This document shows, piece after piece, positions 1-64,000 of a DNA stretch of 64,000 bases; within the stretch, counting starts at the first letter, position 1, and each line of letters starts with the position of its first letter. The notes beneath the pieces were generated by a model. That model did no database searches and was not told the DNA's origin. It saw only the letters and a list, made by a program, of their open reading frames with translations. The stretch covers positions 11,606 through 75,605 of the forward strand of contig MGXR01000002.1 of NCBI GenBank assembly GCA_001801425.1, in the 5' to 3' direction. This DNA is from Gammaproteobacteria bacterium RIFCSPHIGHO2_02_FULL_42_43. GTDB lineage: Bacteria; Pseudomonadota; Gammaproteobacteria; Coxiellales; Coxiellaceae. The translations under genes and the position numbers were made by a program.

Positions 1-351
1 TCTTGCGCCATGGTGAGTGGCGTTTTTGTTATGCCACTGTCACAAACAATGCTTTCCGTTATTGCTGGCGCCAGTTTGGCGTTGTGTTTATCACAAGAAA
101 AAATGACATCGTTATCGATGACGAAAAATATAATTTATTTTTTGTGTTTACTTATTGTTAGTGTGTTTAGTGGTTATGTAGTTCTAGATACACTAATTCA
201 TTCCTTACCCACACTTACCCAATCTGAAATATATTGGGCGATAACACATAAAGACCGCGAATCAAATCATGTGGAGCTCAATCCGCGGTTTTGGGCACAG
301 GGATGGCTAACAGCGCATCATGATCCGCTGCCGATTACAACTCCGGAATGA
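1..351 (+). CDS. C-terminal part of a membrane protein (ORF open at left window edge)
   Basis: Frame 1 has no stop from base 1. Hydrophobic segments are present (LSVIAGASLALCL, IIYFLCLLIVSVFSGYVVL). No family is recognisable from the fragment. Confidence 0.35.
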   Translation, partial: SCAMVSGVFVMPLSQTMLSVIAGASLALCLSQEKMTSLSMTKNIIYFLCLLIVSVFSGYVVLDTLIHSLPTLTQSEIYWAITHKDRESNHVELNPRFWAQGWLTAHHDPLPITTPE

Positions 352-710
352 CCTCCGGTTGAATAGCAAGCTGCTTTTGGAGAACCATACAACTTCGCTA
401 CACCACCTCCCGCTACAACAGTCACAAGACATGACGTACCGGTTTCCTGCGATGTGTAAGTGGTGTGACATGGTGATTGCGCTGAATTAGGGAATGGAAC
501 TTGCACGGTTCCTGATGTGCCAGAAGTAATTGAGCCAGGGAAAGTAATTCCAGAGCATCCCGCTGTATTCGCGGTTGTTACTGTTCCTGGATTATTGTTT
601 TTGATGAAATACCCGGGGGTCGCTTTCATTTGTTCTGCGACTGCGTAGCCCGTCACAATAAGCGTTCCAAGACACAGGGTCGTTAAAACACTTCGAGTCA
701 CTTTATTCAT
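318..710 (-). CDS. small secreted Gly/Thr/Ser-rich protein
   Basis: The internal ATG at 710 gives a signal peptide, MNKVTRSVLTTLCLGTLIVTGYAVA, and is preceded by GGAG. The longer track ORF (to 818) adds 36 residues with no signal-peptide or other recognisable feature. Confidence 0.55.
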   Translation of the reverse strand: MNKVTRSVLTTLCLGTLIVTGYAVAEQMKATPGYFIKNNNPGTVTTANTAGCSGITFPGSITSGTSGTVQVPFPNSAQSPCHTTYTSQETGTSCLVTVVAGGGVAKLYGSPKAACYSTGGHSGVVIGSGS

Positions 711-820
711 ACACAATCTCCTTGTCGGTTTTTTATAGAACACACCTGTCATCTTACAGTTAAAGGAATCAGCATGTAAAGATGAGGAAGGATAGACGAA
801 TATTATTTTTAAAATCAATA

Positions 821-845
821 GATTAGATTAGATTAGATTAGATTA
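821..845. repeat. pentanucleotide tandem repeat (GATTA)x5
   Basis: gattagattagattagattagatta is read directly. It lies in the divergent intergenic region between the genes starting at 710 (-) and 972 (+). Confidence 0.9.
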
Positions 846-971
846 GAAATTCAGATTCACACATTCACATAAAGGGACAAATGTTGATGCAGAATATGAT
901 CATTCTTAATACAATTGTAAGAATACCATGATACAGTTACGGCTTAATGTTAATAACCAAAGAGAGATAAT

Positions 972-1424
972 ATGATGCGAAAAACGCTAACAGCTGTTGC
1001 TTTGTTGATTGCAATAACAGGATCTTCCGCAGCGATTGCTAACCCCACTGGAATCAAAATATCTACTAACATCCCGGGTGGTGTTACCTTAAATTGCGTT
1101 CCTAATGATGGTGAATCTGGAACACCCATCATCATTACCAGTGACAATCCTTATTCTAGTTGGTGGGGCGGGCTTTCCAGTAATTTCAACGGAACTAATA
1201 TGCAATGCACATTTACCCCGGTTAACGATCCTAAAAAAGTAATCGGCAGTGCTCAAATTATTGTATGGAACATCAGTGAATCACCTTACGACAACGCATT
1301 AGCTGGCTCTGTTTTGAATGTGTTAAGTGCATCCGGTTTCGATCTGGCAGCACAAGGTACGAAAAAAGCACCTCGTCTTGGCCCGGCTTACTTTAATTAC
1401 GTTTTGACGATGAGTAAAAATTAA
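972..1424 (+). CDS. small secreted protein of unknown function
   Basis: Signal peptide MMRKTLTAVALLIAITGSSAAIA. GAGAG lies upstream of the ATG. Confidence 0.6.
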   Translation: MMRKTLTAVALLIAITGSSAAIANPTGIKISTNIPGGVTLNCVPNDGESGTPIIITSDNPYSSWWGGLSSNFNGTNMQCTFTPVNDPKKVIGSAQIIVWNISESPYDNALAGSVLNVLSASGFDLAAQGTKKAPRLGPAYFNYVLTMSKN

Positions 1425-1474
1425 AACGGGAATGACATTATTCGCGTGAATCACACGCGAATAATTGAAGAAAA

Positions 1475-2524
1475 ATGAAATCGCTATCCAAAAAACAAAT
1501 TATTCTCCTATCATTTTTTGCAGTTATATTCAGCATTATTTTAAAATATTTTTTATTTTTTAAAAACAAAAATGAGTTGCCAGAAGGTTGCGAAAATTTT
1601 GATTTATTGAGTGGAGAAATAACCAACGAAACAATCGCACTCATATTGGGTGAGTACCATGATTCACGCGACATCGCTTTAAAATGTGCATTCAATTTAA
1701 TTAGTTATTGGTTGTACGGTGTCACCGCGAACAATGCCTTCTTGAATACAACGCATCCTTTTAATGTGTATTTTGAAGGGGCATGCGTACGCTCTGATGC
1801 AGAAAATAAAGCGGCACTTTGCTACAACAAAACAAGTGAACGAATGTTTCCGCTATATCGTATCTCGCAAAATGCAAGCACGTGGAGCAATAGAGAATTA
1901 CACATAGTGTATGGCAGTTTACTGGAAGTTTCGCGCAGCATTATGACGCTAGAACAAGTGATTTTATTTCAGCGTGCAAATGACGCAGATGACGAATTAA
2001 TGTATGCGCTATTAAGCGATACCAATCATCCTGGATATCAAGTACTTTTTAACGGAATCATGAACGAAGCGTTCATAAAAGATAATATGAACATGCGTCA
2101 CTCGATCATGTTGGTTCGCGAAACCTTGCGATCCATCGTCGAAAGCGGTGTAAGAATGCTGGGCAAATTACCACTATCACTTTTAATTGAAATAATGATC
2201 AGAATGATGGTTCAACGTGAAGTTAACGTGACACTGGCGCCAGGAGAAAACGCCACCACAATCAATCATCATATTTTTTCAAGTGACAGAGCCAAAAATA
2301 TTAGCGTTGGTCGCAATGATCATTTTTTTGAATTAGCTAATAATGTGACGCGATACCCCAGCCTTTCCTTTTTTCTTGCTGGAAATTTTCACGCGTTCGA
2401 AATGCAAAAAAGGTTTTCAGAAAAACCAAATTCACGTGTTGCTATTGTCGCCATGAAAGAATTATCGGACGCACATCGTGAAAAAAGAAAACAGCAGGAA
2501 GCGTACAAAAAATCTCTGAGATAA
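1475..2524 (+). CDS. N-terminally membrane-anchored hypothetical protein, possibly Tiki/ChaN/erythromycin-esterase-like
   Basis: N-terminal TM segment IILLSFFAVIFSIILKYFLFF. It has an LILGEYHDS motif near the N-terminus and AGNFHAF near the C-terminus, resembling the paired GxxH motifs of the Tiki/ChaN superfamily. Confidence 0.5.
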   Translation: MKSLSKKQIILLSFFAVIFSIILKYFLFFKNKNELPEGCENFDLLSGEITNETIALILGEYHDSRDIALKCAFNLISYWLYGVTANNAFLNTTHPFNVYFEGACVRSDAENKAALCYNKTSERMFPLYRISQNASTWSNRELHIVYGSLLEVSRSIMTLEQVILFQRANDADDELMYALLSDTNHPGYQVLFNGIMNEAFIKDNMNMRHSIMLVRETLRSIVESGVRMLGKLPLSLLIEIMIRMMVQREVNVTLAPGENATTINHHIFSSDRAKNISVGRNDHFFELANNVTRYPSLSFFLAGNFHAFEMQKRFSEKPNSRVAIVAMKELSDAHREKRKQQEAYKKSLR

Positions 2525-2621
2525 AAATATTATTTTTGTCATCATGTGTTCAATAAATAAATCGGCATGTGACCCCTTAGCCATTGAAAAGTTACGCGTT
2601 ATCGATAGAATTCGGACTGTT

Positions 2622-2666
2622 CATCAAGATGGTGGAATTGGTAGACGCGCAAGTTTCAGATGCTTG
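2622..2666 (+). pseudogene. tRNA-Leu(CAG)-like 5' fragment (D-arm plus anticodon arm only)
   Basis: GGTGGAATTGGTAGACGCGC (2631-2650) matches the bacterial tRNA-Leu D-arm. It is followed by stem CAAGT / loop TTCAGAT / stem GCTTG (anticodon CAG at 2657-2659). No T-arm or matching acceptor 3' strand lies downstream. Confidence 0.4.
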
Positions 2667-2703
2667 CGGAGTAACACCTTGAGCATGATGAAAATTGTAA
2701 ACA

Positions 2704-3231
2704 CTAAGGTCTGTTTATTTTTTCCGCAAACGCCAATAAATTGTCGTAGATTTCGGTGGACGTAAACAATTTCGCAGTCTTTTCGCCATTACCTGTTCTC
2801 AACAACACAAACGGGCAACCCACTGCTTTCGCCGCTTCCCAATCTCTGTCGCTATCGCCCACAAAAATCATCTCTGAAAATGGCACTTGAAAATCGCGCT
2901 GAATCTGATGCAACAATCCGGGCTTGGGTTTTCGACACAAACAATTTTCATCCGGTCTGTGCGGACAAAAATAAATTTTTTCAATTTTTCCACCCGCATT
3001 TTCAATCAACGTTAGCATTTTTTGATGAATATGTTGCAGTGATTCTTTTGAAAATATTTCGCGATTCACGCCTGATTGATTGGTGGCGATCACGAGGGTG
3101 TGATGCGCTTTGGTGAGTATTGCTATTGCTTCGATGCTGCCTGGAATAGGAATCCATTCATCCGGAGATTTGATATATTCGGTGGATTCAAAATTTATCA
3201 CGCCGTCACGATCTAAGATAATCAATGTCAT
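2704..3231 (-). CDS. gmhB: D-glycero-beta-D-manno-heptose-1,7-bisphosphate 7-phosphatase (HAD family)
   Basis: LILDRDGVIN HAD motif I, VIATNQSG motif II, CxC(R)KPKPG Zn-loop, FVGDSDRD motif. 175 aa. Confidence 0.8.
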   Translation of the reverse strand: MTLIILDRDGVINFESTEYIKSPDEWIPIPGSIEAIAILTKAHHTLVIATNQSGVNREIFSKESLQHIHQKMLTLIENAGGKIEKIYFCPHRPDENCLCRKPKPGLLHQIQRDFQVPFSEMIFVGDSDRDWEAAKAVGCPFVLLRTGNGEKTAKLFTSTEIYDNLLAFAEKINRP

Positions 3232-4190
3232 GCAAACACCGTTTGATGAATCTGCAATTCACGTGAAAATCCGCGAATAAAATCAGCGGCGGAAATTCTT
3301 TTTTTCCCCGGCATCTGCACAGATAAAATTTCTAATGCACCATCGGCAGCTGCAATAGAAAAAAAATTTTTTTCAATTGCAATGAGTGTACCTGGCGATT
3401 GATTCGATGATGCTGATGAAACGCGCGCTTGCCAAATCTTCAACGGTTGATTGAGAAAAATCGTTTGCGCCACAGGCCAAGCGTAAAACGCGCGAATTTT
3501 TCGCTCAATTTGAATTGCGGATTGTTTCCAATCAATCACCGCTTCTGATTTATCAATTTTATCAGCGATGGTGATGCCAGCAGCACTTTGCGCTGTTGCG
3601 TGAATTTTATTTTCTGCTAATTGATTTAATGTTTTGAGTAATAATGCGGCGCCCAGTTGACTTAACCGATCCTGCAACGCATCACTGGTTTCATTGCCAC
3701 TCAACGCAATTTTTTCCACCATAAAAACGGGGCCTGTGTCCATACCCTTATCTAATTGCATAATCGAAACACCAGTCTCACGATCCCCCGCTGCTATCGT
3801 TCGCTGAATGGGCGCTGCTCCTCGCCATCGCGGCAACAAGGAAGGATGAATATTCACGCAGCCTAAACGCGGAATCGACAATACTGCTTCGGGCAATAAA
3901 ATTCCATACGCCACCACGACCATCACATCCGCATTCAATTCGCGCAATGTCGATTGAATTGCATGATCGCGCAATGTTTTTGGCTGAAAAATAGGGAGTT
4001 GATGTGTTTCTGCCAATTGTTTAACGGGTGAGGCTTGTATTTTTTTTCCACGACCCGCGGGGCGATCCGGTTGTGTTAACACCGCAATCACTTTGTGCGT
4101 TGAAGTAAGTAATTGTTGCAGCGCGGGTACGGCGAATTCGGGCGTTCCCGCAAAAATAATTTTTAAACATGATCGCTTAATGTCTGGCAA
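3228..4190 (-). CDS. fmt: methionyl-tRNA formyltransferase
   Basis: KIIFAGTPEFAVPALQQL N-terminus, HPSLLPRWRGAAPIQ motif, ~320 aa. ATGA overlap with gmhB. Confidence 0.9.
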   Translation of the reverse strand: MPDIKRSCLKIIFAGTPEFAVPALQQLLTSTHKVIAVLTQPDRPAGRGKKIQASPVKQLAETHQLPIFQPKTLRDHAIQSTLRELNADVMVVVAYGILLPEAVLSIPRLGCVNIHPSLLPRWRGAAPIQRTIAAGDRETGVSIMQLDKGMDTGPVFMVEKIALSGNETSDALQDRLSQLGAALLLKTLNQLAENKIHATAQSAAGITIADKIDKSEAVIDWKQSAIQIERKIRAFYAWPVAQTIFLNQPLKIWQARVSSASSNQSPGTLIAIEKNFFSIAAADGALEILSVQMPGKKRISAADFIRGFSRELQIHQTVFA

Positions 4191-4707
4191 TGCGCATTCC
4201 TTCTGATTCTAATTGTTGCAACAATGTCGTTTGCAAAACAGTATCGACCAATTCTTTTTTGCTGATGCAATTTAATTTTAATTTCATATTCTTCACGTAA
4301 AATTCAACGGTGCGTGCGGATAAATCCATCTTGACGCCCACCTCCGGAATCGTCAAACCCTGCGCCAGCCAAAATATACACTGCGCTTCGCGCTTAGTTA
4401 AATAAATCCCCGGGAAATCCTCTCCTAAATAATAACTGTTTTCTCGGTGGGTGCCACGTATTATTCGACGCGGTGGCGGTAGCACCGCTTCTAAAAAATC
4501 ACTCATGCGCCCTCGGTTGGTGAAAACACACGCATGAACGGCAGCATTTTTAGTTAATACTTCGCTCGCGATCGATCGCCAATAATGCATAAACACTCCT
4601 TCATCCTGTACATTCCAAAAAATGCAGCTTAGCGAGACGGGATGTTTTGTCAATACCGTGTTTTGCAATTGCGTGCTTTTTTGTATTAATACCACTCGCG
4701 CCATCAT
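4177..4707 (-). CDS. LuxR-family (GerE-type HTH) transcriptional regulator
   Basis: C-terminal LTKREAQCIFWLAQGLTIPEVGVKMDLSARTVEFYVKNMKLKL is a classic LuxR/GerE HTH. The start is uncertain (alternative ATG at MHYWRS). Confidence 0.7.
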   Translation of the reverse strand: MMARVVLIQKSTQLQNTVLTKHPVSLSCIFWNVQDEGVFMHYWRSIASEVLTKNAAVHACVFTNRGRMSDFLEAVLPPPRRIIRGTHRENSYYLGEDFPGIYLTKREAQCIFWLAQGLTIPEVGVKMDLSARTVEFYVKNMKLKLNCISKKELVDTVLQTTLLQQLESEGMRIARH

Positions 4708-4710
4708 TGA

Positions 4711-4748
4711 ATTTCGAATATTTCGATTGATTCATTTATTTCGAATAT
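4711..4748. promoter_or_regulatory. two direct copies of ATTTCGAATAT (candidate operator)
   Basis: ATTTCGAATAT occurs at 4711-4721 and 4738-4748, each containing the palindrome TTCGAA. They lie in the divergent region between the LuxR gene and the HTH/PIN pair. Confidence 0.25.
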
Positions 4749-4786
4749 GATACACTGACCTCAATATAACCAACTGGAAATATAAG

Positions 4787-5233
4787 ATGCACCCTCATAA
4801 CGAAAAAGAAACCGCGTTAGCAAAAGAATCGAGTCGCTTTTTAGTAAGTTATTTGCGATCGGTGCGAAAGCAAGCAGTCGAATTAAAATTCGTCGACAGT
4901 AATGGGAAATTGAAAAAAATACTCATCCCTCGGGTCGCGATGAACCTGCTGGCTGAGATATTGCAGCAAATGAGCAGTGGCAATAATATTTTATTGCATT
5001 CTGTTCGTAATGAACTCACTACACAACAAGCGGCTGATTTACTCAATGTATCACGGCCATTTTTAGTAAAATTATTGAAAAATGGAGAAATTCCATACCG
5101 TAAAGTTGGGGTTAGACGAAAAATATTGTCGAAAGACATTTTAAAATATAAAGAAACGATAGATCGAAAACGTAGGGCAACACTGGATGAGCTCGTAGCC
5201 CGATCGCAGGAATCAAATCTCGGATATGAGTAA
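4787..5233 (+). CDS. excisionase/MerR-type HTH DNA-binding protein, putative antitoxin
   Basis: LTTQQAADLLNVSRPFLVKLLKNGEIPYRKVG is an HTH_17-like motif. It sits 3 nt upstream of a PIN gene. Confidence 0.7.
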   Translation: MHPHNEKETALAKESSRFLVSYLRSVRKQAVELKFVDSNGKLKKILIPRVAMNLLAEILQQMSSGNNILLHSVRNELTTQQAADLLNVSRPFLVKLLKNGEIPYRKVGVRRKILSKDILKYKETIDRKRRATLDELVARSQESNLGYE

Positions 5234-5236
5234 GCA

Positions 5237-5806
5237 ATGGAAAGATTAATTGTATTGTATGATGCATGCGTTCTATATCCCGCTCCGTTGCGTGATTTTC
5301 TAATGGAGCTAGCATTAACTGATTTATTCCAAGCTAAATGGTCGAATCGCATTCATGATGAGTGGATAAGAAATGTTTTGAAGAATAGGCCTGATCTCAC
5401 TAAAGATAAATTAATTATCATTCGCGATTTAATGAATTATCATGTTCGCGATTGCTTAGTTGAGAAATATGAAAAAATTATCCCGAAATTAAATCTTCCT
5501 GATAAAAATGATCGTCATGTTTTGGCAGCAGCAATTCATTCAAAATCTTCTATCATAGTAACGTTTAATACAAAAGATTTTCCAGATCGAATAGTGAAAA
5601 AATATGAAATAAAGGCGAAAAATCCAGATGATTTTATTGTAAATCAATGCGATTTTACACCAGAAATTTTGTGTTCAGTTGCAAAAAACTGTCGTTCACG
5701 TTTGAAGAAACCAAAATTTGATGTTGAGCGATATTTGCAAAATTTGGAAAGGCAACAACTACATAACACGGTGAAAATGCTCAAAAAATATAGCGACCGG
5801 ATATAA
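5237..5806 (+). CDS. PIN-domain protein, putative toxin ribonuclease
   Basis: N-terminal VLYDACVLY (acidic Asp), DKNDRHVLAAAI and IVTFNTKDF motifs are typical of PIN folds. It is paired with the upstream HTH gene. Confidence 0.7.
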   Translation: MERLIVLYDACVLYPAPLRDFLMELALTDLFQAKWSNRIHDEWIRNVLKNRPDLTKDKLIIIRDLMNYHVRDCLVEKYEKIIPKLNLPDKNDRHVLAAAIHSKSSIIVTFNTKDFPDRIVKKYEIKAKNPDDFIVNQCDFTPEILCSVAKNCRSRLKKPKFDVERYLQNLERQQLHNTVKMLKKYSDRI

Positions 5807-5876
5807 CGCGCTTTTTAAAAATTGTATTCATCAAAAAGCACTCAAAATTGGCAGTTAATGATTGGGGGCTGAGTTG

Positions 5877-8453
5877 TTACGAAAACTTCAGATGATCGGA
5901 TTCCAATGTCACCTGAATCGTGCTGCCGGGAGAACATTTTCCGGATAAAATATCTTGTGCTAATGGATTTTCAAGATATTGTTGAATCGCGCGTTTGAGC
6001 GGACGTGCACCGTACACCGGATCAAAACCTGCTTTTGCAATAAATGCAATCGCGTCTTTCGACAATTCAATTTTATAATTTTGATCATGCAATCGTTTTC
6101 GAATTCGCTCAAGCTGAACATTAGCAATCGCTTCAATGTTCGCTTGATTCAACGGATGAAATACCATCGTTTCATCAACGCGATTAATAAATTCTGGGCG
6201 AAAACTTTTTCGCACAATTTCCATCACCATTTCTTTCATTTTCGCGTAACCTTCGCTCGCAAATTCTTGAATGATTTCAGAACCTAAATTCGATGTCATG
6301 ACGATAACTGTATTTCGAAAATCAACGGTGCGCCCTTGACCATCAGTCAATCGACCATCGTCTAACACTTGCAATAAAATATTAAACACGTCGGGATGCG
6401 CTTTTTCAATTTCATCCAACAATAATAATGAATAGGGTTTACGACGCACGGCCTCCGTTAAATAACCACCCTCTTCGTAACCAACATATCCCGGCGGCGC
6501 GCCAATCAAACGCGCGACGGAATGTTTTTCCATAAATTCTGACATATCCATGCGCACCATGGCGTCAGGTGTATCAAATAAAAATGTGGCGAGTGCTTTG
6601 CACAATTCTGTTTTGCCAACACCCGTTGGCCCCAAAAATAAAAATGAACCAATAGGGCGATTGGGATCTGACATGCCGGCACGCGAACGCCGTATCGCAT
6701 TCGCCACAGCATTCACCGCTTCATCTTGGCCTATCACGCTCGCATGCAGAACACTTTCCATGCGCAGCAATTTTTCTTTTTCACCTTCCATCATGCGCGA
6801 CACTGGAATGTGCGTCCACTTTGAAACAACTTCCGCAATTTCTTCTTCGGTCACACTGTTGCGCAATAATTTATGTTTGTCTTTGGAATCCGATTTTTTT
6901 TCAGTGCTCTCTGCTTGTTTTAATTTTTTTTCCAATTCAGGAATCACGCCGTATTGTAATTCAGACATGCGCGCTAAATCAGATGCACGTGCTGCCGCAT
7001 CCAAATCGATGCGCGCTTGATCCAGCGATTCTTTAATTTTTTGTGTGCCTTGCAAACTTAATTTTTCAGATTTCCAAATTTCTTCTAAATTCGCGTATTC
7101 TTTTTCGCATTTTTTAATATCACTTTCTAAATCTTTTAATCTTTTTTGCGATGCATCATCCTTTTCTTTTTTTAATGCTTCGCGCTCAATTTTAAATTGA
7201 ATTAATTTTCTTTCTAAGCGATCCAGGTCATGCGGCTTGGAATCAATTTCCATGCGAATTTCACTCGCCGCTTCATCAATTAAATCGATCGCTTTATCCG
7301 GCAATTGCCGATCGGAAATATAGCGATGCGATAACGTTGCTGCAGCAACAATTGCGGGATCGGTGATCGTCACACCATGATGCACTTCATATTTTTCTTT
7401 TAAGCCACGCAAAATCGCGATCGTTTCTTCAACCGAAGGTTCGTCCACCAATACTTTTTGAAAACGTCTTTCCAGTGCCGCGTCTTTTTCCACGTATTGT
7501 CGATATTCATCTAATGTCGTCGCACCAACACAATGCAATTCGCCACGCGCCAATGCGGGCTTTAACATATTTCCCGCATCCATCGCCCCTTCGGCTTTTC
7601 CAGCGCCAACCATGGTATGAATTTCGTCGATAAATAAAATGACTTGCCCTTCTTGCTTGGCTAAATCCTTTAAAACTGCTTTCAAGCGCTCTTCAAATTC
7701 ACCGCGAAATTTTGCACCGGCAATTAAAGCGCCCATGTCTAACGCTAATACTCTTTTATTGCGAATGCCTTCGGGCACTTCGTTATTCACAATGCGCAGC
7801 GCAAGACCTTCAACAATCGCGGTTTTACCAACGCCCGGTTCACCAATTAATACGGGGTTATTTTTCGTGCGACGTTGCAACACTTGTATTGTGCGACGAA
7901 TCTCATCATCGCGACCAATCACCGGATCTAATTTTCCCGCTTCGGCACGCGCGGTTAAATCAATCGTGTATTTTTCTAATGCTTGACGTTGACCTTCAGC
8001 GCCAGGATCATTCACTTTTTCATTTCCGCGCATAGTTTGAATTACCTCTTGCAATTTTTTTTCTTTCAAACCTGCTTTTTTTAAGCTATCTTGTAAACCA
8101 CTTTTTTTCTCAAACGCTGCGATTAAAAAAATTTCGCAAGAAATGTATTTGTCTTTATTTTTTTGCGCAAGCTGATCGCAACGATTGAGCAATTGCGCGA
8201 GCGAGTTAGATACATGGATTTGACCGGGAGCGCCTTCTACTTTTGCAAAGCGATCAATCGCTTTTCGCAACTCATCGGTTAATGTCGCGAGATTAACGCC
8301 GGCTTGTTCGAGCAACCTTCCAACCGTGCCATTATTCTGGGACAACATGGCCAGCAACACATGCTCTGGCTCAATAAATTGATTGTCGGCGCCGAGCGCG
8401 AGCGACTGCGCATCCGCCAACGCCGCTTGAAACATGTCAGTAAATTTTTCCAT
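5877..8453 (-). CDS. clpB: ATP-dependent chaperone/disaggregase ClpB
   Basis: Two AAA+ modules ([20 protein letters not shown]) and a long coiled-coil middle domain. Start [21 protein letters not shown] chosen by similarity to ClpB N-termini, with GAGG upstream. Confidence 0.95.
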
Positions 8454-8500
8454 GAAAATCGTCGCCTCAAACAAAGCCTAAACACTATACCTTTTCTGTA

Positions 8501-8528
8501 AGATAAGGGTAAGATAGCTCATTTTCAA
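8501..8528 (-). promoter_or_regulatory. candidate sigma-32 (heat-shock) promoter of clpB
   Basis: The minus strand reads TTGAAA-13 nt-CCCTTATCT about 48 nt upstream of the clpB ATG. Compare consensus CTTGAAA-N13-14-CCCCATNT. Confidence 0.35.
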
Positions 8529-8914
8529 TGGATCACCTAATGCACGCAAGTGAACGATGTTCAGAATTAATGGGATTGGCGATATGCGCGGTGGCAGGCG
8601 CTATCACAGGCTTTTTTTTCGTTTATTATGAAATTATCAGTTTATTTGACAAGAAAATTTCCGCCAAGCAAGAAGAGCGCGCGTTACTGACCTCTGTTGC
8701 CGTCGGCGCTTCGGCATTTTCAATTTTTTATTTAGTCGCAATAAAAAAAGCACGGCAAGCATTGTTTTGCTGCGTTGATTTTACAGAAACGCCGACATTG
8801 CAGTCACAAAACAACACAACGAGATTGGACGCAGAAAATCCAACCATTCAAACATTGTCGGATGATGAAGATGATGTTTCAGAAAGATCGGCGTTGCTTG
8901 TTAGCGCAAACTGA
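8528..8914 (+). CDS. small two-TM membrane protein with acidic C-terminal tail
   Basis: TM segments [18 protein letters not shown] and [15 protein letters not shown]. The tail is [14 protein letters not shown]. The 3' end overlaps the convergent ttcA by 67 nt. Confidence 0.45.
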
Positions 8915-9678
8915 TTAAAATCCCATAAATTTTTATCCATCAATTGACTCGGTTGAACGCTTTGCAATGCGTGCAAAATGTTGCTGGGAATTTTGGGATT
9001 GTCGCACGACAATTCTTCGATTAATTTTTTTATTTTGTTGCGCGTTAAATTTTCTTGTGATCCACATAAATTGCACGGAATAATTGGAAATTGTTGCTCG
9101 CTTGCAAATGCTTTAATATCAGATTCCTGGCAATACACCATCGGACGTATCACAATGTTTTTCTGATCATCGGATAATAATTTCGGCGGCATGGATTTAA
9201 TCTGCCCGGCATATAAAATTGACATCAATAATGTTTGAATACAATCATCGCGATGATGACCCAACGCAATTTTGTTAAATTTATTTTCTATTGCGTATCG
9301 ATAAATATTGCCGCGACGCAAACGCGAACACAACGAGCAATACGTTTTTCCTTCGGGGATAACACGCTTAACAACTGAATACGTATCGCGCTTCTCAATT
9401 TCATGTGGAATTTTTCGATCCGATAACCAACGGCGCATATGCGAATCATCCCAGCCAGGCTGAGATTGATCAAGTGTGTACGCAAAAATATCAAATGTGT
9501 TGCGCCATTCTTTTTGAATGCGTTGCAATACGGTCAACATCGTGTAAGAATCTTTTCCACCAGATAAACACACCATCACACGATCATTTTTTTCAATCAA
9601 GTTGAAATCGGAGATGGCTCTGCTTGCATAATGAATTAATTTTTTTTCGATAGCAGTTAAGTTATCTCCCACGCACAT
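8848..9678 (-). CDS. ttcA: tRNA 2-thiocytidine(32) synthetase
   Basis: PP-loop [10 protein letters not shown]; [10 protein letters not shown] and CNLCGSQ Fe-S cysteines. The start is set at the ATG one codon inside the track ORF. Confidence 0.85.
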
Positions 9679-10300
9679 CACCCCAAATATATTTATGTAA
9701 TTGTATTTGAAAACGCACAGGTAATTGATCTTGCAAAATCCATTCTGCTAATATTTTTTTGTCGAGCTGATCAGCGCTCGGTGAAAATAAAATTTCGCAA
9801 CAATGTTGTAATTGATATTCTGCGATTATTTTTTTTGACCAGTCGTAATCAGCACGATCACAAATCACGAATTTAATTTGATCTTGCTTGGATAAAAAAT
9901 TAAAATTGGAAAAAATATTTTTGGACATTTCATTGGAGCCTGGTGTTTTAATATCAAGAATTTTAATCACACGCGCATCAACATCAGAAATATCGATAGC
10001 ACCACTCGTTTCCAGGGTAACACAATGCTGCAAATCACATAATTTTTTCAGCAAGGCCAAGCAATTTTTTTGCGCCAAGGGTTCGCCGCCAGTAACGGTT
10101 ACATACTTGGTTTTATAATTTGAAACAGTGGTGATGACATCATCAATGGAGATATTGTTTCCGCCAGAAAATGCATAAGCGGTGTCGCAATAGGTGCAAC
10201 GCAACGGGCAACCGGTCAGTCGAATGAAGACGGTTGGTAATCCTGAATAAGTGGTTTCTCCTTGTAATGAAAAAAAAATCTCAGTGATTCTTAGATTCAC
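9662..10300 (-). CDS. queE: 7-carboxy-7-deazaguanine synthase (radical SAM)
   Basis: [36 protein letters not shown] matches the QueE N-terminus and CxxxCxxC cluster. GTG start. Confidence 0.85.
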
Positions 10301-10435
10301 TCGCTACCGCTCGTGTCTGTGTCCTGATTTATTTTTACTCGCCGCCGCTCGTGTCTGTGTCCTGATTTATTTGCACTCGCCGCCGCTCTGTCTGTGTCCT
10401 GATTTTTTGGACATAGACACGAGCGGTAGCGAGTG
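10298..10435. repeat. REP-like family 1 array (3 direct copies plus 1 inverted copy)
   Basis: CACTCGCTACCGCTCGTGTCTGTGTCCTGAT occurs at 10298, with variants at 10337 and 10374. Its reverse complement GGACATAGACACGAGCGGTAGCGAGTG is at 10409-10435. The same unit recurs at 31989 and 52908. Confidence 0.85.
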
Positions 10436-10445
10436 GAATTAACAA

Positions 10446-11921
10446 TTAGAAATAAACTCCAAGTTGTAAAATAACAGAGTTGCGTCCTTTGCCAGTGCCA
10501 ACAATGTTAGTAACCGCTCCACGACCTGTCGCCACATCGGCGCGAGAATAATCGCTATCGTGACGATATTCAATGCTTTCTGTCGTTTCAGGCAACAAGC
10601 TTGTGCTTAAAAATGTCGCGTAACTGCTTTCGGGCAGATTCAACGCCAACGCTTCCCACGCATGTCCGTAGGAGACACCCAACGTGGTATCGTATTTTTG
10701 CGCAAACCAAGGTAACACGTAATCAATTTCGGTATGCAATGCGCGCGGCTCAGCACCTTTTCCGTTGTAAACGAGATCGGTCGTAGAATATTTTTCTATT
10801 GCACCTAAGTATTCTCCAATCACTGTCCAAGCGCCACACGTGACATTGCCATACACATCACCACCGCCAACGCGATGCGCAATGTTATTAAAAATAGCGG
10901 AGGTATTTGGCTGAGATACGCCGAAGCCACCGAATTGCCCGGTCGCCGTAGAAAGACCTGTCGCTTGTTGACCTTCAGCATCTGCAACGTTGGAAACCCA
11001 ACCCGCACCCACACTGTAACTACGGCCAGCAATAGCGGAGAAGTGACGCTTCAAGCCCACATTCACACCACCTTGTTTGAATACAGGACTGCCACCAGAA
11101 GTTTGGTAACCAGAAAATCCATACACCGATCCAAATAAACCATTATTGAGCGACACACCCAACAACGCTGCTTGCGAACGGATTTTACCCATCGACACGG
11201 TTAAGGGTGTACTGACCATATCGTTAGCATAACGGCCATAAGGAACATACATCATCCCCATGCTGAAATAAAATGGAGATTTATCTAAATTTCCCAATGT
11301 AAAAAATCCACGGCTCAAATAAATTTGCGAATTCGGCGCGCGATTACCCAAGCTCACCGGGGTGCCGTTGTATGCCAATGACATAAAACCAGTCGCCCAT
11401 GCGCTTGCGATTGCATTAAAATCTAATTCCGCGGTTGATAAATTCACACCATCATTCGGATTGGTACCAAATCCACTCACTGAAAATAATTGACCTTCAA
11501 CGCCGCCGCTCACTTGCAACACGGGACGATCCAACGTGTAACCTTGTGCTGCTAAATTATCCACGATTTTTTGTTTTTGTTGCAAAAGATGCATGTCTTC
11601 ATTCATGGATGACATGTTGAATAACAAATCGGCGCCATCATATAACATTTTTTTGCCTAAAAATGGCGTGGTAGTCACTGTAACGAAATGGGGCCACGGA
11701 GCAGTAGTGCTGCCCGTTTGATGCGCATTTAAATAGGTTACTTGATGTTTTTCTTTTTTTTCTTTTTTTAACTTGCGAACTTCGCGTTCTAATTTTTTGG
11801 TTTCTTTATCCAAACGATCCATCTTAGCATCCGTTGACATTGGTGCTTGCGTTGTCGCAATACTCGATGCAACAAATAAAACCGTTGCTAATGCAGTTGC
11901 AGAAATTAATACTCGCTTCAC
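10446..11921 (-). CDS. outer-membrane beta-barrel porin-like protein with N-terminal charged coiled-coil
   Basis: Signal peptide MKRVLISATALATVLFVASSIA, then DRLDKETKKLEREVRKLKKEKKEK. A long alternating-pattern region ends in ILQLGVYF (C-terminal Phe). GTG start with GGAG upstream. Confidence 0.6.
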   Translation of the reverse strand: MKRVLISATALATVLFVASSIATTQAPMSTDAKMDRLDKETKKLEREVRKLKKEKKEKHQVTYLNAHQTGSTTAPWPHFVTVTTTPFLGKKMLYDGADLLFNMSSMNEDMHLLQQKQKIVDNLAAQGYTLDRPVLQVSGGVEGQLFSVSGFGTNPNDGVNLSTAELDFNAIASAWATGFMSLAYNGTPVSLGNRAPNSQIYLSRGFFTLGNLDKSPFYFSMGMMYVPYGRYANDMVSTPLTVSMGKIRSQAALLGVSLNNGLFGSVYGFSGYQTSGGSPVFKQGGVNVGLKRHFSAIAGRSYSVGAGWVSNVADAEGQQATGLSTATGQFGGFGVSQPNTSAIFNNIAHRVGGGDVYGNVTCGAWTVIGEYLGAIEKYSTTDLVYNGKGAEPRALHTEIDYVLPWFAQKYDTTLGVSYGHAWEALALNLPESSYATFLSTSLLPETTESIEYRHDSDYSRADVATGRGAVTNIVGTGKGRNSVILQLGVYF

Positions 11922-11968
11922 TGTGATCCACTCCTGAAAAAATTACAACGAGCGATCATAAAATAAAA

Positions 11969-12084
11969 GAAGCGCGAGCGCAAGCGACCGCAAAATGGAA
12001 GCGCGAGCGCAAGCGACCGCAAAATGGAAGCGCGAGCGCAAGCGACCGCAAAATGGAAGCGCGAGCGCGAGCGACCGCAAAATT
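11969..12084. repeat. 29-bp tandem repeat x4
   Basis: GAAGCGCGAGCGCAAGCGACCGCAAAATG repeats at 11969, 11998, 12027 and 12056 (last copy variant). It lies between the stop of the propeller gene and the porin start. Confidence 0.9.
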
Positions 12085-12088
12085 TATT

Positions 12089-13663
12089 TCACGGAAATTG
12101 TTCTTGCCATGCTGATTCAGGTTGTATCGCAGCACCCAGCGCAGAAACACCGTTCAACTTAACATTTAATGGATTTGAAATAGTTACCCAGGCACTTCCA
12201 TTCCAATGTAATGTCGTGCCACTAGCACCAACCGCCCAACAACTGTCTGTTTTACTACAGCTGACGCCATATAAATTGACATTTCCCGACGCTGTAACTC
12301 GTGACCAAGCACTGCCATTCCAATGCACAGTGACAGAAGCGCCACTCGCCCTATTACCTACGGCCCAACAATCATTATTATTGATGCAAGTAACACCATT
12401 ATAATTTACATTCGGCAAGCCCGTCGTGGATTGCGCAACCCACGCAGTATTATTCCATCGAATAAAAGCGCGATCATCGCCAACTGCCCAACAATTAGTG
12501 CTTGCGGTACACCACACACTATTGAGATGTTTAACAGGTGATGGTGTTGAGAGATTGCGCGTCCAATTAATTCCATCCCAATGCACCATCAAGTCATTGC
12601 CTATTGCATTGCCAACCGCCCAACAATCTGTCGTGCTATTACAATAAACACTATTGTAACTAACGTTGGGTAATGTCGACACAGTGCTGGTTTGCTCAGT
12701 CCAGTTGCTGCCATTCCATACATTAAAAGATCTGGCGCCTCCAACTGCCCAACAATAATTATTCGCAACACAATGCACACCAAAATAGTTCGAGCTATCG
12801 CCAGAAGAAACTGCCGACCAACTATTCCCGTTCCAATGCAAAAATAATCCCGATTCCCCAACAGCCCATGCATCCGCATAAGACAAAGCAAAAACAGCGT
12901 TCATGCTTCTGTTGAGTGATGACACATTCGAATCACTCCACTGCAATTCAGTAGGCTTATTCCAATGCAAAACATGAACATCATTGGAAACAGCATTGCC
13001 CACCGCCCACGCTTCCGGTAATTGCACCGCTGCTTGTATCGTACTTCCACCCCCGCCAATCACACTTCCTGCAGGTGACAAAGTTGGCACGCCACCTTGC
13101 GATTGCAGCATGCATTGATATTGTCCGACTGCCGCACCGCTTGCATGCGCAACTGCGGTAGTTCCACCTGCGCCGCGCGTCACATTCACAAAATTATTTC
13201 CACTGATAGTCACATAATCAATTAATTCTCTGTCGATCATGACGCGACCGGTGGTTGCATAAGCCGCAGCACTCGCCACTGGAATCGTGGTTGTCGACGC
13301 AGTAATCGCGGTACTCAATGTGCTGGGCGTTGCGGGTGATTGCGGACCCGCACCCGTTACAGTAAATGGGCCTGCAGCACCAGTGAAAGTAAAATTCGTT
13401 AAATTGACATTGCTGGTAACGTCAGTGCAAGCGATGCGACTCGCAATAGTGGGAATCATTAATTGGTGCGTGCCACTTTCTAATCCCGCTTCAGCAATAT
13501 ATAACGCTTTTTGTCCGCCCAGTTGGTTGGTCGTGCTTAGCATATCGCTGTTAACCACATACGTAATAAAAACGCCGATGATAGCGAAAATCATGATTAA
13601 CACGATTGCGACGATGATGAGAAAACCGTGTTGTGATTGTTTTAGTTTTAGTTTCATTTGCAC
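12089..13663 (-). CDS. PilX_N-type pilus protein fused to a 7-8 bladed beta-propeller (candidate pilus tip adhesin)
   Basis: The N-terminus GFLIIVAIVLIMIFAIIGVFITYVVNSDMLSTTNQLGGQKALYIAEAGLESG resembles the PilX N-terminal domain. The C-terminal half has at least 7 repeats of the type (C/A)WAVG....(L)HWNG..W. Confidence 0.7.
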   Translation of the reverse strand: MQMKLKLKQSQHGFLIIVAIVLIMIFAIIGVFITYVVNSDMLSTTNQLGGQKALYIAEAGLESGTHQLMIPTIASRIACTDVTSNVNLTNFTFTGAAGPFTVTGAGPQSPATPSTLSTAITASTTTIPVASAAAYATTGRVMIDRELIDYVTISGNNFVNVTRGAGGTTAVAHASGAAVGQYQCMLQSQGGVPTLSPAGSVIGGGGSTIQAAVQLPEAWAVGNAVSNDVHVLHWNKPTELQWSDSNVSSLNRSMNAVFALSYADAWAVGESGLFLHWNGNSWSAVSSGDSSNYFGVHCVANNYCWAVGGARSFNVWNGSNWTEQTSTVSTLPNVSYNSVYCNSTTDCWAVGNAIGNDLMVHWDGINWTRNLSTPSPVKHLNSVWCTASTNCWAVGDDRAFIRWNNTAWVAQSTTGLPNVNYNGVTCINNNDCWAVGNRASGASVTVHWNGSAWSRVTASGNVNLYGVSCSKTDSCWAVGASGTTLHWNGSAWVTISNPLNVKLNGVSALGAAIQPESAWQEQFP

Positions 13664-13741
13664 TTGCTCCGCTTCGCTACGCGCGTGCTTCTGCGGTCTT
13701 TATTCGCACTTGCTCCGCTTCGCTACGCGCGTGCTTCTGTG
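13659..13741. repeat. REP-like family 2, two direct copies
   Basis: GCACTTGCTCCGCTTCGCTACGCGCGTGCTTCTG(C/T)GGT occurs at 13659 and 13704. A diverged copy is at about 24824. Confidence 0.8.
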
Positions 13742-13745
13742 GTTT

Positions 13746-14219
13746 TTAAATGATATTTCTCAAATTAATCACCGTTCCCAATGTAGTGTTTGTATTATTT
13801 TGCGTGATCGTGAATATCACAGAGATATATCTGATGTTCGCGATCACCGCAGTGACAGCACCCGTGTCATCGTAATAACCAAAAGTAACTGAGGCAACAC
13901 CGTTAGCCAAGGTCAGCGCGTTGCGTTGTAACTGCGTGCCACTCAATGTGTAACTCACGCTCGTATTCGTATTATCGTTGAAAGTAAATTGCGTGCTGGT
14001 TGCAGTGGTGATGTTGCTCGTCGATGGTACATTGCGAAAATCAGATTCTATTCGTGTCAACGCCAATCTTCCTTGCCAATTATTATCCGTCAAATTACGT
14101 TGCAAAAAATAACTGTTAAATCCCGCGTGAATCATGGGTAAAGCAATCACCGCTAATACCGCCAAAATCACAGTGACAATAATAATTTCGATTAATGTAA
14201 AACCGCGATATTTTTTCAT
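13746..14219 (-). CDS. type IV minor pilin (prepilin-type N-terminal cleavage/methylation domain)
   Basis: MKKYRG/FTLIEIIIVTVILAVLAVIALP leader and hydrophobic helix. Confidence 0.75.
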   Translation of the reverse strand: MKKYRGFTLIEIIIVTVILAVLAVIALPMIHAGFNSYFLQRNLTDNNWQGRLALTRIESDFRNVPSTSNITTATSTQFTFNDNTNTSVSYTLSGTQLQRNALTLANGVASVTFGYYDDTGAVTAVIANIRYISVIFTITQNNTNTTLGTVINLRNII

Positions 14220-14617
14220 TAATATAACGCCACCACTGTTTTTAAATCTGCTCTAGAATTTTGCGGGCCCGTCACGATAACATTAATTATTCGATAATTA
14301 GAATCACTGCCGATCGCATAAGGGGTAAGAGTCGACGTGATGGTGTAGCCTGTGATTGCTGAAAGCGCCGTACACACTGCAGGTGAACCACTGACGCATG
14401 GATCGGTTAACCCTGTAAATCCATTCATTCGACGCGAACCAATAATAATATCCATGCGCGCACTCGCTAATGCAATAGCTGTTGTTTGTGGATTCACGCT
14501 CGATGTTTTTTGTAATGTTGTATTAAATGCAATAAACACACTCGTCACCACGAAACCAATAATCACAATAAAAATCACAAGTTCAATCAATGTAAATCCC
14601 ACATTATTTTTTTTCAT
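14219..14617 (-). CDS. type IV minor pilin
   Basis: MKKNNVG/FTLIELVIFIVIIGFVV. The track ORF start at 14656 lies inside the MITE-like element, so the internal ATG at 14617 is preferred. Confidence 0.75.
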   Translation of the reverse strand: MKKNNVGFTLIELVIFIVIIGFVVTSVFIAFNTTLQKTSSVNPQTTAIALASARMDIIIGSRRMNGFTGLTDPCVSGSPAVCTALSAITGYTITSTLTPYAIGSDSNYRIINVIVTGPQNSRADLKTVVALY

Positions 14618-14631
14618 TGCACGCTCAGCTT

Positions 14632-14792
14632 TTCCCGCTTTCAAAAGAATTTTCATCTTTGGGTGATATTGAATGATAATTTGCCTCGAAAATGCTCATT
14701 GACTAACGTGTCAACTCCGCTTTTCTCACCAAATTATCATTCAATCTCACCTCAAATCTGAAAATTTAAGTTAATCAACCTTCAGAGCGGAA
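14632..14792 (-). mobile_element. ~162-bp palindromic MITE-like element, copy A
   Basis: The reverse complement aligns along its length with copies at 18983-19145 and 37733-37894. Long inverted arms (AATTTTCAGATTTGAGGTGAGATTGAATGATAATTT / AAATTATCATTCAATATCACCCAAAGATGAAAATT). Confidence 0.75.
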
Positions 14793-15272
14793 CTACTGTT
14801 GCACGCTCATGTTTCCCGTTTGTTGCGTGATTGTAATCGTACGGCTAAGGTCATCGCGCGTCACGGTGATGGTGGCGTTAGCAGTAAGCGCTGTGGTAGC
14901 AGCGTTGTCGGAATACGGAATACCACGCTCATCAAAAGCAACCAAGTTATTCGGTAAATTCGATAAACCGGAAATAGTGATGCCCGAAACCAAGGTAATG
15001 GTGTTGGTGTTGGTGGAGGGATTGGGTACGGCAGTGCCGCTGATGTTGGTGATGCCATACGTGCTTGGTAATGTAAAATTCACACGAAAACGCTGCCCGT
15101 GTGTGACGGCAAGCATTTGCGTGTAACGCAAATCCCCGAGAATTTGCTGTGTTTGCGCATCTAAATTTGGGGACGTAATAAAACGCGGCACAGCCAATGC
15201 AGCAATGATACTGATCAATATGATGACCAGCACAAGCTCAATCAGGGTAAATCCATTTTGTTTTTTGTTCAT
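14793..15272 (-). CDS. type IV minor pilin
   Basis: MNKKQNG/FTLIELVLVIILISIIAALAVPRF. Confidence 0.75.
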   Translation of the reverse strand: MNKKQNGFTLIELVLVIILISIIAALAVPRFITSPNLDAQTQQILGDLRYTQMLAVTHGQRFRVNFTLPSTYGITNISGTAVPNPSTNTNTITLVSGITISGLSNLPNNLVAFDERGIPYSDNAATTALTANATITVTRDDLSRTITITQQTGNMSVQQ

Positions 15273-15311
15273 AGCTCACTATATACCGAAATTGCGCTAT
15301 GATAGTCAAAT

Positions 15312-15689
15312 ATGAGTTTGACACATAAAAAACAATCTGGCTTCACGCTGATTGAATTGATCATCGTCGTCGTAGTAATTGTGATTATTGCGGCACTCGC
15401 CGTTCCGCGGTTCATTGATTTAGGCACAACGAGCAGGCAAAACGCGACGAATGCGGTGGCCGCAAGTTTAACCACCGTCAGTGCTGCCAATTTCGCGCAA
15501 CGCACCGCTAATAGCAGCACCGGCTCAGCCATTTCCAATTGCACGGACGTGAGTCCGTTATTGCAAGGGGGGTTGCCCTCGGGTTATAGCGTTGGCTCGC
15601 TTGCCGTGTCTGCTGGCGCCAGTGTAAACTGTACACTCACAGGACCGGGTTCTACGTCTGCTTTTTTTGTTGCGATGGGCATCAATTAG
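15312..15689 (+). CDS. type IV pilin (MshB-like position)
   Basis: [36 protein letters not shown]. It is the first gene of the plus-strand assembly operon. Confidence 0.75.
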   Translation: MSLTHKKQSGFTLIELIIVVVVIVIIAALAVPRFIDLGTTSRQNATNAVAASLTTVSAANFAQRTANSSTGSAISNCTDVSPLLQGGLPSGYSVGSLAVSAGASVNCTLTGPGSTSAFFVAMGIN

Positions 15690-15719
15690 GGAGATGCCTG
15701 CCATACGCAAGGAGCAACT

Positions 15720-17447
15720 ATGGGAGATGATCGCGCACTCAATATTCTCATCGCCGATAACGATTCAGGTGACTGCAAACTCATCCAAAAATTGCTAAAA
15801 GAGTCTCAACTAACCTGCGACTACATGATTGCATCTTCGATTGAAGACGCAATGGAATCTTGCAAAAAAAACCGTATCGATTGCGCTATCATCGATTACT
15901 TAATACCTGGGCAACACCTGGAAGGATTGGCGGGAATATCAACTCTACACGCCAAATTTCCACTCATCCCCATCATTGTGCTGACGGCACACGGCAATGA
16001 AGATATTACTGCTGAATCAACCACGCGCAGCGCTTTCGATTACATCAGCAAGAAAAACTTAAATGTGGAGTTACTCGAAAAATCCATTCGCGGCGCAATC
16101 GATAAAATCACATCAACCAAACAACTCAAAGAACAAGAAGCGAAAATCGAGCAAATCACGTATCACGATCCGCTGACCGGTCTTCCCAATAAATTATTGT
16201 TTGAATACACGTTAACAAAAACCTTGGATATTGTAAAAAATCAGAAAACACTGCTCGCGGTATTGTTACTTGAAATTGATCGCATTAAAAATATTAACAC
16301 TGCGCTGGGGTATGAAGCGGGCGATATCCTCTTCAAACAAATTGTCACACAATTGCAAACGGTGCTGCAAAACAAGGAAGCGCTCGCAAGATTCAGTGGT
16401 GATCAATTTGTAATATTGGCAACTAAAATAAATAAAAAAGAAGACGCGGGCCTTATCGCAGAAAAAATACTTCACGCATTTGAAAAACCTTTTTTGGTTG
16501 GATCTAAAAAAATTCATGTGGACATTAGTATTGGTATTGCGACTTATCCGGTCTCAGGTGATACCGCGTTAGATTTAATGCGACGCGCTGATTCTGCGAT
16601 ACAACAAGCCAAACACGCTGGGCGAAATAATTTTCAATTTTATTTACCTGAATTTGATAAAAATGCAATAGAGCATTACCAAATTGAACATGCACTGCAT
16701 GATGCGTTTTATAATCAAGAATTATATTTGATGTATCAACCCATTTATTCACTTGCCAACAATGCGCTGTTCGGTATAGAGCCTTTGGTATGCTGGAAAC
16801 ATCCGGAATTTGGAAAAACGCCTACAGAAAAAATTATTGCGGCTGCCGAAGAATGCGGTCTGATCGTCCCAATTAATAATTGGGCAACCAATGAAATCAT
16901 GCGCGTATATCAAGATTGTAAAACAAAAGGCGCGCCGCCAGCTGCATTGGTCATTCCTCTGTCGGCAAGACAGTTCAATGCGATGAATTGGTTCTTTGCC
17001 ATGCAGCAATCGATGGAAAAATATCAAATTGATTCGCGCAATATTATTTTTGAGTTGCATCAAAGCCGCGCCATCACTGCGCCAACAATACACACCGCAT
17101 TATCTCCCGCCATTGACGCCGGCGTCCAATTTTTTATTGACGATATTGATATGTCCAGCGCATTCGTGAGCCTCATGAACGCGGTCACACTCTCTGGTCT
17201 AAAAATTCGAAAAGCGTTGATTCAAAATATCGAAGATAACGCCAAAGACAGAAATTTTTTAAAAATGTTATTTAATTTTGCGCAATCCATGGGATTCTCT
17301 GCCATTATCGAAGGTATCGAAACCAAAGCGCAAATTGATTTTTTAAAAATATTTACCGAAGGAAAATGCCCGACATACTACATATCAAAACCGCTTGCGT
17401 TAGAGGCCATGCAGAAATTGATGTTAGGATTTGGAACGACAAAATAG
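15720..17447 (+). CDS. REC-GGDEF-EAL protein with degenerate GGDEF (SGDQF) and EAL (EPL) motifs; MshH/FimX-like
   Basis: Receiver domain (ILIADNDSGD...CAIIDYLIPG). GGDEF domain with RFSGDQF. In the EAL domain, EAL>EPL, N>P (VIPLS), ELTE>ELHQ, DDFG>DDID and KxD>KIR. Confidence 0.85.
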   Translation: MGDDRALNILIADNDSGDCKLIQKLLKESQLTCDYMIASSIEDAMESCKKNRIDCAIIDYLIPGQHLEGLAGISTLHAKFPLIPIIVLTAHGNEDITAESTTRSAFDYISKKNLNVELLEKSIRGAIDKITSTKQLKEQEAKIEQITYHDPLTGLPNKLLFEYTLTKTLDIVKNQKTLLAVLLLEIDRIKNINTALGYEAGDILFKQIVTQLQTVLQNKEALARFSGDQFVILATKINKKEDAGLIAEKILHAFEKPFLVGSKKIHVDISIGIATYPVSGDTALDLMRRADSAIQQAKHAGRNNFQFYLPEFDKNAIEHYQIEHALHDAFYNQELYLMYQPIYSLANNALFGIEPLVCWKHPEFGKTPTEKIIAAAEECGLIVPINNWATNEIMRVYQDCKTKGAPPAALVIPLSARQFNAMNWFFAMQQSMEKYQIDSRNIIFELHQSRAITAPTIHTALSPAIDAGVQFFIDDIDMSSAFVSLMNAVTLSGLKIRKALIQNIEDNAKDRNFLKMLFNFAQSMGFSAIIEGIETKAQIDFLKIFTEGKCPTYYISKPLALEAMQKLMLGFGTTK

Positions 17448-17448
17448 T

Positions 17449-18372
17449 ATGCAAATCAATCTCGATTTTTTAAAAAAAAAGTCACCGCCTGGATTATGTT
17501 GCTTATATCTTTTGCCAGATCGGCTAATTGTGACACATGCTTTGTTTGATAATGAAAGACCCAAAATCACTTTTTACGAAGATACACCGATTGAATTAAA
17601 TTCATTTTCCTACACTCTGGATAGGATAATTAAAAAGCACGCGTTGAATGGCATGCCTTGTTCCTGGGTATTGCACGACAGTTTTTATCAAATATTTTTG
17701 CTCGATCCACCTTCGGTTCCCGCAGAAGAAATTCCGCTCGCTTTGCGCTGGCAGCTGAAAGAGTTGATTGATTTTCCAACGGATGAAGCGGCGATTCAAT
17801 ATTTTTCAGTGCCGTTTACACTCAATAACCAACAAAAAATTTACGTGTCTATCGCAAAAAAAGAACGCATACAACCCATTGCAGATATTATTTATAACAG
17901 TGCGCTGGATTTGCAATACATTGATATCGGTGAATTGGCATTACGCAATATCACCGCATTATATGAAGAAGCGGATCACGCTTATTTGGGTTTTCTGGCC
18001 TTCAATGAAAGCAACATTGAGCTTATGATCACGCGCGAAAAAAATCTGTTGCTCAAGCGAAAACTCGAAACACCTTCATTTGTACACACGCCCATCCTCT
18101 CTCAAAAATTACTAACCGCCTTGTCGGCAGAAATTCAAAATTCATTTTCTTATTGTAAAGGTCAGGAACAACACGAAGAACTGCCCGTCAAACTATTGGT
18201 GTCTTCACCCATGCCTGATTTTTTAGCAATGTTTAGTCAGTATGATAATATTCCGGCGGAGCCTTTGCATATTCGACAAAAAATTGATTTTGAATTTATT
18301 ATACCTTCCGATAATTTTTTACCATATGATTTTTTAATTCCCATCGGTGGCGCATTACGTAGGAACAATTAA
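17449..18372 (+). CDS. MshI/PilM-like pilus assembly protein
   Basis: Assigned by position after the MshH-like gene, size (~307 aa), cytoplasmic character and ATGA-type coupling with the next gene. ATG at 17449 preferred over the track's TTG. Confidence 0.55.
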   Translation: MQINLDFLKKKSPPGLCCLYLLPDRLIVTHALFDNERPKITFYEDTPIELNSFSYTLDRIIKKHALNGMPCSWVLHDSFYQIFLLDPPSVPAEEIPLALRWQLKELIDFPTDEAAIQYFSVPFTLNNQQKIYVSIAKKERIQPIADIIYNSALDLQYIDIGELALRNITALYEEADHAYLGFLAFNESNIELMITREKNLLLKRKLETPSFVHTPILSQKLLTALSAEIQNSFSYCKGQEQHEELPVKLLVSSPMPDFLAMFSQYDNIPAEPLHIRQKIDFEFIIPSDNFLPYDFLIPIGGALRRNN

Positions 18373-19001
18373 TGCAAAAAATTAATTTTTGTGATGCGCT
18401 AGCAAAACCGGGTCGTTACGCAATTGATCAGCAACGCTTAATATGGATTGTCAGCGGATGGACTGCATTGTTAATGGTAATTTTTGCACTGCAAGTTTTT
18501 TTTGGTATATTTCAATATATTCAAGTTTCTTATGTATCCCATCAGGAGAGCAATATTTCTGCGCGTTTAAAAAAATTAATTGAGGAAAATCCAAAAATAA
18601 ATTATGTGCGCGAATTAGAAAAATCAGTGATTGCGTCCATGAATAAAGTGGACAAACAGAAAAATTTTATTGAAAAAATGACTGAATTCAAAACGCAACA
18701 ATTACAATTCAAACCCAGTGATTATTTATATGAATTGTCTAACGCTGCAATACCGCAAGTATGGCTGACGCACATGGAATTTTCTAGCCAAGGCCAGCAA
18801 GTGGATTTATCCGGCTTCACTTACAGCTCGTCGAAATTAGCGCAATACGTGACGCGTTTACAAAATGAACCACATTTCAAAGATAAAGTGTTTTCAAAAA
18901 TATCTGTCAACGAAGCAAAGTCTGAAAACAAAAAACAAATTCCTTTTAATTTGAGCACACAGAAAAAAGAAAATAACAGTGGTTCTCGCTCTGCAGGTTG
19001 A
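18372..19001 (+). CDS. PilN-like (MshI C-terminal half-like) bitopic assembly protein
   Basis: Short cytoplasmic N-terminus, single TM (LIWIVSGWTALLMVIFALQVFFGIF), periplasmic coiled region. The last 6 codons and the stop lie within MITE copy B. Confidence 0.5.
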   Translation: MQKINFCDALAKPGRYAIDQQRLIWIVSGWTALLMVIFALQVFFGIFQYIQVSYVSHQESNISARLKKLIEENPKINYVRELEKSVIASMNKVDKQKNFIEKMTEFKTQQLQFKPSDYLYELSNAAIPQVWLTHMEFSSQGQQVDLSGFTYSSSKLAQYVTRLQNEPHFKDKVFSKISVNEAKSENKKQIPFNLSTQKKENNSGSRSAG

Positions 19002-19145
19002 TTGACTTAAATTTTCAGACTTGAGGTGAGATTGAATGATAATTTGGTGAGAAAAGCGGAGTTGACACGGAAGTCTTTGAGCATTTTCGAATCAAATTAT
19101 CGTTCAATATCGCCCAAAGATGAAAATTTTTTTGAAAACGGGAGG
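18983..19145 (+). mobile_element. ~162-bp palindromic MITE-like element, copy B
   Basis: Same sequence family as 14632-14792 (rc) and 37733-37894. Confidence 0.75.
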
Positions 19146-19155
19146 GCTTGGAAAA

Positions 19156-19761
19156 ATGGGTGATTTTTTAAAACAAGCATTGCATTTATTCAGACAATAT
19201 CCCGCACGTTTGCGATTTTGGATAACTGTGGCGCTCATGATGTTGATTTTTTTAATTTGGTATTTTTTGTTTTATCGCACGATCTCACCCATCATTCAAT
19301 CCAATTCTGAAAAAATTAATGTAATACAACACAATATTGCCGCCATGAATGCGCTTTACCAAGAAAATTTGCGCGTGATCAATTCACCCATCAGTACACT
19401 GGAACAGAAAAAACGTGATTTAGAAAAAATGTTACATGAGTTAGAAACCAACACGTTTATCACCAAGAAAATGATGGACACGAAAGAAGATTATCGCAAC
19501 GCGATTCGTGACATTTCAACATTGCCAGAGGCCATCAGCTTTAATCAAATCGATGAACTGCCCAATGCCGACAGCGAAAAAATTTCCATCGAATTTTCGG
19601 GCGGTTATTTTGAAACGCTAGAGTATCTGCAATATTTAGAAAATCTACCCTGGTATATTTTATTTAACAGTCTTGAGTACACGGTAACGAGCTACCCGAA
19701 CGCTAAAGTGACATTGATCATGAGCCTGCCCCACACACCCAAAGGTGCTTCCCATGGCTAA
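19156..19761 (+). CDS. MshJ/PilO-like bitopic assembly protein
   Basis: MGDFLKQ start with GGAGGG upstream, TM (FWITVALMMLIFLIWYFLFY), coiled-coil. Assigned by position between the MshI-like and MshK/L genes. Confidence 0.5.
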   Translation: MGDFLKQALHLFRQYPARLRFWITVALMMLIFLIWYFLFYRTISPIIQSNSEKINVIQHNIAAMNALYQENLRVINSPISTLEQKKRDLEKMLHELETNTFITKKMMDTKEDYRNAIRDISTLPEAISFNQIDELPNADSEKISIEFSGGYFETLEYLQYLENLPWYILFNSLEYTVTSYPNAKVTLIMSLPHTPKGASHG

Positions 19762-20077
19762 TTATTTTTTTTGTTTATTGCTTTTATTCGCCGCAACAGC
19801 GCAAGCACTAACTGACCCCACCATGCCACCCGACTGGGATGCCAAAAGTCTCATGGCAGAAATACCAAAAGATATCATTTTTACGGGAGTTTTCACCAAA
19901 AAAGACAGGGCTTTTGCAATCATTAACGGAAAAACCATCCACGTGGGGGATATGATTGCTAATCACGAAGTCACTCGAATCGGGCCACACGCCGTTTATC
20001 TCAAAAGCGATCACGGCACTTTTATGGTACCATTAATCACTAAGGTGACGACTCCAGTAACGGATGAGAAGCATTGA
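19754..20077 (+). CDS. MshK-like small periplasmic pilus biogenesis protein
   Basis: Signal peptide MANYFFCLLLLFAATAQA, ~107 aa, immediately upstream of the secretin. Assignment is by position and size only. Confidence 0.45.
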   Translation: MANYFFCLLLLFAATAQALTDPTMPPDWDAKSLMAEIPKDIIFTGVFTKKDRAFAIINGKTIHVGDMIANHEVTRIGPHAVYLKSDHGTFMVPLITKVTTPVTDEKH

Positions 20078-21809
20078 GATGGATCTTCCACTAAAAAAAT
20101 ATCTGTTTCTATGTATTACCTTGTTACTCGGTATCATGCTGACCGCTTGCATGACCAAACCATCTGTTTACCCCACCGCCGGCGAGCAAATTCAAAACAC
20201 ACTCAACAGCAGCATTCAAACAGACCGCGCCATGTCCCGCACAAATACGGTATCACGCAGTGCATCATCATCACCGCGTCTTAAAAATGATTTGCTTCCG
20301 CCGCTGGTTTTAAATGGTCCTGCTAACGCGGCGCCACTTGAACATCGCTTTAATGTTACTGCCAATGACATGCCCGCTAAAAATTTTTTTCTGGGTTTGG
20401 TTGCAGGAACCAACGAGAATATGATTATTTCACCGAACGCTGCCGGCACAATTACGCTAAATTTAAAAAATGTCACCATCGATCAAGCGCTCGACGCGGC
20501 GCGTGACATTTACGGTTATCAATACAAAAAAACAGACACGGGTTACGAAATTTTACCCAAAGAAATGATCACGCGTGTTTTCAATATTAATTATTTAAAT
20601 ATTAATCGCGCAGGACAATCTCAAACGCAATTAATTTCAACTGAAATCACCAATGAAAACACGGGTAGCAGCAGCGCCGCTACGAATTCCGCACCAACGG
20701 CTCCTGGCACGGTCAGTGCGCAGAATAATGTCATGCAAGGCTCTGGCAGCACGGTGGTCACGAGAGAGCAAAACGATTTTTGGACAGGACTGAGTGATAC
20801 TTTAAAAACATTGGTTGGAACCAAAGAAGGTCGCTGGGTGGTAACAAATCCACAAGCAAGTGTTGTGATGGTGCACGCATATCCCGACGAATTACATCAA
20901 ATTAGTGGTTATCTTCAAGCGATGCAGAAAAATTTACAACGCGAAGTCATTATCGAAGCAAAAATTTTAGAAATTACATTGGATGATAATTATCAAGCGG
21001 GCATCAATTGGAAAATATTAGGAGCCGTGCAAAATAGCGTGAATGGGCTTTCATCTGATTTTGCGAGTGACGGTCAAGCGTTCAGTTTAAAAATCAACGG
21101 AAACAACTCTGATTTTAACAGCGTCATTAATCTCTTGTCGCAACAAGGCAATGTGCAAGTGCTTTCAAGCCCGCGCATTTCAACGATCAATAATCAAGAG
21201 GCGGTGATTAAAGTCGGCAACGATCAATTTTTTGTGACAGGTTATACATCCAACATTGTACCCAGCAACAGCTCAACCACCACGTCGCAAAGCATCGCAC
21301 TCAATCCCTTTTTCTCTGGAATTACATTAGATGTCATTCCGCAAATCAGCGGCGACGGTGCCGTGACACTCTACATTCATCCGTCAATCAGTACGGTAAA
21401 AGATCAAAACAAAACAATTCAACTCGGCAGCTCCAGTGGTGGTAATGTAACATTGCCTTTGGCGCTCAGCAGCATTCGCGAATCCGACAACGTTGTGAAA
21501 GCACAAAATGGCCAAATCGTGGTGATTGGCGGATTAATGCAAAATTCAATGTCAGAAACAATTGCGGGCACGCCAGGCTTGACCAAACTTCCCATGCTCG
21601 GCACACTCGGGCGCAACACCAACCAAATCGCTAAAAAAACGGAGCTTGTGATTTTACTGCGCCCCATTTTAGTGCAAAATTCCAAGACGTGGGTCAATGA
21701 TTTGCAAGCAACCGCTCGTCAATTTCAAATTGTGCAGCGCGGATATCACGCAGGCGGGTTGTCCGAAGATTTTGGATCGCTGGGTGAAAGACCCGTTACA
21801 AGAAGATAA
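20064..21809 (+). CDS. mshL: secretin (GspD/PilQ superfamily), MshL-type lipoprotein
   Basis: Lipobox LLGIMLTAC. The C-terminal secretin domain includes VLSSPRISTINNQEAVIKVG...PGLTKLPMLGTLG...ELVILLRP. Confidence 0.85.
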   Translation: MRSIEMDLPLKKYLFLCITLLLGIMLTACMTKPSVYPTAGEQIQNTLNSSIQTDRAMSRTNTVSRSASSSPRLKNDLLPPLVLNGPANAAPLEHRFNVTANDMPAKNFFLGLVAGTNENMIISPNAAGTITLNLKNVTIDQALDAARDIYGYQYKKTDTGYEILPKEMITRVFNINYLNINRAGQSQTQLISTEITNENTGSSSAATNSAPTAPGTVSAQNNVMQGSGSTVVTREQNDFWTGLSDTLKTLVGTKEGRWVVTNPQASVVMVHAYPDELHQISGYLQAMQKNLQREVIIEAKILEITLDDNYQAGINWKILGAVQNSVNGLSSDFASDGQAFSLKINGNNSDFNSVINLLSQQGNVQVLSSPRISTINNQEAVIKVGNDQFFVTGYTSNIVPSNSSTTTSQSIALNPFFSGITLDVIPQISGDGAVTLYIHPSISTVKDQNKTIQLGSSSGGNVTLPLALSSIRESDNVVKAQNGQIVVIGGLMQNSMSETIAGTPGLTKLPMLGTLGRNTNQIAKKTELVILLRPILVQNSKTWVNDLQATARQFQIVQRGYHAGGLSEDFGSLGERPVTRR

Positions 21810-22711
21810 TGTCTATGTATCAGGAACATTTCAAATTAGCCGAACCACCCTTTTCACTGACGCCAGACACACGTTACTTTTACAAATTAACGGGGCATCA
21901 TGACGCATTTAATACATTGATGCTGCATCTGCACAACGGCGAAGGATTTATTAAAATCACCGGTGAAATTGGTTCTGGTAAAACATTATTATGTCGCATG
22001 TTGCTTGAACAATTAGATAATCGCTTTTTAACCGCGTATATTCCCAATCCGGATCTCGAAGCAGCATCACTTCGAAAAAGTTTTGCACGCGAATTGGGAA
22101 TCGACTCAAAATATTTTAATGATCAATATCAATTGCTATCTGCCATCAATGAAAAATTAATTGAATTGCGTTGTGCTGGAAAACAGGTGGTAATAGTGAT
22201 TGATGAAGCGCAAGCATTGCCAACAGAAAGTTTAGAAACGTTGCGCCTGTTGGCAAATCTTGAAACCAAATCAGAAAAATTATTACAAATTGTATTGTTT
22301 GGACAAACGGAATTAGATTCGAGACTCAATCAGGGATCGTTGCGGCAATTAAAACAACGCATCAGTTTTTCAAGCAAATTAGGTTTGCTAAAATATTCTG
22401 AATTAAAATATTATATTGCACATCGCTTGCATATTGCGGGATATCACAATCCGCATGCGTTATTTACGAAATTGTCACACTGGATTTTATTCAATAAGAG
22501 CAAAGGTATTCCGCGTTTAATTAATATTTTTTGTCATAAGGCGCTGATGTCTGCTTATGGCCGCGGAAAACATAAAGTTACTTTTCGCGATATCATTCGC
22601 GCCTGCAATGACACTGAATTCAATTCAAATCACAGCCCCATGGCAGTGACAATCGGATTGGCGCTGGCTTGTGCTGCAGCAGTCGCGTTATTGATTTGGA
22701 GATTTCAGTGA
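21809..22711 (+). CDS. mshM: ExeA-like AAA ATPase (MshM-type)
   Basis: FSLTPDTRYFY, Walker A GEIGSGKTLLCRML, Walker B VVIVIDEAQ, C-terminal TM. Confidence 0.8.
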   Translation: MSMYQEHFKLAEPPFSLTPDTRYFYKLTGHHDAFNTLMLHLHNGEGFIKITGEIGSGKTLLCRMLLEQLDNRFLTAYIPNPDLEAASLRKSFARELGIDSKYFNDQYQLLSAINEKLIELRCAGKQVVIVIDEAQALPTESLETLRLLANLETKSEKLLQIVLFGQTELDSRLNQGSLRQLKQRISFSSKLGLLKYSELKYYIAHRLHIAGYHNPHALFTKLSHWILFNKSKGIPRLINIFCHKALMSAYGRGKHKVTFRDIIRACNDTEFNSNHSPMAVTIGLALACAAAVALLIWRFQ

Positions 22712-23583
22712 GTTTAACCAATGACATGTTAAACAATCTGGCGAAGCGTCATTCATTGAGCAGAAATAATCAATTGCTATTGAATGATGCGACGACGAAC
22801 GCGTCCAACAAATCCTATTATGCATCGTACGTCATTTTCATTTTATTTTTAATTTTATTGCTCGCAACACCCGTTATTATTTTTTACATTGAAAATGATT
22901 ATATTGAATCACATCACGCTATCGCAACGCCCGTTGTTGCGCCACATCCTGTTGCAATACAAAAAAATGCGGTGCCAACCGCTCTTGTCAAAACTGCAGT
23001 GCCGGAATCATCACAAGATCAAGCAACAGAATTATATCAACAAGCATTGACACTGATTTCACAAAATGAAATTTCTGCTGCCACTGAAAAATTATCGCGT
23101 ATTCTTGAAATTCAACCGAGTTACACAGATGCGCGTGGCGCATTGGCCACACTGTATTTAGAAAATAATGAAACGGATGCGGCAATCAGCGTATTGCGCA
23201 AGGGATTAGTGAAAGATCCCAACAATCTACCGCTGACCTTGCTGTATGCACGCGCCATGATTATGCAAAACCGCAATCAAGATGCATTGCTAGCCCTCGA
23301 CAATGTCGCTAATGCGGCGGGAAATGACACCACTTATCTCGAATTGTTGGCTAATGTGCAAGAATCGCTGGGGCATTATGCGGATGCGGTGTCGCTTTAC
23401 AAATCCTTGTTGCAAAATAATCCCGCCAATGATCGCTGGTTAGTCAGTCTTGGAGTTGCACTTGAAAATACTGGAGATAAATTGGCCGCGTTAGATGCTT
23501 ATAAAAGAGCAAACAACTCGGGGGAATTGCCACCCGATCTGCAAAATTATGTCACTGGTCGCATTCAAAATTTGGGAAGTTAG
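22708..23583 (+). CDS. mshN: TPR-repeat pilus biogenesis protein (MshN-type)
   Basis: The GTG start overlaps the mshM stop (GTGA). N-terminal SLTNDMLNNLAKR, one TM, then TPR-like repeats (ATELYQQALTLISQ..., AISVLRKGL..., AVSLYKSLLQ..., ALDAYKRA). Confidence 0.65.
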   Translation: MSLTNDMLNNLAKRHSLSRNNQLLLNDATTNASNKSYYASYVIFILFLILLLATPVIIFYIENDYIESHHAIATPVVAPHPVAIQKNAVPTALVKTAVPESSQDQATELYQQALTLISQNEISAATEKLSRILEIQPSYTDARGALATLYLENNETDAAISVLRKGLVKDPNNLPLTLLYARAMIMQNRNQDALLALDNVANAAGNDTTYLELLANVQESLGHYADAVSLYKSLLQNNPANDRWLVSLGVALENTGDKLAALDAYKRANNSGELPPDLQNYVTGRIQNLGS

Positions 23584-23587
23584 CGCG

Positions 23588-24811
23588 ATGCCTATCTTTG
23601 CTTACGAAGCACGCAACAAAACAGGCGTGTTACAAAAAGGGAGAATCGAGGCAGACAACTCAGATCAAGCCGCAACACAACTCAGTAAAAATAATTTAGT
23701 TCCCATTAAAATTCAAACCGTCAAAACACAATTCCATTGGCATTTTCCAAAGTTGACCATGCCAAAATTCAAGAAAAAAATTTCGCGCGACGTACTGTCT
23801 GTTTTTTCCAGGCAAATGTATTCGCTCTACAAAGCGGGAATTCCCATTGTATCGTCCATTCAGCGATTAGCAAAAATTACCACACAACCGGCACTCGCAC
23901 TCGCATTACACGGGATCGCAAAGGATATTGCTTCTGGCACTTCGTTGTCCAAAGCGATGGGTCATTATCCCGATGTTTTCCCATCATTGATTATTGCGTT
24001 GGTTGTGAGCGGTGAAATCAATGGGCGTTTGGATGAAGCGTTTTTATCTGCAGCAAAACATTATGAATTGCAAAGCATCTCGCATAAACGATTAAAAAGT
24101 ATTTTGCGTTATCCCCTGCTCGTACTTGGATTTTCTTTCGCGGCAATTATGTTAATTAATGTGTTTGTGATCCCAAGATTCGCGCAGCTTTACAGCAAAT
24201 TTTCAGCGCAGTTGCCGCTGCCCACGCGCATGCTGATTCATTTTTCAAATTTCATTCAAAATTATTGGTGGTTAATTATTATCGTCATGTTATTAACAGC
24301 AATTTTGATTCGTTATTTTTTAAATTACGACCAATGGCTTATCTATATTGATCGCAAAAAATTAAAGCTGCCAATTTTTGGACCAATTTTTGAAAATATT
24401 TTAATGGCAGATTTTTCACACGGGCTTGCCATATTATTAAAAACCGGGATTACGTTGATTCAATCACTTCGATTAACAGCGGATATCGTGAATAATCATT
24501 ATGCGCGAAAACAAATTTTAGAAATGCTGGAATTAATTGAGCGTGGAAAAAATTTCTCACAAGCAGCCAACGCCGTCAATTTTTTATCACCACTGCTTTT
24601 GCAAATTTTATCCGTCGGTGAAAAAACCGGGAACGTTGATAATATGCTATTCGAAGCCAGTACGTCATATGAACAAGAAATCGAATTCGACATCAAACGA
24701 TTGGGCGATAGAATTGAACCTGTTTTGTTAGTCATGGTTGGCGGCATTGTGTTGCTCTTAGCGCTCGGTGTTTTCTTGCCGATGTGGAGCTTGGTTTATA
24801 ATGCGAAATGA
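23588..24811 (+). CDS. mshG: GspF/PilC-family platform protein (MshG-type)
   Basis: MPIFAYEARNKTG start, duplicated GspF domains, three TM segments, ~407 aa. Confidence 0.85.
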   Translation: MPIFAYEARNKTGVLQKGRIEADNSDQAATQLSKNNLVPIKIQTVKTQFHWHFPKLTMPKFKKKISRDVLSVFSRQMYSLYKAGIPIVSSIQRLAKITTQPALALALHGIAKDIASGTSLSKAMGHYPDVFPSLIIALVVSGEINGRLDEAFLSAAKHYELQSISHKRLKSILRYPLLVLGFSFAAIMLINVFVIPRFAQLYSKFSAQLPLPTRMLIHFSNFIQNYWWLIIIVMLLTAILIRYFLNYDQWLIYIDRKKLKLPIFGPIFENILMADFSHGLAILLKTGITLIQSLRLTADIVNNHYARKQILEMLELIERGKNFSQAANAVNFLSPLLLQILSVGEKTGNVDNMLFEASTSYEQEIEFDIKRLGDRIEPVLLVMVGGIVLLLALGVFLPMWSLVYNAK

Positions 24812-24819
24812 TGTGGATT

Positions 24820-24863
24820 GCACGCACTTGCTCCACAATGCTTACGCATTGTTCCGCGCGTGC
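24820..24863. terminator. hairpin between convergent mshG and mshE (diverged REP family 2 copy)
   Basis: ACAATGC-TTAC-GCATTGT (24835-24852) is flanked by GCACGC...GCGTGC. Confidence 0.45.
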
Positions 24864-24901
24864 TTCTGAGGTGTTGTGACTGTCCACTCACACTCTCACC
24901 A

Positions 24902-26596
24902 TCACGCAATAAATCCTTCGTTAATCACGCGCATCGTCTCAGCCACAGTTGTCACACCTTCAACCGTCAATCGATACGCATCATTCACTAATTTTTTATT
25001 GATCAATGCTTTTGTTGCAAGTTTATGAAATGTATTTTGATCATTCACTCGCAATGCTTCCGACATCGCATCATCTAATTCTAATAATTCAAAAATTGCG
25101 GAACGACCGCTGAAACCAGTATTCGCGCACAACGAGCAACCGCGACCTGATTTAAATTGAATATGTTCATACGGTAAATTTAATTTAGATAGCCATACTT
25201 TTTCATGCTCATCTAACGTGTGATCTCGAATGCAATTGCGACAAATTAATCCCATCAAACGTTGCGCTAAAATCGCTTGCATGGTTGCAGCAATCATGTA
25301 AGGCTCAACACCCAAATCAATTAACCGATAAATGGTGCTGACCGTGTCATTGGTATGCAAAGTGGATAACACCAAGCGACCCGTTAATGCAGTACGCATT
25401 GCGATCGAACTTGTTTCGCCATCGCGCATTTCACCGAGCAGAATCACATCGGGATCGTGGCGCAAAATACCGCGCAACACATTTGAAAAATCCAGTCCAA
25501 TTTTTTCGTTGATTTGAATTTGCGTCGCCCACGGCAAAAAATATTCGATAGGATCTTCAATGGTAATAATTTTAATTTCGGGGCGATTAATTTCGTTTAA
25601 CGCTGCATATAGCGTCGTCGTTTTACCCACACTGGTTGGCCCTGTCACCAAAATAATGCCGTTGGCCTTATGAAATAATTTTTGCATGCGCGTTAACACA
25701 GCGCCCGTCATGCCTGTGTCAGAAAGTTGTGTGCGTTTTTGTGTGTGCGGCAACAAACGCATCACGACGGATTCGCCAAACGGCGTCGGCATGGTTGATA
25801 ACCGAATCACAAACTTTTTTTCAAATAACGTAATTTCAAAACGACCATCTTGCGGAAAACGTTTTTCCGAAATATTTAATTCAGACATCAATTTTAATCG
25901 AGACACAATGGCTGGCATAATGCGCGATTCATTCACCACTTGCTCATGTAGAATTCCATCGACGCGCAAGCGAATGCGAATAGTGGTTTCGGTCGGCTCG
26001 ATATGAATGTCAGATGCATTCATTTGAATGGCATCTCTGAAAATTGTGTTTAATAAATCGATGACGGGTGCGTCCACTTTGTCTTCGGTTTGTGGCAACA
26101 CGTCGATATCTTTTTTCATTTCTTGCGACAATGAACGCGCATAACCGCTGATCGCTTCGCTTTGACGATAAACCAAACTAAATGTTTTTATTAAATCTTG
26201 CTCGCGCATGAGCGCAAAAAATAATGGTTTTTTTAGATAGGTGCGCAACTTATCCACGGCAGCAATATCCATGGGATCCGACATACCCACCAAATAACCA
26301 TTGCTGTCTTCTTTGAGTAAAATGGCGCGGCAAGTCTGCGCGTAAAATGCCGGCAATCGCCGCGCAAACACGGGATCCACATCGTGTTGCTTAAGATCGT
26401 AAAATGGAATATTGAGATATTGTGCAAAGCGTTCTAAAAATTGTTGCTCAGAAATAATATTGAGATCAACGAGCGCTTGACCAATCTTCACGCCCGTCTT
26501 TTTTTTTCGTTGAACGGCTAACTCCAATTGCTCAGCGCTGACAACGCCTTGCTTGAGTAACCAATCTTTAAACCGCATCCCTGGTGTTGTTGCCAT
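24902..26596 (-). CDS. mshE: GspE/PilB-family secretion ATPase with MshEN-type N-terminal domain
   Basis: Walker A GPTSVGKTT, Walker B-region ILLGEMRD, tetracysteine CRNC...CSLC. The N-terminus RFKDWLLKQGVVSAEQLELAVQ / KIGQALVDLNIISEQQFLERFAQ matches the two-fold MshEN motif. Confidence 0.9.
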   Translation of the reverse strand: MATTPGMRFKDWLLKQGVVSAEQLELAVQRKKKTGVKIGQALVDLNIISEQQFLERFAQYLNIPFYDLKQHDVDPVFARRLPAFYAQTCRAILLKEDSNGYLVGMSDPMDIAAVDKLRTYLKKPLFFALMREQDLIKTFSLVYRQSEAISGYARSLSQEMKKDIDVLPQTEDKVDAPVIDLLNTIFRDAIQMNASDIHIEPTETTIRIRLRVDGILHEQVVNESRIMPAIVSRLKLMSELNISEKRFPQDGRFEITLFEKKFVIRLSTMPTPFGESVVMRLLPHTQKRTQLSDTGMTGAVLTRMQKLFHKANGIILVTGPTSVGKTTTLYAALNEINRPEIKIITIEDPIEYFLPWATQIQINEKIGLDFSNVLRGILRHDPDVILLGEMRDGETSSIAMRTALTGRLVLSTLHTNDTVSTIYRLIDLGVEPYMIAATMQAILAQRLMGLICRNCIRDHTLDEHEKVWLSKLNLPYEHIQFKSGRGCSLCANTGFSGRSAIFELLELDDAMSEALRVNDQNTFHKLATKALINKKLVNDAYRLTVEGVTTVAETMRVINEGFIA

Positions 26597-26597
26597 A

Positions 26598-27068
26598 TTA
26601 ACAGCCGGTTGTGATGGTTGTGATGACTATCGGAGTAATGCCTCCAGTAATGGGTCCGCCGTTGTTGATATACATCAAACTACACTGAGAAACAGGGGGC
26701 ACGAAATTATATATAGCTGCAGTCGGCGTATAAGAGACTTTAAATCCATGCAGTGTTTGCAATGCAAGACCTATTCCTTGAAAGCCTGTTGTAGGGTGCC
26801 CGATGCCCGGCAGAACCTGTATAGGCTGTCCATTCATGGTAACAACACCGCTTGCACTTGTGATTGTGTTACCTTCCGCTATATATTGCGCCTGCGCTAA
26901 CATCTGCGCACTCTCAATAGCACCCTTCAAGCCAGCCAACGCTGCAATGCGAGCACCTCTAGTTTGATCGATAAAACGAGGAACCGCAATTGCCGCTAAA
27001 ATACCAAGGATGGCAATAACAACGATCAGTTCAATGAGTGTAAAACCGAAACTCTGATTGTTAATCAT
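26598..27068 (-). CDS. type IV major pilin paralogue A1 (MshA-like)
   Basis: [36 protein letters not shown]-terminal Cys...Cys D-region. One nt separates its stop from the mshE ATG. Confidence 0.85.
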
Positions 27069-27122
27069 ACCCCCCCGTTTTACTCACTTCCTTCTGTTAA
27101 CAACATCTTAGGCGGTAAAACT

Positions 27123-27197
27123 CTAGCCGCTCAGCGTTAACACAACACCTTGCTTGAGCAACCAATCTTTAAACCGCATCCCTGGTGTTGTTGCCAT
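27123..27197 (-). pseudogene. remnant of mshE 5' end (24 codons then stop)
   Basis: It translates MATTPGMRFKDWLLKQGVVLTLSG*. The first 19 residues are identical to the MshE N-terminus. Confidence 0.85.
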
Positions 27198-27198
27198 A

Positions 27199-27669
27199 TT
27201 AACAGCCGGTTGTGATGGTTGTGATGACTATCGGAGTAATGCCTCCAGTAATGGGTCCGCCGTTGTTGATATACATCAAACTACACTGAGAAACAGGGGG
27301 CACGAAATTATATGTAGCTGCATTCGACGTATGAGTGACTTTGAATCCATGCAGTGTTTGCAATGCAAGACCTATTCCTTGAGCGCCTGTTGCAGGTTGC
27401 CCGATGCCCGGCAGAACCTGTATAGGCTGTCCATTCATGGTAACAACACCGCTTTCACTTGTGATTGTGTTACCTTCCGCTATATATTGCGCCTGCGCTA
27501 ACATCTGCGCACTCTCAATAGCACCCTTCAAACCAGCCAACGCTGCAATACGGGCACCTCTGGTTTGATCGATAAAACGAGGAACCGCAATCGCCGCTAA
27601 AATACCAAGGATGGCAATAACAACGATCAGTTCAATGAGTGTAAAACCGAAACTCTGATTGTTAATCAT
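27199..27669 (-). CDS. type IV major pilin paralogue A2
   Basis: 147/156 residues are identical to A1. The 9 substitutions are confined to residues 72-119. Confidence 0.85.
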
Positions 27670-27724
27670 ACCCCCCCCGTTTTACTAACTTCCTTCTGTT
27701 AACAACATCTCAGGCGGTAAAACC

Positions 27725-27800
27725 CTAGCCGCTCAGCGTTAACACGACGCCTTGCTTGAGTAACCAATCTTTAAACCGAATCCCTGAGATGTTGTCACCA
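27725..27800 (-). pseudogene. second, degraded remnant of mshE 5' end (no ATG)
   Basis: It reads ..GIRFKDWLLKQGVVLTLSG* on the minus strand. Confidence 0.7.
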
Positions 27801-27809
27801 GATCATTAA

Positions 27810-28250
27810 TTAACAGCCACTGGTAGTTGTTGTAACCACGCCAGCACTGTCATAAGTCAAATTACAGTCGGCAACAGTGGGTGCAAAATTATACGTGGCA
27901 ACGTTGCCCGCATAACCAACAGAAAATCCACTCAATGTTTGTATTGCAGCGCCAATTCCAGCTACAGACCCTACTGGACGTCCGTTACCTTGAACAACCG
28001 TTACAGGCTGTCCATTCATGGTGATACTCGTGGCTGTACTTGCACTTGAATTACCTTCTCCCACATATTGCACTTGCGCCAACATCACGGCACTGTTGAT
28101 AGCACCACCCAAGCCAGCCAGCGCTGCAATACGCGCATTAGTGGTTTGATTGATAAACCGAGGAACCGCAATCGCTGCCAAAATACCAAGGATGGCAATA
28201 ACAACGATCAGTTCAATGAGTGTAAAACCGCGACTCTGATTTTTAGTCAT
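27810..28250 (-). CDS. type IV major pilin paralogue A3
   Basis: [35 protein letters not shown]. The N-terminal ~60 aa are near-identical to A1/A2, the C-terminal half is diverged, and the terminal Cys pair is retained. Confidence 0.85.
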
Positions 28251-28330
28251 AAACCCCCCATCTACATAACTTCTTTAAGATTACAAGATCATTATAGTAC
28301 ATTTTAGAAATCTAGGTGCCAGCAATAAAA
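28251..28330 (-). promoter_or_regulatory. candidate promoter region of the pilin-mshE operon
   Basis: The minus strand reads TGGCACctagaTTTCT...TATAAT (TATAAT = 28291-28296), then a GGGGGG Shine-Dalgarno-like tract next to the ATG. Confidence 0.3.
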
Positions 28331-28348
28331 TCAATGGGTTATAAAAAC

Positions 28349-28948
28349 TTAGCGGAAGCGATTAACAATATGACAAAACAAGGCAGCGGTTTGCTTGGCA
28401 TCGTAAATCGCGGAATGAGCTTCGTCTTTATCAAAACCAAGCCTTGCGGCACGTAACGCCTTGGCAAGCACCGTTTTTCCAAACACCAGGCCACCCAATG
28501 TTGCTGTATCAAACACGGTAAATGCATGAAATGGTGTTTCCTTAATTTTGCATCGCTTGGCAGCCGCCATAATAAACGACAAATCAAAATGCGCGTTGTG
28601 CCCCACCAACACCGCGCGACGACACCCGGTATTTTTTAACGCTTGTTCCACAAATTGAAATAATTGTGTCAACGCTTCTTGTTCACTCACATCAAAACGA
28701 AAGGGATGAAAAGGATCAATGCCCGTCACTTTCAATGCATCATCATCCAAGCGCGCACCATCAAACGGCGTCACATGACACGCAAAATCCCCGACGGGCG
28801 TGAGTATGCTATCGACATTAAAATCCAATGACACTGCGGCAATTTCCAGCATGGCATTTTTAAGCACATCCACACCGCTCGTTTCAATGTCGACAACAAC
28901 AGGTAAATAGCCATCGAATCGATTTTTCATCAAGATTGGATTTGCCAT
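28349..28948 (-). CDS. rnt: ribonuclease T
   Basis: DEDDh exonuclease motifs YLPVVVDIETSG, GHNAHFDLSF, HSAIYDA. ~199 aa. Confidence 0.85.
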   Translation of the reverse strand: MANPILMKNRFDGYLPVVVDIETSGVDVLKNAMLEIAAVSLDFNVDSILTPVGDFACHVTPFDGARLDDDALKVTGIDPFHPFRFDVSEQEALTQLFQFVEQALKNTGCRRAVLVGHNAHFDLSFIMAAAKRCKIKETPFHAFTVFDTATLGGLVFGKTVLAKALRAARLGFDKDEAHSAIYDAKQTAALFCHIVNRFR

Positions 28949-29967
28949 GCGAGCATTTCTCCGGCTTTCATGGGAATTAATTTAGCATCGCCAAACGATA
29001 AATAGTCTGGAATTTTCCAAGGTTTTTTGACGAGTGTGATTTTTTCTGAATTTAGCGGCAGCTGATAAAATTCGGCACCAAAACGGCTCGCAAAATTTTC
29101 AAAACGATCGAGTGCATTATTTTTTTCAAAAATATCCGCGTAGAGTGCAAGTGCTGCATGTGCAGAATAAATCCCCGCGCAGCCACATGCTGATTCTTTT
29201 TTCGCTTGCGAATGCGGCGCGCTATCAGTTCCTAAGAAAAATTTTGGATTGCCGCTCGTTGCCACTTGCATAAGCGCCGCTTGATCGCTGTGACATTTTA
29301 AAATGGGAGTACAAAAGTAATGCGGGCGAATGCCGCGATCAAATAAATCGTTGCGATTATAATGCAAGTGATGCGGTGTAATCGTTGCAGCAATATTATT
29401 CTGCGCCGCCAAAATAAAATCCACTGCGGCTTTTGTGGAAATGTGTTCGAGTATCATGCGCAGCTTAGGAAAATCACGCTGCATCATTTTCACTGTGTCT
29501 AAAAATATTTTTTCGCGATCAAAAATATCAACACCCGCTTGTATCGATTCCCCATGAATACATAACGGCAAATCACAAGCCTGCATCGCTTCCAACAACG
29601 GATAAATCTTTTTAATGTCTGTGATTCCTGCATCAGAATGCGTTGTCGCGTGCGCGGGATAATATTTGCAAGCGGTGATGACGCCGGATTTTTTAGCATC
29701 AACAATAATATTCGGATGCATTGATTCGATTAAATATAATGTCATGAGTGGTGTAAAACGCGAAGTGATGTGCGACAGAATGCGATCACGATAAGCGACA
29801 GCTTGCGCGAGTGTCGTAATCGGTTGAGTTAAATTTGGCATGACAATGGCGCGCGCAAACTGTTTTTCTGTATCCAAAACAGTGCGCGCCAAATACGCAT
29901 CATCGCGCAAATGTGTGTGCCAATCATCCGGTTGTCGAATCGTAATGGTTTTACAGTTGCTCTGCAT
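28930..29967 (-). CDS. pyrC: dihydroorotase (class II)
   Basis: IRQPDDWHTHLRD metal-binding motif, ~345 aa. Start at MQSNCKTITI. Confidence 0.9.
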   Translation of the reverse strand: MQSNCKTITIRQPDDWHTHLRDDAYLARTVLDTEKQFARAIVMPNLTQPITTLAQAVAYRDRILSHITSRFTPLMTLYLIESMHPNIIVDAKKSGVITACKYYPAHATTHSDAGITDIKKIYPLLEAMQACDLPLCIHGESIQAGVDIFDREKIFLDTVKMMQRDFPKLRMILEHISTKAAVDFILAAQNNIAATITPHHLHYNRNDLFDRGIRPHYFCTPILKCHSDQAALMQVATSGNPKFFLGTDSAPHSQAKKESACGCAGIYSAHAALALYADIFEKNNALDRFENFASRFGAEFYQLPLNSEKITLVKKPWKIPDYLSFGDAKLIPMKAGEMLAWQIQS

Positions 29968-30556
29968 TTTCAGCCAAATAAGCCGCAACACCTGTTGGCG
30001 ATGCGGTCATACCCTTGTCGCCTTTTTTCCAGTTCGCAGGGCAAACTTCGCCATGTTTTTCTGTGAATTGTAATGCATCAATCAATCGCAAAATTTCGCC
30101 GATACTGCGACCCAGGGGCAAATCATTCACTAATGCAGCGCGAACAATGCCAGCTCTGTCGATGATAAATGCGCCACGCAATGCAACGCCCTCGGTCGGA
30201 TGCTCAACGCCGTACGCGCGCGCAATGTGATGCGCCACATCGGCCACCATTGTGTATTTCACAGGGCCAATGCCGCCTTTATTTACCGGCGTATTACGCC
30301 ATGCATTGTGCGTAAATTGAGAATCGATAGAGACAGAAATGACTTCGACGCCGCGAGATTTGAATTCCGGCATGGCATGATCCAGCGCAATCAATTCCGA
30401 TGGGCAAACGAAAGTGAAATCCAAGGGGTAAAAGAAAATCAACGCATATTTGTCTTTGGTTGCACCCTTGAAATTATATTGCTTAACAATCTCACCTGAA
30501 CCCAATACGGCTGGAACAGTAAAATCAGGAGCTGCTCTGGTCACTAAACTCATCAT
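29951..30556 (-). CDS. 2-Cys peroxiredoxin (AhpC/Tsa family)
   Basis: FFYPLDFTFVCPSEL peroxidatic Cys motif; resolving Cys in HGEVCPANW. Confidence 0.9.
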   Translation of the reverse strand: MMSLVTRAAPDFTVPAVLGSGEIVKQYNFKGATKDKYALIFFYPLDFTFVCPSELIALDHAMPEFKSRGVEVISVSIDSQFTHNAWRNTPVNKGGIGPVKYTMVADVAHHIARAYGVEHPTEGVALRGAFIIDRAGIVRAALVNDLPLGRSIGEILRLIDALQFTEKHGEVCPANWKKGDKGMTASPTGVAAYLAENAEQL

Positions 30557-30687
30557 AACACCTCATCAATTCTCGAGAAAAAACAGTGTTCCATGATAGT
30601 GAATATTGATTCATGATGCAACTGGCGAAATATTAAAATTTCGGGTATCGTGTACAGCGAATTTCCAATATTATTCTGGAGAAACAC

Positions 30688-31266
30688 ATGACGTTCGAAC
30701 TACCCGCACTTCCCTACGCAATGGATGCATTAACACCTCGCATCTCCAAAGAAACAGTAGAATATCACTATGGAAAACACCATCGCGCCTATGTCACTAA
30801 TCTGAATAATCTCATTCCGGGTAGTGGGTTCGAAAACAAATCACTTGAAGAAATTATTAAAAATGCCAGGGGACCAATTTTTAATAACGCCGCACAAATC
30901 TGGAACCATACATTTTATTGGCACAGTTTATCGCCTAATGGTGGCGGGGAACCCACTGGCACATTGGCCGCTGCGATTGAAAAAACATTTGGTTCTTTTG
31001 AAAAATTCAAAGAAACATTTACCAAATCCGCATTAACATTATTTGGTTCTGGTTGGGCATGGCTTGTCAAAAAACCGTCGGGCGAATTAGAAATTGTGCA
31101 AACGGGTAATGCCGGTACACCGATCACTGATGACAAAAAACCTTTGTTTACCTGCGATGTGTGGGAACATGCGTATTACATCGACACACGCAATGATCGC
31201 AGCGCGTACTTAAAAAATTTTTGGGAATTAGTGAATTGGGATTTTGCAGTTCAGAATTTTAAATGA
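30688..31266 (+). CDS. sodB: iron superoxide dismutase
   Basis: [32 protein letters not shown] and [10 protein letters not shown] motifs. Confidence 0.9.
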
Positions 31267-31985
31267 GCATTCGTGTTTTAATCAATGGCGCTGCCGGAAA
31301 AATGGGCCGCACAACGGTGGATGCGATTGCACGCGAAAAAGAATTGCGATTGGTAGCAACTGCATCGCGCTCAGATGATCTGTCTAAAATTATTCACGCT
31401 AGCAAAGCGGATGTGGTGATTGATTTTACTGTGCCTCAATGCGTATTTGAAAATACAAAAAAAATTATCGCGGCCAATGCAAGACCCGTGATCGGCACGA
31501 GCGGCCTCACGCAAGAACATATCGCGCAATTATCTCAACTGTGCCAAGAAAAAAAAATGGGTGGTATTGTGGCACCCAATTTTTCCATTGGTGCCATTTT
31601 GATGATGCGATTTGCTAAAGAAGCAGCGCAATATTTTAATGACGCAGAAATTGTTGAATGGCATCACGCACAAAAAATAGACGCGCCGTCTGCCACTGCT
31701 AAAAAAACGGCGGAGCTCATTTCCGAAAATAAAAAAATAAAAAATACAGCGTCGCGCGTAACAGCTTCAGCGCGCGGAGAAATGCATTGTGATATCCCCA
31801 TTCATTCCATTCGAATGCCGGGCGTTTTTGCCAATCAGTCCGTTATTTTTGGTAATTCCGGTGAGACACTGACCGTGCATCACCAAGCCTCGGATCGCGC
31901 AGCCATGATGCCGGGAGTGTTTTTGTGTTGCCGCAAAGTGATGACACTGGATCGAATGGTGTATGGGATGGAAACGTTGGTGTAG
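31263..31985 (+). CDS. dapB: 4-hydroxy-tetrahydrodipicolinate reductase
   Basis: [15 protein letters not shown]-binding motif, [15 protein letters not shown] active-site region, ATGA overlap with sodB. Confidence 0.85.
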
Positions 31986-31988
31986 GAT

Positions 31989-32052
31989 CACTCGCTACCG
32001 CTCGTGTCTGTGTCCCGATTGATTCACTCGCTACCACTCGTGTCTGTGTCCG
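31989..32052. repeat. REP-like family 1, two direct copies
   Basis: CACTCGCTACCGCTCGTGTCTGTGTCCCGAT and CACTCGCTACCACTCGTGTCTGTGTCCG. Confidence 0.85.
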
Positions 32053-32116
32053 TTATTTGATTTACTCACACTTTTAAGTGAAATTGATATAAAATGACCA
32101 AATGAGGTTGTGCGCG

Positions 32117-33502
32117 ATGGATGCTAGGGCATGGATTACCAGGATGGTGGCATTGATAGGTTGTTGCCTGTCGCCCATGCTTCACGCGGAAACCTTTCTC
32201 CAAGTTTATTCTCAAGCCCTTCAAAGTGACCCTGCTTTTCTCAAAGCCGAAGCCAATTGGCGCGCGCAAAAACTGAATTTACCAATCACACGCGCGGGTT
32301 ATTTGCCGCAATTAGCGGTTGCTGGAAATGCGGTACGCAGCTACACTTTTTACGCACCTGCATCGCTCAGTGAGGTATCGGATTACAACTGGAATTACGG
32401 CTACTCAATAACACTCACGCAACCCATTTTTGATTTGGCTGCATGGCATGCAATCAAAGGAGCGAGTGCGTCCGTCAAATCCGCAACAGCAACCTATCTT
32501 GCCGCGCAACAACAATTAATGCAGCGCACCGCACAAGCCTATTTTGAAGTATTAAAAGCGTATGAAACATTAATCTACACGAATGACAACAAAGAAGCGG
32601 TGTGGAAACAATATCTCACGGCAAAAAGAAAATATGAAGCGGGATTAATTGCTGTCATGGATATGTATGACGCACGTTCACGTTATGATTTTGTGATTGC
32701 ACAGGAAATTTCGGCGAAAAATACTTTGAGTGATAAATTGGAAAATTTGCACGCACTCACAGGCCACTATTACAAAACACTCAACGGATTCAGCATAAAA
32801 ATTCCACTGGTACAACCCAATCCACGCAGTGTCGATGCATGGACTAAAGCATCGGAGGCGCAAAATTACAGTATTCAAGCGCAACGCTTTAATGTCATCG
32901 CAGCGATGGACAACATCAAGCAACAAGTGGAAGCAGGTTATCCCACGCTCGATTTATCCACTGGATTTGTAGAAGCAAGGGCAGTTGATAATCAGAACGA
33001 CAGCACAAACACTGACGCTGTCAATTTAGGATTAAATTTAACATATAAACCCATTCAGGGGGGGTTAGTATATACATCGACAGAACAAGCACGTTACTAC
33101 TACGCAGCCGCTGCCGCAGAACTGGAATTAGTGCATCGGCAAGTCGTTATTCAAGCGCGCAATAGTTACGTTGGCGTGATGGCGATGATGAATCGCGTGA
33201 ACACGGATCGCGCGCGCATTGTGTCGGCCAACAAAGCACTCGTTGCAACGGAAGCAGGATTAAAAGTGGGTGCGCGAACGATGCTTGATCTTTTGAATGA
33301 TTTAACAACTTTGTATCAAGCGCAGCAACAATTGGCTGACGATCGATACACTTATCTCACCAATGTTATTAATTTAAAAGCGGCAGCGGGCACGCTCAAA
33401 ATGGCTGATATTATGCAGATAAATCATTGGTTGCAGAAAAAAATTGCGCTGCCGTCTACATCGTTTGTGGATGTAAAAGCATCGGAGAGACAAAAGCAAT
33501 AA
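32117..33502 (+). CDS. tolC: TolC-family outer membrane channel
   Basis: Signal peptide then ETFLQVYSQALQSDPAFLKAEANW...GYLPQL. Duplicated alpha/beta repeat architecture, ~460 aa. Confidence 0.8.
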   Translation: MDARAWITRMVALIGCCLSPMLHAETFLQVYSQALQSDPAFLKAEANWRAQKLNLPITRAGYLPQLAVAGNAVRSYTFYAPASLSEVSDYNWNYGYSITLTQPIFDLAAWHAIKGASASVKSATATYLAAQQQLMQRTAQAYFEVLKAYETLIYTNDNKEAVWKQYLTAKRKYEAGLIAVMDMYDARSRYDFVIAQEISAKNTLSDKLENLHALTGHYYKTLNGFSIKIPLVQPNPRSVDAWTKASEAQNYSIQAQRFNVIAAMDNIKQQVEAGYPTLDLSTGFVEARAVDNQNDSTNTDAVNLGLNLTYKPIQGGLVYTSTEQARYYYAAAAAELELVHRQVVIQARNSYVGVMAMMNRVNTDRARIVSANKALVATEAGLKVGARTMLDLLNDLTTLYQAQQQLADDRYTYLTNVINLKAAAGTLKMADIMQINHWLQKKIALPSTSFVDVKASERQKQ

Positions 33503-33508
33503 GGCTGG

Positions 33509-33531
33509 ATACCGCGGTCAAGCCGCGGTAT
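33509..33531. terminator. bidirectional hairpin terminator
   Basis: ATACCGCGG-TCAAG-CCGCGGTAT is a perfect 9-bp stem between the convergent tolC and GGDEF-EAL genes. Confidence 0.65.
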
Positions 33532-33539
33532 GACGTGAT

Positions 33540-35642
33540 TTAAAAGTTGATTTTTTTTTGCGATACATCAAAATGCTTGATGTATTCTTCGACGTCGTCC
33601 ATCGGCATTGCTTTTGAGAAAAAATATCCTTGGAAAATATAGCAGCCACTTTTTAATAAAAAATCCACTTGCGATTGTGTTTCCACTCCTTCAGCAATCA
33701 ACGTGATGTTCATCGCCATCGCCAACGAAATAATACTTTTAATAATATTTTTGCAATTGGGATCGTTATCAATTTCTTGCACAAACGATTGATCTATTTT
33801 TAAAAGTTTAATCGGCAATTCTTTTAAATTAGTAAATGAAGAATAGCCTGCACCAAAATCATCTACACCGAGCGAAAATTCGGTAATAGGTGTTTTCATG
33901 AATTGTTTTTTTAATTGCGCGATATTTTGAACGACACTGGTTTCAGTAATTTCAAACATGATGCGGCGATAATCCACATCATACTCTTTTACTTTTTCCG
34001 ATAACTTTTGAATAAAATTATCTTGTAATAATTGTGTAGCCGACACATTAATACCCATGCTCACTGCATGCCGACGAAAATAAAGAGATGCTTGATCAAA
34101 TTTTTTGTACGCCGTCAGCGCCGTATCAATCACCCACGCACCCACTTCCTTCATCTGTCCACTTTCTTCAGCGATTGGCACAAAAACAGACGGCGGAATT
34201 TCACCGTATACATCTTGATTCCATCGCAACAACGCTTCAAATCCATGGATACAGCTTTTTAATAAATTAATTTGTGGTTGAAAAAACAAAGACAATTCTT
34301 TTTTTTCAATTGCGTGACGCAGCGCGTTTTCAATAAATACGGTGTGCTGAATTTCATGACTGATGTTGTCCGTATAAATTTCATAACAATTTCTACCGCG
34401 CGCTTTGGCGCGATACAATGCTTGATCCGCTTTTTGAATAATTTTTTCAGCGTTCACGCCATCGGAAGTATTGTCAACATAAGCAATACCAATGCTTAAC
34501 GTTGCCAAACATTCATTGTCTTCAACGTAAAACGGGGTGCGAAATTTTGTGAGAAAATTATCAGCGATAAATGCAAGCTCACCAATGCTATTAACGTATT
34601 TTAATACTATTAAAAATTCATCACCGCCAATACGAGCAATCATGTCATATTTTCGTGCGTTGGCTTTCAGCCGCTCTGCCACTTGTTTTAATAATTCATC
34701 ACCAATGTGGTGTCCCAATACGTCATTAATTTTTTTAAAATGATCAAGATCGATGTAAAAAACAGCGAAGGCATTTAACAAACCACGTTCACATTCATGC
34801 ACTATCTTTTGCACGAAATCCGAAAAATAGCGACGATTCGGAAGCCCCGTCAACGGATCATGCATCGATAAATTTTTCAGTTCATCTTCAGTTTTTTTCA
34901 AATGCGTGATATCTACCATAGCACCAAGATATTCCACATTATTTTTATCAAGTAATTCTGGAATAAAATTGCATTTGACACAAATTTCTTTAGAATGCTT
35001 GGTAAGCAATTTTACCTCTAATTCAAACGGTGCTTGCAAAGACAATCGTTGATGAAACGTTTTAACAAATTCGGTTTTGTTATCAATCGATAGATATTGC
35101 AACCATCCATCCCCGCTCGTTAATTCTGCTTGAGAATAACCAAGCATGTCGCACAACGGCTGATTCACAAAAAAACATCGGCCCTTATCATCCATTTTAA
35201 AAACACCAGTGCGTGTTACATTAATCACTTCATTTTCGGCGTTCGCGCGTTTCTTTTTAACCATCGTCTCTTGATATTCACTTAAAACGCGACGAATCGT
35301 AGACGGCAATACCACCAAGTTTTCTTTCAACACGTAATCTTGCGCGCCTTGCTTAATCAAACGAATCGCTGCTTCATAACCGATGGCACCAGAGATAATA
35401 ATAATCGGCACTTCAATTTTTTTTTCTTTGATGATGTGAATGGCTTCTTTAGCGCTTAAATTGGGAACATCATAATCCATCAAAACGAGATCAAATTTCT
35501 CGGTGTCAAGCCGGTGGCAAAACGTTTCTCGATCATCCACCACCACAATATCGGCAGGATCCGCGTGATCTTTCAAAGACAACGCGACAAGCTCTGCGTC
35601 TATCCCATTGTTTTCTATGTAAATAATTTTTATTTTGTCCAC
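33540..35642 (-). CDS. REC-PAS-GGDEF-EAL protein with intact catalytic and I-site motifs
   Basis: Receiver (LVLMDYDVPN), PAS region, RKYDMIARIGGDEF (RxxD I-site plus GGDEF). EAL motifs FEALLRW, INVSA, EITE, DDFGAGYSS, KIDQSF, AEGVE and QGYFF are all present. Confidence 0.85.
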   Translation of the reverse strand: MDKIKIIYIENNGIDAELVALSLKDHADPADIVVVDDRETFCHRLDTEKFDLVLMDYDVPNLSAKEAIHIIKEKKIEVPIIIISGAIGYEAAIRLIKQGAQDYVLKENLVVLPSTIRRVLSEYQETMVKKKRANAENEVINVTRTGVFKMDDKGRCFFVNQPLCDMLGYSQAELTSGDGWLQYLSIDNKTEFVKTFHQRLSLQAPFELEVKLLTKHSKEICVKCNFIPELLDKNNVEYLGAMVDITHLKKTEDELKNLSMHDPLTGLPNRRYFSDFVQKIVHECERGLLNAFAVFYIDLDHFKKINDVLGHHIGDELLKQVAERLKANARKYDMIARIGGDEFLIVLKYVNSIGELAFIADNFLTKFRTPFYVEDNECLATLSIGIAYVDNTSDGVNAEKIIQKADQALYRAKARGRNCYEIYTDNISHEIQHTVFIENALRHAIEKKELSLFFQPQINLLKSCIHGFEALLRWNQDVYGEIPPSVFVPIAEESGQMKEVGAWVIDTALTAYKKFDQASLYFRRHAVSMGINVSATQLLQDNFIQKLSEKVKEYDVDYRRIMFEITETSVVQNIAQLKKQFMKTPITEFSLGVDDFGAGYSSFTNLKELPIKLLKIDQSFVQEIDNDPNCKNIIKSIISLAMAMNITLIAEGVETQSQVDFLLKSGCYIFQGYFFSKAMPMDDVEEYIKHFDVSQKKINF

Positions 35643-35737
35643 ATAGCCTCTGGGGTTGGCGGCTACCCTATCTCATTGATTATCGCTATAATGTACAAGA
35701 CCAGTATAGCACGCGAAAATTAAGCACAGGGTGTTTC

Positions 35738-37750
35738 ATGGGATGGATCAAGGCCAAGTTCGCGCAATACCATGCATGGATAAGCCCCGTCATTTCAGTG
35801 CTTCGTGAGCGTGTCGGCAATGCGCTCGACTTTCTTTACCACACACTGGTTGCGATTCCCGTTCGCTTCATCAAGCAACTGATTCAAAAAATATCGCAAA
35901 AAGTGCAATCATGGCTTGCGCCAATCACGCAACATTACACGACACACATTCTCCCGATTTATACGTATTACAAAAACCAATGCAAAGAAAATACCCAGGA
36001 ATATTGGAAAGCAGTGCGAGAAATTCGCATTAAAAATAAAACCGTGGGTGATGTGGTGGATGTGGGTGTTGCAAAAATCAACGAGCATCCCTGGATTCGT
36101 CAGCTACAAGATGCATCAAAACTCGACACGCGTTTTCCGACAATGATCAGCACGCTGTTTGCCAATTTGTTAGCGATTATTTTTCCACTGTCGCTCATGC
36201 AAGTCTACGATCGCATCATTCCCAATCACACCACCAACACATTATTATTTTTAACCCTCATCGTTGTCTCTGCCATTGCGCTCGAAGCTGCTCTTCGCAT
36301 CATTCGCACTTACATTAATTTATGGGCAGACACAAAATATGAATTTTATTTGGGAAAAACTGCGTTTTCTAAAATAATGAATGCACCACTACACATCGCT
36401 GAAAACACGGATGTGGGTACGCGCTTGGAACAATTTGCAATTTTGGATCAGATGAAAGGGTTTTATAATACGCAATTGCTGACGGCCATGTACGAAGTTC
36501 CCTTTTTGCTAATCTTTGTCTTCGTCATTGCTTACATTGGCGAATGGTTATTTATCATTCCACTCATCACCATTATTTTTTCAGCTTATCTCATGTGGAA
36601 ATTCGCATTACGCTGGGAATTTTTACTCAGAGAAAAATTGACGTTCGAAGCCCGCGAAAATGATTTTATTATTAATGTGCTCACCGGAATTCACACTGCC
36701 AAATCCATCGGCATGGAAGAATTATTATTACGTCGTCATGAACGTTTGCAAGAATCGGGCATGAAAATTGATTTTTTATCCAGCATACACGACGGCGATT
36801 TACTCACCATCAAATCAACGGCGAGCCAAGGCACCATCATACTCACCGCTACATTCGGTTGCATCATGGTGGTGTATGGGCATTTGGCGATTGGGGGGCT
36901 AGCCGCTTGTATTTTATTGGCAGGTCGAATCATGCGCCCATTTGATCGCATTTTAACGACATTTAATCGCTTAAACATGATCAATTTGGTGCGCGAAAAA
37001 TTAGATGTCATTTTTCAATTGCCCTCCGAGGAAAATGTCACTACGGGCGAAACCGTGATTTTAAAAGGTGAAATTAAATTGGAAAAAATTAGTTTTCATT
37101 TTGATGATTTTAAAGAATATGAAATTCTAAAAGCACTGGATCTGCGCATTCCACCGAACACATTAGTGGGTATCTGTGGTGATGATCAAACTGAAAAAAC
37201 AACCTTGTTAAATATTTTATCCACGGTCACGAAACCAACTAGCGGACAATATTTTTTGGATGATAAAGACGTGCATCAATATCAAACTTCCGCACTGCGA
37301 AAACAAATCGCCTATTTAAAACGAACCGGAAAATTATTTCGCGGCAGCATCATGGATAATTTATCTGCATTCGATGAAAAATTAATTCCAATGGCGAGAC
37401 GCTTAGTCGATCGCCTGGGGTTAAACACGATCTTATCAAAACTGCCAAGCGGATATGACACTTTTGTCGGTGAAAAAGCAGTTGAAGCTTTGCCTGGTGG
37501 TGTCGTCAATTTGATTTTAATTATTCGAGCGCTGGTTCGAAAACCGAAAATTGTATTGTTTGATGAAACCAATATTAATCTGGATACACAGTCCAAACAA
37601 AAAATGTTGGAGTTACTACCCTATCTCAAAGAATTTTCAACCATTGTGGTATTAGTGATGCAAGAATCTACCATGAAAATTATGGATGTGATTTACCGAT
37701 TTGAAGAAGGAAAATTAGTGCGGGTAGAAAATTTCCGTCCTGAAAATTGA
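35738..37750 (+). CDS. HlyB-family T1SS ABC protein with degenerate nucleotide-binding motifs (ABC1)
   Basis: TMD begins LFANLLAIIFPLSLMQVYDRIIP. NBD: Walker A GICGDDQTEKTT (no GxGK), Q-loop Gln>Arg (YLKRTGKLF), signature LPGGV, Walker B IVLFDE, H-loop His lost (VLVMQEST). The last 5 codons lie in MITE copy C. Confidence 0.8.
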   Translation: MGWIKAKFAQYHAWISPVISVLRERVGNALDFLYHTLVAIPVRFIKQLIQKISQKVQSWLAPITQHYTTHILPIYTYYKNQCKENTQEYWKAVREIRIKNKTVGDVVDVGVAKINEHPWIRQLQDASKLDTRFPTMISTLFANLLAIIFPLSLMQVYDRIIPNHTTNTLLFLTLIVVSAIALEAALRIIRTYINLWADTKYEFYLGKTAFSKIMNAPLHIAENTDVGTRLEQFAILDQMKGFYNTQLLTAMYEVPFLLIFVFVIAYIGEWLFIIPLITIIFSAYLMWKFALRWEFLLREKLTFEARENDFIINVLTGIHTAKSIGMEELLLRRHERLQESGMKIDFLSSIHDGDLLTIKSTASQGTIILTATFGCIMVVYGHLAIGGLAACILLAGRIMRPFDRILTTFNRLNMINLVREKLDVIFQLPSEENVTTGETVILKGEIKLEKISFHFDDFKEYEILKALDLRIPPNTLVGICGDDQTEKTTLLNILSTVTKPTSGQYFLDDKDVHQYQTSALRKQIAYLKRTGKLFRGSIMDNLSAFDEKLIPMARRLVDRLGLNTILSKLPSGYDTFVGEKAVEALPGGVVNLILIIRALVRKPKIVLFDETNINLDTQSKQKMLELLPYLKEFSTIVVLVMQESTMKIMDVIYRFEEGKLVRVENFRPEN

Positions 37751-37894
37751 TTAACTTAAATTTTCAGATTTGAGGTGAGGTTGAATGATAATTTATCGAG
37801 AAAAGCGGAGTTGACACGTTAGTCAATGAGCATTTTCGAGGAAAATTATCATTCAAGATCACCCAAAGATGAAAATTTTTTTGAAAATAGGGGT
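37733..37894 (+). mobile_element. ~162-bp palindromic MITE-like element, copy C
   Basis: Same family as copies A and B. It sits between the two ABC genes. Confidence 0.75.
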
Positions 37895-37898
37895 AGGC

Positions 37899-39980
37899 AT
37901 GCGAGTTAAAACGCCATTTGAATATTGCTTGCAACCATTGCTCAAAGCGCTCAATTGGCAAGGCAATGATCGCATGTTATTCGAAAGCTTGCCGCATTTA
38001 TCCTCCATCGAATCGCTCGATAAATTTCAATGGGTGATGCAAAATCTCAATTTCGACAGTCAATCCATTGCATTGAATATCAAACGCGTTGACGAACGTT
38101 TGTTTCCTTGTTTATTTATTCCAGAAAAAAGTCATTTCCCTATTGTGCTCATTCAAAAGAATCTGGATGGCATATTGATCTATGACAGTGAAACACATGA
38201 AACTAAAACGTTGCCCGCCCTAGATAAACAGGGAACACTCATTTCATTTAAGGCAAGAATAGGGGGTGTTTCAAAAGTCAACGAACAGCATTGGTTTCGC
38301 ACTATTTTATTGAAAGAAAAAAAATTATTTTCATTTATTATTTTTTTAACATTGTTACAAACGATTTTTTTACTGGGTCCGCCAGTGTATATCATCAGCC
38401 TTTACGATAAAGTCATTGTGGCAGATTCTGGCAGCATGTTGTTTGCTTTTTTTATTGGTATTACGATTGCGGTGATTGCACTCAGCGTCACAATGAAAGC
38501 GCGAACACGATTTTTGGGATACGTGGGCACGCACATACAAAAACACGTGGGCAACGCGATCTTTAAACAATTATTGCGATTACCGCCATCCTATACTGAA
38601 AACGCCTCTGTCCCCATGCAAATTGTGCGCCTTAATGATTTTAATGTGGTGCGCACTTTCTTCAGCAGCTCTTTGTTTACAACATTGTTAGAATTTCCGT
38701 TTTTATTAATTTATTTGTTTGTAGTATGGTTGGTGGGTGGTGTGTTGGTGGTCATTCCGTTCATTGCAATTCTCATTTCATTTGTGATTTCTCTTTTTAC
38801 TTGGCGTTTTTTGCAAAAAAATATTCGCGAAAGCAGCATGAGTAAAGCAGAATACAAAGATTTTCTATTGGAATCTTTTTGGGGCATGCGATCACTGCAA
38901 TATGCCGGATTACAAGAAAAATGGATATCACGTTTTCGCGACATTAGCGCCAAATCCAGTTACTACGGAAAAAATTTACTGTTTGAAAGCCAAGTCAATG
39001 ATGTGGTATTTGATTCCATCATTATGTTATCGGGACTCGCAACATTGATTGTCGGCGCTGTGATGGTTATCAACAATCAATTGCAAGTAGGTGCGTTGGT
39101 TGGCGCGATGTTTATCATTTGGCGTGTGCTGACACCCATTCGCTCCATCAATACCATGCTTCCCAAGTTAATGCAGCTGAGATTAAGTTCGAAACAAATT
39201 AATGAACTCATGAAATTACCATCAGAATTACCAACGGAGCGGCAATGGAAAAACACGCCGCAATATATTGTGGGTGCCATTGGATTTTCACAAGTCACTT
39301 TTCGATATCCCAGCGCTGATTCACCCGCACTGAAAAATATTAATTTTGATTTGAAAGCGGGACAATGTTTGTGTGTGATAGGCCCAAGTTCTTCGGGTAA
39401 AAGTACCATGGCCAATTTGATTTTGGCTATCTATTCTCCGCAAGCGGGACAAATTTACATTGATAATCGCAACATCAAACAATATGACGTTAACGTGTTG
39501 CGAAAAAGTATTTCTTACGTGCCACAAAAAACAGAATTGTTTTATGGCACCATTGCGCAAAATATTGCGTTGTCGCAGCCACTCGCATCGCACGAGCAAA
39601 TTGTTGAAGCAGTAAAAGCAGCGGGTTTACTCAAAGAAGTGGAAGCGTTACCAGAAGGATTGAAAACACGCATTCGGTTTTACAGCGATGAAAAATTAGG
39701 GCCTGCATTTTGCCAAAAAATTAATTTAGCGCGCGCCTATTTGCGTGACGCCCCAATTTTAATTTTAGATGAGCCGACAGGCACATTAGATGACGATGGT
39801 ATTCAAGCTTTCGAAACGTTTTTAACACATTTAAAAGGTAAAAAAACGATTGTATTGTTTGGACATAATACGCGTTTTCTACCATTGGCTGATTTTGGCT
39901 TGATCCTGTACGATGGATATATTGTGACAAGTGGTGATCCCAAAACGATTATGGAAAATCTGCCGCAGGGAATTGTATGA
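37899..39980 (+). CDS. HlyB-family T1SS ABC transporter with C39-like N-terminal domain (ABC2)
   Basis: Start MRVKTPFEY (the track start at 37869 is inside the MITE). Walker A GPSSSGKST, Q-loop YVPQ, Walker B ILILDEPT, H-loop FGHNT. The signature is degenerate (LGPAF instead of LSGGQ). Confidence 0.85.
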   Translation: MRVKTPFEYCLQPLLKALNWQGNDRMLFESLPHLSSIESLDKFQWVMQNLNFDSQSIALNIKRVDERLFPCLFIPEKSHFPIVLIQKNLDGILIYDSETHETKTLPALDKQGTLISFKARIGGVSKVNEQHWFRTILLKEKKLFSFIIFLTLLQTIFLLGPPVYIISLYDKVIVADSGSMLFAFFIGITIAVIALSVTMKARTRFLGYVGTHIQKHVGNAIFKQLLRLPPSYTENASVPMQIVRLNDFNVVRTFFSSSLFTTLLEFPFLLIYLFVVWLVGGVLVVIPFIAILISFVISLFTWRFLQKNIRESSMSKAEYKDFLLESFWGMRSLQYAGLQEKWISRFRDISAKSSYYGKNLLFESQVNDVVFDSIIMLSGLATLIVGAVMVINNQLQVGALVGAMFIIWRVLTPIRSINTMLPKLMQLRLSSKQINELMKLPSELPTERQWKNTPQYIVGAIGFSQVTFRYPSADSPALKNINFDLKAGQCLCVIGPSSSGKSTMANLILAIYSPQAGQIYIDNRNIKQYDVNVLRKSISYVPQKTELFYGTIAQNIALSQPLASHEQIVEAVKAAGLLKEVEALPEGLKTRIRFYSDEKLGPAFCQKINLARAYLRDAPILILDEPTGTLDDDGIQAFETFLTHLKGKKTIVLFGHNTRFLPLADFGLILYDGYIVTSGDPKTIMENLPQGIV

Positions 39981-41353
39981 CGACAGAAGAAGAACACCAG
40001 CAATCTAATCGTGAGCAGTTAAAGCAAATTTCCCTAGCTTCGCTGCTTGAAGAGGGTGGTTACGCACGTTTGTTTAAACGCAGTTTGTATTTTATTGCTG
40101 CCATTTTATTTGCCTTATTGCTTTGGGCATCGCTCACTAAAGTCGATGAAGTAGCCATCAGCTACGGCGACATACAACCCGTGCGCGAAGTGCAACCCAT
40201 TCAACATTTGGAAGGCGGAATTATCTCAGCCGTGTATGTAAAAAATGGGGACGAAGTGCGTGCGGGCGATAAGCTTGTGAAATTTGATCCTGAGCAAGTG
40301 AATGCGGAATTACAAAAAGCACAAGGTCGCGAAATCACACTTATTTTAGATATCACGAGGCTCAATGCATTTATCAGTGAAACACCACTACACAGTGTGA
40401 GCTGGCGTGACGCTGTTGCGAAAGCGACATTTAATACACCAGAACATCACGACAAAACAGAACAGCTGCTGCGCGAAAGTTTGAATTTATTAATCAAACA
40501 AAATCAAGATCGTGACAATGAGCGCGCCATTTACGTTGAAAAAATTCGCCAAAAATCAGCGCAATTGCAACAATTTTCAGACAGCGCAAAAGAATTGGAA
40601 AAGAAATTGGCGCTGGATAAACAAGAAGAATCGATGTATGGCTCGCTGGTGGAAGAAGGTTACGTGTCTCGCAAAGAATATTTGGGGGCACAGCGCAACA
40701 CCATCGAAGCTATTGCCATCATCAAACAAACTGATGCCAAAGTAAAAGAAGCGGCCAGCGAATTGCAAGAATCTCAAACAGAATTAGAAAAATTAAACAC
40801 GGGTTTAAATAAAGAAGCGCTGAAAGAATTAAATCAACTCAACGGTCAGTTATTGGAAGTGCATTACAGCATCAAACGTTTATCCGCGTTGAGTAAACGA
40901 TTGGTAGTCACCGCCCCAGAATCAGGCATTGTGAAAGGATTAACGATCACACCCGGCGGCGTCATCGCCCCCGGTGATTCCATACTGGAAATTGTACCAA
41001 CACAAGGCGAAATGTTGGTGCAAAGTAAAATTAGCACACACGACATTGGACACATTCGCGTAGGCGATCACGCCAAAATTAAAGTGATGGCGTATGAATT
41101 CACGCGATACGGTACCGTAAATGGAAAGGTAACGGAAATTTCGGCGTCAACATTTTTCAGCAAAGATGAATTACCGTATTACAAAGCAAAAATCTCCATT
41201 GAAAAAAATTATGTGGGTGAAAATCCCAATCACAATCAATTAAAACCGGGAATGACGGTGGAAGTAGATATTATCACCGGTAAAAAAACAATTATTTCTT
41301 ACTTGCTAACGCCAATCACGCGCGGATTGAAGGATGCGTTTAGGGAAAGATGA
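39977..41353 (+). CDS. HlyD-family type I secretion membrane fusion protein
   Basis: N-terminal TM, long coiled-coil, lipoyl/beta-barrel segments, C-terminal ISYLLTPITRGLKDAFRER. ATGA overlap with ABC2. Confidence 0.85.
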   Translation: MTTEEEHQQSNREQLKQISLASLLEEGGYARLFKRSLYFIAAILFALLLWASLTKVDEVAISYGDIQPVREVQPIQHLEGGIISAVYVKNGDEVRAGDKLVKFDPEQVNAELQKAQGREITLILDITRLNAFISETPLHSVSWRDAVAKATFNTPEHHDKTEQLLRESLNLLIKQNQDRDNERAIYVEKIRQKSAQLQQFSDSAKELEKKLALDKQEESMYGSLVEEGYVSRKEYLGAQRNTIEAIAIIKQTDAKVKEAASELQESQTELEKLNTGLNKEALKELNQLNGQLLEVHYSIKRLSALSKRLVVTAPESGIVKGLTITPGGVIAPGDSILEIVPTQGEMLVQSKISTHDIGHIRVGDHAKIKVMAYEFTRYGTVNGKVTEISASTFFSKDELPYYKAKISIEKNYVGENPNHNQLKPGMTVEVDIITGKKTIISYLLTPITRGLKDAFRER

Positions 41354-41403
41354 TTTTGCAATGCACCCGCTCACTAACGTTCGCGGCTCAGATTTTATTG
41401 ATA

Positions 41404-44400
41404 TTAACTAAAATCTATATAATCGACTTCTTGGAAAGTAATCGTTGTACCATCATCAATGGTGAGTGTACCGCTCGCATCAGCAGAGTTGAATGTCAAG
41501 CGCGTAATGCCACCACCTGGACTTGAACTCGTAGTACCAGTCCCACTGCTCAACGACCAAGTACCACCTTGCGCACCAACACCTTTCATATAAATACCAT
41601 CATTACCCGAACCACCAGCGCCTGTGCCACCATAGAAAGTAGTATCATTATTGTCGCCGTAAACAAAATGAAACACATCAGCACCTGCATCACCATACAC
41701 CGTATCTGTGCCACCACTCGTGGTTGAACGAAATACATCGTTACCACCATTACCGTGTATTGTGTCATCACCCGTGCCACCTAAGATAAAATCTCCATTT
41801 GCACCACCGTTCAATGTGTCATTGCCACCAAGGCCATCAATAATATTCACTTTCGTGCTATCACCATCAATCGTGTTAGCGCCCGATGTGCCTGTGCTTG
41901 TCACACTACTCGTACTGCCCAACACAAAATCACCGGCATTTAAATTTTGTGCGGTGAACCCCGTTAATTTAATCGAGAAATCGGCGGTGTTATCACCATT
42001 CGTATCTAAAGACACGATGGTGTCGTTAGTACTTTGTGCCCACCATATTTGATTGACAACACTATTAGCGCCACCTAATCCCAAAATACTAAACGGTGTG
42101 CTGATGTAAGTGCTCAAATCAATCTTATCACCTTCGGAAACACTGAAACTTCCGCTGCCACTATTAAAATCTGCAATTGAGTCGCGCGCAGATGAATCGC
42201 CGGATGAATAAGATCCATTGGCCCACGTAAAAGTATCGGCACCCGTTCCACCGGTTAACGTATCCGCACCTAATGCTATACCCGAATAAGAAAAACCGTA
42301 TTTATTCGCTATATACTGGTTAACGATATCTAAATTGCTCGCACTCAGCACAGAATCAAACAACATGATTTCATAAATATTTCCGTTGAAATAGTCGCTG
42401 GTAACGGCACCTGAATCATATTCTTGACCAATGGAAAACTTTGTAGCGCTAGTTGTTAATCCATCTGAAAAACTATTTTTCGCTGTACCATTGACATAAC
42501 CAGCAGCAGTTGTACCGTCCGCAGTAGCAATAAAACCAAACACGCCCGCATTTAAATAGTTCACATCCGATGCCACAACTGAGGTATCACCATCCTTATG
42601 AGTGATTTGGCCACTGGCATCAACAAGCCATTCTTCAGAGTTGGCGTAACTGTCGTTATTCCATGCCAACATCGTAGTTTCATCTCCACCGGGGTCTAAT
42701 GTCGGATCACCCACAAAAACAACGGTGTGTGCTGAGCGAGCAAACGTACCCAGCGCATCAGCTATCAAAAACTGTGCGTTATCACTGTTGAATGCGATAG
42801 CGGCACGCCCTATTGAACCATAAGCGAAAGTGGGTTTATTATCCGCGGTCGCTTGTGTTGCATTATTGCCTTGATCAGACAAGTCGGTCCATGTACCAAC
42901 AGCGGCACCACTCGCAACCGATGTATTATCTCCATTGACATTGCCGGCGTCTAACCACAATTTCATTCCGGAAACTGTGGAATTCGTGAACGCAATTCCA
43001 TCGGCATAAATCACGTCATTACCCGCGCCAGCAGAAATCGTATCACCACCGTATGCACCTTTTAATGTGTCCGCACCGGAGTTACCCGTTAACGTATCTG
43101 CACCCGAACTACCATTCATCGTGGTATTCACGCCCGCTACGGCAGATACTTTTCCGGCCGCACTCAATGTCACGGCACCTGTGCCGCCAATCGTTACCGT
43201 TCTTGCCGCATTAAGCGCGCTCGAATCTAAGCTGACAGTGTAAGTACTGTTATTGATACGAACGCTGTCGCTGTCCGATGTATCCACAAATGCATCTGAT
43301 AATGTGATGGTGCTGTTGCCGCCCAATTGCATAACGTCTATACCAGTTTTATCCGCCAATTCTGCAGAAGTGATGGTGGCCGCGTTGGTGAAAATCAATG
43401 TATCTGATCCAAGTCCTGCACTGAGAGTATCAGCTGCTGCAAAATTCGCATCAGATGTTGTGAAAGTATCTGCACCACCGGTGCCGGTAAATGTGTCAGT
43501 GCCACTCGTTAAAGTTAATGCAACGGGCACTGCAAAATCACCCGACACTAAATTTGTTGCAGTGAAATTTTGCAATGTAATCGCAAATTCAGCGGAAAGA
43601 TTACCATCTAAATCTACTTGAACTAATGTGTCAGCACCGCTTTGTGCCCAAATAATCGAATTCAACGTGCCATCGAAACTCGCGCCATTCCCCAAAATCG
43701 TATAAGCAGCACCTGCGCTTACATTCGTAATATCTAATTTATCGCCTTCACTTGAGTTGTAACTACCCGATCCCGTTTTAAAATCAGTGATAATATCCGT
43801 AGCGGAGCTGCCGCCTGATGTGGTTGAAGTCCACGTGAAAACATCCGCACCCGTGCCGCCCGTTACTGTATCGGCACTCGCATAAGAACCTGAAACATTA
43901 TCCGCATAAATTGTATCGGCACCTGCGCCAGCAGAAATCGTATCACCACCGGCACCACCGGTTAATATATCTACGCCAGTGCCACCCGTAATTGTATCGG
44001 CACCACTGCTGCCAGTAATTGTCGTGTTAACACCATCAACAGAAATCACTTTGCCTGCAGCACTTAATGTCACAGCACCTGTGCCACCAATCGTTGCAGT
44101 TCTTGCCACATTTAAATCACTGGTATCTAAACTTAATGTGTAAGTACCGTTATTAATTCTGACCGTATTGCTATCGGATGCATCGACAAATGCATCGCTT
44201 AATGCAATTGTGCTATTGCCACTTAATTCAATAACGTCAATACCGGTTTTATTCGCAAATTGTGCAGCGGTAACGGTTGCGGCATTGGTGAAAATTAATG
44301 TATCCGATCCTGCGCCAGCAGTAATCGTATCTGCTGCTGCAAAATTAGCGCTGGTGGTTTTAATTGTGTCTGCAGCAGAGCCCATGACAACCGCATCTGT

Positions 44401-47400
44401 GCCGCTTGTTAATTGCGTGAAACTATTTGATGACAAAACAAAGTCGCCATAATTTAAATTGCTTGCGGTGAAATTAGATAATTTAATTGACCAATCTGCT
44501 GTGTTATCACCACCAAAGTCCATGCTGACAATGACATCAGCACCGCTTGTCGCCCAAATCACTTGATTCGCAAACCCTGAAAATGAAGCTGCTCCCAACA
44601 TCACGGTTGGTCCAGAAACCAATGTGCTGATATCAATTTTATCGCCTTCATTTGCATCGTAACTACCAGAACTAGTATTAAAATCAGTAATAACACTACG
44701 CGCTGAAGTATCACCGGATGAGTAAGACATGTTACTGAAAACAAAAGTATCTGCACCTGTGCCACCCGTTAATGTATCTGCTGCAAATGTTGTGCCAGAT
44801 AAAGCAATACCATATTTGTAGGACAAATATTGATTCGCGATCGCCATTTCTGATGCGCTAAGATAATGATCAAAGACTAAGACTTCTGCAATACTACCTG
44901 TATATCTATATTCACCATTATAATCCTCACCCAGATAAAGTGGTGTGCTGTCCATAAGAGTTGCATTACGTACGACGCTTCCAACTGGACTTGTTCCGCC
45001 GTCATGAAAAATTGTGTAAGTTGAGCCGGTGCGACCACCACTTAAAATAGCTGCAGTTCCATCGGTAAATAAACTAGAGCTGTTTCCATCATAACTTCCC
45101 GAGCCATCCAAATAAAAGCTATTTGCACTGGAGGCGCTACGCGTTATAGCCCACCCAGAGTTATAGTTTTTATCCATTATATTTTCCCAATCATTGACAT
45201 TCGAATCTTTGAAAACTGTTAGTACAAACATATTGCCGTAATTGGCGGTAAGTCCTGTGACAATACCACTACTACCATTAAAACTAACGGATGCTCGTCC
45301 ATTGATGCCGCTGCTTGAATAGGTAGGGGTGCCGGCACTGATCGTACCATCATTAGCGCCAGTTACAGATAGATCATTCCAAGCGGTAATGCTTGAACCA
45401 TTAGCAGCAGCTGTACCATTAGCAAGAAGATTGCTAGCATCCAACCACAAATCATTTCCTGAAATTGAGGCATTCGTAAATGCAATGCCACCCGCGTAAA
45501 TCGTATCGTTTCCCGCACCACCTGAAATCGTATCACCACCGTATCCACCGATTAATGTGTCGTTACCTGTACCACCGGTTAATGTATCCGCACCTGTGCT
45601 ACCAGTGATATTAGTATTAACACCAGCTGCTGAAGTAACTTTACCTGCAGCACTTAAAGTGACAGCACCTGTGCCGCCAATCGTTACCGTTCTTGCCGCA
45701 TTAAGCGCGCTCGAATCTAAGCTGACAGTGTAAGTGCTGTTATCGATGCGAACGCTGTCGCTGTCCGATGCATCCACAAATGCATCTGATAATGTGATGG
45801 TGCTGTTGCCGCCTAATTGTATAACATCAACACCTGTTTTATTCGCCAATTCTGCAGAAGTGATGGTGGCTGCGTTGGTGAAAATCAATGTATCTAATCC
45901 AAGTCCTGCGCTGAGAGTATCAGCTGCTGCAAAATTCGCATCAGATGTTGTGAAAGTATCGCCATCAGCTTCAGTTCCTGTCAAAGTATCTGTGCCACTG
46001 GTAAAAGTGAGTGATACAGGCACTGCAAAATGCGATGCTTGTAAATTAGTTGCGGTGAAGCCAGACAACAGAATTTCAAATTCAGCAGAACTATTACCAT
46101 CAATATCCACTTGAACTAAAGTATCAGCACCACTTTGCGACCAAATCACAGCACTCGCAGTACCATCAAAACTTGCGCCATTACCTAAGAAAGTATAAGC
46201 CGCATTGCTATTCAATGCGGAAATATCAATACGATCTATTTCACTAGAATCATAACTACCTGAGCTCATTTTGAAATCAGCAATCACATCACGTGCGACG
46301 CTACCACCGGAAGACAATGCAGTCCAAATAAATGCATCCGCGCCCGTGCCGCCCGTTACTGTATCGGCACTCGCATAAGAACCTGAAACATTATCCGCAT
46401 AAATTGTATCGGCACCTGCGCCACCTGAAATCGTATCGCCACCGGCACCACCGGTTAATGTGTCAGCGCCAGTGCCACCCGTCATTGTATCGGCACCACT
46501 GCTGCCAGTAATTGTCGTGTTAACGCCATCAACAGAAATCACTTTGCCTGCAGCACTTAATGTCACCGCACCTGTGCCACCAATCGTTGCAGTTCTTGCC
46601 ACATTTAAATCACTGGTATCTAAACTTAATGTGTAAGTACCATTATTAATTCTGACCGTATTGCTATCCGATGCATCCACAAATGCATCGCTTAATGCAA
46701 TGGTGCTGTTGCCACTTAATTGAATAACATCGATACCGGTTTTATTCGCAAATTGAGCAGCGGTAACCGTTGCGGCATTCGTAAAGAGTAATGTGTCAGA
46801 TCCTGCGCCAGCAGTAATCGTATCTGCTGCTGCAAAATTAGCGCTGGTGGTTTTAATTGTGTCTGCTCCCGAACCAGCAGTAATAGTATCCGTACCGCTT
46901 GTCAGTACCACATAACTACCTGATGCCAAAACAAAGTCGCTATAATTTAAATTGCTTGCGGTGAAATTAGATAATTTAATTGACCAATCGGCAGTATTAT
47001 CACCACCATAATCTAAGCTAATAATCGTGTCTGATCCGCTTTGTGCCCAATACAATTGATTGACTGTGCTGGATGTGCCACCGATGCCATTGACGACATA
47101 AGGTATGCTGATGAGCGTGCTGATATCAATTTTATCGCCTTCGCTTGAATTGTAACTACCCGATGATGTATTAAAATCAGTGATTACATCACGCGCAGAT
47201 GAATCACCAGAGGAATAAGATGCGTTAGACCACGTGAATGTGTCAGCACCCGTGCCGCCGGTTAATGTATCTACACCCAATGCAGCGCCTGCATCGGTTA
47301 CACCATATTTCAAAGCAATATATTGGTTTACAGCCGCCAATTCAGCAACACTCAACACCTTAGAAAAGACCATTACTTCATACATGTTAGCATTCAGAAA

Positions 47401-49542
47401 CTCAGCTGGAGCACCAGCATCATATGCTGTACCAATCGTAAACGTTGCAGCACTGCTGCTCAGGCCATCACCAAAGGCGGTTCTAACATAACCGAAAGTA
47501 TAAGGTGTTATATTCACACCGTCGGCTACGGAGATAGCCGTTACAATACCGGCACCCGCAACATAATTTTGATCAGTTGCAAAATTCGCATTATTACCAT
47601 CCCAGTGATATATACCCCCGGTTAAATCGTTATTATAATATTCTTCTTTGATCGATATACGAGCACTATCAGCCCACGACACAATTGCAGCGTTGCCATA
47701 CTCATCAAAATCACCTACGAATACAAGGGTGTGCGCAGCAGCCCCAACTGTACCAATACCATCGGCATTGAAAAATTGCGAGTTAGGAGCGTTGAAATCA
47801 ATAGCTGCATTTCCAGCAGCATCATATGTAAAAGTAGGGCGATTGCCGGCTGTCGCTTGTGTTGCATTGTTAGCATTACCGGATAAATCTGCCCAGGTCG
47901 CAATCGCAGCACCACTCGCCACTGCAGTGCCATCACCATTTACATTCCTTGCGTCTACCCAAAAACTTAGGTTGGAAATTGTTGAACTTGTAAACGCTTG
48001 TCGATCAGCATAAATCACATCATTACCCGCACCACCCGTAATTGTATCGCCACCATATCCACCAGTCAGTGTATCTGCACCCGTGCCACCCGTTAATGTA
48101 TCTGCACCCGTACTACCGATGATATTGGTATTCACACCAGCCGCTGAAGTTACTTTTCCGGCAGCGCTTAAAGTGACAGCACCTGTTCCACCAATTACTG
48201 CAGTTCTTGCATCATTCAAAGCACTAGTATCTAAGCTTACTGTGTAAGTGCTGTTATCGATGCGAACGCTGTTGCTGTCCGATGCATCCACAAATGCATC
48301 GCTGAGCGCAACAGTGCTGTTGCCACCCAACTGAATGACATCGATTCCCGTTTTGTTCGCTAATTCAGCAATCGCAATATTTGCACCACCAGTAAATACA
48401 AGTGTGTCTGTTCCCGTGCCTGCGGCAATCGTGAGGTTCGATGTGAAAGAAGCGTCCGTGACATTAAAAGTATTCGCGCCAGAATAGTCAGCAGATTCTG
48501 TTGCTTGCGCAACAGGTTGCTGCGGTGTGGGTGTTGAAAAAGATAAAATTTCGCGAACAATCACAATGGGTGATGCTGATATCGTGACAGAAGATGTCAC
48601 TCCAATCACTGACGTTACTGATATCACACTTGATATTGCCGTAGTGGATGAAAAAAACGAGAAATTTCCGACTGATTGCGACACGTTAGTGGATGATGAA
48701 TTAAAGTAATTGATGGTTTCAACATGAGGAACATTAGCAACAGAATTAAATGCGTTCGCAACAGAATTAAATGCATTTGAAATACTGCTCGCATTTGAAA
48801 TACTGCTCGCATTAAAAATGCCGCTTGCGACTGCCGTGGAAATTAAACCGGAAGAAAAGCCAAACCCCGTATTCACTCCTGAAAAACTTCCAGACAGATT
48901 GGCTAACATCGCAGAATACGACGATATCGTCATTGGTTTTTCAGCATAAGACATCGTCATTGGTTTTTCAGCGTAGAATTGCGTTCTTTCTTGGACAAAA
49001 CGAGCAGCCACACTAGCACTCATCGTTTCGCGAACATGAGACGCGTCAAGACTTGCCAGCATAACAGGTGTTGCATTCACAAAGCGGCTTGCTTCTGACG
49101 GATGAAACGCTGCCATCTTTTCGCCGCTCAATAATCGTGTACCCGTATCTTCAACAGCACCTTCTCTTACTGACTTCGTTAACTCAATCGGTTCAATTTT
49201 TTTATCTTTGTCAAAAGTATCTTCATCATTTTCTTTGGGTTTTTCTTCGTGTGTTTCACGTTCTTCAAAAGCGATGGAAGATTCGGAGTGATGGGATTCT
49301 TTGGTGGATAATTCACTGTGGCTTTCAACTTGTTCGCCTTTGTTGATGACAGCTCTGGCATTGTGATCAACATCCACGCGTGGATCAGGCAACACTCCGC
49401 TGTGCTCCTTCACTTGACTGACCACCTTGGTAGCGGAGCCTTGAGATTGCGACCCTTCGGTTTCAGTTAAATTTTCGCTGAAATCGACGGGCAATGTATG
49501 ACTTGGAGAATAATCTTTACCCACAACCCACCTATATATCAA
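41404..49542 (-). CDS. giant (2712 aa) RTX-type repeat adhesin / T1SS substrate with three LamG-like domains
   Basis: C-terminal nonapeptide RTX repeats (GGNDTLNGGANGDFILGGTGDDTIHGNGGNDV) and an acidic extreme C-terminus. Three ~830-aa super-repeats. TTG start just after an in-frame TGA, so the exact start is uncertain. Confidence 0.85.
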   Translation of the reverse strand: MIYRWVVGKDYSPSHTLPVDFSENLTETEGSQSQGSATKVVSQVKEHSGVLPDPRVDVDHNARAVINKGEQVESHSELSTKESHHSESSIAFEERETHEEKPKENDEDTFDKDKKIEPIELTKSVREGAVEDTGTRLLSGEKMAAFHPSEASRFVNATPVMLASLDASHVRETMSASVAARFVQERTQFYAEKPMTMSYAEKPMTISSYSAMLANLSGSFSGVNTGFGFSSGLISTAVASGIFNASSISNASSISNAFNSVANAFNSVANVPHVETINYFNSSSTNVSQSVGNFSFFSSTTAISSVISVTSVIGVTSSVTISASPIVIVREILSFSTPTPQQPVAQATESADYSGANTFNVTDASFTSNLTIAAGTGTDTLVFTGGANIAIAELANKTGIDVIQLGGNSTVALSDAFVDASDSNSVRIDNSTYTVSLDTSALNDARTAVIGGTGAVTLSAAGKVTSAAGVNTNIIGSTGADTLTGGTGADTLTGGYGGDTITGGAGNDVIYADRQAFTSSTISNLSFWVDARNVNGDGTAVASGAAIATWADLSGNANNATQATAGNRPTFTYDAAGNAAIDFNAPNSQFFNADGIGTVGAAAHTLVFVGDFDEYGNAAIVSWADSARISIKEEYYNNDLTGGIYHWDGNNANFATDQNYVAGAGIVTAISVADGVNITPYTFGYVRTAFGDGLSSSAATFTIGTAYDAGAPAEFLNANMYEVMVFSKVLSVAELAAVNQYIALKYGVTDAGAALGVDTLTGGTGADTFTWSNASYSSGDSSARDVITDFNTSSGSYNSSEGDKIDISTLISIPYVVNGIGGTSSTVNQLYWAQSGSDTIISLDYGGDNTADWSIKLSNFTASNLNYSDFVLASGSYVVLTSGTDTITAGSGADTIKTTSANFAAADTITAGAGSDTLLFTNAATVTAAQFANKTGIDVIQLSGNSTIALSDAFVDASDSNTVRINNGTYTLSLDTSDLNVARTATIGGTGAVTLSAAGKVISVDGVNTTITGSSGADTMTGGTGADTLTGGAGGDTISGGAGADTIYADNVSGSYASADTVTGGTGADAFIWTALSSGGSVARDVIADFKMSSGSYDSSEIDRIDISALNSNAAYTFLGNGASFDGTASAVIWSQSGADTLVQVDIDGNSSAEFEILLSGFTATNLQASHFAVPVSLTFTSGTDTLTGTEADGDTFTTSDANFAAADTLSAGLGLDTLIFTNAATITSAELANKTGVDVIQLGGNSTITLSDAFVDASDSDSVRIDNSTYTVSLDSSALNAARTVTIGGTGAVTLSAAGKVTSAAGVNTNITGSTGADTLTGGTGNDTLIGGYGGDTISGGAGNDTIYAGGIAFTNASISGNDLWLDASNLLANGTAAANGSSITAWNDLSVTGANDGTISAGTPTYSSSGINGRASVSFNGSSGIVTGLTANYGNMFVLTVFKDSNVNDWENIMDKNYNSGWAITRSASSANSFYLDGSGSYDGNSSSLFTDGTAAILSGGRTGSTYTIFHDGGTSPVGSVVRNATLMDSTPLYLGEDYNGEYRYTGSIAEVLVFDHYLSASEMAIANQYLSYKYGIALSGTTFAADTLTGGTGADTFVFSNMSYSSGDTSARSVITDFNTSSGSYDANEGDKIDISTLVSGPTVMLGAASFSGFANQVIWATSGADVIVSMDFGGDNTADWSIKLSNFTASNLNYGDFVLSSNSFTQLTSGTDAVVMGSAADTIKTTSANFAAADTITAGAGSDTLIFTNAATVTAAQFANKTGIDVIELSGNSTIALSDAFVDASDSNTVRINNGTYTLSLDTSDLNVARTATIGGTGAVTLSAAGKVISVDGVNTTITGSSGADTITGGTGVDILTGGAGGDTISAGAGADTIYADNVSGSYASADTVTGGTGADVFTWTSTTSGGSSATDIITDFKTGSGSYNSSEGDKLDITNVSAGAAYTILGNGASFDGTLNSIIWAQSGADTLVQVDLDGNLSAEFAITLQNFTATNLVSGDFAVPVALTLTSGTDTFTGTGGADTFTTSDANFAAADTLSAGLGSDTLIFTNAATITSAELADKTGIDVMQLGGNSTITLSDAFVDTSDSDSVRINNSTYTVSLDSSALNAARTVTIGGTGAVTLSAAGKVSAVAGVNTTMNGSSGADTLTGNSGADTLKGAYGGDTISAGAGNDVIYADGIAFTNSTVSGMKLWLDAGNVNGDNTSVASGAAVGTWTDLSDQGNNATQATADNKPTFAYGSIGRAAIAFNSDNAQFLIADALGTFARSAHTVVFVGDPTLDPGGDETTMLAWNNDSYANSEEWLVDASGQITHKDGDTSVVASDVNYLNAGVFGFIATADGTTAAGYVNGTAKNSFSDGLTTSATKFSIGQEYDSGAVTSDYFNGNIYEIMLFDSVLSASNLDIVNQYIANKYGFSYSGIALGADTLTGGTGADTFTWANGSYSSGDSSARDSIADFNSGSGSFSVSEGDKIDLSTYISTPFSILGLGGANSVVNQIWWAQSTNDTIVSLDTNGDNTADFSIKLTGFTAQNLNAGDFVLGSTSSVTSTGTSGANTIDGDSTKVNIIDGLGGNDTLNGGANGDFILGGTGDDTIHGNGGNDVFRSTTSGGTDTVYGDAGADVFHFVYGDNNDTTFYGGTGAGGSGNDGIYMKGVGAQGGTWSLSSGTGTTSSSPGGGITRLTFNSADASGTLTIDDGTTITFQEVDYIDFS
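41900..48480. repeat. ~2.5-kb super-repeats inside the adhesin gene (three units, the two C-proximal ones partly near-identical)
   Basis: For example, 43176-43245 equals 45666-45735 (offset 2490), and 44041 onward matches 46534 onward. Unit boundaries recur near 42250, 44760 and 47255. Confidence 0.8.
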
Positions 49543-49647
49543 TATTCATTTCTCACCCTAATTATAGTAGGTTTTGACGGGATTTCTTAAATTTATCTTA
49601 TTGAATTATAAGGATTTTTTTAAAAAAATTGGCTAAATTTCCCAAGA

Positions 49648-52491
49648 TTAGGTGACTAGCTCGCCTGAAATCACCAGCTCTCTTGCTGCTCTGACTTCAT
49701 CCAAACGCCCAACGGGTGTTTGTTGAGGTGCGTTTTTGAGTCGATCGGGGTGGGTGTGTGCTTCGTCATAGATAATTTTCATGACAGAAACGAAACGATC
49801 CAGTGTCTCCTTACTTTCGGTTTCAGTGGGTTCAATCAACAAACACTCCGAAATAAGCAAAGGAAAATAAATCGTCGGCGCATGTATGCCAAAATCCAGC
49901 AATCGTTTGGCAATATCAAGTGCCGTGATGCCCGTTTTTTGCATCAACGGTTTTGCGGTGATAATAAATTCGTGACTTGCACGACGCGTTGGAAACGCCA
50001 ACACAAATCCAATTTTTTCCAACTCTTTCATCAAATAATTCGCATTCAGTGTCGCCATTTCACTGACACGCTTTGCACCCTTTTTTCCAAGCAAACGCAA
50101 ATAAACGGATGCGCGCAATAACACACCCGTGTTGCCCGAAAAACAAGACAAACGCCCAATGGATTTTGGGCAATCTTTTTTGGTAAGCCAATCATAATAA
50201 TTGCCTCGTTTTCCAACCATGGGCGTTGGTAAATACGGCGCTAATTTTTCATTCGCGGCAACGGGGCCGGCACCAGGGCCTCCACCGCCATGTGGTGTTG
50301 CGAATGTTTTGTGACAATTTAAATGCATCACATCAAAACCCATATCGCCCGGACGCGCATAACCCAAAATTGCGTTGAGATTCGCACCATCGTAATACAA
50401 CAAACCACCCGCTGCGTGCACAATTTTCGCTATTTTTTCAATGTTTCTTTCAAACACGCCAAACGTTGATGGATTGGTTAACATAATTCCCGCGGTGTGC
50501 GGGCCAACTGCTTGTTGTAAGGCATCTAAATCAATATCGCCCGTTTTAATACAGGTTGGAATTTCCTTCACGGAAAATCCGCACATGCGCGCGGACGCAG
50601 GATTGGTACCATGCGCTGCATCAGGAATTAACATTTCTGTGCGCGCAAAATCTTTTCTATCACGATGATAAGCTGCGATCATCGCAACACCTGCGAATTC
50701 GCCTTGCGCGCCTGCCATGGGTGTTAATGAAACCGCTTGCATACCTGTTAGCACAGCAATCATTTCCTGTAATTCAAATAAATTTTCCAAGTGACCCTGG
50801 CTGTCATCACTGTTCGACAGAGGATGTAAATATAAATAACCCGGCATTTTGGCAATAACATTGGCTGCGCGTGGATTGTATTTCATCGTGCAAGATCCCA
50901 GCGGATAAAAATTGGTATCTATTGAGAAATTACGCTGCGATAATCGCGTAAAATGACGCACAACATCTAATTCAGCGCAAGTGGGAATGTGCGGCGCTGT
51001 TTCGCGTAACACATCATCTGTACCGCTTGCTAACGCGCGCGGCTCCGACATTGCGCGCGGCTCCGACATTGCGCGCGGCTCCGACATTGCGCGCGGCTCC
51101 GACATTGCGCACGGTTCCGACATTGTGTTGACTGAATCATGCGCGTTACCACGAATCACTTCAGCATAATTTTCCAAATCCGAATCTGTTTTAGTTTCGG
51201 TGACGCAAATCAAGAGTGCATTTTTTAATTCAGGGAAATATAACTGAAGATTAATACCTGCTTGAATATGATTTTTTTTCATTGCATCAAAAATTTTTTC
51301 TATCGGGCAATCAAATTGAACGACAAATTCGTGCAATGTTAGTGCATCAAATAATATGGTCACGCCTTTTATTGACAATAATAATTTTTTTAATTTTTCT
51401 GCTTGATCTGCGCATTTTTTGGAAACAGAATGCAATCCAAAACCGCCCAGCAATCGCATGTAAATAGTTGCGGCGGTGACTAACAATCCTTGGTTGGTGC
51501 AAATATTGGAAGTCGCTTTGGCGCGACGAATATGTTGCTCGCGCGCTTGTAAGGTTAATACATAACCCACGCGATTTTCTTTATCAATCGTTTTCGCAAC
51601 CAATCTGCCAGGTAATTGACGGATATCTTTTTTGCGACAGCATAAAAATCCAAAGTAAGGTCCGCCACCTGCGAGCGGAACGCCGAGCGGTTGCCCTTCA
51701 CCACACACAATGTCCGCACCATTTTTTCCCCATAAACCAGGTGGTTTGAGATAATTCATCATGAGCGGATTAACCGCTGCAATCACCAATGCATTTTTTT
51801 CGTGGATCAAATTAGTTAATGCATCGATATTTTCTATCACACCAAAAAAATTGGGCTGCGCAATAATCACAGCGGCAATATCATCCGTCAATTTATTTTT
51901 TAAATTTTCAATATCAATGCGCCCTGATTTTTTTTCATAATCTACCAAAATTATTTCGATAGATTGAAAAGATAAAATCGATTGCAATACTGTTTGATAA
52001 TGTGGATGCAAATTACTGGGAACAATTATTTTTGCTGGTTTATTTTTTTGAATGCGAAGCGCCATTAAGGCCGCTTCCGCTAACGCAGAAGCGCCATCAT
52101 ACAAAGACGCATTCGACACGTCCATTTTCATGATTTCAGTCATCATGCTTTGATATTCAAAAATTACTTGCAGTGTGCCCTGACTCGCTTCAGGCTGATA
52201 CGGTGTATACGCTGTGTAAAATTCTCCGCGCGACACAATTTCCCAAACGGCTGCCGGAATAAAATGTTCGTATGCGCCTGCGCCCAGAAAACATTTTCCC
52301 GCGCGATAAGTTGGCGCGCGATCGCCAAAAAGACGCGTCACGGCATTTTCATCCTGCTGTTCTGGCATCGCTGAAATATTTGCATGTGCTATTTTTGCAG
52401 GAATTTCGTCGAATAAATCAACCGCGTGATTCACGCCAATCGAAGAAAGCATATCGACAATATTTTGCTTGGTATGAGAAACAAATGTCAC
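49648..52491 (-). CDS. gcvP: glycine dehydrogenase (decarboxylating), apparent fusion of subunit 1 (GcvPA) and subunit 2 (GcvPB)
   Basis: The N-terminal half resembles GcvPA ([20 protein letters not shown]). The C-terminal half resembles GcvPB ([42 protein letters not shown]-Lys). One uninterrupted 947-codon ORF with a GTG start. Confidence 0.85.
51035..51124. repeat. 18-bp tandem repeat x5 encoding (MSEP[R/C]A)5 at the GcvPA/GcvPB junction
   Basis: GCGCGCGGCTCCGACATT x4, followed by the variant GCGCACGGTTCCGACATT. Confidence 0.95.
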
Positions 52492-52494
52492 GCG

Positions 52495-52884
52495 TTATTC
52501 CTCCGTGACCATTTTTTGATACGCATCCGCATCCAGCAACGCATCCAGCTCATCCAAATGAGTGGGTTTAATGCGACAAATCCAGCCGTTTCCGTAAGGA
52601 TCTTGATTAATTAAATCCGGCTGTTCATTGAGTTGTTTATTGAGCTCAACCACTTCGCCAGCAATGGGTGCATACACATCGGCTGCGGTTTTCACGGATT
52701 CAACGACTGCTAATTCATTGCCATGTTCAACCGGCAAATGCATGTCAGGCAATTCCACAAATACAATATCACCCAATTGGTGCTGCGCAAATTGCGTGAT
52801 GCCAACCGTCACGGTGTCATCATTTTCGATACGCACCCATTCGTGACTGTCGGTGTAATGCAGTTCTCTTGGAAAATCGGACAT
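52495..52884 (-). CDS. gcvH: glycine cleavage system H protein
   Basis: YTDSHEWV and VESVKTAADVYAP lipoyl-lysine motif, 129 aa. Confidence 0.9.
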   Translation of the reverse strand: MSDFPRELHYTDSHEWVRIENDDTVTVGITQFAQHQLGDIVFVELPDMHLPVEHGNELAVVESVKTAADVYAPIAGEVVELNKQLNEQPDLINQDPYGNGWICRIKPTHLDELDALLDADAYQKMVTEE

Positions 52885-52907
52885 ATCAACTCCTTCATAT
52901 TTATATT

Positions 52908-52970
52908 CACTCGCTACCGCTCGTGTCTATGTGCGATATAGTCGGACACAGACGCGACCGGTAGGGAGCG
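52908..52970. repeat. REP-like family 1, inverted pair (hairpin)
   Basis: CACTCGCTACCGCTCGTGTCTATGTGCG-ATATAGTC-GGACACAGACGCGACCGGTAGGGAGCG lies between gcvT and gcvH. Confidence 0.8.
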
Positions 52971-52972
52971 AT

Positions 52973-54043
52973 TCAAATAAACGGCAACGCCACCACGCTC
53001 GCTTCCAGCCATTCTCCGCGTCTTTCCACCAACACTTTTTTCGTGCTGGTCACAGGAATGCGCGCTAATGCAATCGATTTATTTAACGTCGGCGAAAAGC
53101 TACCGGAAGTAATTTCCCCTTCGCCTGCATCCGTTTTTACTTTTTGATGGTTGCGCAAAATTCCCTTGGATTCTAGCACCAATCCCACTAATTGTTGATG
53201 AACACCAATTTGTTTTTCAGTCAATAATGCATCGCGCCCAATAAAATTTCTTGCGGTATCTTTAAAGGAAACGGTCCAGCTTAAATTAGAAATCAACGGC
53301 GACGTATTTTCATTCATGTCAGCACCAAATAAATTTAAACCAGCTTCCAAGCGCAACGTATCGCGCGCACCCAAACCGCAGGGCTGCACGCCATGCGCAA
53401 TTAATTTTTTCCACGCATCAATGGCAAAGTCAATCGGCAACATGATTTCAACCCCCGGCTCACCCGTGTAACCGGTTTTTGCAATCACACAATGATCGTG
53501 AATATAAAATTGAAATGGTTTGATCGCCGCAATTTTTTCGCACGTCGCGTGATCGAATATTACCACTAATTTTTCTAACGCTTGCGGCCCTTGCAACGCC
53601 AACAAGCACCAATCCTCGCGCAATTTGATCTGCACCGAAAAATTTTTCGCTTGCTGCTGTATCCACGCCATGTCTTTGTCGCGACAACCGGCATTAATAA
53701 TCAATCGAAAATACTGATCTGAAAAACGGTACACAATTAAATCATCGATGATGCCGCCCCGTTCGTTTAACATGCATGTATACAACGCGCTGTTATCTTT
53801 TAATTTCGCCACATCATTGGCCAACAAGAATCGCAAAAAGACAACGACGTCACCGTGCATTTCCACAATGCCCATGTGTGATACATCAAAAATACCGGCG
53901 TGATTTCGTACTGCATGATGCTCTGCAATTTGCGAACCGTAGTTAAGCGGCATTAGCCAGCCAGAAAAATCTACCATCGTCGCTTTGGCGTACACATGTT
54001 GATCGTAGAGCGGTGTTTTTTTGGGTGAGATAGTATTATTCAT
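52973..54043 (-). CDS. gcvT: aminomethyltransferase (glycine cleavage T protein)
   Basis: TPLYDQHV, GIFDVSHMG, TGYTGEPGVEI motifs, 356 aa. Confidence 0.9.
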   Translation of the reverse strand: MNNTISPKKTPLYDQHVYAKATMVDFSGWLMPLNYGSQIAEHHAVRNHAGIFDVSHMGIVEMHGDVVVFLRFLLANDVAKLKDNSALYTCMLNERGGIIDDLIVYRFSDQYFRLIINAGCRDKDMAWIQQQAKNFSVQIKLREDWCLLALQGPQALEKLVVIFDHATCEKIAAIKPFQFYIHDHCVIAKTGYTGEPGVEIMLPIDFAIDAWKKLIAHGVQPCGLGARDTLRLEAGLNLFGADMNENTSPLISNLSWTVSFKDTARNFIGRDALLTEKQIGVHQQLVGLVLESKGILRNHQKVKTDAGEGEITSGSFSPTLNKSIALARIPVTSTKKVLVERRGEWLEASVVALPFI

Positions 54044-54139
54044 CGTGCGGTAATCTTACCGCGAAATAATCAGCGGCGAAAGATTGACGTAAAAACTCCC
54101 CCAAACGGGGGAGTTTTAGAATCAACAAACGAAATAAAA

Positions 54140-54745
54140 TTAGGCTTTGATTGCGGGTGCGGGCACAGGATCAACGTGTTTCGCTTTTAATTTTTCTAAA
54201 CGCGCTTTTACCGCTGCATTGTGTGTTTTTGCAAACAAACCTGTTTTTAAACCAACATAATTCCATGGTTCTCTGACCATATGCTCGCGAACTCTTTGCA
54301 CTTCATCGCGCTCACGAGAACCAGAAGCGAGATCCAGATTTTTTGGACTTGCAGCACCGTTATTAATAAAATCAACAGTCAATCGAGTAAATGGTTTACG
54401 CTGACTCGCTATTTTTTTATTTGCTTCATCAACCGCCGCTTGCTTGCTTTCAATTAACCCTTGTTTCGCTGTGCGGTGTGGTGCATGCGCCCATGAACCC
54501 GAGAAAAGTTCATCGAATAATTTCACACCCTGTTTTTTTGCCTTGTCTTCACGTGCTTTTCTTTTTACTTCGTCTGTCTTGCTTTGCACATCTCTGACAT
54601 GTGCTTTGCGAGCCAGCGCATCTTGTGCTTGCTTGGCCAGTAAATCAATTTGAGCTTTGTCTTTTTCAGTCTTTGTTTTTTTCGCAGCGTCTGCAGCGAT
54701 TTGTTCTGGGGTCTGAGCATTGCTGCCGGTTAACCATGCCATCAT
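54140..54745 (-). CDS. Lys/Ala-rich hypothetical protein, no signal peptide
   Basis: Long ORF with a GGAG-like sequence (AAGGAGAAT) upstream. No recognisable domain. Confidence 0.45.
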   Translation of the reverse strand: MMAWLTGSNAQTPEQIAADAAKKTKTEKDKAQIDLLAKQAQDALARKAHVRDVQSKTDEVKRKAREDKAKKQGVKLFDELFSGSWAHAPHRTAKQGLIESKQAAVDEANKKIASQRKPFTRLTVDFINNGAASPKNLDLASGSRERDEVQRVREHMVREPWNYVGLKTGLFAKTHNAAVKARLEKLKAKHVDPVPAPAIKA

Positions 54746-54898
54746 AACTTATTCTCCTTAAATACTATTTATTCCATCAAATTTCCAATAGCGACCATCA
54801 CGATCGCGCAGCACAAGATTCACACAAACCATGCGCCTACCAGAGTATATCGATAAAAAGTGAGGAATCACAAGGGTTGCATGGCGTTTTTTGACGAA

Positions 54899-55609
54899 TT
54901 ACACCACAAATTGATAGGCTAAACGCGCATAAGCATCCCAAGCAAAGGGAATAAAATCTTTAACGGGTTTTATTTCGGATCGACCAAAGCCGGTGTAATA
55001 TTGAAAACCACCTTCTGCCATCCAATGTGAATTCAAATTGTAATTGACACCGGCGGATAAATAAGGCGCAATAACCGATTTTGTATGCGCTAACACATCA
55101 CTGCGACACACCAACCCCGGACCAATCGCGGTAAAGGCGCGCAAAGGCGTATCCCCTAATTGCGCCAAAAATTTAGCACTCAGTGAATACGCGTTGGTTT
55201 CTGAAACCATGCCAGTCACGTAAGGTGGATTAATCGTGTAAGGGCTAAAAGAGGGGAATTGAATGCTCGCGTCAGCAAATTGCATATATTGCAATTCTAG
55301 CGCCACATTTTGGTTAATCGCGTAACCGAACACCGCGCCCCACGATGGCCCGCCTTCACTCACATGATTTGGCGTCGTGTAATTACCATTCGGATCGACC
55401 GTATCCACTAAATATTTCCATTCGGTCGAACCCCCGCCAATGTTAACGCCAATATACAATGCGTTGCTGGGAAAAATCGTTGGTGCATCTGCAAATGAAA
55501 ATAGCGATAACGATAGCAATAACACTATCGTTATTATTTTAGAGAGATAGGCTTGCACACGCTTGGCCTGTCGTGGAACATAATTTTCCGTAAGCGTCTG
55601 TGCCGCCAT
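54899..55609 (-). CDS. small outer-membrane beta-barrel protein (OmpA/opacity-like barrel)
   Basis: Signal-like KIITIVLLLSLSLFSFADA, alternating aromatic beta-strand pattern, C-terminal ARLAYQFVV. The start is uncertain (ATG 55609 or GTG 55558). Both overlap the upstream gene's end. Confidence 0.5.
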   Translation of the reverse strand: MAAQTLTENYVPRQAKRVQAYLSKIITIVLLLSLSLFSFADAPTIFPSNALYIGVNIGGGSTEWKYLVDTVDPNGNYTTPNHVSEGGPSWGAVFGYAINQNVALELQYMQFADASIQFPSFSPYTINPPYVTGMVSETNAYSLSAKFLAQLGDTPLRAFTAIGPGLVCRSDVLAHTKSVIAPYLSAGVNYNLNSHWMAEGGFQYYTGFGRSEIKPVKDFIPFAWDAYARLAYQFVV

Positions 55610-55934
55610 TCCAATAGCAGTTCCATTGACTTTCACAATCCGTTGGATTGCTATGATATTGCACTGCTTGCGCTTGGCAAGCGGCATCCAATGTGTCATA
55701 AGTTTGCAGCATCAAGTTGTAAATTATCTTCATCGGCATCGGCCCCAGCGGACAACACCCCTGCACCGACGTCACAAAATCACTGCAAAATGTCGACACG
55801 TTATCAGAAGGCACGGGGGTACATTGTGCAACATTCTTTGTTTTCACCGGAAAAATAACATCTGCAGAAAATGCACTGCCGCTTAACATACCCATCATCA
55901 AAACACTAATACTGAATAACACACTTCGCTTCAT
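55539..55934 (-). CDS. Cys-rich small secreted protein
   Basis: Start MKRSVLFSISVLMMGMLSGSAFSA with AAGGAG upstream. About 10 Cys in ~108 mature residues. Confidence 0.55.
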   Translation of the reverse strand: MKRSVLFSISVLMMGMLSGSAFSADVIFPVKTKNVAQCTPVPSDNVSTFCSDFVTSVQGCCPLGPMPMKIIYNLMLQTYDTLDAACQAQAVQYHSNPTDCESQWNCYWNGGTDAYGKLCSTTGQACASLSL

Positions 55935-56020
55935 ATGAAACTCCTTGTGTAGCCAAACCAAAGACTTCAATGATACAAAAAGTGGGGAAATTGTCCAGTG
56001 TCGGGGCCGCGAACGGGTGA

Positions 56021-56509
56021 TTATTTTTTCGCAAACAACATCTGAAAACAATACGCATACTGATTTTTCTCATCCGCTTCATGGCGCTCTTGCGAAATTA
56101 ATTGCCACTGATTTTTATCCCACGCAGGAAAAAAAGCATCGCCGTCGATTTTCGCATCAATAATGGTTAAATATAATTGATCGGCGCGAGCGATGGTTTG
56201 CGCATATAAATTGGCACCACCAATAATCATCACTTCCGGTTCACTACTAACAGCTTGCAATGCACTATCGATCGAATAAAATATTTCACAACCCGCAATC
56301 ACTAAATTTTTATCACGCGATATCACAATGTTGCGGCGATTCGGCAACGGCTTTCCAATGCTATCAAATGTTTTTCGCCCCATGATCACGGGTTTTCCAA
56401 GTGTTAAATTTTTAAAATGTTTTAAATCCGCAGGTAAATGCCAAGGTAATCGATTATTGTTACCAATAACACGATTCGATGATACAGCAGCAATTAAGGA
56501 AAGTTTCAT
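56021..56509 (-). CDS. folA: dihydrofolate reductase
   Basis: LIAAVSSNRVIGNNNRLPWHLPADLKHFKNLTLGKPVIMGRKTFDSIG. Confidence 0.9.
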   Translation of the reverse strand: MKLSLIAAVSSNRVIGNNNRLPWHLPADLKHFKNLTLGKPVIMGRKTFDSIGKPLPNRRNIVISRDKNLVIAGCEIFYSIDSALQAVSSEPEVMIIGGANLYAQTIARADQLYLTIIDAKIDGDAFFPAWDKNQWQLISQERHEADEKNQYAYCFQMLFAKK

Positions 56510-56545
56510 AGGAATCTAATCAAAAATAAATACATTTTTTCACAT

Positions 56546-56672
56546 CCACTCGCTCTCTGCTGTGACTGCAACATTTCTCGGCAAGACGCCACAAGTACAT
56601 CCCTGTAGGCTTGTGTTCGACATCCTTGTCTCACACACTTGCCTCGAAACGCTGCAGTCACGGCAGGCGCTC
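56546..56672. repeat. ~125-bp palindromic intergenic element
   Basis: CTGCTGTGACTGCAACATTTCTCGGCAAG (left) pairs imperfectly with CTTGCCTCGAAACGCTGCAGTCACGGCAG (right). An inner CACAAG...CTTGTG hairpin is present. The left end begins CACTCGCT like REP family 1. Confidence 0.7.
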
Positions 56673-56673
56673 G

Positions 56674-57708
56674 CTACTTAAAATAAGTCTCTATTTCTGC
56701 TGATGACACCGCATCAACATTGCGGGGATTCCAACGCGGATTTTTATCCTTGTCGATAATCGCAGCACGTATGCCTTCCATAAAATCATGCTGCGTCAGC
56801 ATGTGACACGCAATGCGATAATCCATTTCAATGACTTCATCCAACGTTTTATTTTTTGCTAATTGTAATTGCTTTAATGTCACTTTTAAACTGGTCGGCG
56901 AACGTTTTTGTAATTGCAATACTGTTTCTTCAGCAAAGCTGGTGTTTTCTTTTTTAAGTGCTGCAAAAATTTTTTCAACGGTATCAAAACAAAAACATCG
57001 CGCAATTTCTTCACGTTGCAATTTTAATTTATTCACAATCATTTTTTCTGAAAACTCAGCAATGATTTTAGTCACCGATTCGCGATCATGCAATGGAGTA
57101 TCAATTAATTTTCTTTCGAGCGCATCAAATTTTTCTTTAGTCACAATAAATGGCGAAAAATGTAAATAATACGCGTCTTCTGCAGAAATAATGCTGCCCG
57201 TGAGCGCTAAATAAGCGCCGAGATGATTAGGCAATCGACTAAAATGAAAACTGACGCCAACATCTGGAAAAAATCCGATGCCCGTTTCCGGCATAGCCCA
57301 ACGCAAATCAGGTGCTGCCACGCAATGCGAGCCATGCAACGAAATACCAACACCGCCGCCCATGGTGATGCCGTGCGTCAAAGCAATAAATGGTTTTTGA
57401 AAATGACTAATCAGACGATTGATGTTGTACTCCAATCGAAAATAATATTGGCACTGTTTAAACGCCGTTGATCGATTATCATAGATCGCGCGAATATCGC
57501 CGCCTGCGCAAAACGCTTTGTCGCTGTTCGAACGAATCAACACTGCTTTGATAGCAGAATCTGTTTGCCACGCCAATAGTTGTGCTTCCAGCGCATGAAA
57601 CATGTCGCCATTCAATGCGTTTAATGCGCTAGCGCGATTCAATGTAATTTTGCCAAGCTTTTGTTGATCGCAATCTGTTTCGGTATGAAATAAAATATCA
57701 TCACTCAT
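56674..57708 (-). CDS. enoyl-CoA hydratase/isomerase family, 3-hydroxyisobutyryl-CoA hydrolase-like
   Basis: ITLNRASALNALN...KAFCAGGDIRA crotonase motif with the ~100-aa C-terminal extension typical of ECH_2 hydrolases. Confidence 0.7.
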   Translation of the reverse strand: MSDDILFHTETDCDQQKLGKITLNRASALNALNGDMFHALEAQLLAWQTDSAIKAVLIRSNSDKAFCAGGDIRAIYDNRSTAFKQCQYYFRLEYNINRLISHFQKPFIALTHGITMGGGVGISLHGSHCVAAPDLRWAMPETGIGFFPDVGVSFHFSRLPNHLGAYLALTGSIISAEDAYYLHFSPFIVTKEKFDALERKLIDTPLHDRESVTKIIAEFSEKMIVNKLKLQREEIARCFCFDTVEKIFAALKKENTSFAEETVLQLQKRSPTSLKVTLKQLQLAKNKTLDEVIEMDYRIACHMLTQHDFMEGIRAAIIDKDKNPRWNPRNVDAVSSAEIETYFK

Positions 57709-59291
57709 GATGTGACCAGTATTTTAGTGTATTGATGCTGTGGTGATGTTAACACTGTTTGTGTATCACCGTATTCTACTATTTTTCCTCGCTGCATCAC
57801 ACACACGCGATGCGCTAAATAATTCACGACAGACAAATTATGTGTAATTAATAAATATGCGATGCCACGCTCACGTTGCAATTTTTCAAGCAATTCCAAT
57901 ATTTGTTTTTGTGTTGACACATCAAGGGCGCTTGTCGGCTCATCTAAAATTAACAGCTCCGGTGACAATGTTAACGCACGCGCAATACAAATACGCTGGC
58001 GTTGTCCGCCAGAAAATTCATGCGGATATCGCCATTTCATATTGGGATCTAATTCAACTTGTGTCAGCGCCGCATCCGCAATCGACAATCCTTCCTGCAC
58101 ACTGCGAATTTTGTGCTGAATGCGCAAACCTTCGAGCAAACTATCTAACACAATCATGCGCGGATTGAGTGCGGAATAAGGATCCTGAAAAATAATTTGT
58201 ATTGCGCTGCGCAATTTTCTTAATTTTTTTCTCGACAATTCTCGTAATGATTGCTGTTGAAAAATAATTTTTCCATCAGTCGTTTTCAGTAATTGCAAAA
58301 TACTTTTAGCTGCAGTCGTCTTTCCAGAGCCGGATTCTCCCATGAGTGCTACCGTCTCTCCTGCTTGCACATCAAAAGAAATATCATCCACTGCTTTAAC
58401 ATAATCAACTGTGCGCTTCAAAATCCCTTTTTTAATGGGAAAATATTGTTTTAAATGAGAAACGCTTAGAAGCGGCGCGTGATTGAGCGGGGTTTTCGGC
58501 GCGCGTGTTAAAGTGGTATCTAATAATAATTGACTGTATGCGTCCGCCGGATGTTGAAAAAATAATTCTGCGCTATTTTTTTCAACAATTTTTCCTGATT
58601 TTAAAACGATCATATCATCCGCAATTTTTTTCACGACGGATAAATCATGGCCGATAAATAATAATGCGCATTTTTTTTCTTGTTTATATGCATTTAATAA
58701 CGCTAATAATTGCGTTTGAATAACGGTGTCGACTGCAGTGGTTGGCTCATCCGCAATAATAACTTCAGGCTCAGCCGCAATCGCCATCGCAATCATCGCG
58801 CGCTGTCGCATGCCGCCGGATAATTCGTGCGGATAGGATTGCAAACAGCGAACAGTATCTGAAATTCCCGCTTGCGCTAATAAATCTTTGGCGCGCTCCG
58901 TTGCGTCTCTTTTTTTCAATCCCGTGTGTAATCGAATCACTTCAATTAATTGTTGTGCGATAGTAAGCACCGGATTAAACGCCGACATTGCGTCTTGAAA
59001 AATCATGCCGATGTGTTTTCCGCGCACGCGACGCATTTGTTTTTCGCTAAATTGCAGCAAATCATGCCCGCGAAATAAAATGCGGCTGTGTGCGCTCACT
59101 CTCGCGCCGCGCGGCAACAATTGCAAAATCGAGAGCGCGCTCATCGTTTTGCCGCTGCCCGATTCGCCGACCAAACCAACGCACGCCCCTTCAAATAATG
59201 ATAATTCAAATTGAGATAACACATAATGCGGCAGAGATGCTTCTTCAAAAGCCACATCCAAGTGTTGAATTTGCAGAATAGGATTGGTCAT
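57705..59291 (-). CDS. ABC transporter ATP-binding protein with two fused NBDs (YejF/oligopeptide-type)
   Basis: Two Walker A sites (GESGSGKTM, GESGSGKTT), two signatures (LSGGMRQR, FSGGQRQR), 528 aa. No permease or binding-protein genes are adjacent. Confidence 0.75.
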   Translation of the reverse strand: MTNPILQIQHLDVAFEEASLPHYVLSQFELSLFEGACVGLVGESGSGKTMSALSILQLLPRGARVSAHSRILFRGHDLLQFSEKQMRRVRGKHIGMIFQDAMSAFNPVLTIAQQLIEVIRLHTGLKKRDATERAKDLLAQAGISDTVRCLQSYPHELSGGMRQRAMIAMAIAAEPEVIIADEPTTAVDTVIQTQLLALLNAYKQEKKCALLFIGHDLSVVKKIADDMIVLKSGKIVEKNSAELFFQHPADAYSQLLLDTTLTRAPKTPLNHAPLLSVSHLKQYFPIKKGILKRTVDYVKAVDDISFDVQAGETVALMGESGSGKTTAAKSILQLLKTTDGKIIFQQQSLRELSRKKLRKLRSAIQIIFQDPYSALNPRMIVLDSLLEGLRIQHKIRSVQEGLSIADAALTQVELDPNMKWRYPHEFSGGQRQRICIARALTLSPELLILDEPTSALDVSTQKQILELLEKLQRERGIAYLLITHNLSVVNYLAHRVCVMQRGKIVEYGDTQTVLTSPQHQYTKILVTS

Positions 59292-59309
59292 CCGATAATT
59301 ATGTCATAA

Positions 59310-60803
59310 TCACCGGCGAAAACTGAGCGCTTCTTGCAAATGATGCCGTGCAATAGTTTCACTGTCGGCCAAATCAGCGATCGTGCGCGCCAATTTCAAG
59401 ATACGATGATATGCGCGCGCTGATAATCCGAGTTGCGTCATTACTTTTTCAAGATATGCATGATCTTCTGATTGAATACGACAATGTTTTTCAATAACGT
59501 CATTGGTTAATCGTGCATTCATGCAATCCGCGCGATTGATTTGCATTGCTCGCGCTTTTAATACCCGTTCGCGCACTAAAAAACTCGATTCTGCTTGCGC
59601 GATTTGTTTTTCAATTAATAATGCCACTGGCAAAGGCAACACACCGACATGCATATCGATGCGATCCAGCAATGGCCCTGACAATTTATTTTGATAACGC
59701 GTGATTTGCTCGTGCGTGCACGTGCAACGCCCACTCGCATCGCCTGCGTATCCGCACGGACACGGATTCATGGCGGCGATCAATTGAAATCGCGATGGAA
59801 ATTGCGCTTGATGCCCCGCGCGCGAAATCGTGACGATGCCGGCTTCAAGTGGCTCACGCAATGCTTCCAGCACATGACGATCAAACTCCGGTAATTCATC
59901 TAAAAATAAAACGCCATTATGCGCAAGCGAAATTTCACCTGGTTTCGGCGGACTGCCGCCCCCAACCAATGCCACACTCGACGCCGTGTGATGCGGTGCG
60001 CGAAAAGGCCTTTTTTTCCAGTGTTTTGCGTCAAATCCGCATGCGCTAATTGAATAAATCACTGCTGTTTCTTCCGCTTCTTTGTCCGTCATTTCAGGTA
60101 AAATTCCCGGCAGACGACTCGACAACATGGTTTTTCCAGTACCCGGCGGCCCAGTAAATAAAATGCTATGACCGCCGGCCGCTGCAATTTCCAACGCACG
60201 CTTAGCCGTTAATTGCCCGCGCACTTCAGATAGGTCAGCATACTGCGGCGCTGTCGCAATATGCGCTGTATTGGAAAATTTTGTTAACACGATTTCAGCA
60301 TTTAAATGCGCACACACCGACGTCAAATCAGGCGCTGCAAAAATAGTTAAATCAGACGCGAGTGATGCTTCGGTTGCATTATCAACGGGACACAGCAACG
60401 CGCGTTTTTCTGCAGCACTTTTGAGCGCCATTGGCAATATACCTTTGACAGGTTTTAAAATTCCAGTCAGCGCCAATTCACCGACAAATTCGTAATGATC
60501 CAAACAGGATTTGGGAATTTGATCCGATGCCGCCAAAATACCAATCGCAATCGGCAAATCAAATCGCGCACCTTCTTTGGGTAAATCGGCGGGCGCTAAA
60601 TTAATCACCATGCGACACACGGGAAATTCCAACTGATTATTGGCGATGGCACATCGCACGCGATCTTTGCTTTCTTTCACTTCTTTTTCAGGCAATCCCA
60701 CGATGCTTAATCCGGGTAATCCTGGAGATAAATGCACTTCAATGGTGACGGATGGTGCGGACATGCCGACGTTGGCGCGGCTGTGGATGATAGCGAGGGA
60801 CAT
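59310..60803 (-). CDS. comM: YifB/ComM family Mg-chelatase-like ATPase
   Basis: Start MSLAIIHSRA, Lon-like N-domain, Walker A GPPGTGKTM, LFLDELPEF, CPCG zinc motif. Confidence 0.85.
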   Translation of the reverse strand: MSLAIIHSRANVGMSAPSVTIEVHLSPGLPGLSIVGLPEKEVKESKDRVRCAIANNQLEFPVCRMVINLAPADLPKEGARFDLPIAIGILAASDQIPKSCLDHYEFVGELALTGILKPVKGILPMALKSAAEKRALLCPVDNATEASLASDLTIFAAPDLTSVCAHLNAEIVLTKFSNTAHIATAPQYADLSEVRGQLTAKRALEIAAAGGHSILFTGPPGTGKTMLSSRLPGILPEMTDKEAEETAVIYSISACGFDAKHWKKRPFRAPHHTASSVALVGGGSPPKPGEISLAHNGVLFLDELPEFDRHVLEALREPLEAGIVTISRAGHQAQFPSRFQLIAAMNPCPCGYAGDASGRCTCTHEQITRYQNKLSGPLLDRIDMHVGVLPLPVALLIEKQIAQAESSFLVRERVLKARAMQINRADCMNARLTNDVIEKHCRIQSEDHAYLEKVMTQLGLSARAYHRILKLARTIADLADSETIARHHLQEALSFRR

Positions 60804-60819
60804 GCGGGGAATCGCTTGC

Positions 60820-61056
60820 TTACGCGCGCGGCTCCCTGGATAAATTGATATACGTTTCCAACTTCTCTCGCGTGCGCTGCAACACTTTGCATTGCGCGTC
60901 AAATTCTTCGCGTGTCACAAAATCCATACGCTCAAAAACAGTTTGCAAAGCACTCTTCAGATGTTGTTGCGTATCATTGGGAATATTTTTTAAACCATCG
61001 GGCATGGCATCAATGATGTTGCGAATGACATCGCCAATATTCTTGGGATCAAGCAT
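60820..61056 (-). CDS. ubiK: ubiquinone biosynthesis accessory factor UbiK (YqiC family)
   Basis: MLDPKNIGDVIRNIIDAMP...VTREEFDAQCKVLQRTREKL closely parallels E. coli YqiC/UbiK. Confidence 0.75.
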   Translation of the reverse strand: MLDPKNIGDVIRNIIDAMPDGLKNIPNDTQQHLKSALQTVFERMDFVTREEFDAQCKVLQRTREKLETYINLSREPRA

Positions 61057-61126
61057 GTTTATTCCTCATATGATTGAAAATAACGACGACACTATATCGC
61101 ATTGTGGAAAAAATAAAATACGGGGT

Positions 61127-63400
61127 TTAGTTATTGATGATCAATGGCAATGACGTTGCGGTGTTTCCGTTATATGACGCCGTAATAGTCACAGTATACG
61201 TGTCACCCAGTTTCAACCCCCTGAGTCGCGCCTGCATCCCATTCTGCAGGTAGTACACGCCAACGGCGGAACTAATTGTCGGCTGCACAGAGACAGTGTA
61301 AGTCACATTAGCTTTCGGATCAGTAATTGATTGGCCATTGAAAGTGACATTCGGCCAGGTGACAAACACAATGCGCGGGGACTCACGCAATATACTTAAT
61401 ACCGGTTGTGATAACCCGTTATCGTTCGGTGGAGTGATCGCTTTCGTCGTAAATTGAATCGGCGCTGCCGCTTGCGGGCTGTTAGCCGCGCCGGAATCTA
61501 CTGCGCTCACCACAACCGTATATTGCGTATCGGACGATAAATTAATTAATTGTTCACTCGTATTCGCTGTCGAATAATTAGCGCCCGCGGGTGGTGGCGT
61601 TACAGCTATTGTATAATTCAATTGCGGACTGGGAACATTGTCCGTCGCTGCCGTCCATGAAATCACGGCGCTATCCGTATTCACATCACTTGCAGCCACA
61701 TTGGTTGGCGCAGAAATACCGTAGGTCGGCGTTGCAGTTGTAAATGTTGCAGAATTTGACGTAGCAGATGCTCCGGTGTTGTCCGTTGCGTTAATCACAA
61801 CTTGATAGGGTGTCGTTGGTGTTAAATTTGCAATGGTTGCGGTATTATTCGCGCCCATCGTAATTTTCGCATTGGGAACGGGGCTGCCATTTTGTGTCAA
61901 TTGCACGGAATAAGTAATTGTCGCGCTAGAATCGCTGTCTGTTGCCGGCACCCACGAAACAGATGCACCACCAGTCGTCACATCGCTGACAACAGGCGTC
62001 ACGTTATTAAAGGTAATTGTGTTTTCTACCATATCGGAAGTGATGGTCACTGTCACATTGGTCATGCCGTCGCATACTAATGTGCCAATAAAGTCATCAT
62101 AAGAAAAACCGTACACGTGTTTCGCATATTGGTACAAGTTGTTTATGTAGCTTGAAGCAGGTGGTATCGTGCAGGTTGCTGCCGTTCTATACTTACCCGT
62201 ACAACAATACTGGGCTGCATTAGGCAATTTATTAAAAGTTGCATACGTGCATAAGCTGTAACAACCTAAAAAGGCATTATTGTCTTTTGGCGAAAGGACA
62301 CTCAAATCCCATGCTCCTGGCCCAGTGTTTCCGGCAGGTAATTGAGAGCTGATGCTGCATAGTTGCTGCAAGCTCATCGATGGAGTTGCTTGAATGTAGG
62401 CCATCGGGTTATCTGAACTATAATAACCCACACCTAACGCGCTAGAATCGTCCGAACCTATCGTTGTGGTGCAGTAGGTTGGTGAATCTGGTTGCACTTG
62501 CATACCAAAACCACTAAATCCATCCACCGCAGAAATATCAAATGTACTTTCGTTAACGTATGAGATTGGCGTAACACCGGGAGTGGGATTACCACCGCCA
62601 GCAAACTTAACAGCATGGTACGTAATTTCAAATAAAGTCGCAAAAGTAGTCCCTTCGTTGTGACCTCCATGTCCACCCGTGTAAATCTTTTTACCCTGCG
62701 CATTCTGATAAGCGGAAACATAGAAATTAGCTGATACCAATGCATTCTGATCTACAGAAAATACATAATTACCGCCCTGCGGAATAGAAAATAACTCATT
62801 GTTTGTCACACACTCTGGCGTATTGCTAGTACTGCAAGTTTCGCCAAGCCAGATTGTTTTATATCGGGTATTGTTAACAAACGTAATTGTGCGCGGTTGA
62901 TAGTAACGTGGCGTTGGCGCCGGATTCGGGCCTGCAACAGAATTCCATTGAGAACCCGTTCCCATTGTCAAATTATAAGCGCCTTGATCAAACCCACCCG
63001 CTGGTTGGTCCAGTGTAAATGAAGGCCCGGGGCACGATCCGCCAGACAACTGACCATTTGCCAATGACAGCGTGCAAGAATGCCATGTCTTATCTTTGCT
63101 AGATTGATAATACAACGCGTAAGTAGCAGTGAATGTATTGCTGTATTCCCCCAAAAAAAACTGTTGGCCCGAAAAAAGGTAAACGCCATATTGTGTTTGT
63201 GAACCATTTGAATTTTGTTGATAAACATAAACCGGAAAATTCACTTTGTTCCCCGCGGGAACGGTTAACATCACGTAACACGCTTTGGGTGAATTCGCGA
63301 CGGCAGGATTGGGATAAGGACACGATGGCACGGAATCTGCAACCGCAGCACAAGCCCACAATGCGCCGATCATCAGAACAATGGCTAATATTTTTTTCAT
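61127..63400 (-). CDS. secreted protein: Cys-containing N-domain, thaumatin-like domain, three FN3-like repeats
   Basis: Signal peptide MKKILAIVLMIGALWACAAVA. Thaumatin-family signatures TITFVNNTRYKTIW, STFDISAVDGFSGFGMQV, GCYSLCTYATFN, QYCCTG, YGFSYDDFIGTLVC. FN3-like repeats carry the SVSW/ISW...YTV pattern. Confidence 0.6.
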   Translation of the reverse strand: MKKILAIVLMIGALWACAAVADSVPSCPYPNPAVANSPKACYVMLTVPAGNKVNFPVYVYQQNSNGSQTQYGVYLFSGQQFFLGEYSNTFTATYALYYQSSKDKTWHSCTLSLANGQLSGGSCPGPSFTLDQPAGGFDQGAYNLTMGTGSQWNSVAGPNPAPTPRYYQPRTITFVNNTRYKTIWLGETCSTSNTPECVTNNELFSIPQGGNYVFSVDQNALVSANFYVSAYQNAQGKKIYTGGHGGHNEGTTFATLFEITYHAVKFAGGGNPTPGVTPISYVNESTFDISAVDGFSGFGMQVQPDSPTYCTTTIGSDDSSALGVGYYSSDNPMAYIQATPSMSLQQLCSISSQLPAGNTGPGAWDLSVLSPKDNNAFLGCYSLCTYATFNKLPNAAQYCCTGKYRTAATCTIPPASSYINNLYQYAKHVYGFSYDDFIGTLVCDGMTNVTVTITSDMVENTITFNNVTPVVSDVTTGGASVSWVPATDSDSSATITYSVQLTQNGSPVPNAKITMGANNTATIANLTPTTPYQVVINATDNTGASATSNSATFTTATPTYGISAPTNVAASDVNTDSAVISWTAATDNVPSPQLNYTIAVTPPPAGANYSTANTSEQLINLSSDTQYTVVVSAVDSGAANSPQAAAPIQFTTKAITPPNDNGLSQPVLSILRESPRIVFVTWPNVTFNGQSITDPKANVTYTVSVQPTISSAVGVYYLQNGMQARLRGLKLGDTYTVTITASYNGNTATSLPLIINN

Positions 63401-63437
63401 ATTTAAAACATCTTAGCCCATTGGCATTAAATAAACA

Positions 63438-64000
63438 TTAACGATTTGCGGGGATGGCACAGGTTGTCTGCGCCGTTTTACCGTTGTACTCCGCTGATAC
63501 CATCGCAGTATAAGCCTTACCCGGAACCATGGTTCTTAATTTTGCGGTAGTAATATCCACCCCTGAATTTGGTATCACTTTCACGTTAATCGATCCAGGT
63601 CCCGTAATCTGAATGCTATAGGTAACACCCTTAACCACCTGACCATTCGCCATCACAGGATTTATGGTCAGTGTTCCATTGTGTCTGTTCATTGAAGACG
63701 CGAATGTGCAGGGTGTTGGGAATTGTATATCGGGTTGCAACGTAGTAAATTTTCCGGAATGCGATTTCGAGCTAGCGCCAATAATCGAATCCACTGCTTT
63801 CACAGTCACCGAATACGCCGTATGCGGTGACAATCCGCTCAACGTTGCTGACAATCCACTTGAATAATTCATGGTTGCATTGGGAGTAACAGAAGGAACG
63901 TAGGTCACATTGGCGTTATTACCCACGCTCGGTGCTGTCCACGATACCGTAGCACTATTGGATGTCACGTTACTTGCGACAGGAATTCCGGGCGCAGAGA
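63438..64000 (-). CDS. FN3-repeat secreted protein, C-terminal part (ORF continues past right window edge)
   Basis: The frame is open to base 64000 (..SAPGIPVASNVTSNSATVSWTAP..). The C-terminal domain ends AEYNGKTAQTT, paralogous to the ASYNGNTATS end of the 61127-63400 product. Confidence 0.55.
   Translation of the reverse strand, partial: SAPGIPVASNVTSNSATVSWTAPSVGNNANVTYVPSVTPNATMNYSSGLSATLSGLSPHTAYSVTVKAVDSIIGASSKSHSGKFTTLQPDIQFPTPCTFASSMNRHNGTLTINPVMANGQVVKGVTYSIQITGPGSINVKVIPNSGVDITTAKLRTMVPGKAYTAMVSAEYNGKTAQTTCAIPANR

Follow-up and report, generated by a model that had tools for sequence, protein, structure and literature searches.

By behaviour, the closest described element to the one analysed here is Chunjie, a MITE of Geobacter uraniireducens Rf4, with which we compare it by description. 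Published summaries describe Chunjie as A+T-rich and 178–235 bp long, with inverted repeats of ~21 bp, 9-bp direct repeats and a very stable hairpin, in a host isolated from the same Rifle site (PMC3184786, PMC10969869). ERIC elements are 127 bp long with a TA duplication. They lie in transcribed intergenic spacers and are co-transcribed, with orientation-dependent effects on the flanking mRNA (PMC2229807). Correia/NEMIS elements of Neisseria are co-transcribed MITEs near genes, and their paired ends are cut by RNase III (PMC10969869). REP palindromes measure 21–65 bp (PMC3184786).

We analysed a window of 64 kb (the whole stretch of DNA presented above). The repeats in this window are three copies of a ~172-base non-coding MITE, which is a genome-wide passenger in groundwater bacteria. 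The class is a known kind of element, and the family, previously unnamed and hosted by uncultured Gammaproteobacteria of the Rifle aquifer, is a further member of it. Like Chunjie as described, the element is A+T-rich (GC 33–38% against 43% for the window) and has 9–10 bp repeats, inverted ends and a stable hairpin. The host of Chunjie belongs to a different class (Deltaproteobacteria), and the Chunjie summaries make no mention of a conserved core or an orientation bias (PMC3184786, PMC10969869). With a probability of about 0.8, a non-coding MITE of ~172 bp, moved in trans by a cut-and-paste transposase and landed at three overlapping operon joints, is the best explanation of the repeats.

An nhmmer profile detected the three window copies (A, B and C) at E values of 1e-53 to 1e-57 and no fourth copy in the 64-kb window. 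The sequence-only reading had placed three copies here. We found them at those places with slightly wider boundaries and with pairwise identities of 88% (A/B), 88% (A/C) and 82% (B/C) over ~172 nt. As that reading also had it, the copies lie within operons and share one orientation relative to transcription. Each lies between co-directional genes, in sense to their transcription. The copies, their duplications and the flanking genes are as follows.

14219–14617 (−): minor pilin gene downstream of copy A; true start at 14617 (MKKNNVGFTLIEL...), not at the in-element ATG at 14656
14617–14626 (−): copy A duplication, downstream; closes on the A of the ATG that starts the downstream pilin gene
14627–14798 (−): MITE copy A, 172 bp; sense CAGTAGTTCCGCTCTGAAGG...GAAAGCGGGAAAAGCT; RNA fold −63.8 kcal/mol, z −8.4
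14793–15272 (−): GspH-like minor pilin gene upstream of copy A; Pfam N_methyl and GspH
14799–14808 (−): copy A duplication, upstream; GAGCGTGCAA in sense, identical to 14617–14626
18372–19001 (+): PilN-domain gene (MshI-like) upstream of copy B; Pfam PilN
18977–19150 (+): MITE copy B; CAGTGGTTCTCGCTCTGCAGG...GAAAACGGGAGGGCTTG; fold −57.6 kcal/mol in sense, −38.2 in antisense
19156–19761 (+): gene downstream of copy B (MshJ/PilO position); true start at 19156
35738–37750 (+): first type I secretion ABC permease/ATPase gene; NCBIfam LssB/HlyB-type
~37723–37898 (+): MITE copy C; both ends decayed; RNA fold −54.9 kcal/mol
37899–39980 (+): second type I secretion ABC permease/ATPase gene; begins 1 nt after copy C

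The secretin encoded downstream of copy B is named MshL by database sources, so the pilus is of the MSHA type. The gene at 19156–19761 had no match in domain and family searches, and no homologues could be retrieved with its protein. The duplication of copy B has decayed (AGAAAATAA versus GGAAAAATG), and the left end of copy C now forms the final seven codons and stop of the upstream ABC gene.

Each upstream protein carries an element-derived tail of +1 (A), +8 (B) or ~+7 (C) residues. The last codon (CAG) and TAG stop of the GspH-like gene come from copy A. The last eight codons and TGA stop of the PilN-domain gene lie within copy B, and the PilN-like proteins of relatives end in ...LSTQ(E/D)xK* without this extension. 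The tail of the first ABC protein, ENFRPEN*, reads into copy C. On the downstream side, an ATG near the right end had been proposed to be in frame with the following gene. It is so in all three window copies but in only one of 14 other copies, and this is a coincidence or a local effect rather than a property of the family. Public gene calls start the genes downstream of copies A and C at this ATG (14656 and 37869; L043–L051), giving 145 aa instead of 132 (A) and 703 aa instead of 693 (C); the N-termini are thereby too long by 13 and 10 residues. The shorter start of the gene after copy A is backed by relatives and by the prepilin leader. For annotation, this means that the element produces false N-terminal extensions in downstream genes and short foreign C-termini in upstream genes.

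The family was collected beyond the window by two scans. Three true matches came from scanning reference genomes with a central 18-mer of the element. All are in the MAG 'Gammaproteobacteria bacterium RIFCSPHIGHO2_12_FULL_36_30', at loci without relation to those of the window. A single metagenome scan added 20 loci, several of which repeated the MAG loci. After removal of duplicates, 25 distinct copies remained, three from the window and 22 from related Rifle-aquifer genomes and metagenomes. A further match (L011) was discarded as a chance similarity within a coding region. The genome of the window is likewise of Rifle-aquifer origin: proteins identical to those of the window were found on Rifle contigs from ENA and JGI, and every such contig carries the element.

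Once the copies were aligned with their flanks, the ends of the element were sharp, 5′-CAGTAGTTCCCGC...GCGGGAGGAGCTG-3′, with a right end of GCGGGAG(G/A)AGCT(G/A)-3′. The terminal inverted repeats (CAGTAGTTCCCGCTCTGAAGG versus the reverse complement of CTTTTGAAAGCGGGAGGAGCTG) are both kept across copies. Directly outside the conserved CAG...CTG ends lie direct repeats of 9–10 bp, the sequence of which varies from copy to copy. Such target-site duplications were found in at least nine copies, including window copy A (GAGCGTGCAA); other examples are ATCATAACC, TTAACGCCA, GGCATCATT, GAGGATTAC, ATTAATGCA and GGTGTCGTTC. The element is 167–176 bp long and all of its sense frames are stopped within eight codons; it is thus non-coding and well within the ~300 bp that bound small elements of this class.

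Two decay products were recognized. In L024 (13365–13413, −), a 49-bp copy consists of the left and right ends joined, with the whole internal hairpin gone, and keeps a 9-bp duplication, AGG(A/G)CTCAT, directly before a start codon. In L020 (4565–4650, −; the same as L035), a copy bears a nested insertion of ~83 bp in its left arm. This insertion holds a TTCGCTACGCGAATC palindrome that resembles the short GC-rich repeats of the window. No autonomous element or transposase-bearing parent with the same ends was found when 505 kb of related DNA was searched by the ends. The terminal inverted repeats, the 9–10 bp duplications, the dispersed copies, the empty sites in relatives described below and the decay products identify the element as a MITE, which the earlier term 'MITE-like' had anticipated.

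Relatives at 63–72% protein identity have an empty site at all three window positions. At the copy C site, L052, L053/L054 and L055/L056 show an 11-nt overlap of the two ABC genes. At the copy A site, L060 and L061 have a 4-nt overlap (CAATGA) between the two pilin genes, and joining the flanks of copy A rebuilds ...GAGCGTGCAATGAAAA, exactly the CAATGA stop/start overlap of these relatives. The copy B site was reached via the MshL secretin; there, L060 and L061 have an overlap of 4 or 1 nt between the PilN-like gene and the next one.

The three insertions thus each took place exactly at the joint of operon genes that originally overlapped (stop/start overlaps of 1–11 nt). We infer mobilization in trans by a cut-and-paste transposase making 9-bp staggered cuts; judging by the end sequence and the length of the duplication, the enzyme may, as a guess, be of the IS4 or ISAs1 type. 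Three features would allow such an insertion to survive: the left end in sense stops the incoming frames within 1–8 codons, the duplicated target rebuilds the downstream start region, and the right end adds a purine-rich GGGAGGAG just upstream of that start. Both flanking genes stay intact in this way. The element would then simply be co-transcribed and, on the mRNA, form a long and nearly perfect hairpin of ~45 paired positions, which would replace direct translational coupling with a structured spacer. ERIC and Correia elements are functional analogues, being co-transcribed hairpins with orientation-dependent RNase E and RNase III effects (PMC2229807, PMC10969869). By analogy with them, the hairpin probably alters the processing or stability of the flanking cistrons via RNase III or RNase E, or as a barrier to 3′-exonucleases. 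The window thus offers a clean natural case of a mobile element inside tightly coupled operons, with neither gene destroyed at three overlapping joints. A 170-nt structured spacer in place of coupling could provide a system for studying the stoichiometry of pilus and secretion subunits.

By position only, the copies are located in intergenic spacers next to genes, with a median distance of ~10 nt from the right end to the downstream start codon. Their placement is summarized below.

Co-directional joint, sense: 13 copies
Co-directional joint, antisense: 2 copies (L027c, L029)
Divergent intergenic region: 6 copies
Convergent region: 1 copy

Without the window copies, the co-directional count is 10 in sense and 2 in antisense. 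The one-sided binomial p of 0.018 applies to an earlier tally of 12:3, made before L022 was moved to the divergent group and L019 to sense. The orientation sample as a whole is small, and the bias is not absolute. In divergent regions, there is no clear orientation bias and either end may be nearer to a start codon. The sequence-only reading had set random scatter in both orientations, leaving a plain MITE, against a bias to operons. Something of each was found: antisense, divergent and convergent copies occur, and at co-directional joints there is a sense bias.

The reading frames may provide a basis for this bias. The left end had been noted to carry stops in several frames; frames entering the element in sense do stop after 1, 7 or 8 codons, compared with 16, 44 or 12 codons in antisense. 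The right end, when in sense, puts GGGAGGAG upstream of the duplicated start region. A simple selective filter consisting of these left-end stops and the right-end GGGAGGAG fits the orientation counts.

The neighbouring genes are diverse. Other copies lie immediately upstream of genes for L9, RF1, RNase H, a thioesterase, NDK and an S49 peptidase, and further ones upstream of genes for an HlyD-type adaptor, cytidine deaminase and BamD. The gene names beside non-window copies include rplI, prfA, rnhA, ndk, bamD, cdd and gspD. Two independent copies precede GspD secretin genes in other genomes. They are located at L015 6813–6981 (−) and L027 12121–12290 (−), beside orthologous secretins of two genomes, at different distances and with different duplications, and, compared with its L015 counterpart, the L027 copy has two compensatory pair swaps and a single G.U change in one arm. 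Five full copies and a mini copy were counted on a single 200-kb contig, so three copies per 64 kb is ordinary. The proposal that the element is found only in pilus and type I secretion operons is accurate within the window but does not hold for the family, the copies of which are dispersed.

The outer inverted ends and long inner arms described earlier were confirmed. Sense folds of the window copies range from −55 to −64 kcal/mol, with z-scores between −4.9 and −8.4. In each of the 25 copies the sense fold is the more stable one; the mean is −63.2 kcal/mol compared with −52.0 kcal/mol in antisense. Among 23 copies, 98.5% of cells in 45 stem pairs are standard pairs. Compensatory double changes were found in 14 of the 45 pairs, where shuffling leads one to expect 1.9; in 500 shuffles, so high a number never arose. 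At paired positions, the derived states comprised 11 G.U and 3 A.C (p = 0.03). The fold asymmetry, the G.U excess and the compensatory changes would fit selection acting on the transcript, but could also stem from the common descent of the copies or from mutation bias. We also considered sequestration of the right-end GGAGG by the left end and rejected it, as the two ends pair in only about half of the copies in silico; for the same reason, ribosome-dependent unmasking of GGAGG is only a weak idea.

The centre of the element had been taken for a 48-nt loop. Instead, its fold consists of one more stem, an internal loop and an apical hairpin of 6 bp, and no other part of the element is as conserved. 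The core hairpins of the window copies are as follows.

14678–14726 (−): core hairpin of copy A, GAGAAAAGCGGAGTTGAC-ACGTTA-GTCAATGAGCATTTTCGA; distant-family profile E 1e-8
19050–19089 (+): core hairpin of copy B; apical stem partly broken, GTCTTT instead of GTCAAT
37800–37840 (+): core hairpin of copy C; distant-family profile match

This 40-nt core hairpin recurs with different, GC-rich, self-complementary arms in other Proteobacteria, namely Pseudomonas turukhanskensis, Pseudomonas plasmids, a Halomonas chromid, a Casimicrobiaceae MAG, Ca. Fukatsuia and a Pseudomonadota MAG. When the distant copies alone were used to make a profile, it matched every Rifle core at ~E 1e-8, and local alignment of the core between the Rifle and wider families reached a score of 69, the null maximum being 25. 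In the apical stem, GTTGAC/GTCAA alternates with GTTTAC/GTAAA by covariation, and 13 of 14 sequences retain the G.U closing pair. No match to the core was found in the E. coli genomes searched, and a literature search did not find the core sequence. Sub-families in which different arms surround this core were seen in the Rifle genomes as well (L034 1000–1122 and L037 8465–8528). The wider-family elements, 130–180 bp in length, were located as follows.

L001 608–743, 6630–6775 and 7304–7572: wider-family elements
L008 2496–2647 and 1507–1662: wider-family elements
L017 890–1033: wider-family element
L039 2449–2611: wider-family element
L040 2447–2596: wider-family element
L041 2447–2600: wider-family element
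L057 1502–1679: wider-family element
L058 1483–1639: wider-family element
L059 1464–1610: wider-family element

In L001, two of these copies stand in tandem, 128 nt apart. The wider palindromic family shares with the MITE the 40-nt core, the long hairpin architecture and a sense placement beside genes, and in L008 the outer arm is GCTCTGAAG-like, as in the MITE. Unlike the MITE, it has GC-rich arms of different sequence, extra conserved internal-loop blocks (GAAGG, CAAGGC, AACGCAG and GCGCAG) and often TA termini (L039, L040, L058) rather than 9-bp duplications.

We compared the element with the named families. ERIC, IRU and RU-1 of Enterobacteriaceae and Vibrionaceae are, like the present element, imperfect palindromes often found at gene ends. 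By eye, the order of motifs in the core resembles that of ERIC (GGAG[CU]U[UG]AC-loop-GU[AC]A[AG]UGA, with a G.U closing pair), and the wider family shares with ERIC the GAAGG, CAAG[GC], AACGCAG and CGCAG blocks and the TA termini. The MITE differs from ERIC (127 bp, TA duplication) in its 172-bp length, 9–10 bp duplications and CAG...CTG ends. Homology was not supported, as nhmmer produced no alignment to an E. coli ERIC copy and local alignment stayed at the null level against shuffles, and we therefore did not place the element in ERIC. Correia/NEMIS elements differ in their TA duplication, their inverted repeats and their central IHF site, and a Correia end was absent from the window. YPAL/RU-2, a 168-bp Yersinia element (sequence from PMC2759123), is unrelated, with local alignment at the null level. 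RAYT-associated REP/BIME was rejected on the element's 172 bp and 9–10 bp duplications.

The strongest rival to the MITE reading accepts spread as a MITE and adds that the element has been domesticated as an RNA, with its hairpin or core selected as a processing or stability signal or as a protein-binding site. RNA-level constraint is plausible, and the sense bias, the G.U asymmetry and the compensatory changes agree in being consistent with an intercistronic RNA element. The better sense fold of every copy, the derived G.U over A.C states, the 14 stem pairs with compensatory changes and the 13 sense against 2 antisense copies at co-directional junctions all speak for domestication. So do the retention of the core across distant taxa, with its conserved G.U pair and an apical GC↔UA swap, and the sense orientation of all three co-directional wider-family copies in annotated Pseudomonas plasmid loci. 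A simple selfish-element model, for its part, leaves unexplained why the core is more conserved than the ends. However, part of the asymmetry is inherited from a master copy, and mutation bias may contribute further. A broken apical stem has not prevented copy B from persisting, a copy without the entire hairpin persists, and antisense copies occur. There was also no gathering-level Rfam match in the window, and two relaxed searches returned generic long-hairpin matches far below threshold. On balance, we regard domestication as possible but doubtful.

A tentative proposal of comparable standing concerns the core itself. The core GAAAAGCGGAG-UUGAC-loop-GUCAA-UGAGCAUUUUC could represent a module of ancient origin under sequence constraint, spread across Gamma- and Betaproteobacteria and set between unrelated arms in palindromic mobile elements with differing insertion chemistries (9-bp duplications or TA termini). 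It may be related to the ERIC core, and may make the elements that carry it orientation-sensitive. It could act as an RNA motif, with its conserved G.U pair and GA/UGA internal loop, for a conserved nuclease or binding protein; alternatively, the hairpin could be needed for mobilization. If the core hairpin is functional, it would be a common and so far unexplained module behind ERIC-like repeats in many Proteobacteria.

The idea that an outward promoter or an intrinsic terminator or attenuator within the element rewires transcription of the operons is unlikely. It draws on the TTGACA in the core, on a weak sense match to TTCAGA-18-GATAAT in each copy and on a T-run after the hairpin in copies B and C. 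However, the promoter matches are at chance level (9/12; shuffles give ~2 per 800 bp), TTGACA lacks a suitably spaced −10 box, and the scans called no terminator-like site within the elements. TTGACA belongs to a stem that covaries in the wider family (TTGAC/GTCAA versus TTTAC/GTAAA), a sign that it is there to pair and not as a −35 box.

Movement as single-stranded DNA, in the manner of a REP/BIME- or IS200/IS605-type palindrome recognized at its hairpin by an HUH enzyme (RAYT/TnpA), is very improbable. A conserved core hairpin with variable arms and a strand and orientation bias are typical of such elements, and the window also holds short GC-rich repeats that look like REP. However, duplications of 9–10 bp with terminal inverted repeats are hallmarks of DDE cut-and-paste transposition, and HUH elements make no duplication; furthermore, 172 bp far exceeds the size of REP, and a GTAG-type head is absent. 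A shared cis-regulatory leader co-regulating the MSHA-type pilus and type I secretion adhesin operons, as the sequence-only reading had suggested from three like-oriented copies in those operons, is equally remote and largely refuted, even with the two GspD copies elsewhere: housekeeping genes of no relation to these systems flank most of the other copies, the window has the same density of copies as the family in general, and relatives have the same operons without the element.

Several other features of the window were recorded. Short GC-rich repeats, possibly REP-like, occur singly or in adjacent pairs and form three families (CACTCGCTACCGCTCGTGTCTGTGTCC; GCTCCGCTTCGCTACGCGCGTGCTTCTG; and a 29-nt tandem unit, GAAGCGCGAGCGCAAGCGACCGCAAAATG, present four times). 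They lie at 10294–10378, 31985–32067 and 52904–52950; 13653–13744 and 24828–24873; and 11940–12083. At 26541–28265, there are three tandem units of ~600 bp, 96% and 78% identical, each with a minus-strand ORF of 146–156 aa (26598–27068, 27199–27669 and 27810–28250). Given the MSHA locus, these ORFs may be tandem pilin paralogues. At 41404–49542 (−), a 2712-aa ORF made of long internal repeats (spacing ~900, 1600 and 2500 nt) adjoins the type I secretion genes. Its counterpart in a relative has HemolysinCabind matches, and these suggest that the product is a giant repetitive secreted adhesin.

Follow-up and report, generated by a model that had tools for sequence, protein, structure and literature searches.

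Classical type I secretion system (T1SS) ABC proteins are homodimeric, including HlyB, a homodimer with two consensus ATP sites; each ATP site combines the Walker A/B motifs, Q-loop and H-loop of one NBD with the signature of the other. HlyB of E. coli (PDB 8DCK, 7SGR) resembles ABC2, one of the two half-transporters described here, in its succession of CLD, TMD and NBD, its HlyD partner and its RTX substrate (a likely one for ABC2). However, the two sequences are ~23% identical, ABC2 reaches 304 bits on TIGR01846 (cutoff 726), and it differs in its LGPAF signature and in having, as we infer, an obligate CLD-less second subunit, ABC1.

According to two reports, the MARTX T1SS requires two different ABC proteins, for which a heterodimer has been suggested (PMC3034196; PMC4316617). 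This Vibrio system (RtxB, RtxD, RtxE, TolC) is likewise a two-ABC T1SS with a giant RTX-type substrate, but its gene order is rtxB, rtxD, rtxE, so that the adaptor gene separates those of the two ABC proteins, as opposed to ABC1, ABC2, adaptor here. For the suggested heterodimer, PMC4316617 cites Boardman and Satchell (2004). RtxB and RtxE of a V. harveyi plasmid (701 and 722 aa; aligned to ABC2 from residues ~40–70) are only 23–25% identical to ABC1/ABC2 and fully consensus in Walker A, Q-loop, LSGGQ, Walker B and H-loop. The precedent of MARTX for a two-ABC T1SS, invoked in the preliminary description of this DNA, holds; the consensus/degenerate split is not shared by this one RtxB/RtxE pair, which has no degenerate site.

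Side-by-side half-transporters with one consensus and one degenerate site are represented by TM287/288, TmrAB, BmrCD, TAP1/TAP2 and ABCG5/G8. In all human degenerate sites, the signature contributed by the partner NBD is mutated (PMC7756269), as is the case here, and ABCG5/G8 further has Walker A among its altered motifs. In contrast to the present system, these are stand-alone exporters of small molecules or peptides, without adaptor, TolC or CLD. Degenerate sites described so far are most often marked by a Walker B Glu to Asp replacement (PMC7756269, PMC7544095), whereas ABC1 in the window keeps this Glu (Glu610); its own losses (two P-loop glycines, Q-loop Gln, H-loop His) are harsher for nucleotide binding than those of the described sites, where ATP stays bound (PMC7756269). 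An asymmetric design with one working site, well known in other ABC exporters, is new for T1SS (the preliminary description was not aware of a described case); it is shared across a family rather than specific to one locus.

Two adjacent ABC half-transporters beside an adaptor are also found in the NHLP/NHLM bacteriocin cassette (TIGR03796, TIGR03797, HlyD-like), where, judging from the model descriptions, only one ABC carries a peptidase(-like) N-terminal domain. This cassette differs in its active C39 peptidase and small leader-peptide substrates, and ABC1 and ABC2 score 165 and 219 against cutoffs of 709 and 853, respectively. T1SS models are best-scoring for both proteins: the LssB subfamily (TIGR03375) is the best curated family for each, with an alignment of ABC2 covering the full model length, but at 304 and 425 bits both proteins fall far short of its cutoff, 693.

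Organization of the locus

The window (the entire 64,000-nucleotide stretch of DNA analyzed) contains two intact open reading frames, ABC1 (670 aa) and ABC2 (703 aa), in tandem upstream of an HlyD gene, exactly where they had been placed before (Table 1). Both match PF00664 and PF00005 and, at 26% identity, are diverged paralogues. The HlyD start overlaps the ABC2 stop (ATGA), and the HlyD and TolC-family proteins both exceed curated cutoffs. For ABC2, Met11 (at 37899), where the database protein P0121 begins, may be an alternative start.

Table 1. Features of the ABC1–ABC2 locus, numbered by position in the window.
Feature	Position	Strand	Remarks
TolC-family outer-membrane channel	32102..33502	+	PF02321 E 1e-45; TIGR01844 285 bits vs. 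cutoff 225
REC-PAS-GGDEF-EAL c-di-GMP protein	33540..35642	-	Pfam EAL, GGDEF, Response_reg, PAS
ABC1 half-transporter (TMD + NBD)	35738..37750	+	degenerate catalytic side, conserved signature, no C39-like domain
ABC1 N-terminal extension, ~130 aa	35738..36127	+	clade-specific, one long predicted helix
ABC1 Walker A GDDQTEKTT, degenerate	37178..37204	+	aligned to ABCB1 GNSGGGKST
ABC1 Q-loop region YLKRTGKL	37313..37336	+	Arg at Gln position
ABC1 signature LPGGV	37490..37504	+	aligned to LSGGQ
ABC1 Walker B IVLFDE + D-loop NINLD	37550..37585	+	Asp and catalytic Glu (Glu610) retained
ABC1 H-loop region VLVMQE	37649..37666	+	Met at His position
ABC2 HlyB-like half-transporter	37869..39980	+	C39-like N-terminal domain, TMD, catalytically complete NBD, degenerate signature
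ABC2 C39-like (CLD-type) domain	37914..38255	+	residues ~16–129, no Cys at catalytic position
ABC2 Walker A GPSSSGKST	39381..39407	+	aligned to GSSGCGKST; Gly4 to Ser, rest consensus
ABC2 Q-loop YVPQKTEL	39516..39539	+	Gln kept
ABC2 signature LGPAF, degenerate	39696..39710	+	aligned to LSGGQ
ABC2 Walker B ILILDE + D-loop GTLD	39756..39791	+	Asp, Glu kept
ABC2 H-loop LFGHNT	39855..39872	+	His kept
HlyD-family type I secretion adaptor	39977..41353	+	TIGR01843 350.8 bits vs. cutoff 208.65
2712-aa RTX-repeat protein	41404..49542	-	PF00353 E 1e-52

The TolC gene, likewise adjacent at the closest orthologous locus (L001), presumably encodes the outer-membrane component of the ABC1/ABC2 system. The c-di-GMP protein gene, divergent from ABC1, has a 66%-identical homologue at the equivalent position in L001 (GGDEF-EAL homologues are also found in L012, L006 and L017); its product is a possible regulator and putative member of the system. 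The RTX protein, encoded convergently with the ABC1–ABC2–HlyD operon, contains 18 GGxGxD nonapeptides in recurring blocks that extend to the C-terminus, and a 55%-identical homologue occupies the equivalent position in L001. By adjacency, this protein is most likely the substrate of the exporter; PF00353 identifies it as an RTX protein, and the term "adhesin" initially applied to it finds no support. The substrate class differs among loci of the family, since a neighbor rich in GGxGxD is present at only 11 of 81.

Complementary motif loss in ABC1 and ABC2

Motif register was set by gap-free phmmer alignment to ABCB1/ABCB4. The ABC1 Walker A, preliminarily described as broken, is indeed altered at two glycines (Gly4 to Gln, Gly6 to Glu), yet Gly1, Lys and Thr are kept in register, and the clade follows the pattern GxxQxxK[TA][TA]. 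Other expectations for ABC1 were borne out, namely Arg in place of the Q-loop Gln (Arg or Lys in close orthologues), Met in place of the H-loop His and a near-consensus signature with Ser to Pro and Gln to Val replacements. The predicted destruction of the ABC2 signature was likewise confirmed by alignment; its Q-loop, Walker B and H-loop are consensus as described, but its Walker A is only near-consensus.

The C39-like domain was correctly assigned to ABC2 only. Sequence similarity is weak (PF03412, E 0.015; HlyB CLD 3ZUA, E 0.13 with a family profile), whereas the AF2 model of ABC2 (pLDDT 83) has HlyB 8DCK_A as its best PDB match (TM 0.81/0.83 over 689 columns), in a full-length superposition that takes in the CLD; the domain itself is predicted as three helices and six strands (pLDDT 73–88). 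The proposal of an HlyB-like Tyr at the catalytic-Cys position did not hold, as alignment with true C39 ABC proteins places Pro16 in this column, and Tyr19 is unconserved even in the nearest orthologue. The unrelated ~130-aa N-terminal extension ascribed to ABC1 is substantiated as a long AF2-predicted helix (residues 2–94), with no recognised domain in these ~130 residues. Its first ~80 aa are poorly conserved and residues 85–130 are conserved within the clade only; the first hydrophobic segment begins at residue ~142, while in the wider family ABC1 starts ~25–45 aa ahead of TM1.

For a family-wide comparison, we have sampled 81 loci (81 ABC1 and 74 ABC2 proteins scored; 75 loci with sufficient flank for gene order). 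At 75 of 75 loci, ABC1 is directly followed by ABC2 or forms one fused gene with it, and HlyD lies further downstream at 73 of 75 (the order ABC1, ABC2, HlyD is also counted as invariant, 75/75). The H-loop His is present in 74/74 ABC2 vs. 42/81 ABC1 proteins, the remaining ABC1 having P, Y, Q, S, M, A or R, and the second signature Gly in 81/81 ABC1 vs. 13/74 ABC2 (Fisher tests ignoring phylogeny, p = 5e-14 and 1e-30, respectively). ABC2 keeps the Q-loop Gln, Walker B Asp and Glu and Walker A Gly6 in all 74 proteins and the Walker A Lys in 72, the two Lys to Arg replacements being its only catalytic-side lapse; in its signature, the first Gly is found once, the second Gly in 13 and the Gln in none of the 74. 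ABC1 has Pro at the signature Ser position in 75/81, the Q-loop Gln and the Walker B Glu in 77/81 each and a full Walker A in 43/81. Routes of catalytic-side degeneration include Walker B Glu to Asp, loss of the Walker A Lys and a Legionellales lineage; such degeneration arose several times independently, essentially in ABC1 only. The predicted complementary pattern is kept in all close orthologues of the window's pair, and their clade shows the extreme form of a family-wide asymmetry, which is thus not unique to this locus. Elsewhere in the family, the catalytic motif set of ABC1 is often complete, and the second site may keep some activity there.

In-frame ABC1–ABC2 fusions occur naturally in two lineages. 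The fusions of L047 and L058 (1299 and 1305 aa, 82.6% mutual identity) belong to two species; that of Azospirillum lipoferum 4B, a RefSeq CDS of 1378 aa in which ABC_membrane and ABC_tran each match two stretches, adjoins HlyD and a giant cadherin/Ig protein and shows the same motif asymmetry. In the fused relatives, just as in full-length transporters of humans, NBS1 is the degenerate site.

A probable asymmetric heterodimer and competing interpretations

Invariant synteny, the fusions and complementary conservation all argue for the asymmetric heterodimer initially proposed, and we consider it probable, with fairly high confidence, that ABC1 and ABC2 are halves of one T1SS exporter with one competent and one non-catalytic ATP site, likely exporting the RTX protein. 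Because each site combines motifs of both NBDs, the sites of such a dimer would be unequal. The competent site would join the ABC2 P-loop, Q-loop, Walker B Glu and H-loop His to the ABC1 LPGGV, and the non-catalytic site the ABC1 P-loop (two glycines lost), Q-loop Arg and H-loop Met to the ABC2 LGPAF. The asymmetry thus stands as first described, but the "consensus" site is only near-consensus, being non-canonical at the Ser (Pro) and Gln (Val) positions of the ABC1 signature and at Gly4 (Ser) of the ABC2 Walker A; conservation is the reason to presume it active. Heterodimerisation, single-site hydrolysis and the identity of the substrate are all inferred from sequence comparison. The heterodimer would serve as the inner-membrane engine of a T1SS completed by the neighboring HlyD adaptor and TolC and would have a single substrate-docking domain, as the C39-like, non-proteolytic domain is on ABC2 only.

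Separate ABC1 and ABC2 homodimers, i.e., two engines that might be mixed in one multi-dimer T1SS or handle different substrates, would conform to the homodimeric state of classical T1SS ABC proteins, and the fully consensus MARTX RtxB and RtxE could each in principle homodimerise. The titles of PDB 7SGR and 8DCK speak of three ABC dimers in one HlyB/D machine, so that several dimers per machine are possible and mixed assemblies of homodimers are conceivable. Nevertheless, this arrangement is quite improbable: either homodimer would have two crippled sites (both without Gln or His for ABC1, both without a signature for ABC2), the two proteins co-occur strictly (75/75 loci), fusions in two lineages join both halves in one polypeptide, and the invariant ABC1 signature Gly and ABC2 His make sense only across one interface. 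Still less credible, to the point of being very unlikely, is that ABC1 is a functionless decaying duplicate and ABC2 runs the system alone. Three catalytic features are lost in ABC1, its NBD is somewhat less conserved than that of ABC2 (68% vs. 80% identity to L001), and NCBI lists its identical protein (P0001, 100%) merely as "hypothetical protein A3I77_02550". However, neither the window nor at least 15 close orthologues, diverged to 50–65% identity, show any disruption of the reading frame, the gene is present at all 81 loci, the signature Gly is invariant, and the replacement residues are conserved within the clade (GxxQxxK, LPGGV, FDExNINLD). The NBD identity to L001 and the confidently predicted fold (AF2, NBD pLDDT 75–91), along with a TMD 72% identical to L001, show that ABC1 is under constraint and not a pseudogene, while neither site of an ABC2 homodimer would have a usable signature.

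A heterodimeric exporter of other cargo (another protein or a non-protein), with the RTX gene a chance neighbor, is somewhat less far-fetched but still unlikely. The scarcity of GGxGxD-rich neighbors in the family is compatible with it, other loci adjoining cadherin/Ig giants or no obvious substrate. Against it, the RTX protein is kept in position at L001, its repeats run to the C-terminus as in T1SS substrates, HlyD and TolC both belong to the T1SS type, and ABC2 has the HlyB-type CLD fold, the HlyB CLD being known to serve RTX substrates.

Within the ABC1/ABC2 heterodimer, we lean slightly toward weak or no ATP binding at the degenerate site rather than an ATP-bound hinge, because the P-loop Gly6 is Glu. 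A point against the proposed asymmetry is that neither the catalytic Glu of Walker B nor the Lys of Walker A is lost in ABC1, and thus the usual hallmark of a degenerate site is absent. The comparative series suggests that the ABC2 signature would have been degenerate already in the common ancestor of the family, and that the catalytic motifs of ABC1 were relaxed later and repeatedly across lineages, presumably furthest in the window's clade.

Organization of the locus and motif states of ABC1 and ABC2

Comparative sequence analysis supports an asymmetric heterodimer of ABC1 and ABC2, the two tandem half-transporters of this type I secretion (T1SS) locus. The cluster seems to belong to the core genome and not to any obvious island, with the gcv genes as an ordinary housekeeping context, and GC content is ~39–46% throughout the region. 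ABC1 is 100% identical to the "hypothetical" protein A3I77_02550 of Gammaproteobacteria bacterium RIFCSPLOWO2_02_FULL_42_14. The start of ABC2 could lie at either of two codons: the tabulated position is that of the longest ORF, and the database protein (P0121) begins at Met11 (37899), so that the gap between the two genes measures 118 or 148 bp; residues 1–11 have pLDDT <50 in the AF2 model.

Features of the locus (window positions)
Feature	Position	Strand	Remarks
TolC-family outer-membrane protein	32102-33502	+	TIGR01844, 284.6 bits (cutoff 225.15)
REC-PAS-GGDEF-EAL c-di-GMP protein	33540-35642	-	Divergent from ABC1, 95 bp apart
ABC1, 670 aa	35738-37750	+	Pfam PF00664 (ABC_membrane), PF00005 (ABC_tran)
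ABC2, 703 aa	37869-39980	+	Pfam PF00664 (ABC_membrane), PF00005 (ABC_tran)
ABC2 C39-like domain region, residues 1-150	37869-38318	+	
HlyD-family type I adaptor	39977-41353	+	TIGR01843, 350.8 bits (cutoff 208.65); start overlaps ABC2 stop
RTX protein, 2712 aa	41404-49542	-	Convergent ORF; PF00353, E 1e-52
gcvP, glycine cleavage	49648-52491	-	Directly beyond RTX gene
gcvT, glycine cleavage	52973-54043	-	Directly beyond RTX gene

The motif register was set by gap-free phmmer alignments to ABCB1 and ABCB4, and in this register the preliminary description of the motifs of these two paralogues (26% identity) proved correct in substance. Two of its terms need adjustment. The Walker A motif of ABC1, which it had called broken, has indeed exchanged Gly4 for Gln and Gly6 for Glu, but its lysine is in register and kept, as are the threonine and the catalytic Walker B glutamate (Glu610). 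Likewise, the single site that it had called consensus does combine a catalytic side with a signature, but is near-consensus rather than consensus.

Motif states in the window and their retention in the family
Motif	Reference	ABC1, window	ABC2, window	ABC1, family	ABC2, family
Walker A (family: full motif)	GNSGGGKST	GDDQTEKTT	GPSSSGKST	43/81	63/74
Walker A Lys				79/81	72/74
Q-loop Gln	Gln	Arg	Gln kept	77/81	74/74
Signature	LSGGQ	LPGGV	LGPAF		
Signature first Gly				10/81	1/74
Signature second Gly				81/81	13/74
Walker B (family: Glu)	xxxxDE	IVLFDE (Asp, Glu kept)	ILILDE	77/81	74/74
H-loop His	His	Met	His kept	42/81 (others P, Y, Q, S, M, A, R)	74/74

Such a set of replacements raises the possibility, already named in the preliminary description, that ABC1 is a decaying pseudogene. 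This reading is contradicted by the conservation of the protein, which is 68% (nucleotide-binding domain, NBD) and 72% (transmembrane domain, TMD) identical to its counterpart in the nearest orthologous locus (L001), by the conservation of the replaced residues within the clade, and by a confidently predicted NBD fold (AF2).

N-terminal domains

The earlier assignment of a C39-like domain (CLD) to ABC2 alone is borne out by the predicted fold of ABC2 and by its lack in ABC1. In the AF2 model of ABC2 (mean pLDDT 83), residues 16–129 form an alpha/beta domain of three helices and six strands (pLDDT 73–88), and the best superposition of the whole chain is on the CLD-bearing HlyB structure 8DCK_A (TM 0.81/0.83, 689 columns), with further matches to PCAT1 and PrtD structures. 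ABC2 itself scores 15.5 bits (E 0.015) against Pfam PF03412, under the gathering score of 22 bits, and this model matches 5 of 25 ABC2 family members (best E 2.7e-4). A family profile of the N-terminal domain, searched against PDB sequences, aligns collinearly with the HlyB CLD (3ZUA) at only E 0.13, so that the CLD assignment leans mainly on the predicted fold; one hit scoring above 3ZUA in this search was taken as spurious.

The preliminary description had also placed a tyrosine at the catalytic cysteine position, as in HlyB. This detail does not survive alignment, since the catalytic column of true C39 ABC proteins (CGAACL) is occupied by Pro16 in ABC2 and is variable in the family, and the neighboring Tyr19 is replaced in orthologues by Arg, His, Asp or Asn. 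The presence of Pro16 in this column argues that the ABC2 domain, as modeled, is of the non-proteolytic CLD type and not an active peptidase. Across 25 diverse members this "dead" domain is conserved unusually strongly, residues L24, L25, G32, E39, P42, H43, L60, D75, P80 and W142 being invariant, and C20, W30, R77, C81, L82 and G122 nearly so. The ALPH motif and two cysteines of the domain lie off the canonical C39 catalytic positions and may have a role in substrate docking, metal binding or some other function.

ABC1 begins with a single long helix (residues 2–94, AF2); its first ~80 residues are poorly conserved and the extension is absent from the wider family. Some Rhodospirillales have long ABC2 ORFs (937–1099 aa), for whose extra N-terminal part a cNMP-binding domain was considered and rejected; no Pfam domain is found there, and these ORFs may be over-extended in GC-rich DNA.

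Pairing and motif asymmetry across the family

A scan of species-representative genomes yielded 80 loci that were fetched and verified, from Rhodospirillales, Thalassospira, Magnetospirillum, Magnetococcales, Piscirickettsia salmonis, Legionellales and Rifle gammaproteobacteria. The 558 stretches confirmed by tblastn should not be equated with 558 family members, as the pattern used (LQVYDRIIP) may also catch other T1SS ABC proteins. Of the loci, 75 extend 2.3 kb or more beyond ABC1; every one of these has an ABC2 homologue directly after ABC1 or fused with it, and HlyD lies downstream in 73. The genes are annotated only as "hypothetical" or "ATP-binding cassette domain-containing protein", and present annotation misses their pairing.

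In-frame fusions of ABC1, a linker, the CLD and ABC2, ~1300 aa long, occur in two alphaproteobacterial species (L047, 3042-6941; L058, 3099-7016; 82.6% identity to each other). A further example is found on the Azospirillum lipoferum 4B plasmid NC_016623.1 (L082, 7021-11157), where the RefSeq CDS WP_244442643.1 (1378 aa) holds two TMDs and two NBDs and adjoins genes for HlyD and a giant cadherin/Ig protein. The order of domains in the fusions (1299–1378 aa) is TMD-NBD-linker-CLD-TMD-NBD, placing the degenerate site at the first nucleotide-binding site (NBS1). Such natural fusions constitute Rosetta-stone evidence that both halves work in one transporter. Taken with the invariable adjacency and the complementary conservation described below, they uphold at the sequence level the heterodimer proposed in the preliminary description.

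Close orthologues of ABC1 (P0002–P0015, 50–65% identity) and ABC2 (P0122–P0139, 45–70%) often share contigs and have exactly the same motif pattern, so that the complementarity seen in the window is retained in orthologous pairs, and asymmetry extends family-wide. Thus, the second signature glycine is universal in ABC1, where Pro occupies the signature Ser position in 75 of 81 proteins, and the catalytic residues of ABC2 show almost no decay, with the exchange of the Walker A lysine for arginine (2/74) as the sole lapse. In the window the second signature glycine is G588 of ABC1, and A613 takes its place in the LGPAF of ABC2. These counts indicate that the putative composite site, formed by the catalytic side of ABC2 and the signature of ABC1, is strictly constrained and that the other site is relaxed. 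No simple link was apparent, by eye in the family motif table, between retention of the second signature glycine in ABC2 and of the H-loop histidine in ABC1.

Decay of the catalytic side of ABC1 has arisen independently, and in different ways, in the window clade and in several others. In one of the latter, the Walker B glutamate is replaced by aspartate, the classical change (FDDADR; FDD in L067, L069, P0048–P0050, P0054 and P0074); the Walker A lysine is missing from a Desulfovibrio-like clade (P0098, P0104, P0107, P0114); and a Legionellales lineage (L016) has GDSKKDVST. The ABC2 partners in L016, L067 and L069 are catalytically complete. The window clade is monophyletic in a neighbor-joining tree, and its sisters (P0016/17, L002/L003) have only the Gly4-to-Gln change, with Q-loop glutamine and H-loop histidine kept. 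Since the ABC2 signature is degenerate even beside a fully consensus ABC1 partner, its loss appears to have come first and the Walker decay later. The family thus spans a series of evolutionary grades, from loci defective only in the signature to fully decayed ones, with the window locus as the extreme member; judged by sequence conservation, this is a sizeable, unannotated family of predicted heterodimeric, single-CLD T1SS engines. One contig (MGXU01000010.1) carries two paralogous ABC1-ABC2-HlyD cassettes in a single genome, L001 with a fully degenerate ABC1 (GRNQTEKTA, without the Gln and the His) and L002 with an intermediate one (GHGQSGKTT, Gln and His kept).

Relation to known exporters and neighboring genes

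Heterodimeric exporters with one degenerate site are well known, among them TM287/288, TmrAB, TAP and ABCG5/G8. The window pair follows the same signature logic, the LGPAF of ABC2 facing the impaired Walker side of ABC1, and shares with these exporters deviations in the H-loop (His to Met) and Walker A (Gly4 to Gln, Gly6 to Glu), along with the exchange of the Q-loop Gln for Arg. In human transporters the partner signature is mutated in all degenerate sites, replacement of the Walker B Glu by Asp and alteration of the H-loop are common, and in ABCG5/G8 it is instead the Walker A that is altered (PMC7756269). Loss of the catalytic Walker B glutamate is described as a hallmark of the degenerate side (PMC7544095); this hallmark is absent from ABC1 of the window and is seen in only 4 of 81 ABC1 proteins of the family. 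The location of the degenerate site at NBS1 in the fused members is the same as in human full-length transporters. A stable ATP "hinge", as in the known cases, would be one possible role for the second site. Unlike those cases, ABC1 of the window lacks two P-loop glycines, and this speaks for poor binding of nucleotide and against such a hinge.

The novelty would lie less in the asymmetric heterodimeric exporter principle, which is known, than in its apparent application to type I secretion. A search of the literature, mainly its openly accessible part, found no degenerate, asymmetric or heterodimeric T1SS ABC protein, which is a weak negative. Rather tentatively, and with the balance of our own judgment somewhat against it, we propose that T1SS engines built as obligate heterodimers (sometimes fused, each transporter having a single CLD and a single catalytic ATP site) make up a fourth architectural class that has gone unrecognised and occurs in alphaproteobacteria, Legionellales and Piscirickettsia-type gammaproteobacteria, and that in the window clade the second site may be nucleotide-free, given that Gln and Glu have taken the place of its P-loop glycines.

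How T1SS ABC proteins couple ATP use and the C39-like domain to the threading of a long unfolded substrate is still debated, and to our knowledge has been studied to date only in symmetric homodimers, HlyB among them. The present system would amount to a natural asymmetric mutant in which ABC2 has the sole CLD and the sole catalytic P-loop, ABC1 contributes the signature alone, and the two halves are encoded by separate genes. It could show whether secretion works with a single ATP site and a single CLD in each dimer, and could assign the contacts with the adaptor and with the substrate to one or the other TMD half, and it would extend the degenerate-site principle of ABC exporters to secretion machines. 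If the proposal holds, each transporter would have just one ATP site with which to export a protein of 2712 aa. The number of ATP sites and CLDs required for secretion is of interest mainly to specialists in ABC transporters and T1SS, for whom the family includes cultured hosts (Thalassospira, Azospirillum, Magnetospirillum and Piscirickettsia salmonis).

The best NCBIfam matches of both ABC proteins are the T1SS models LssB, HlyB and PrtD, all far below cutoff. ABC1 and ABC2 score 303.6 and 425.4 bits against TIGR03375 (LssB subfamily; cutoff 693.1) and 215 and 304.2 bits against TIGR01846 (HlyB subfamily; cutoff 725.55). Neither reaches the cutoffs of the NHLP pair TIGR03796/TIGR03797 (853.3/709.4), with 218.6/200.1 bits for ABC2 and 140.6/164.9 for ABC1. 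The MARTX systems, invoked in the preliminary description as a precedent, are indeed known two-ABC T1SS for which a heterodimer has been suggested, according to secondary citations (PMC3034196, PMC4316617), but the precedent does not extend to the consensus/degenerate split, as RtxB and RtxE of one Vibrio harveyi plasmid pair have fully consensus motifs. The gene order also differs (rtxB, hlyD, rtxE in V. harveyi vs. ABC1, ABC2, HlyD in the window), and ABC1 and ABC2 are no closer to RtxB/RtxE (23–25% identity) than to other T1SS ABC proteins. The V. harveyi plasmid, NZ_CP018682.2 (L081, 93744-99378 and 102394-107334), is conjugative and carries a complete rtxB-hlyD-rtxE cassette, adjoining a C80 cysteine peptidase gene (MARTX-like) and flanked by IS630 and IS110 transposases.

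The large protein encoded next to the adaptor had been labeled an adhesin; it is an RTX protein by its PF00353 match, and its adhesin nature is unsupported. Its 18 GGxGxD nonapeptides run up to the C-terminus, and their blocks recur every ~270 aa (485, 762, 1022, 1323, 1593, 1853 and so on), which points to a repeat unit of large size within the protein; its composition is very rich in Ser, Thr, Ala and Gly, at ~12% each. A domain search of this neighbor found no C80/MARTX domain. An RTX neighbor as a family trait was ruled out, as only 11 of 81 loci have one.

Finally, a copy of the c-di-GMP protein, 66% identical, occupies the same position in L001, and GGDEF-EAL homologues are likewise found beside the ABC1-ABC2-HlyD cassettes of Piscirickettsia salmonis and of two loci from Rhodospirillales, a hint that c-di-GMP may control the secretion system. 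The coordinates of the GGDEF-EAL genes at these relatives are 5569-7650 (L001), 13064-15211 (L012), 2293-6045 (L006) and 3313-6069 (L017).
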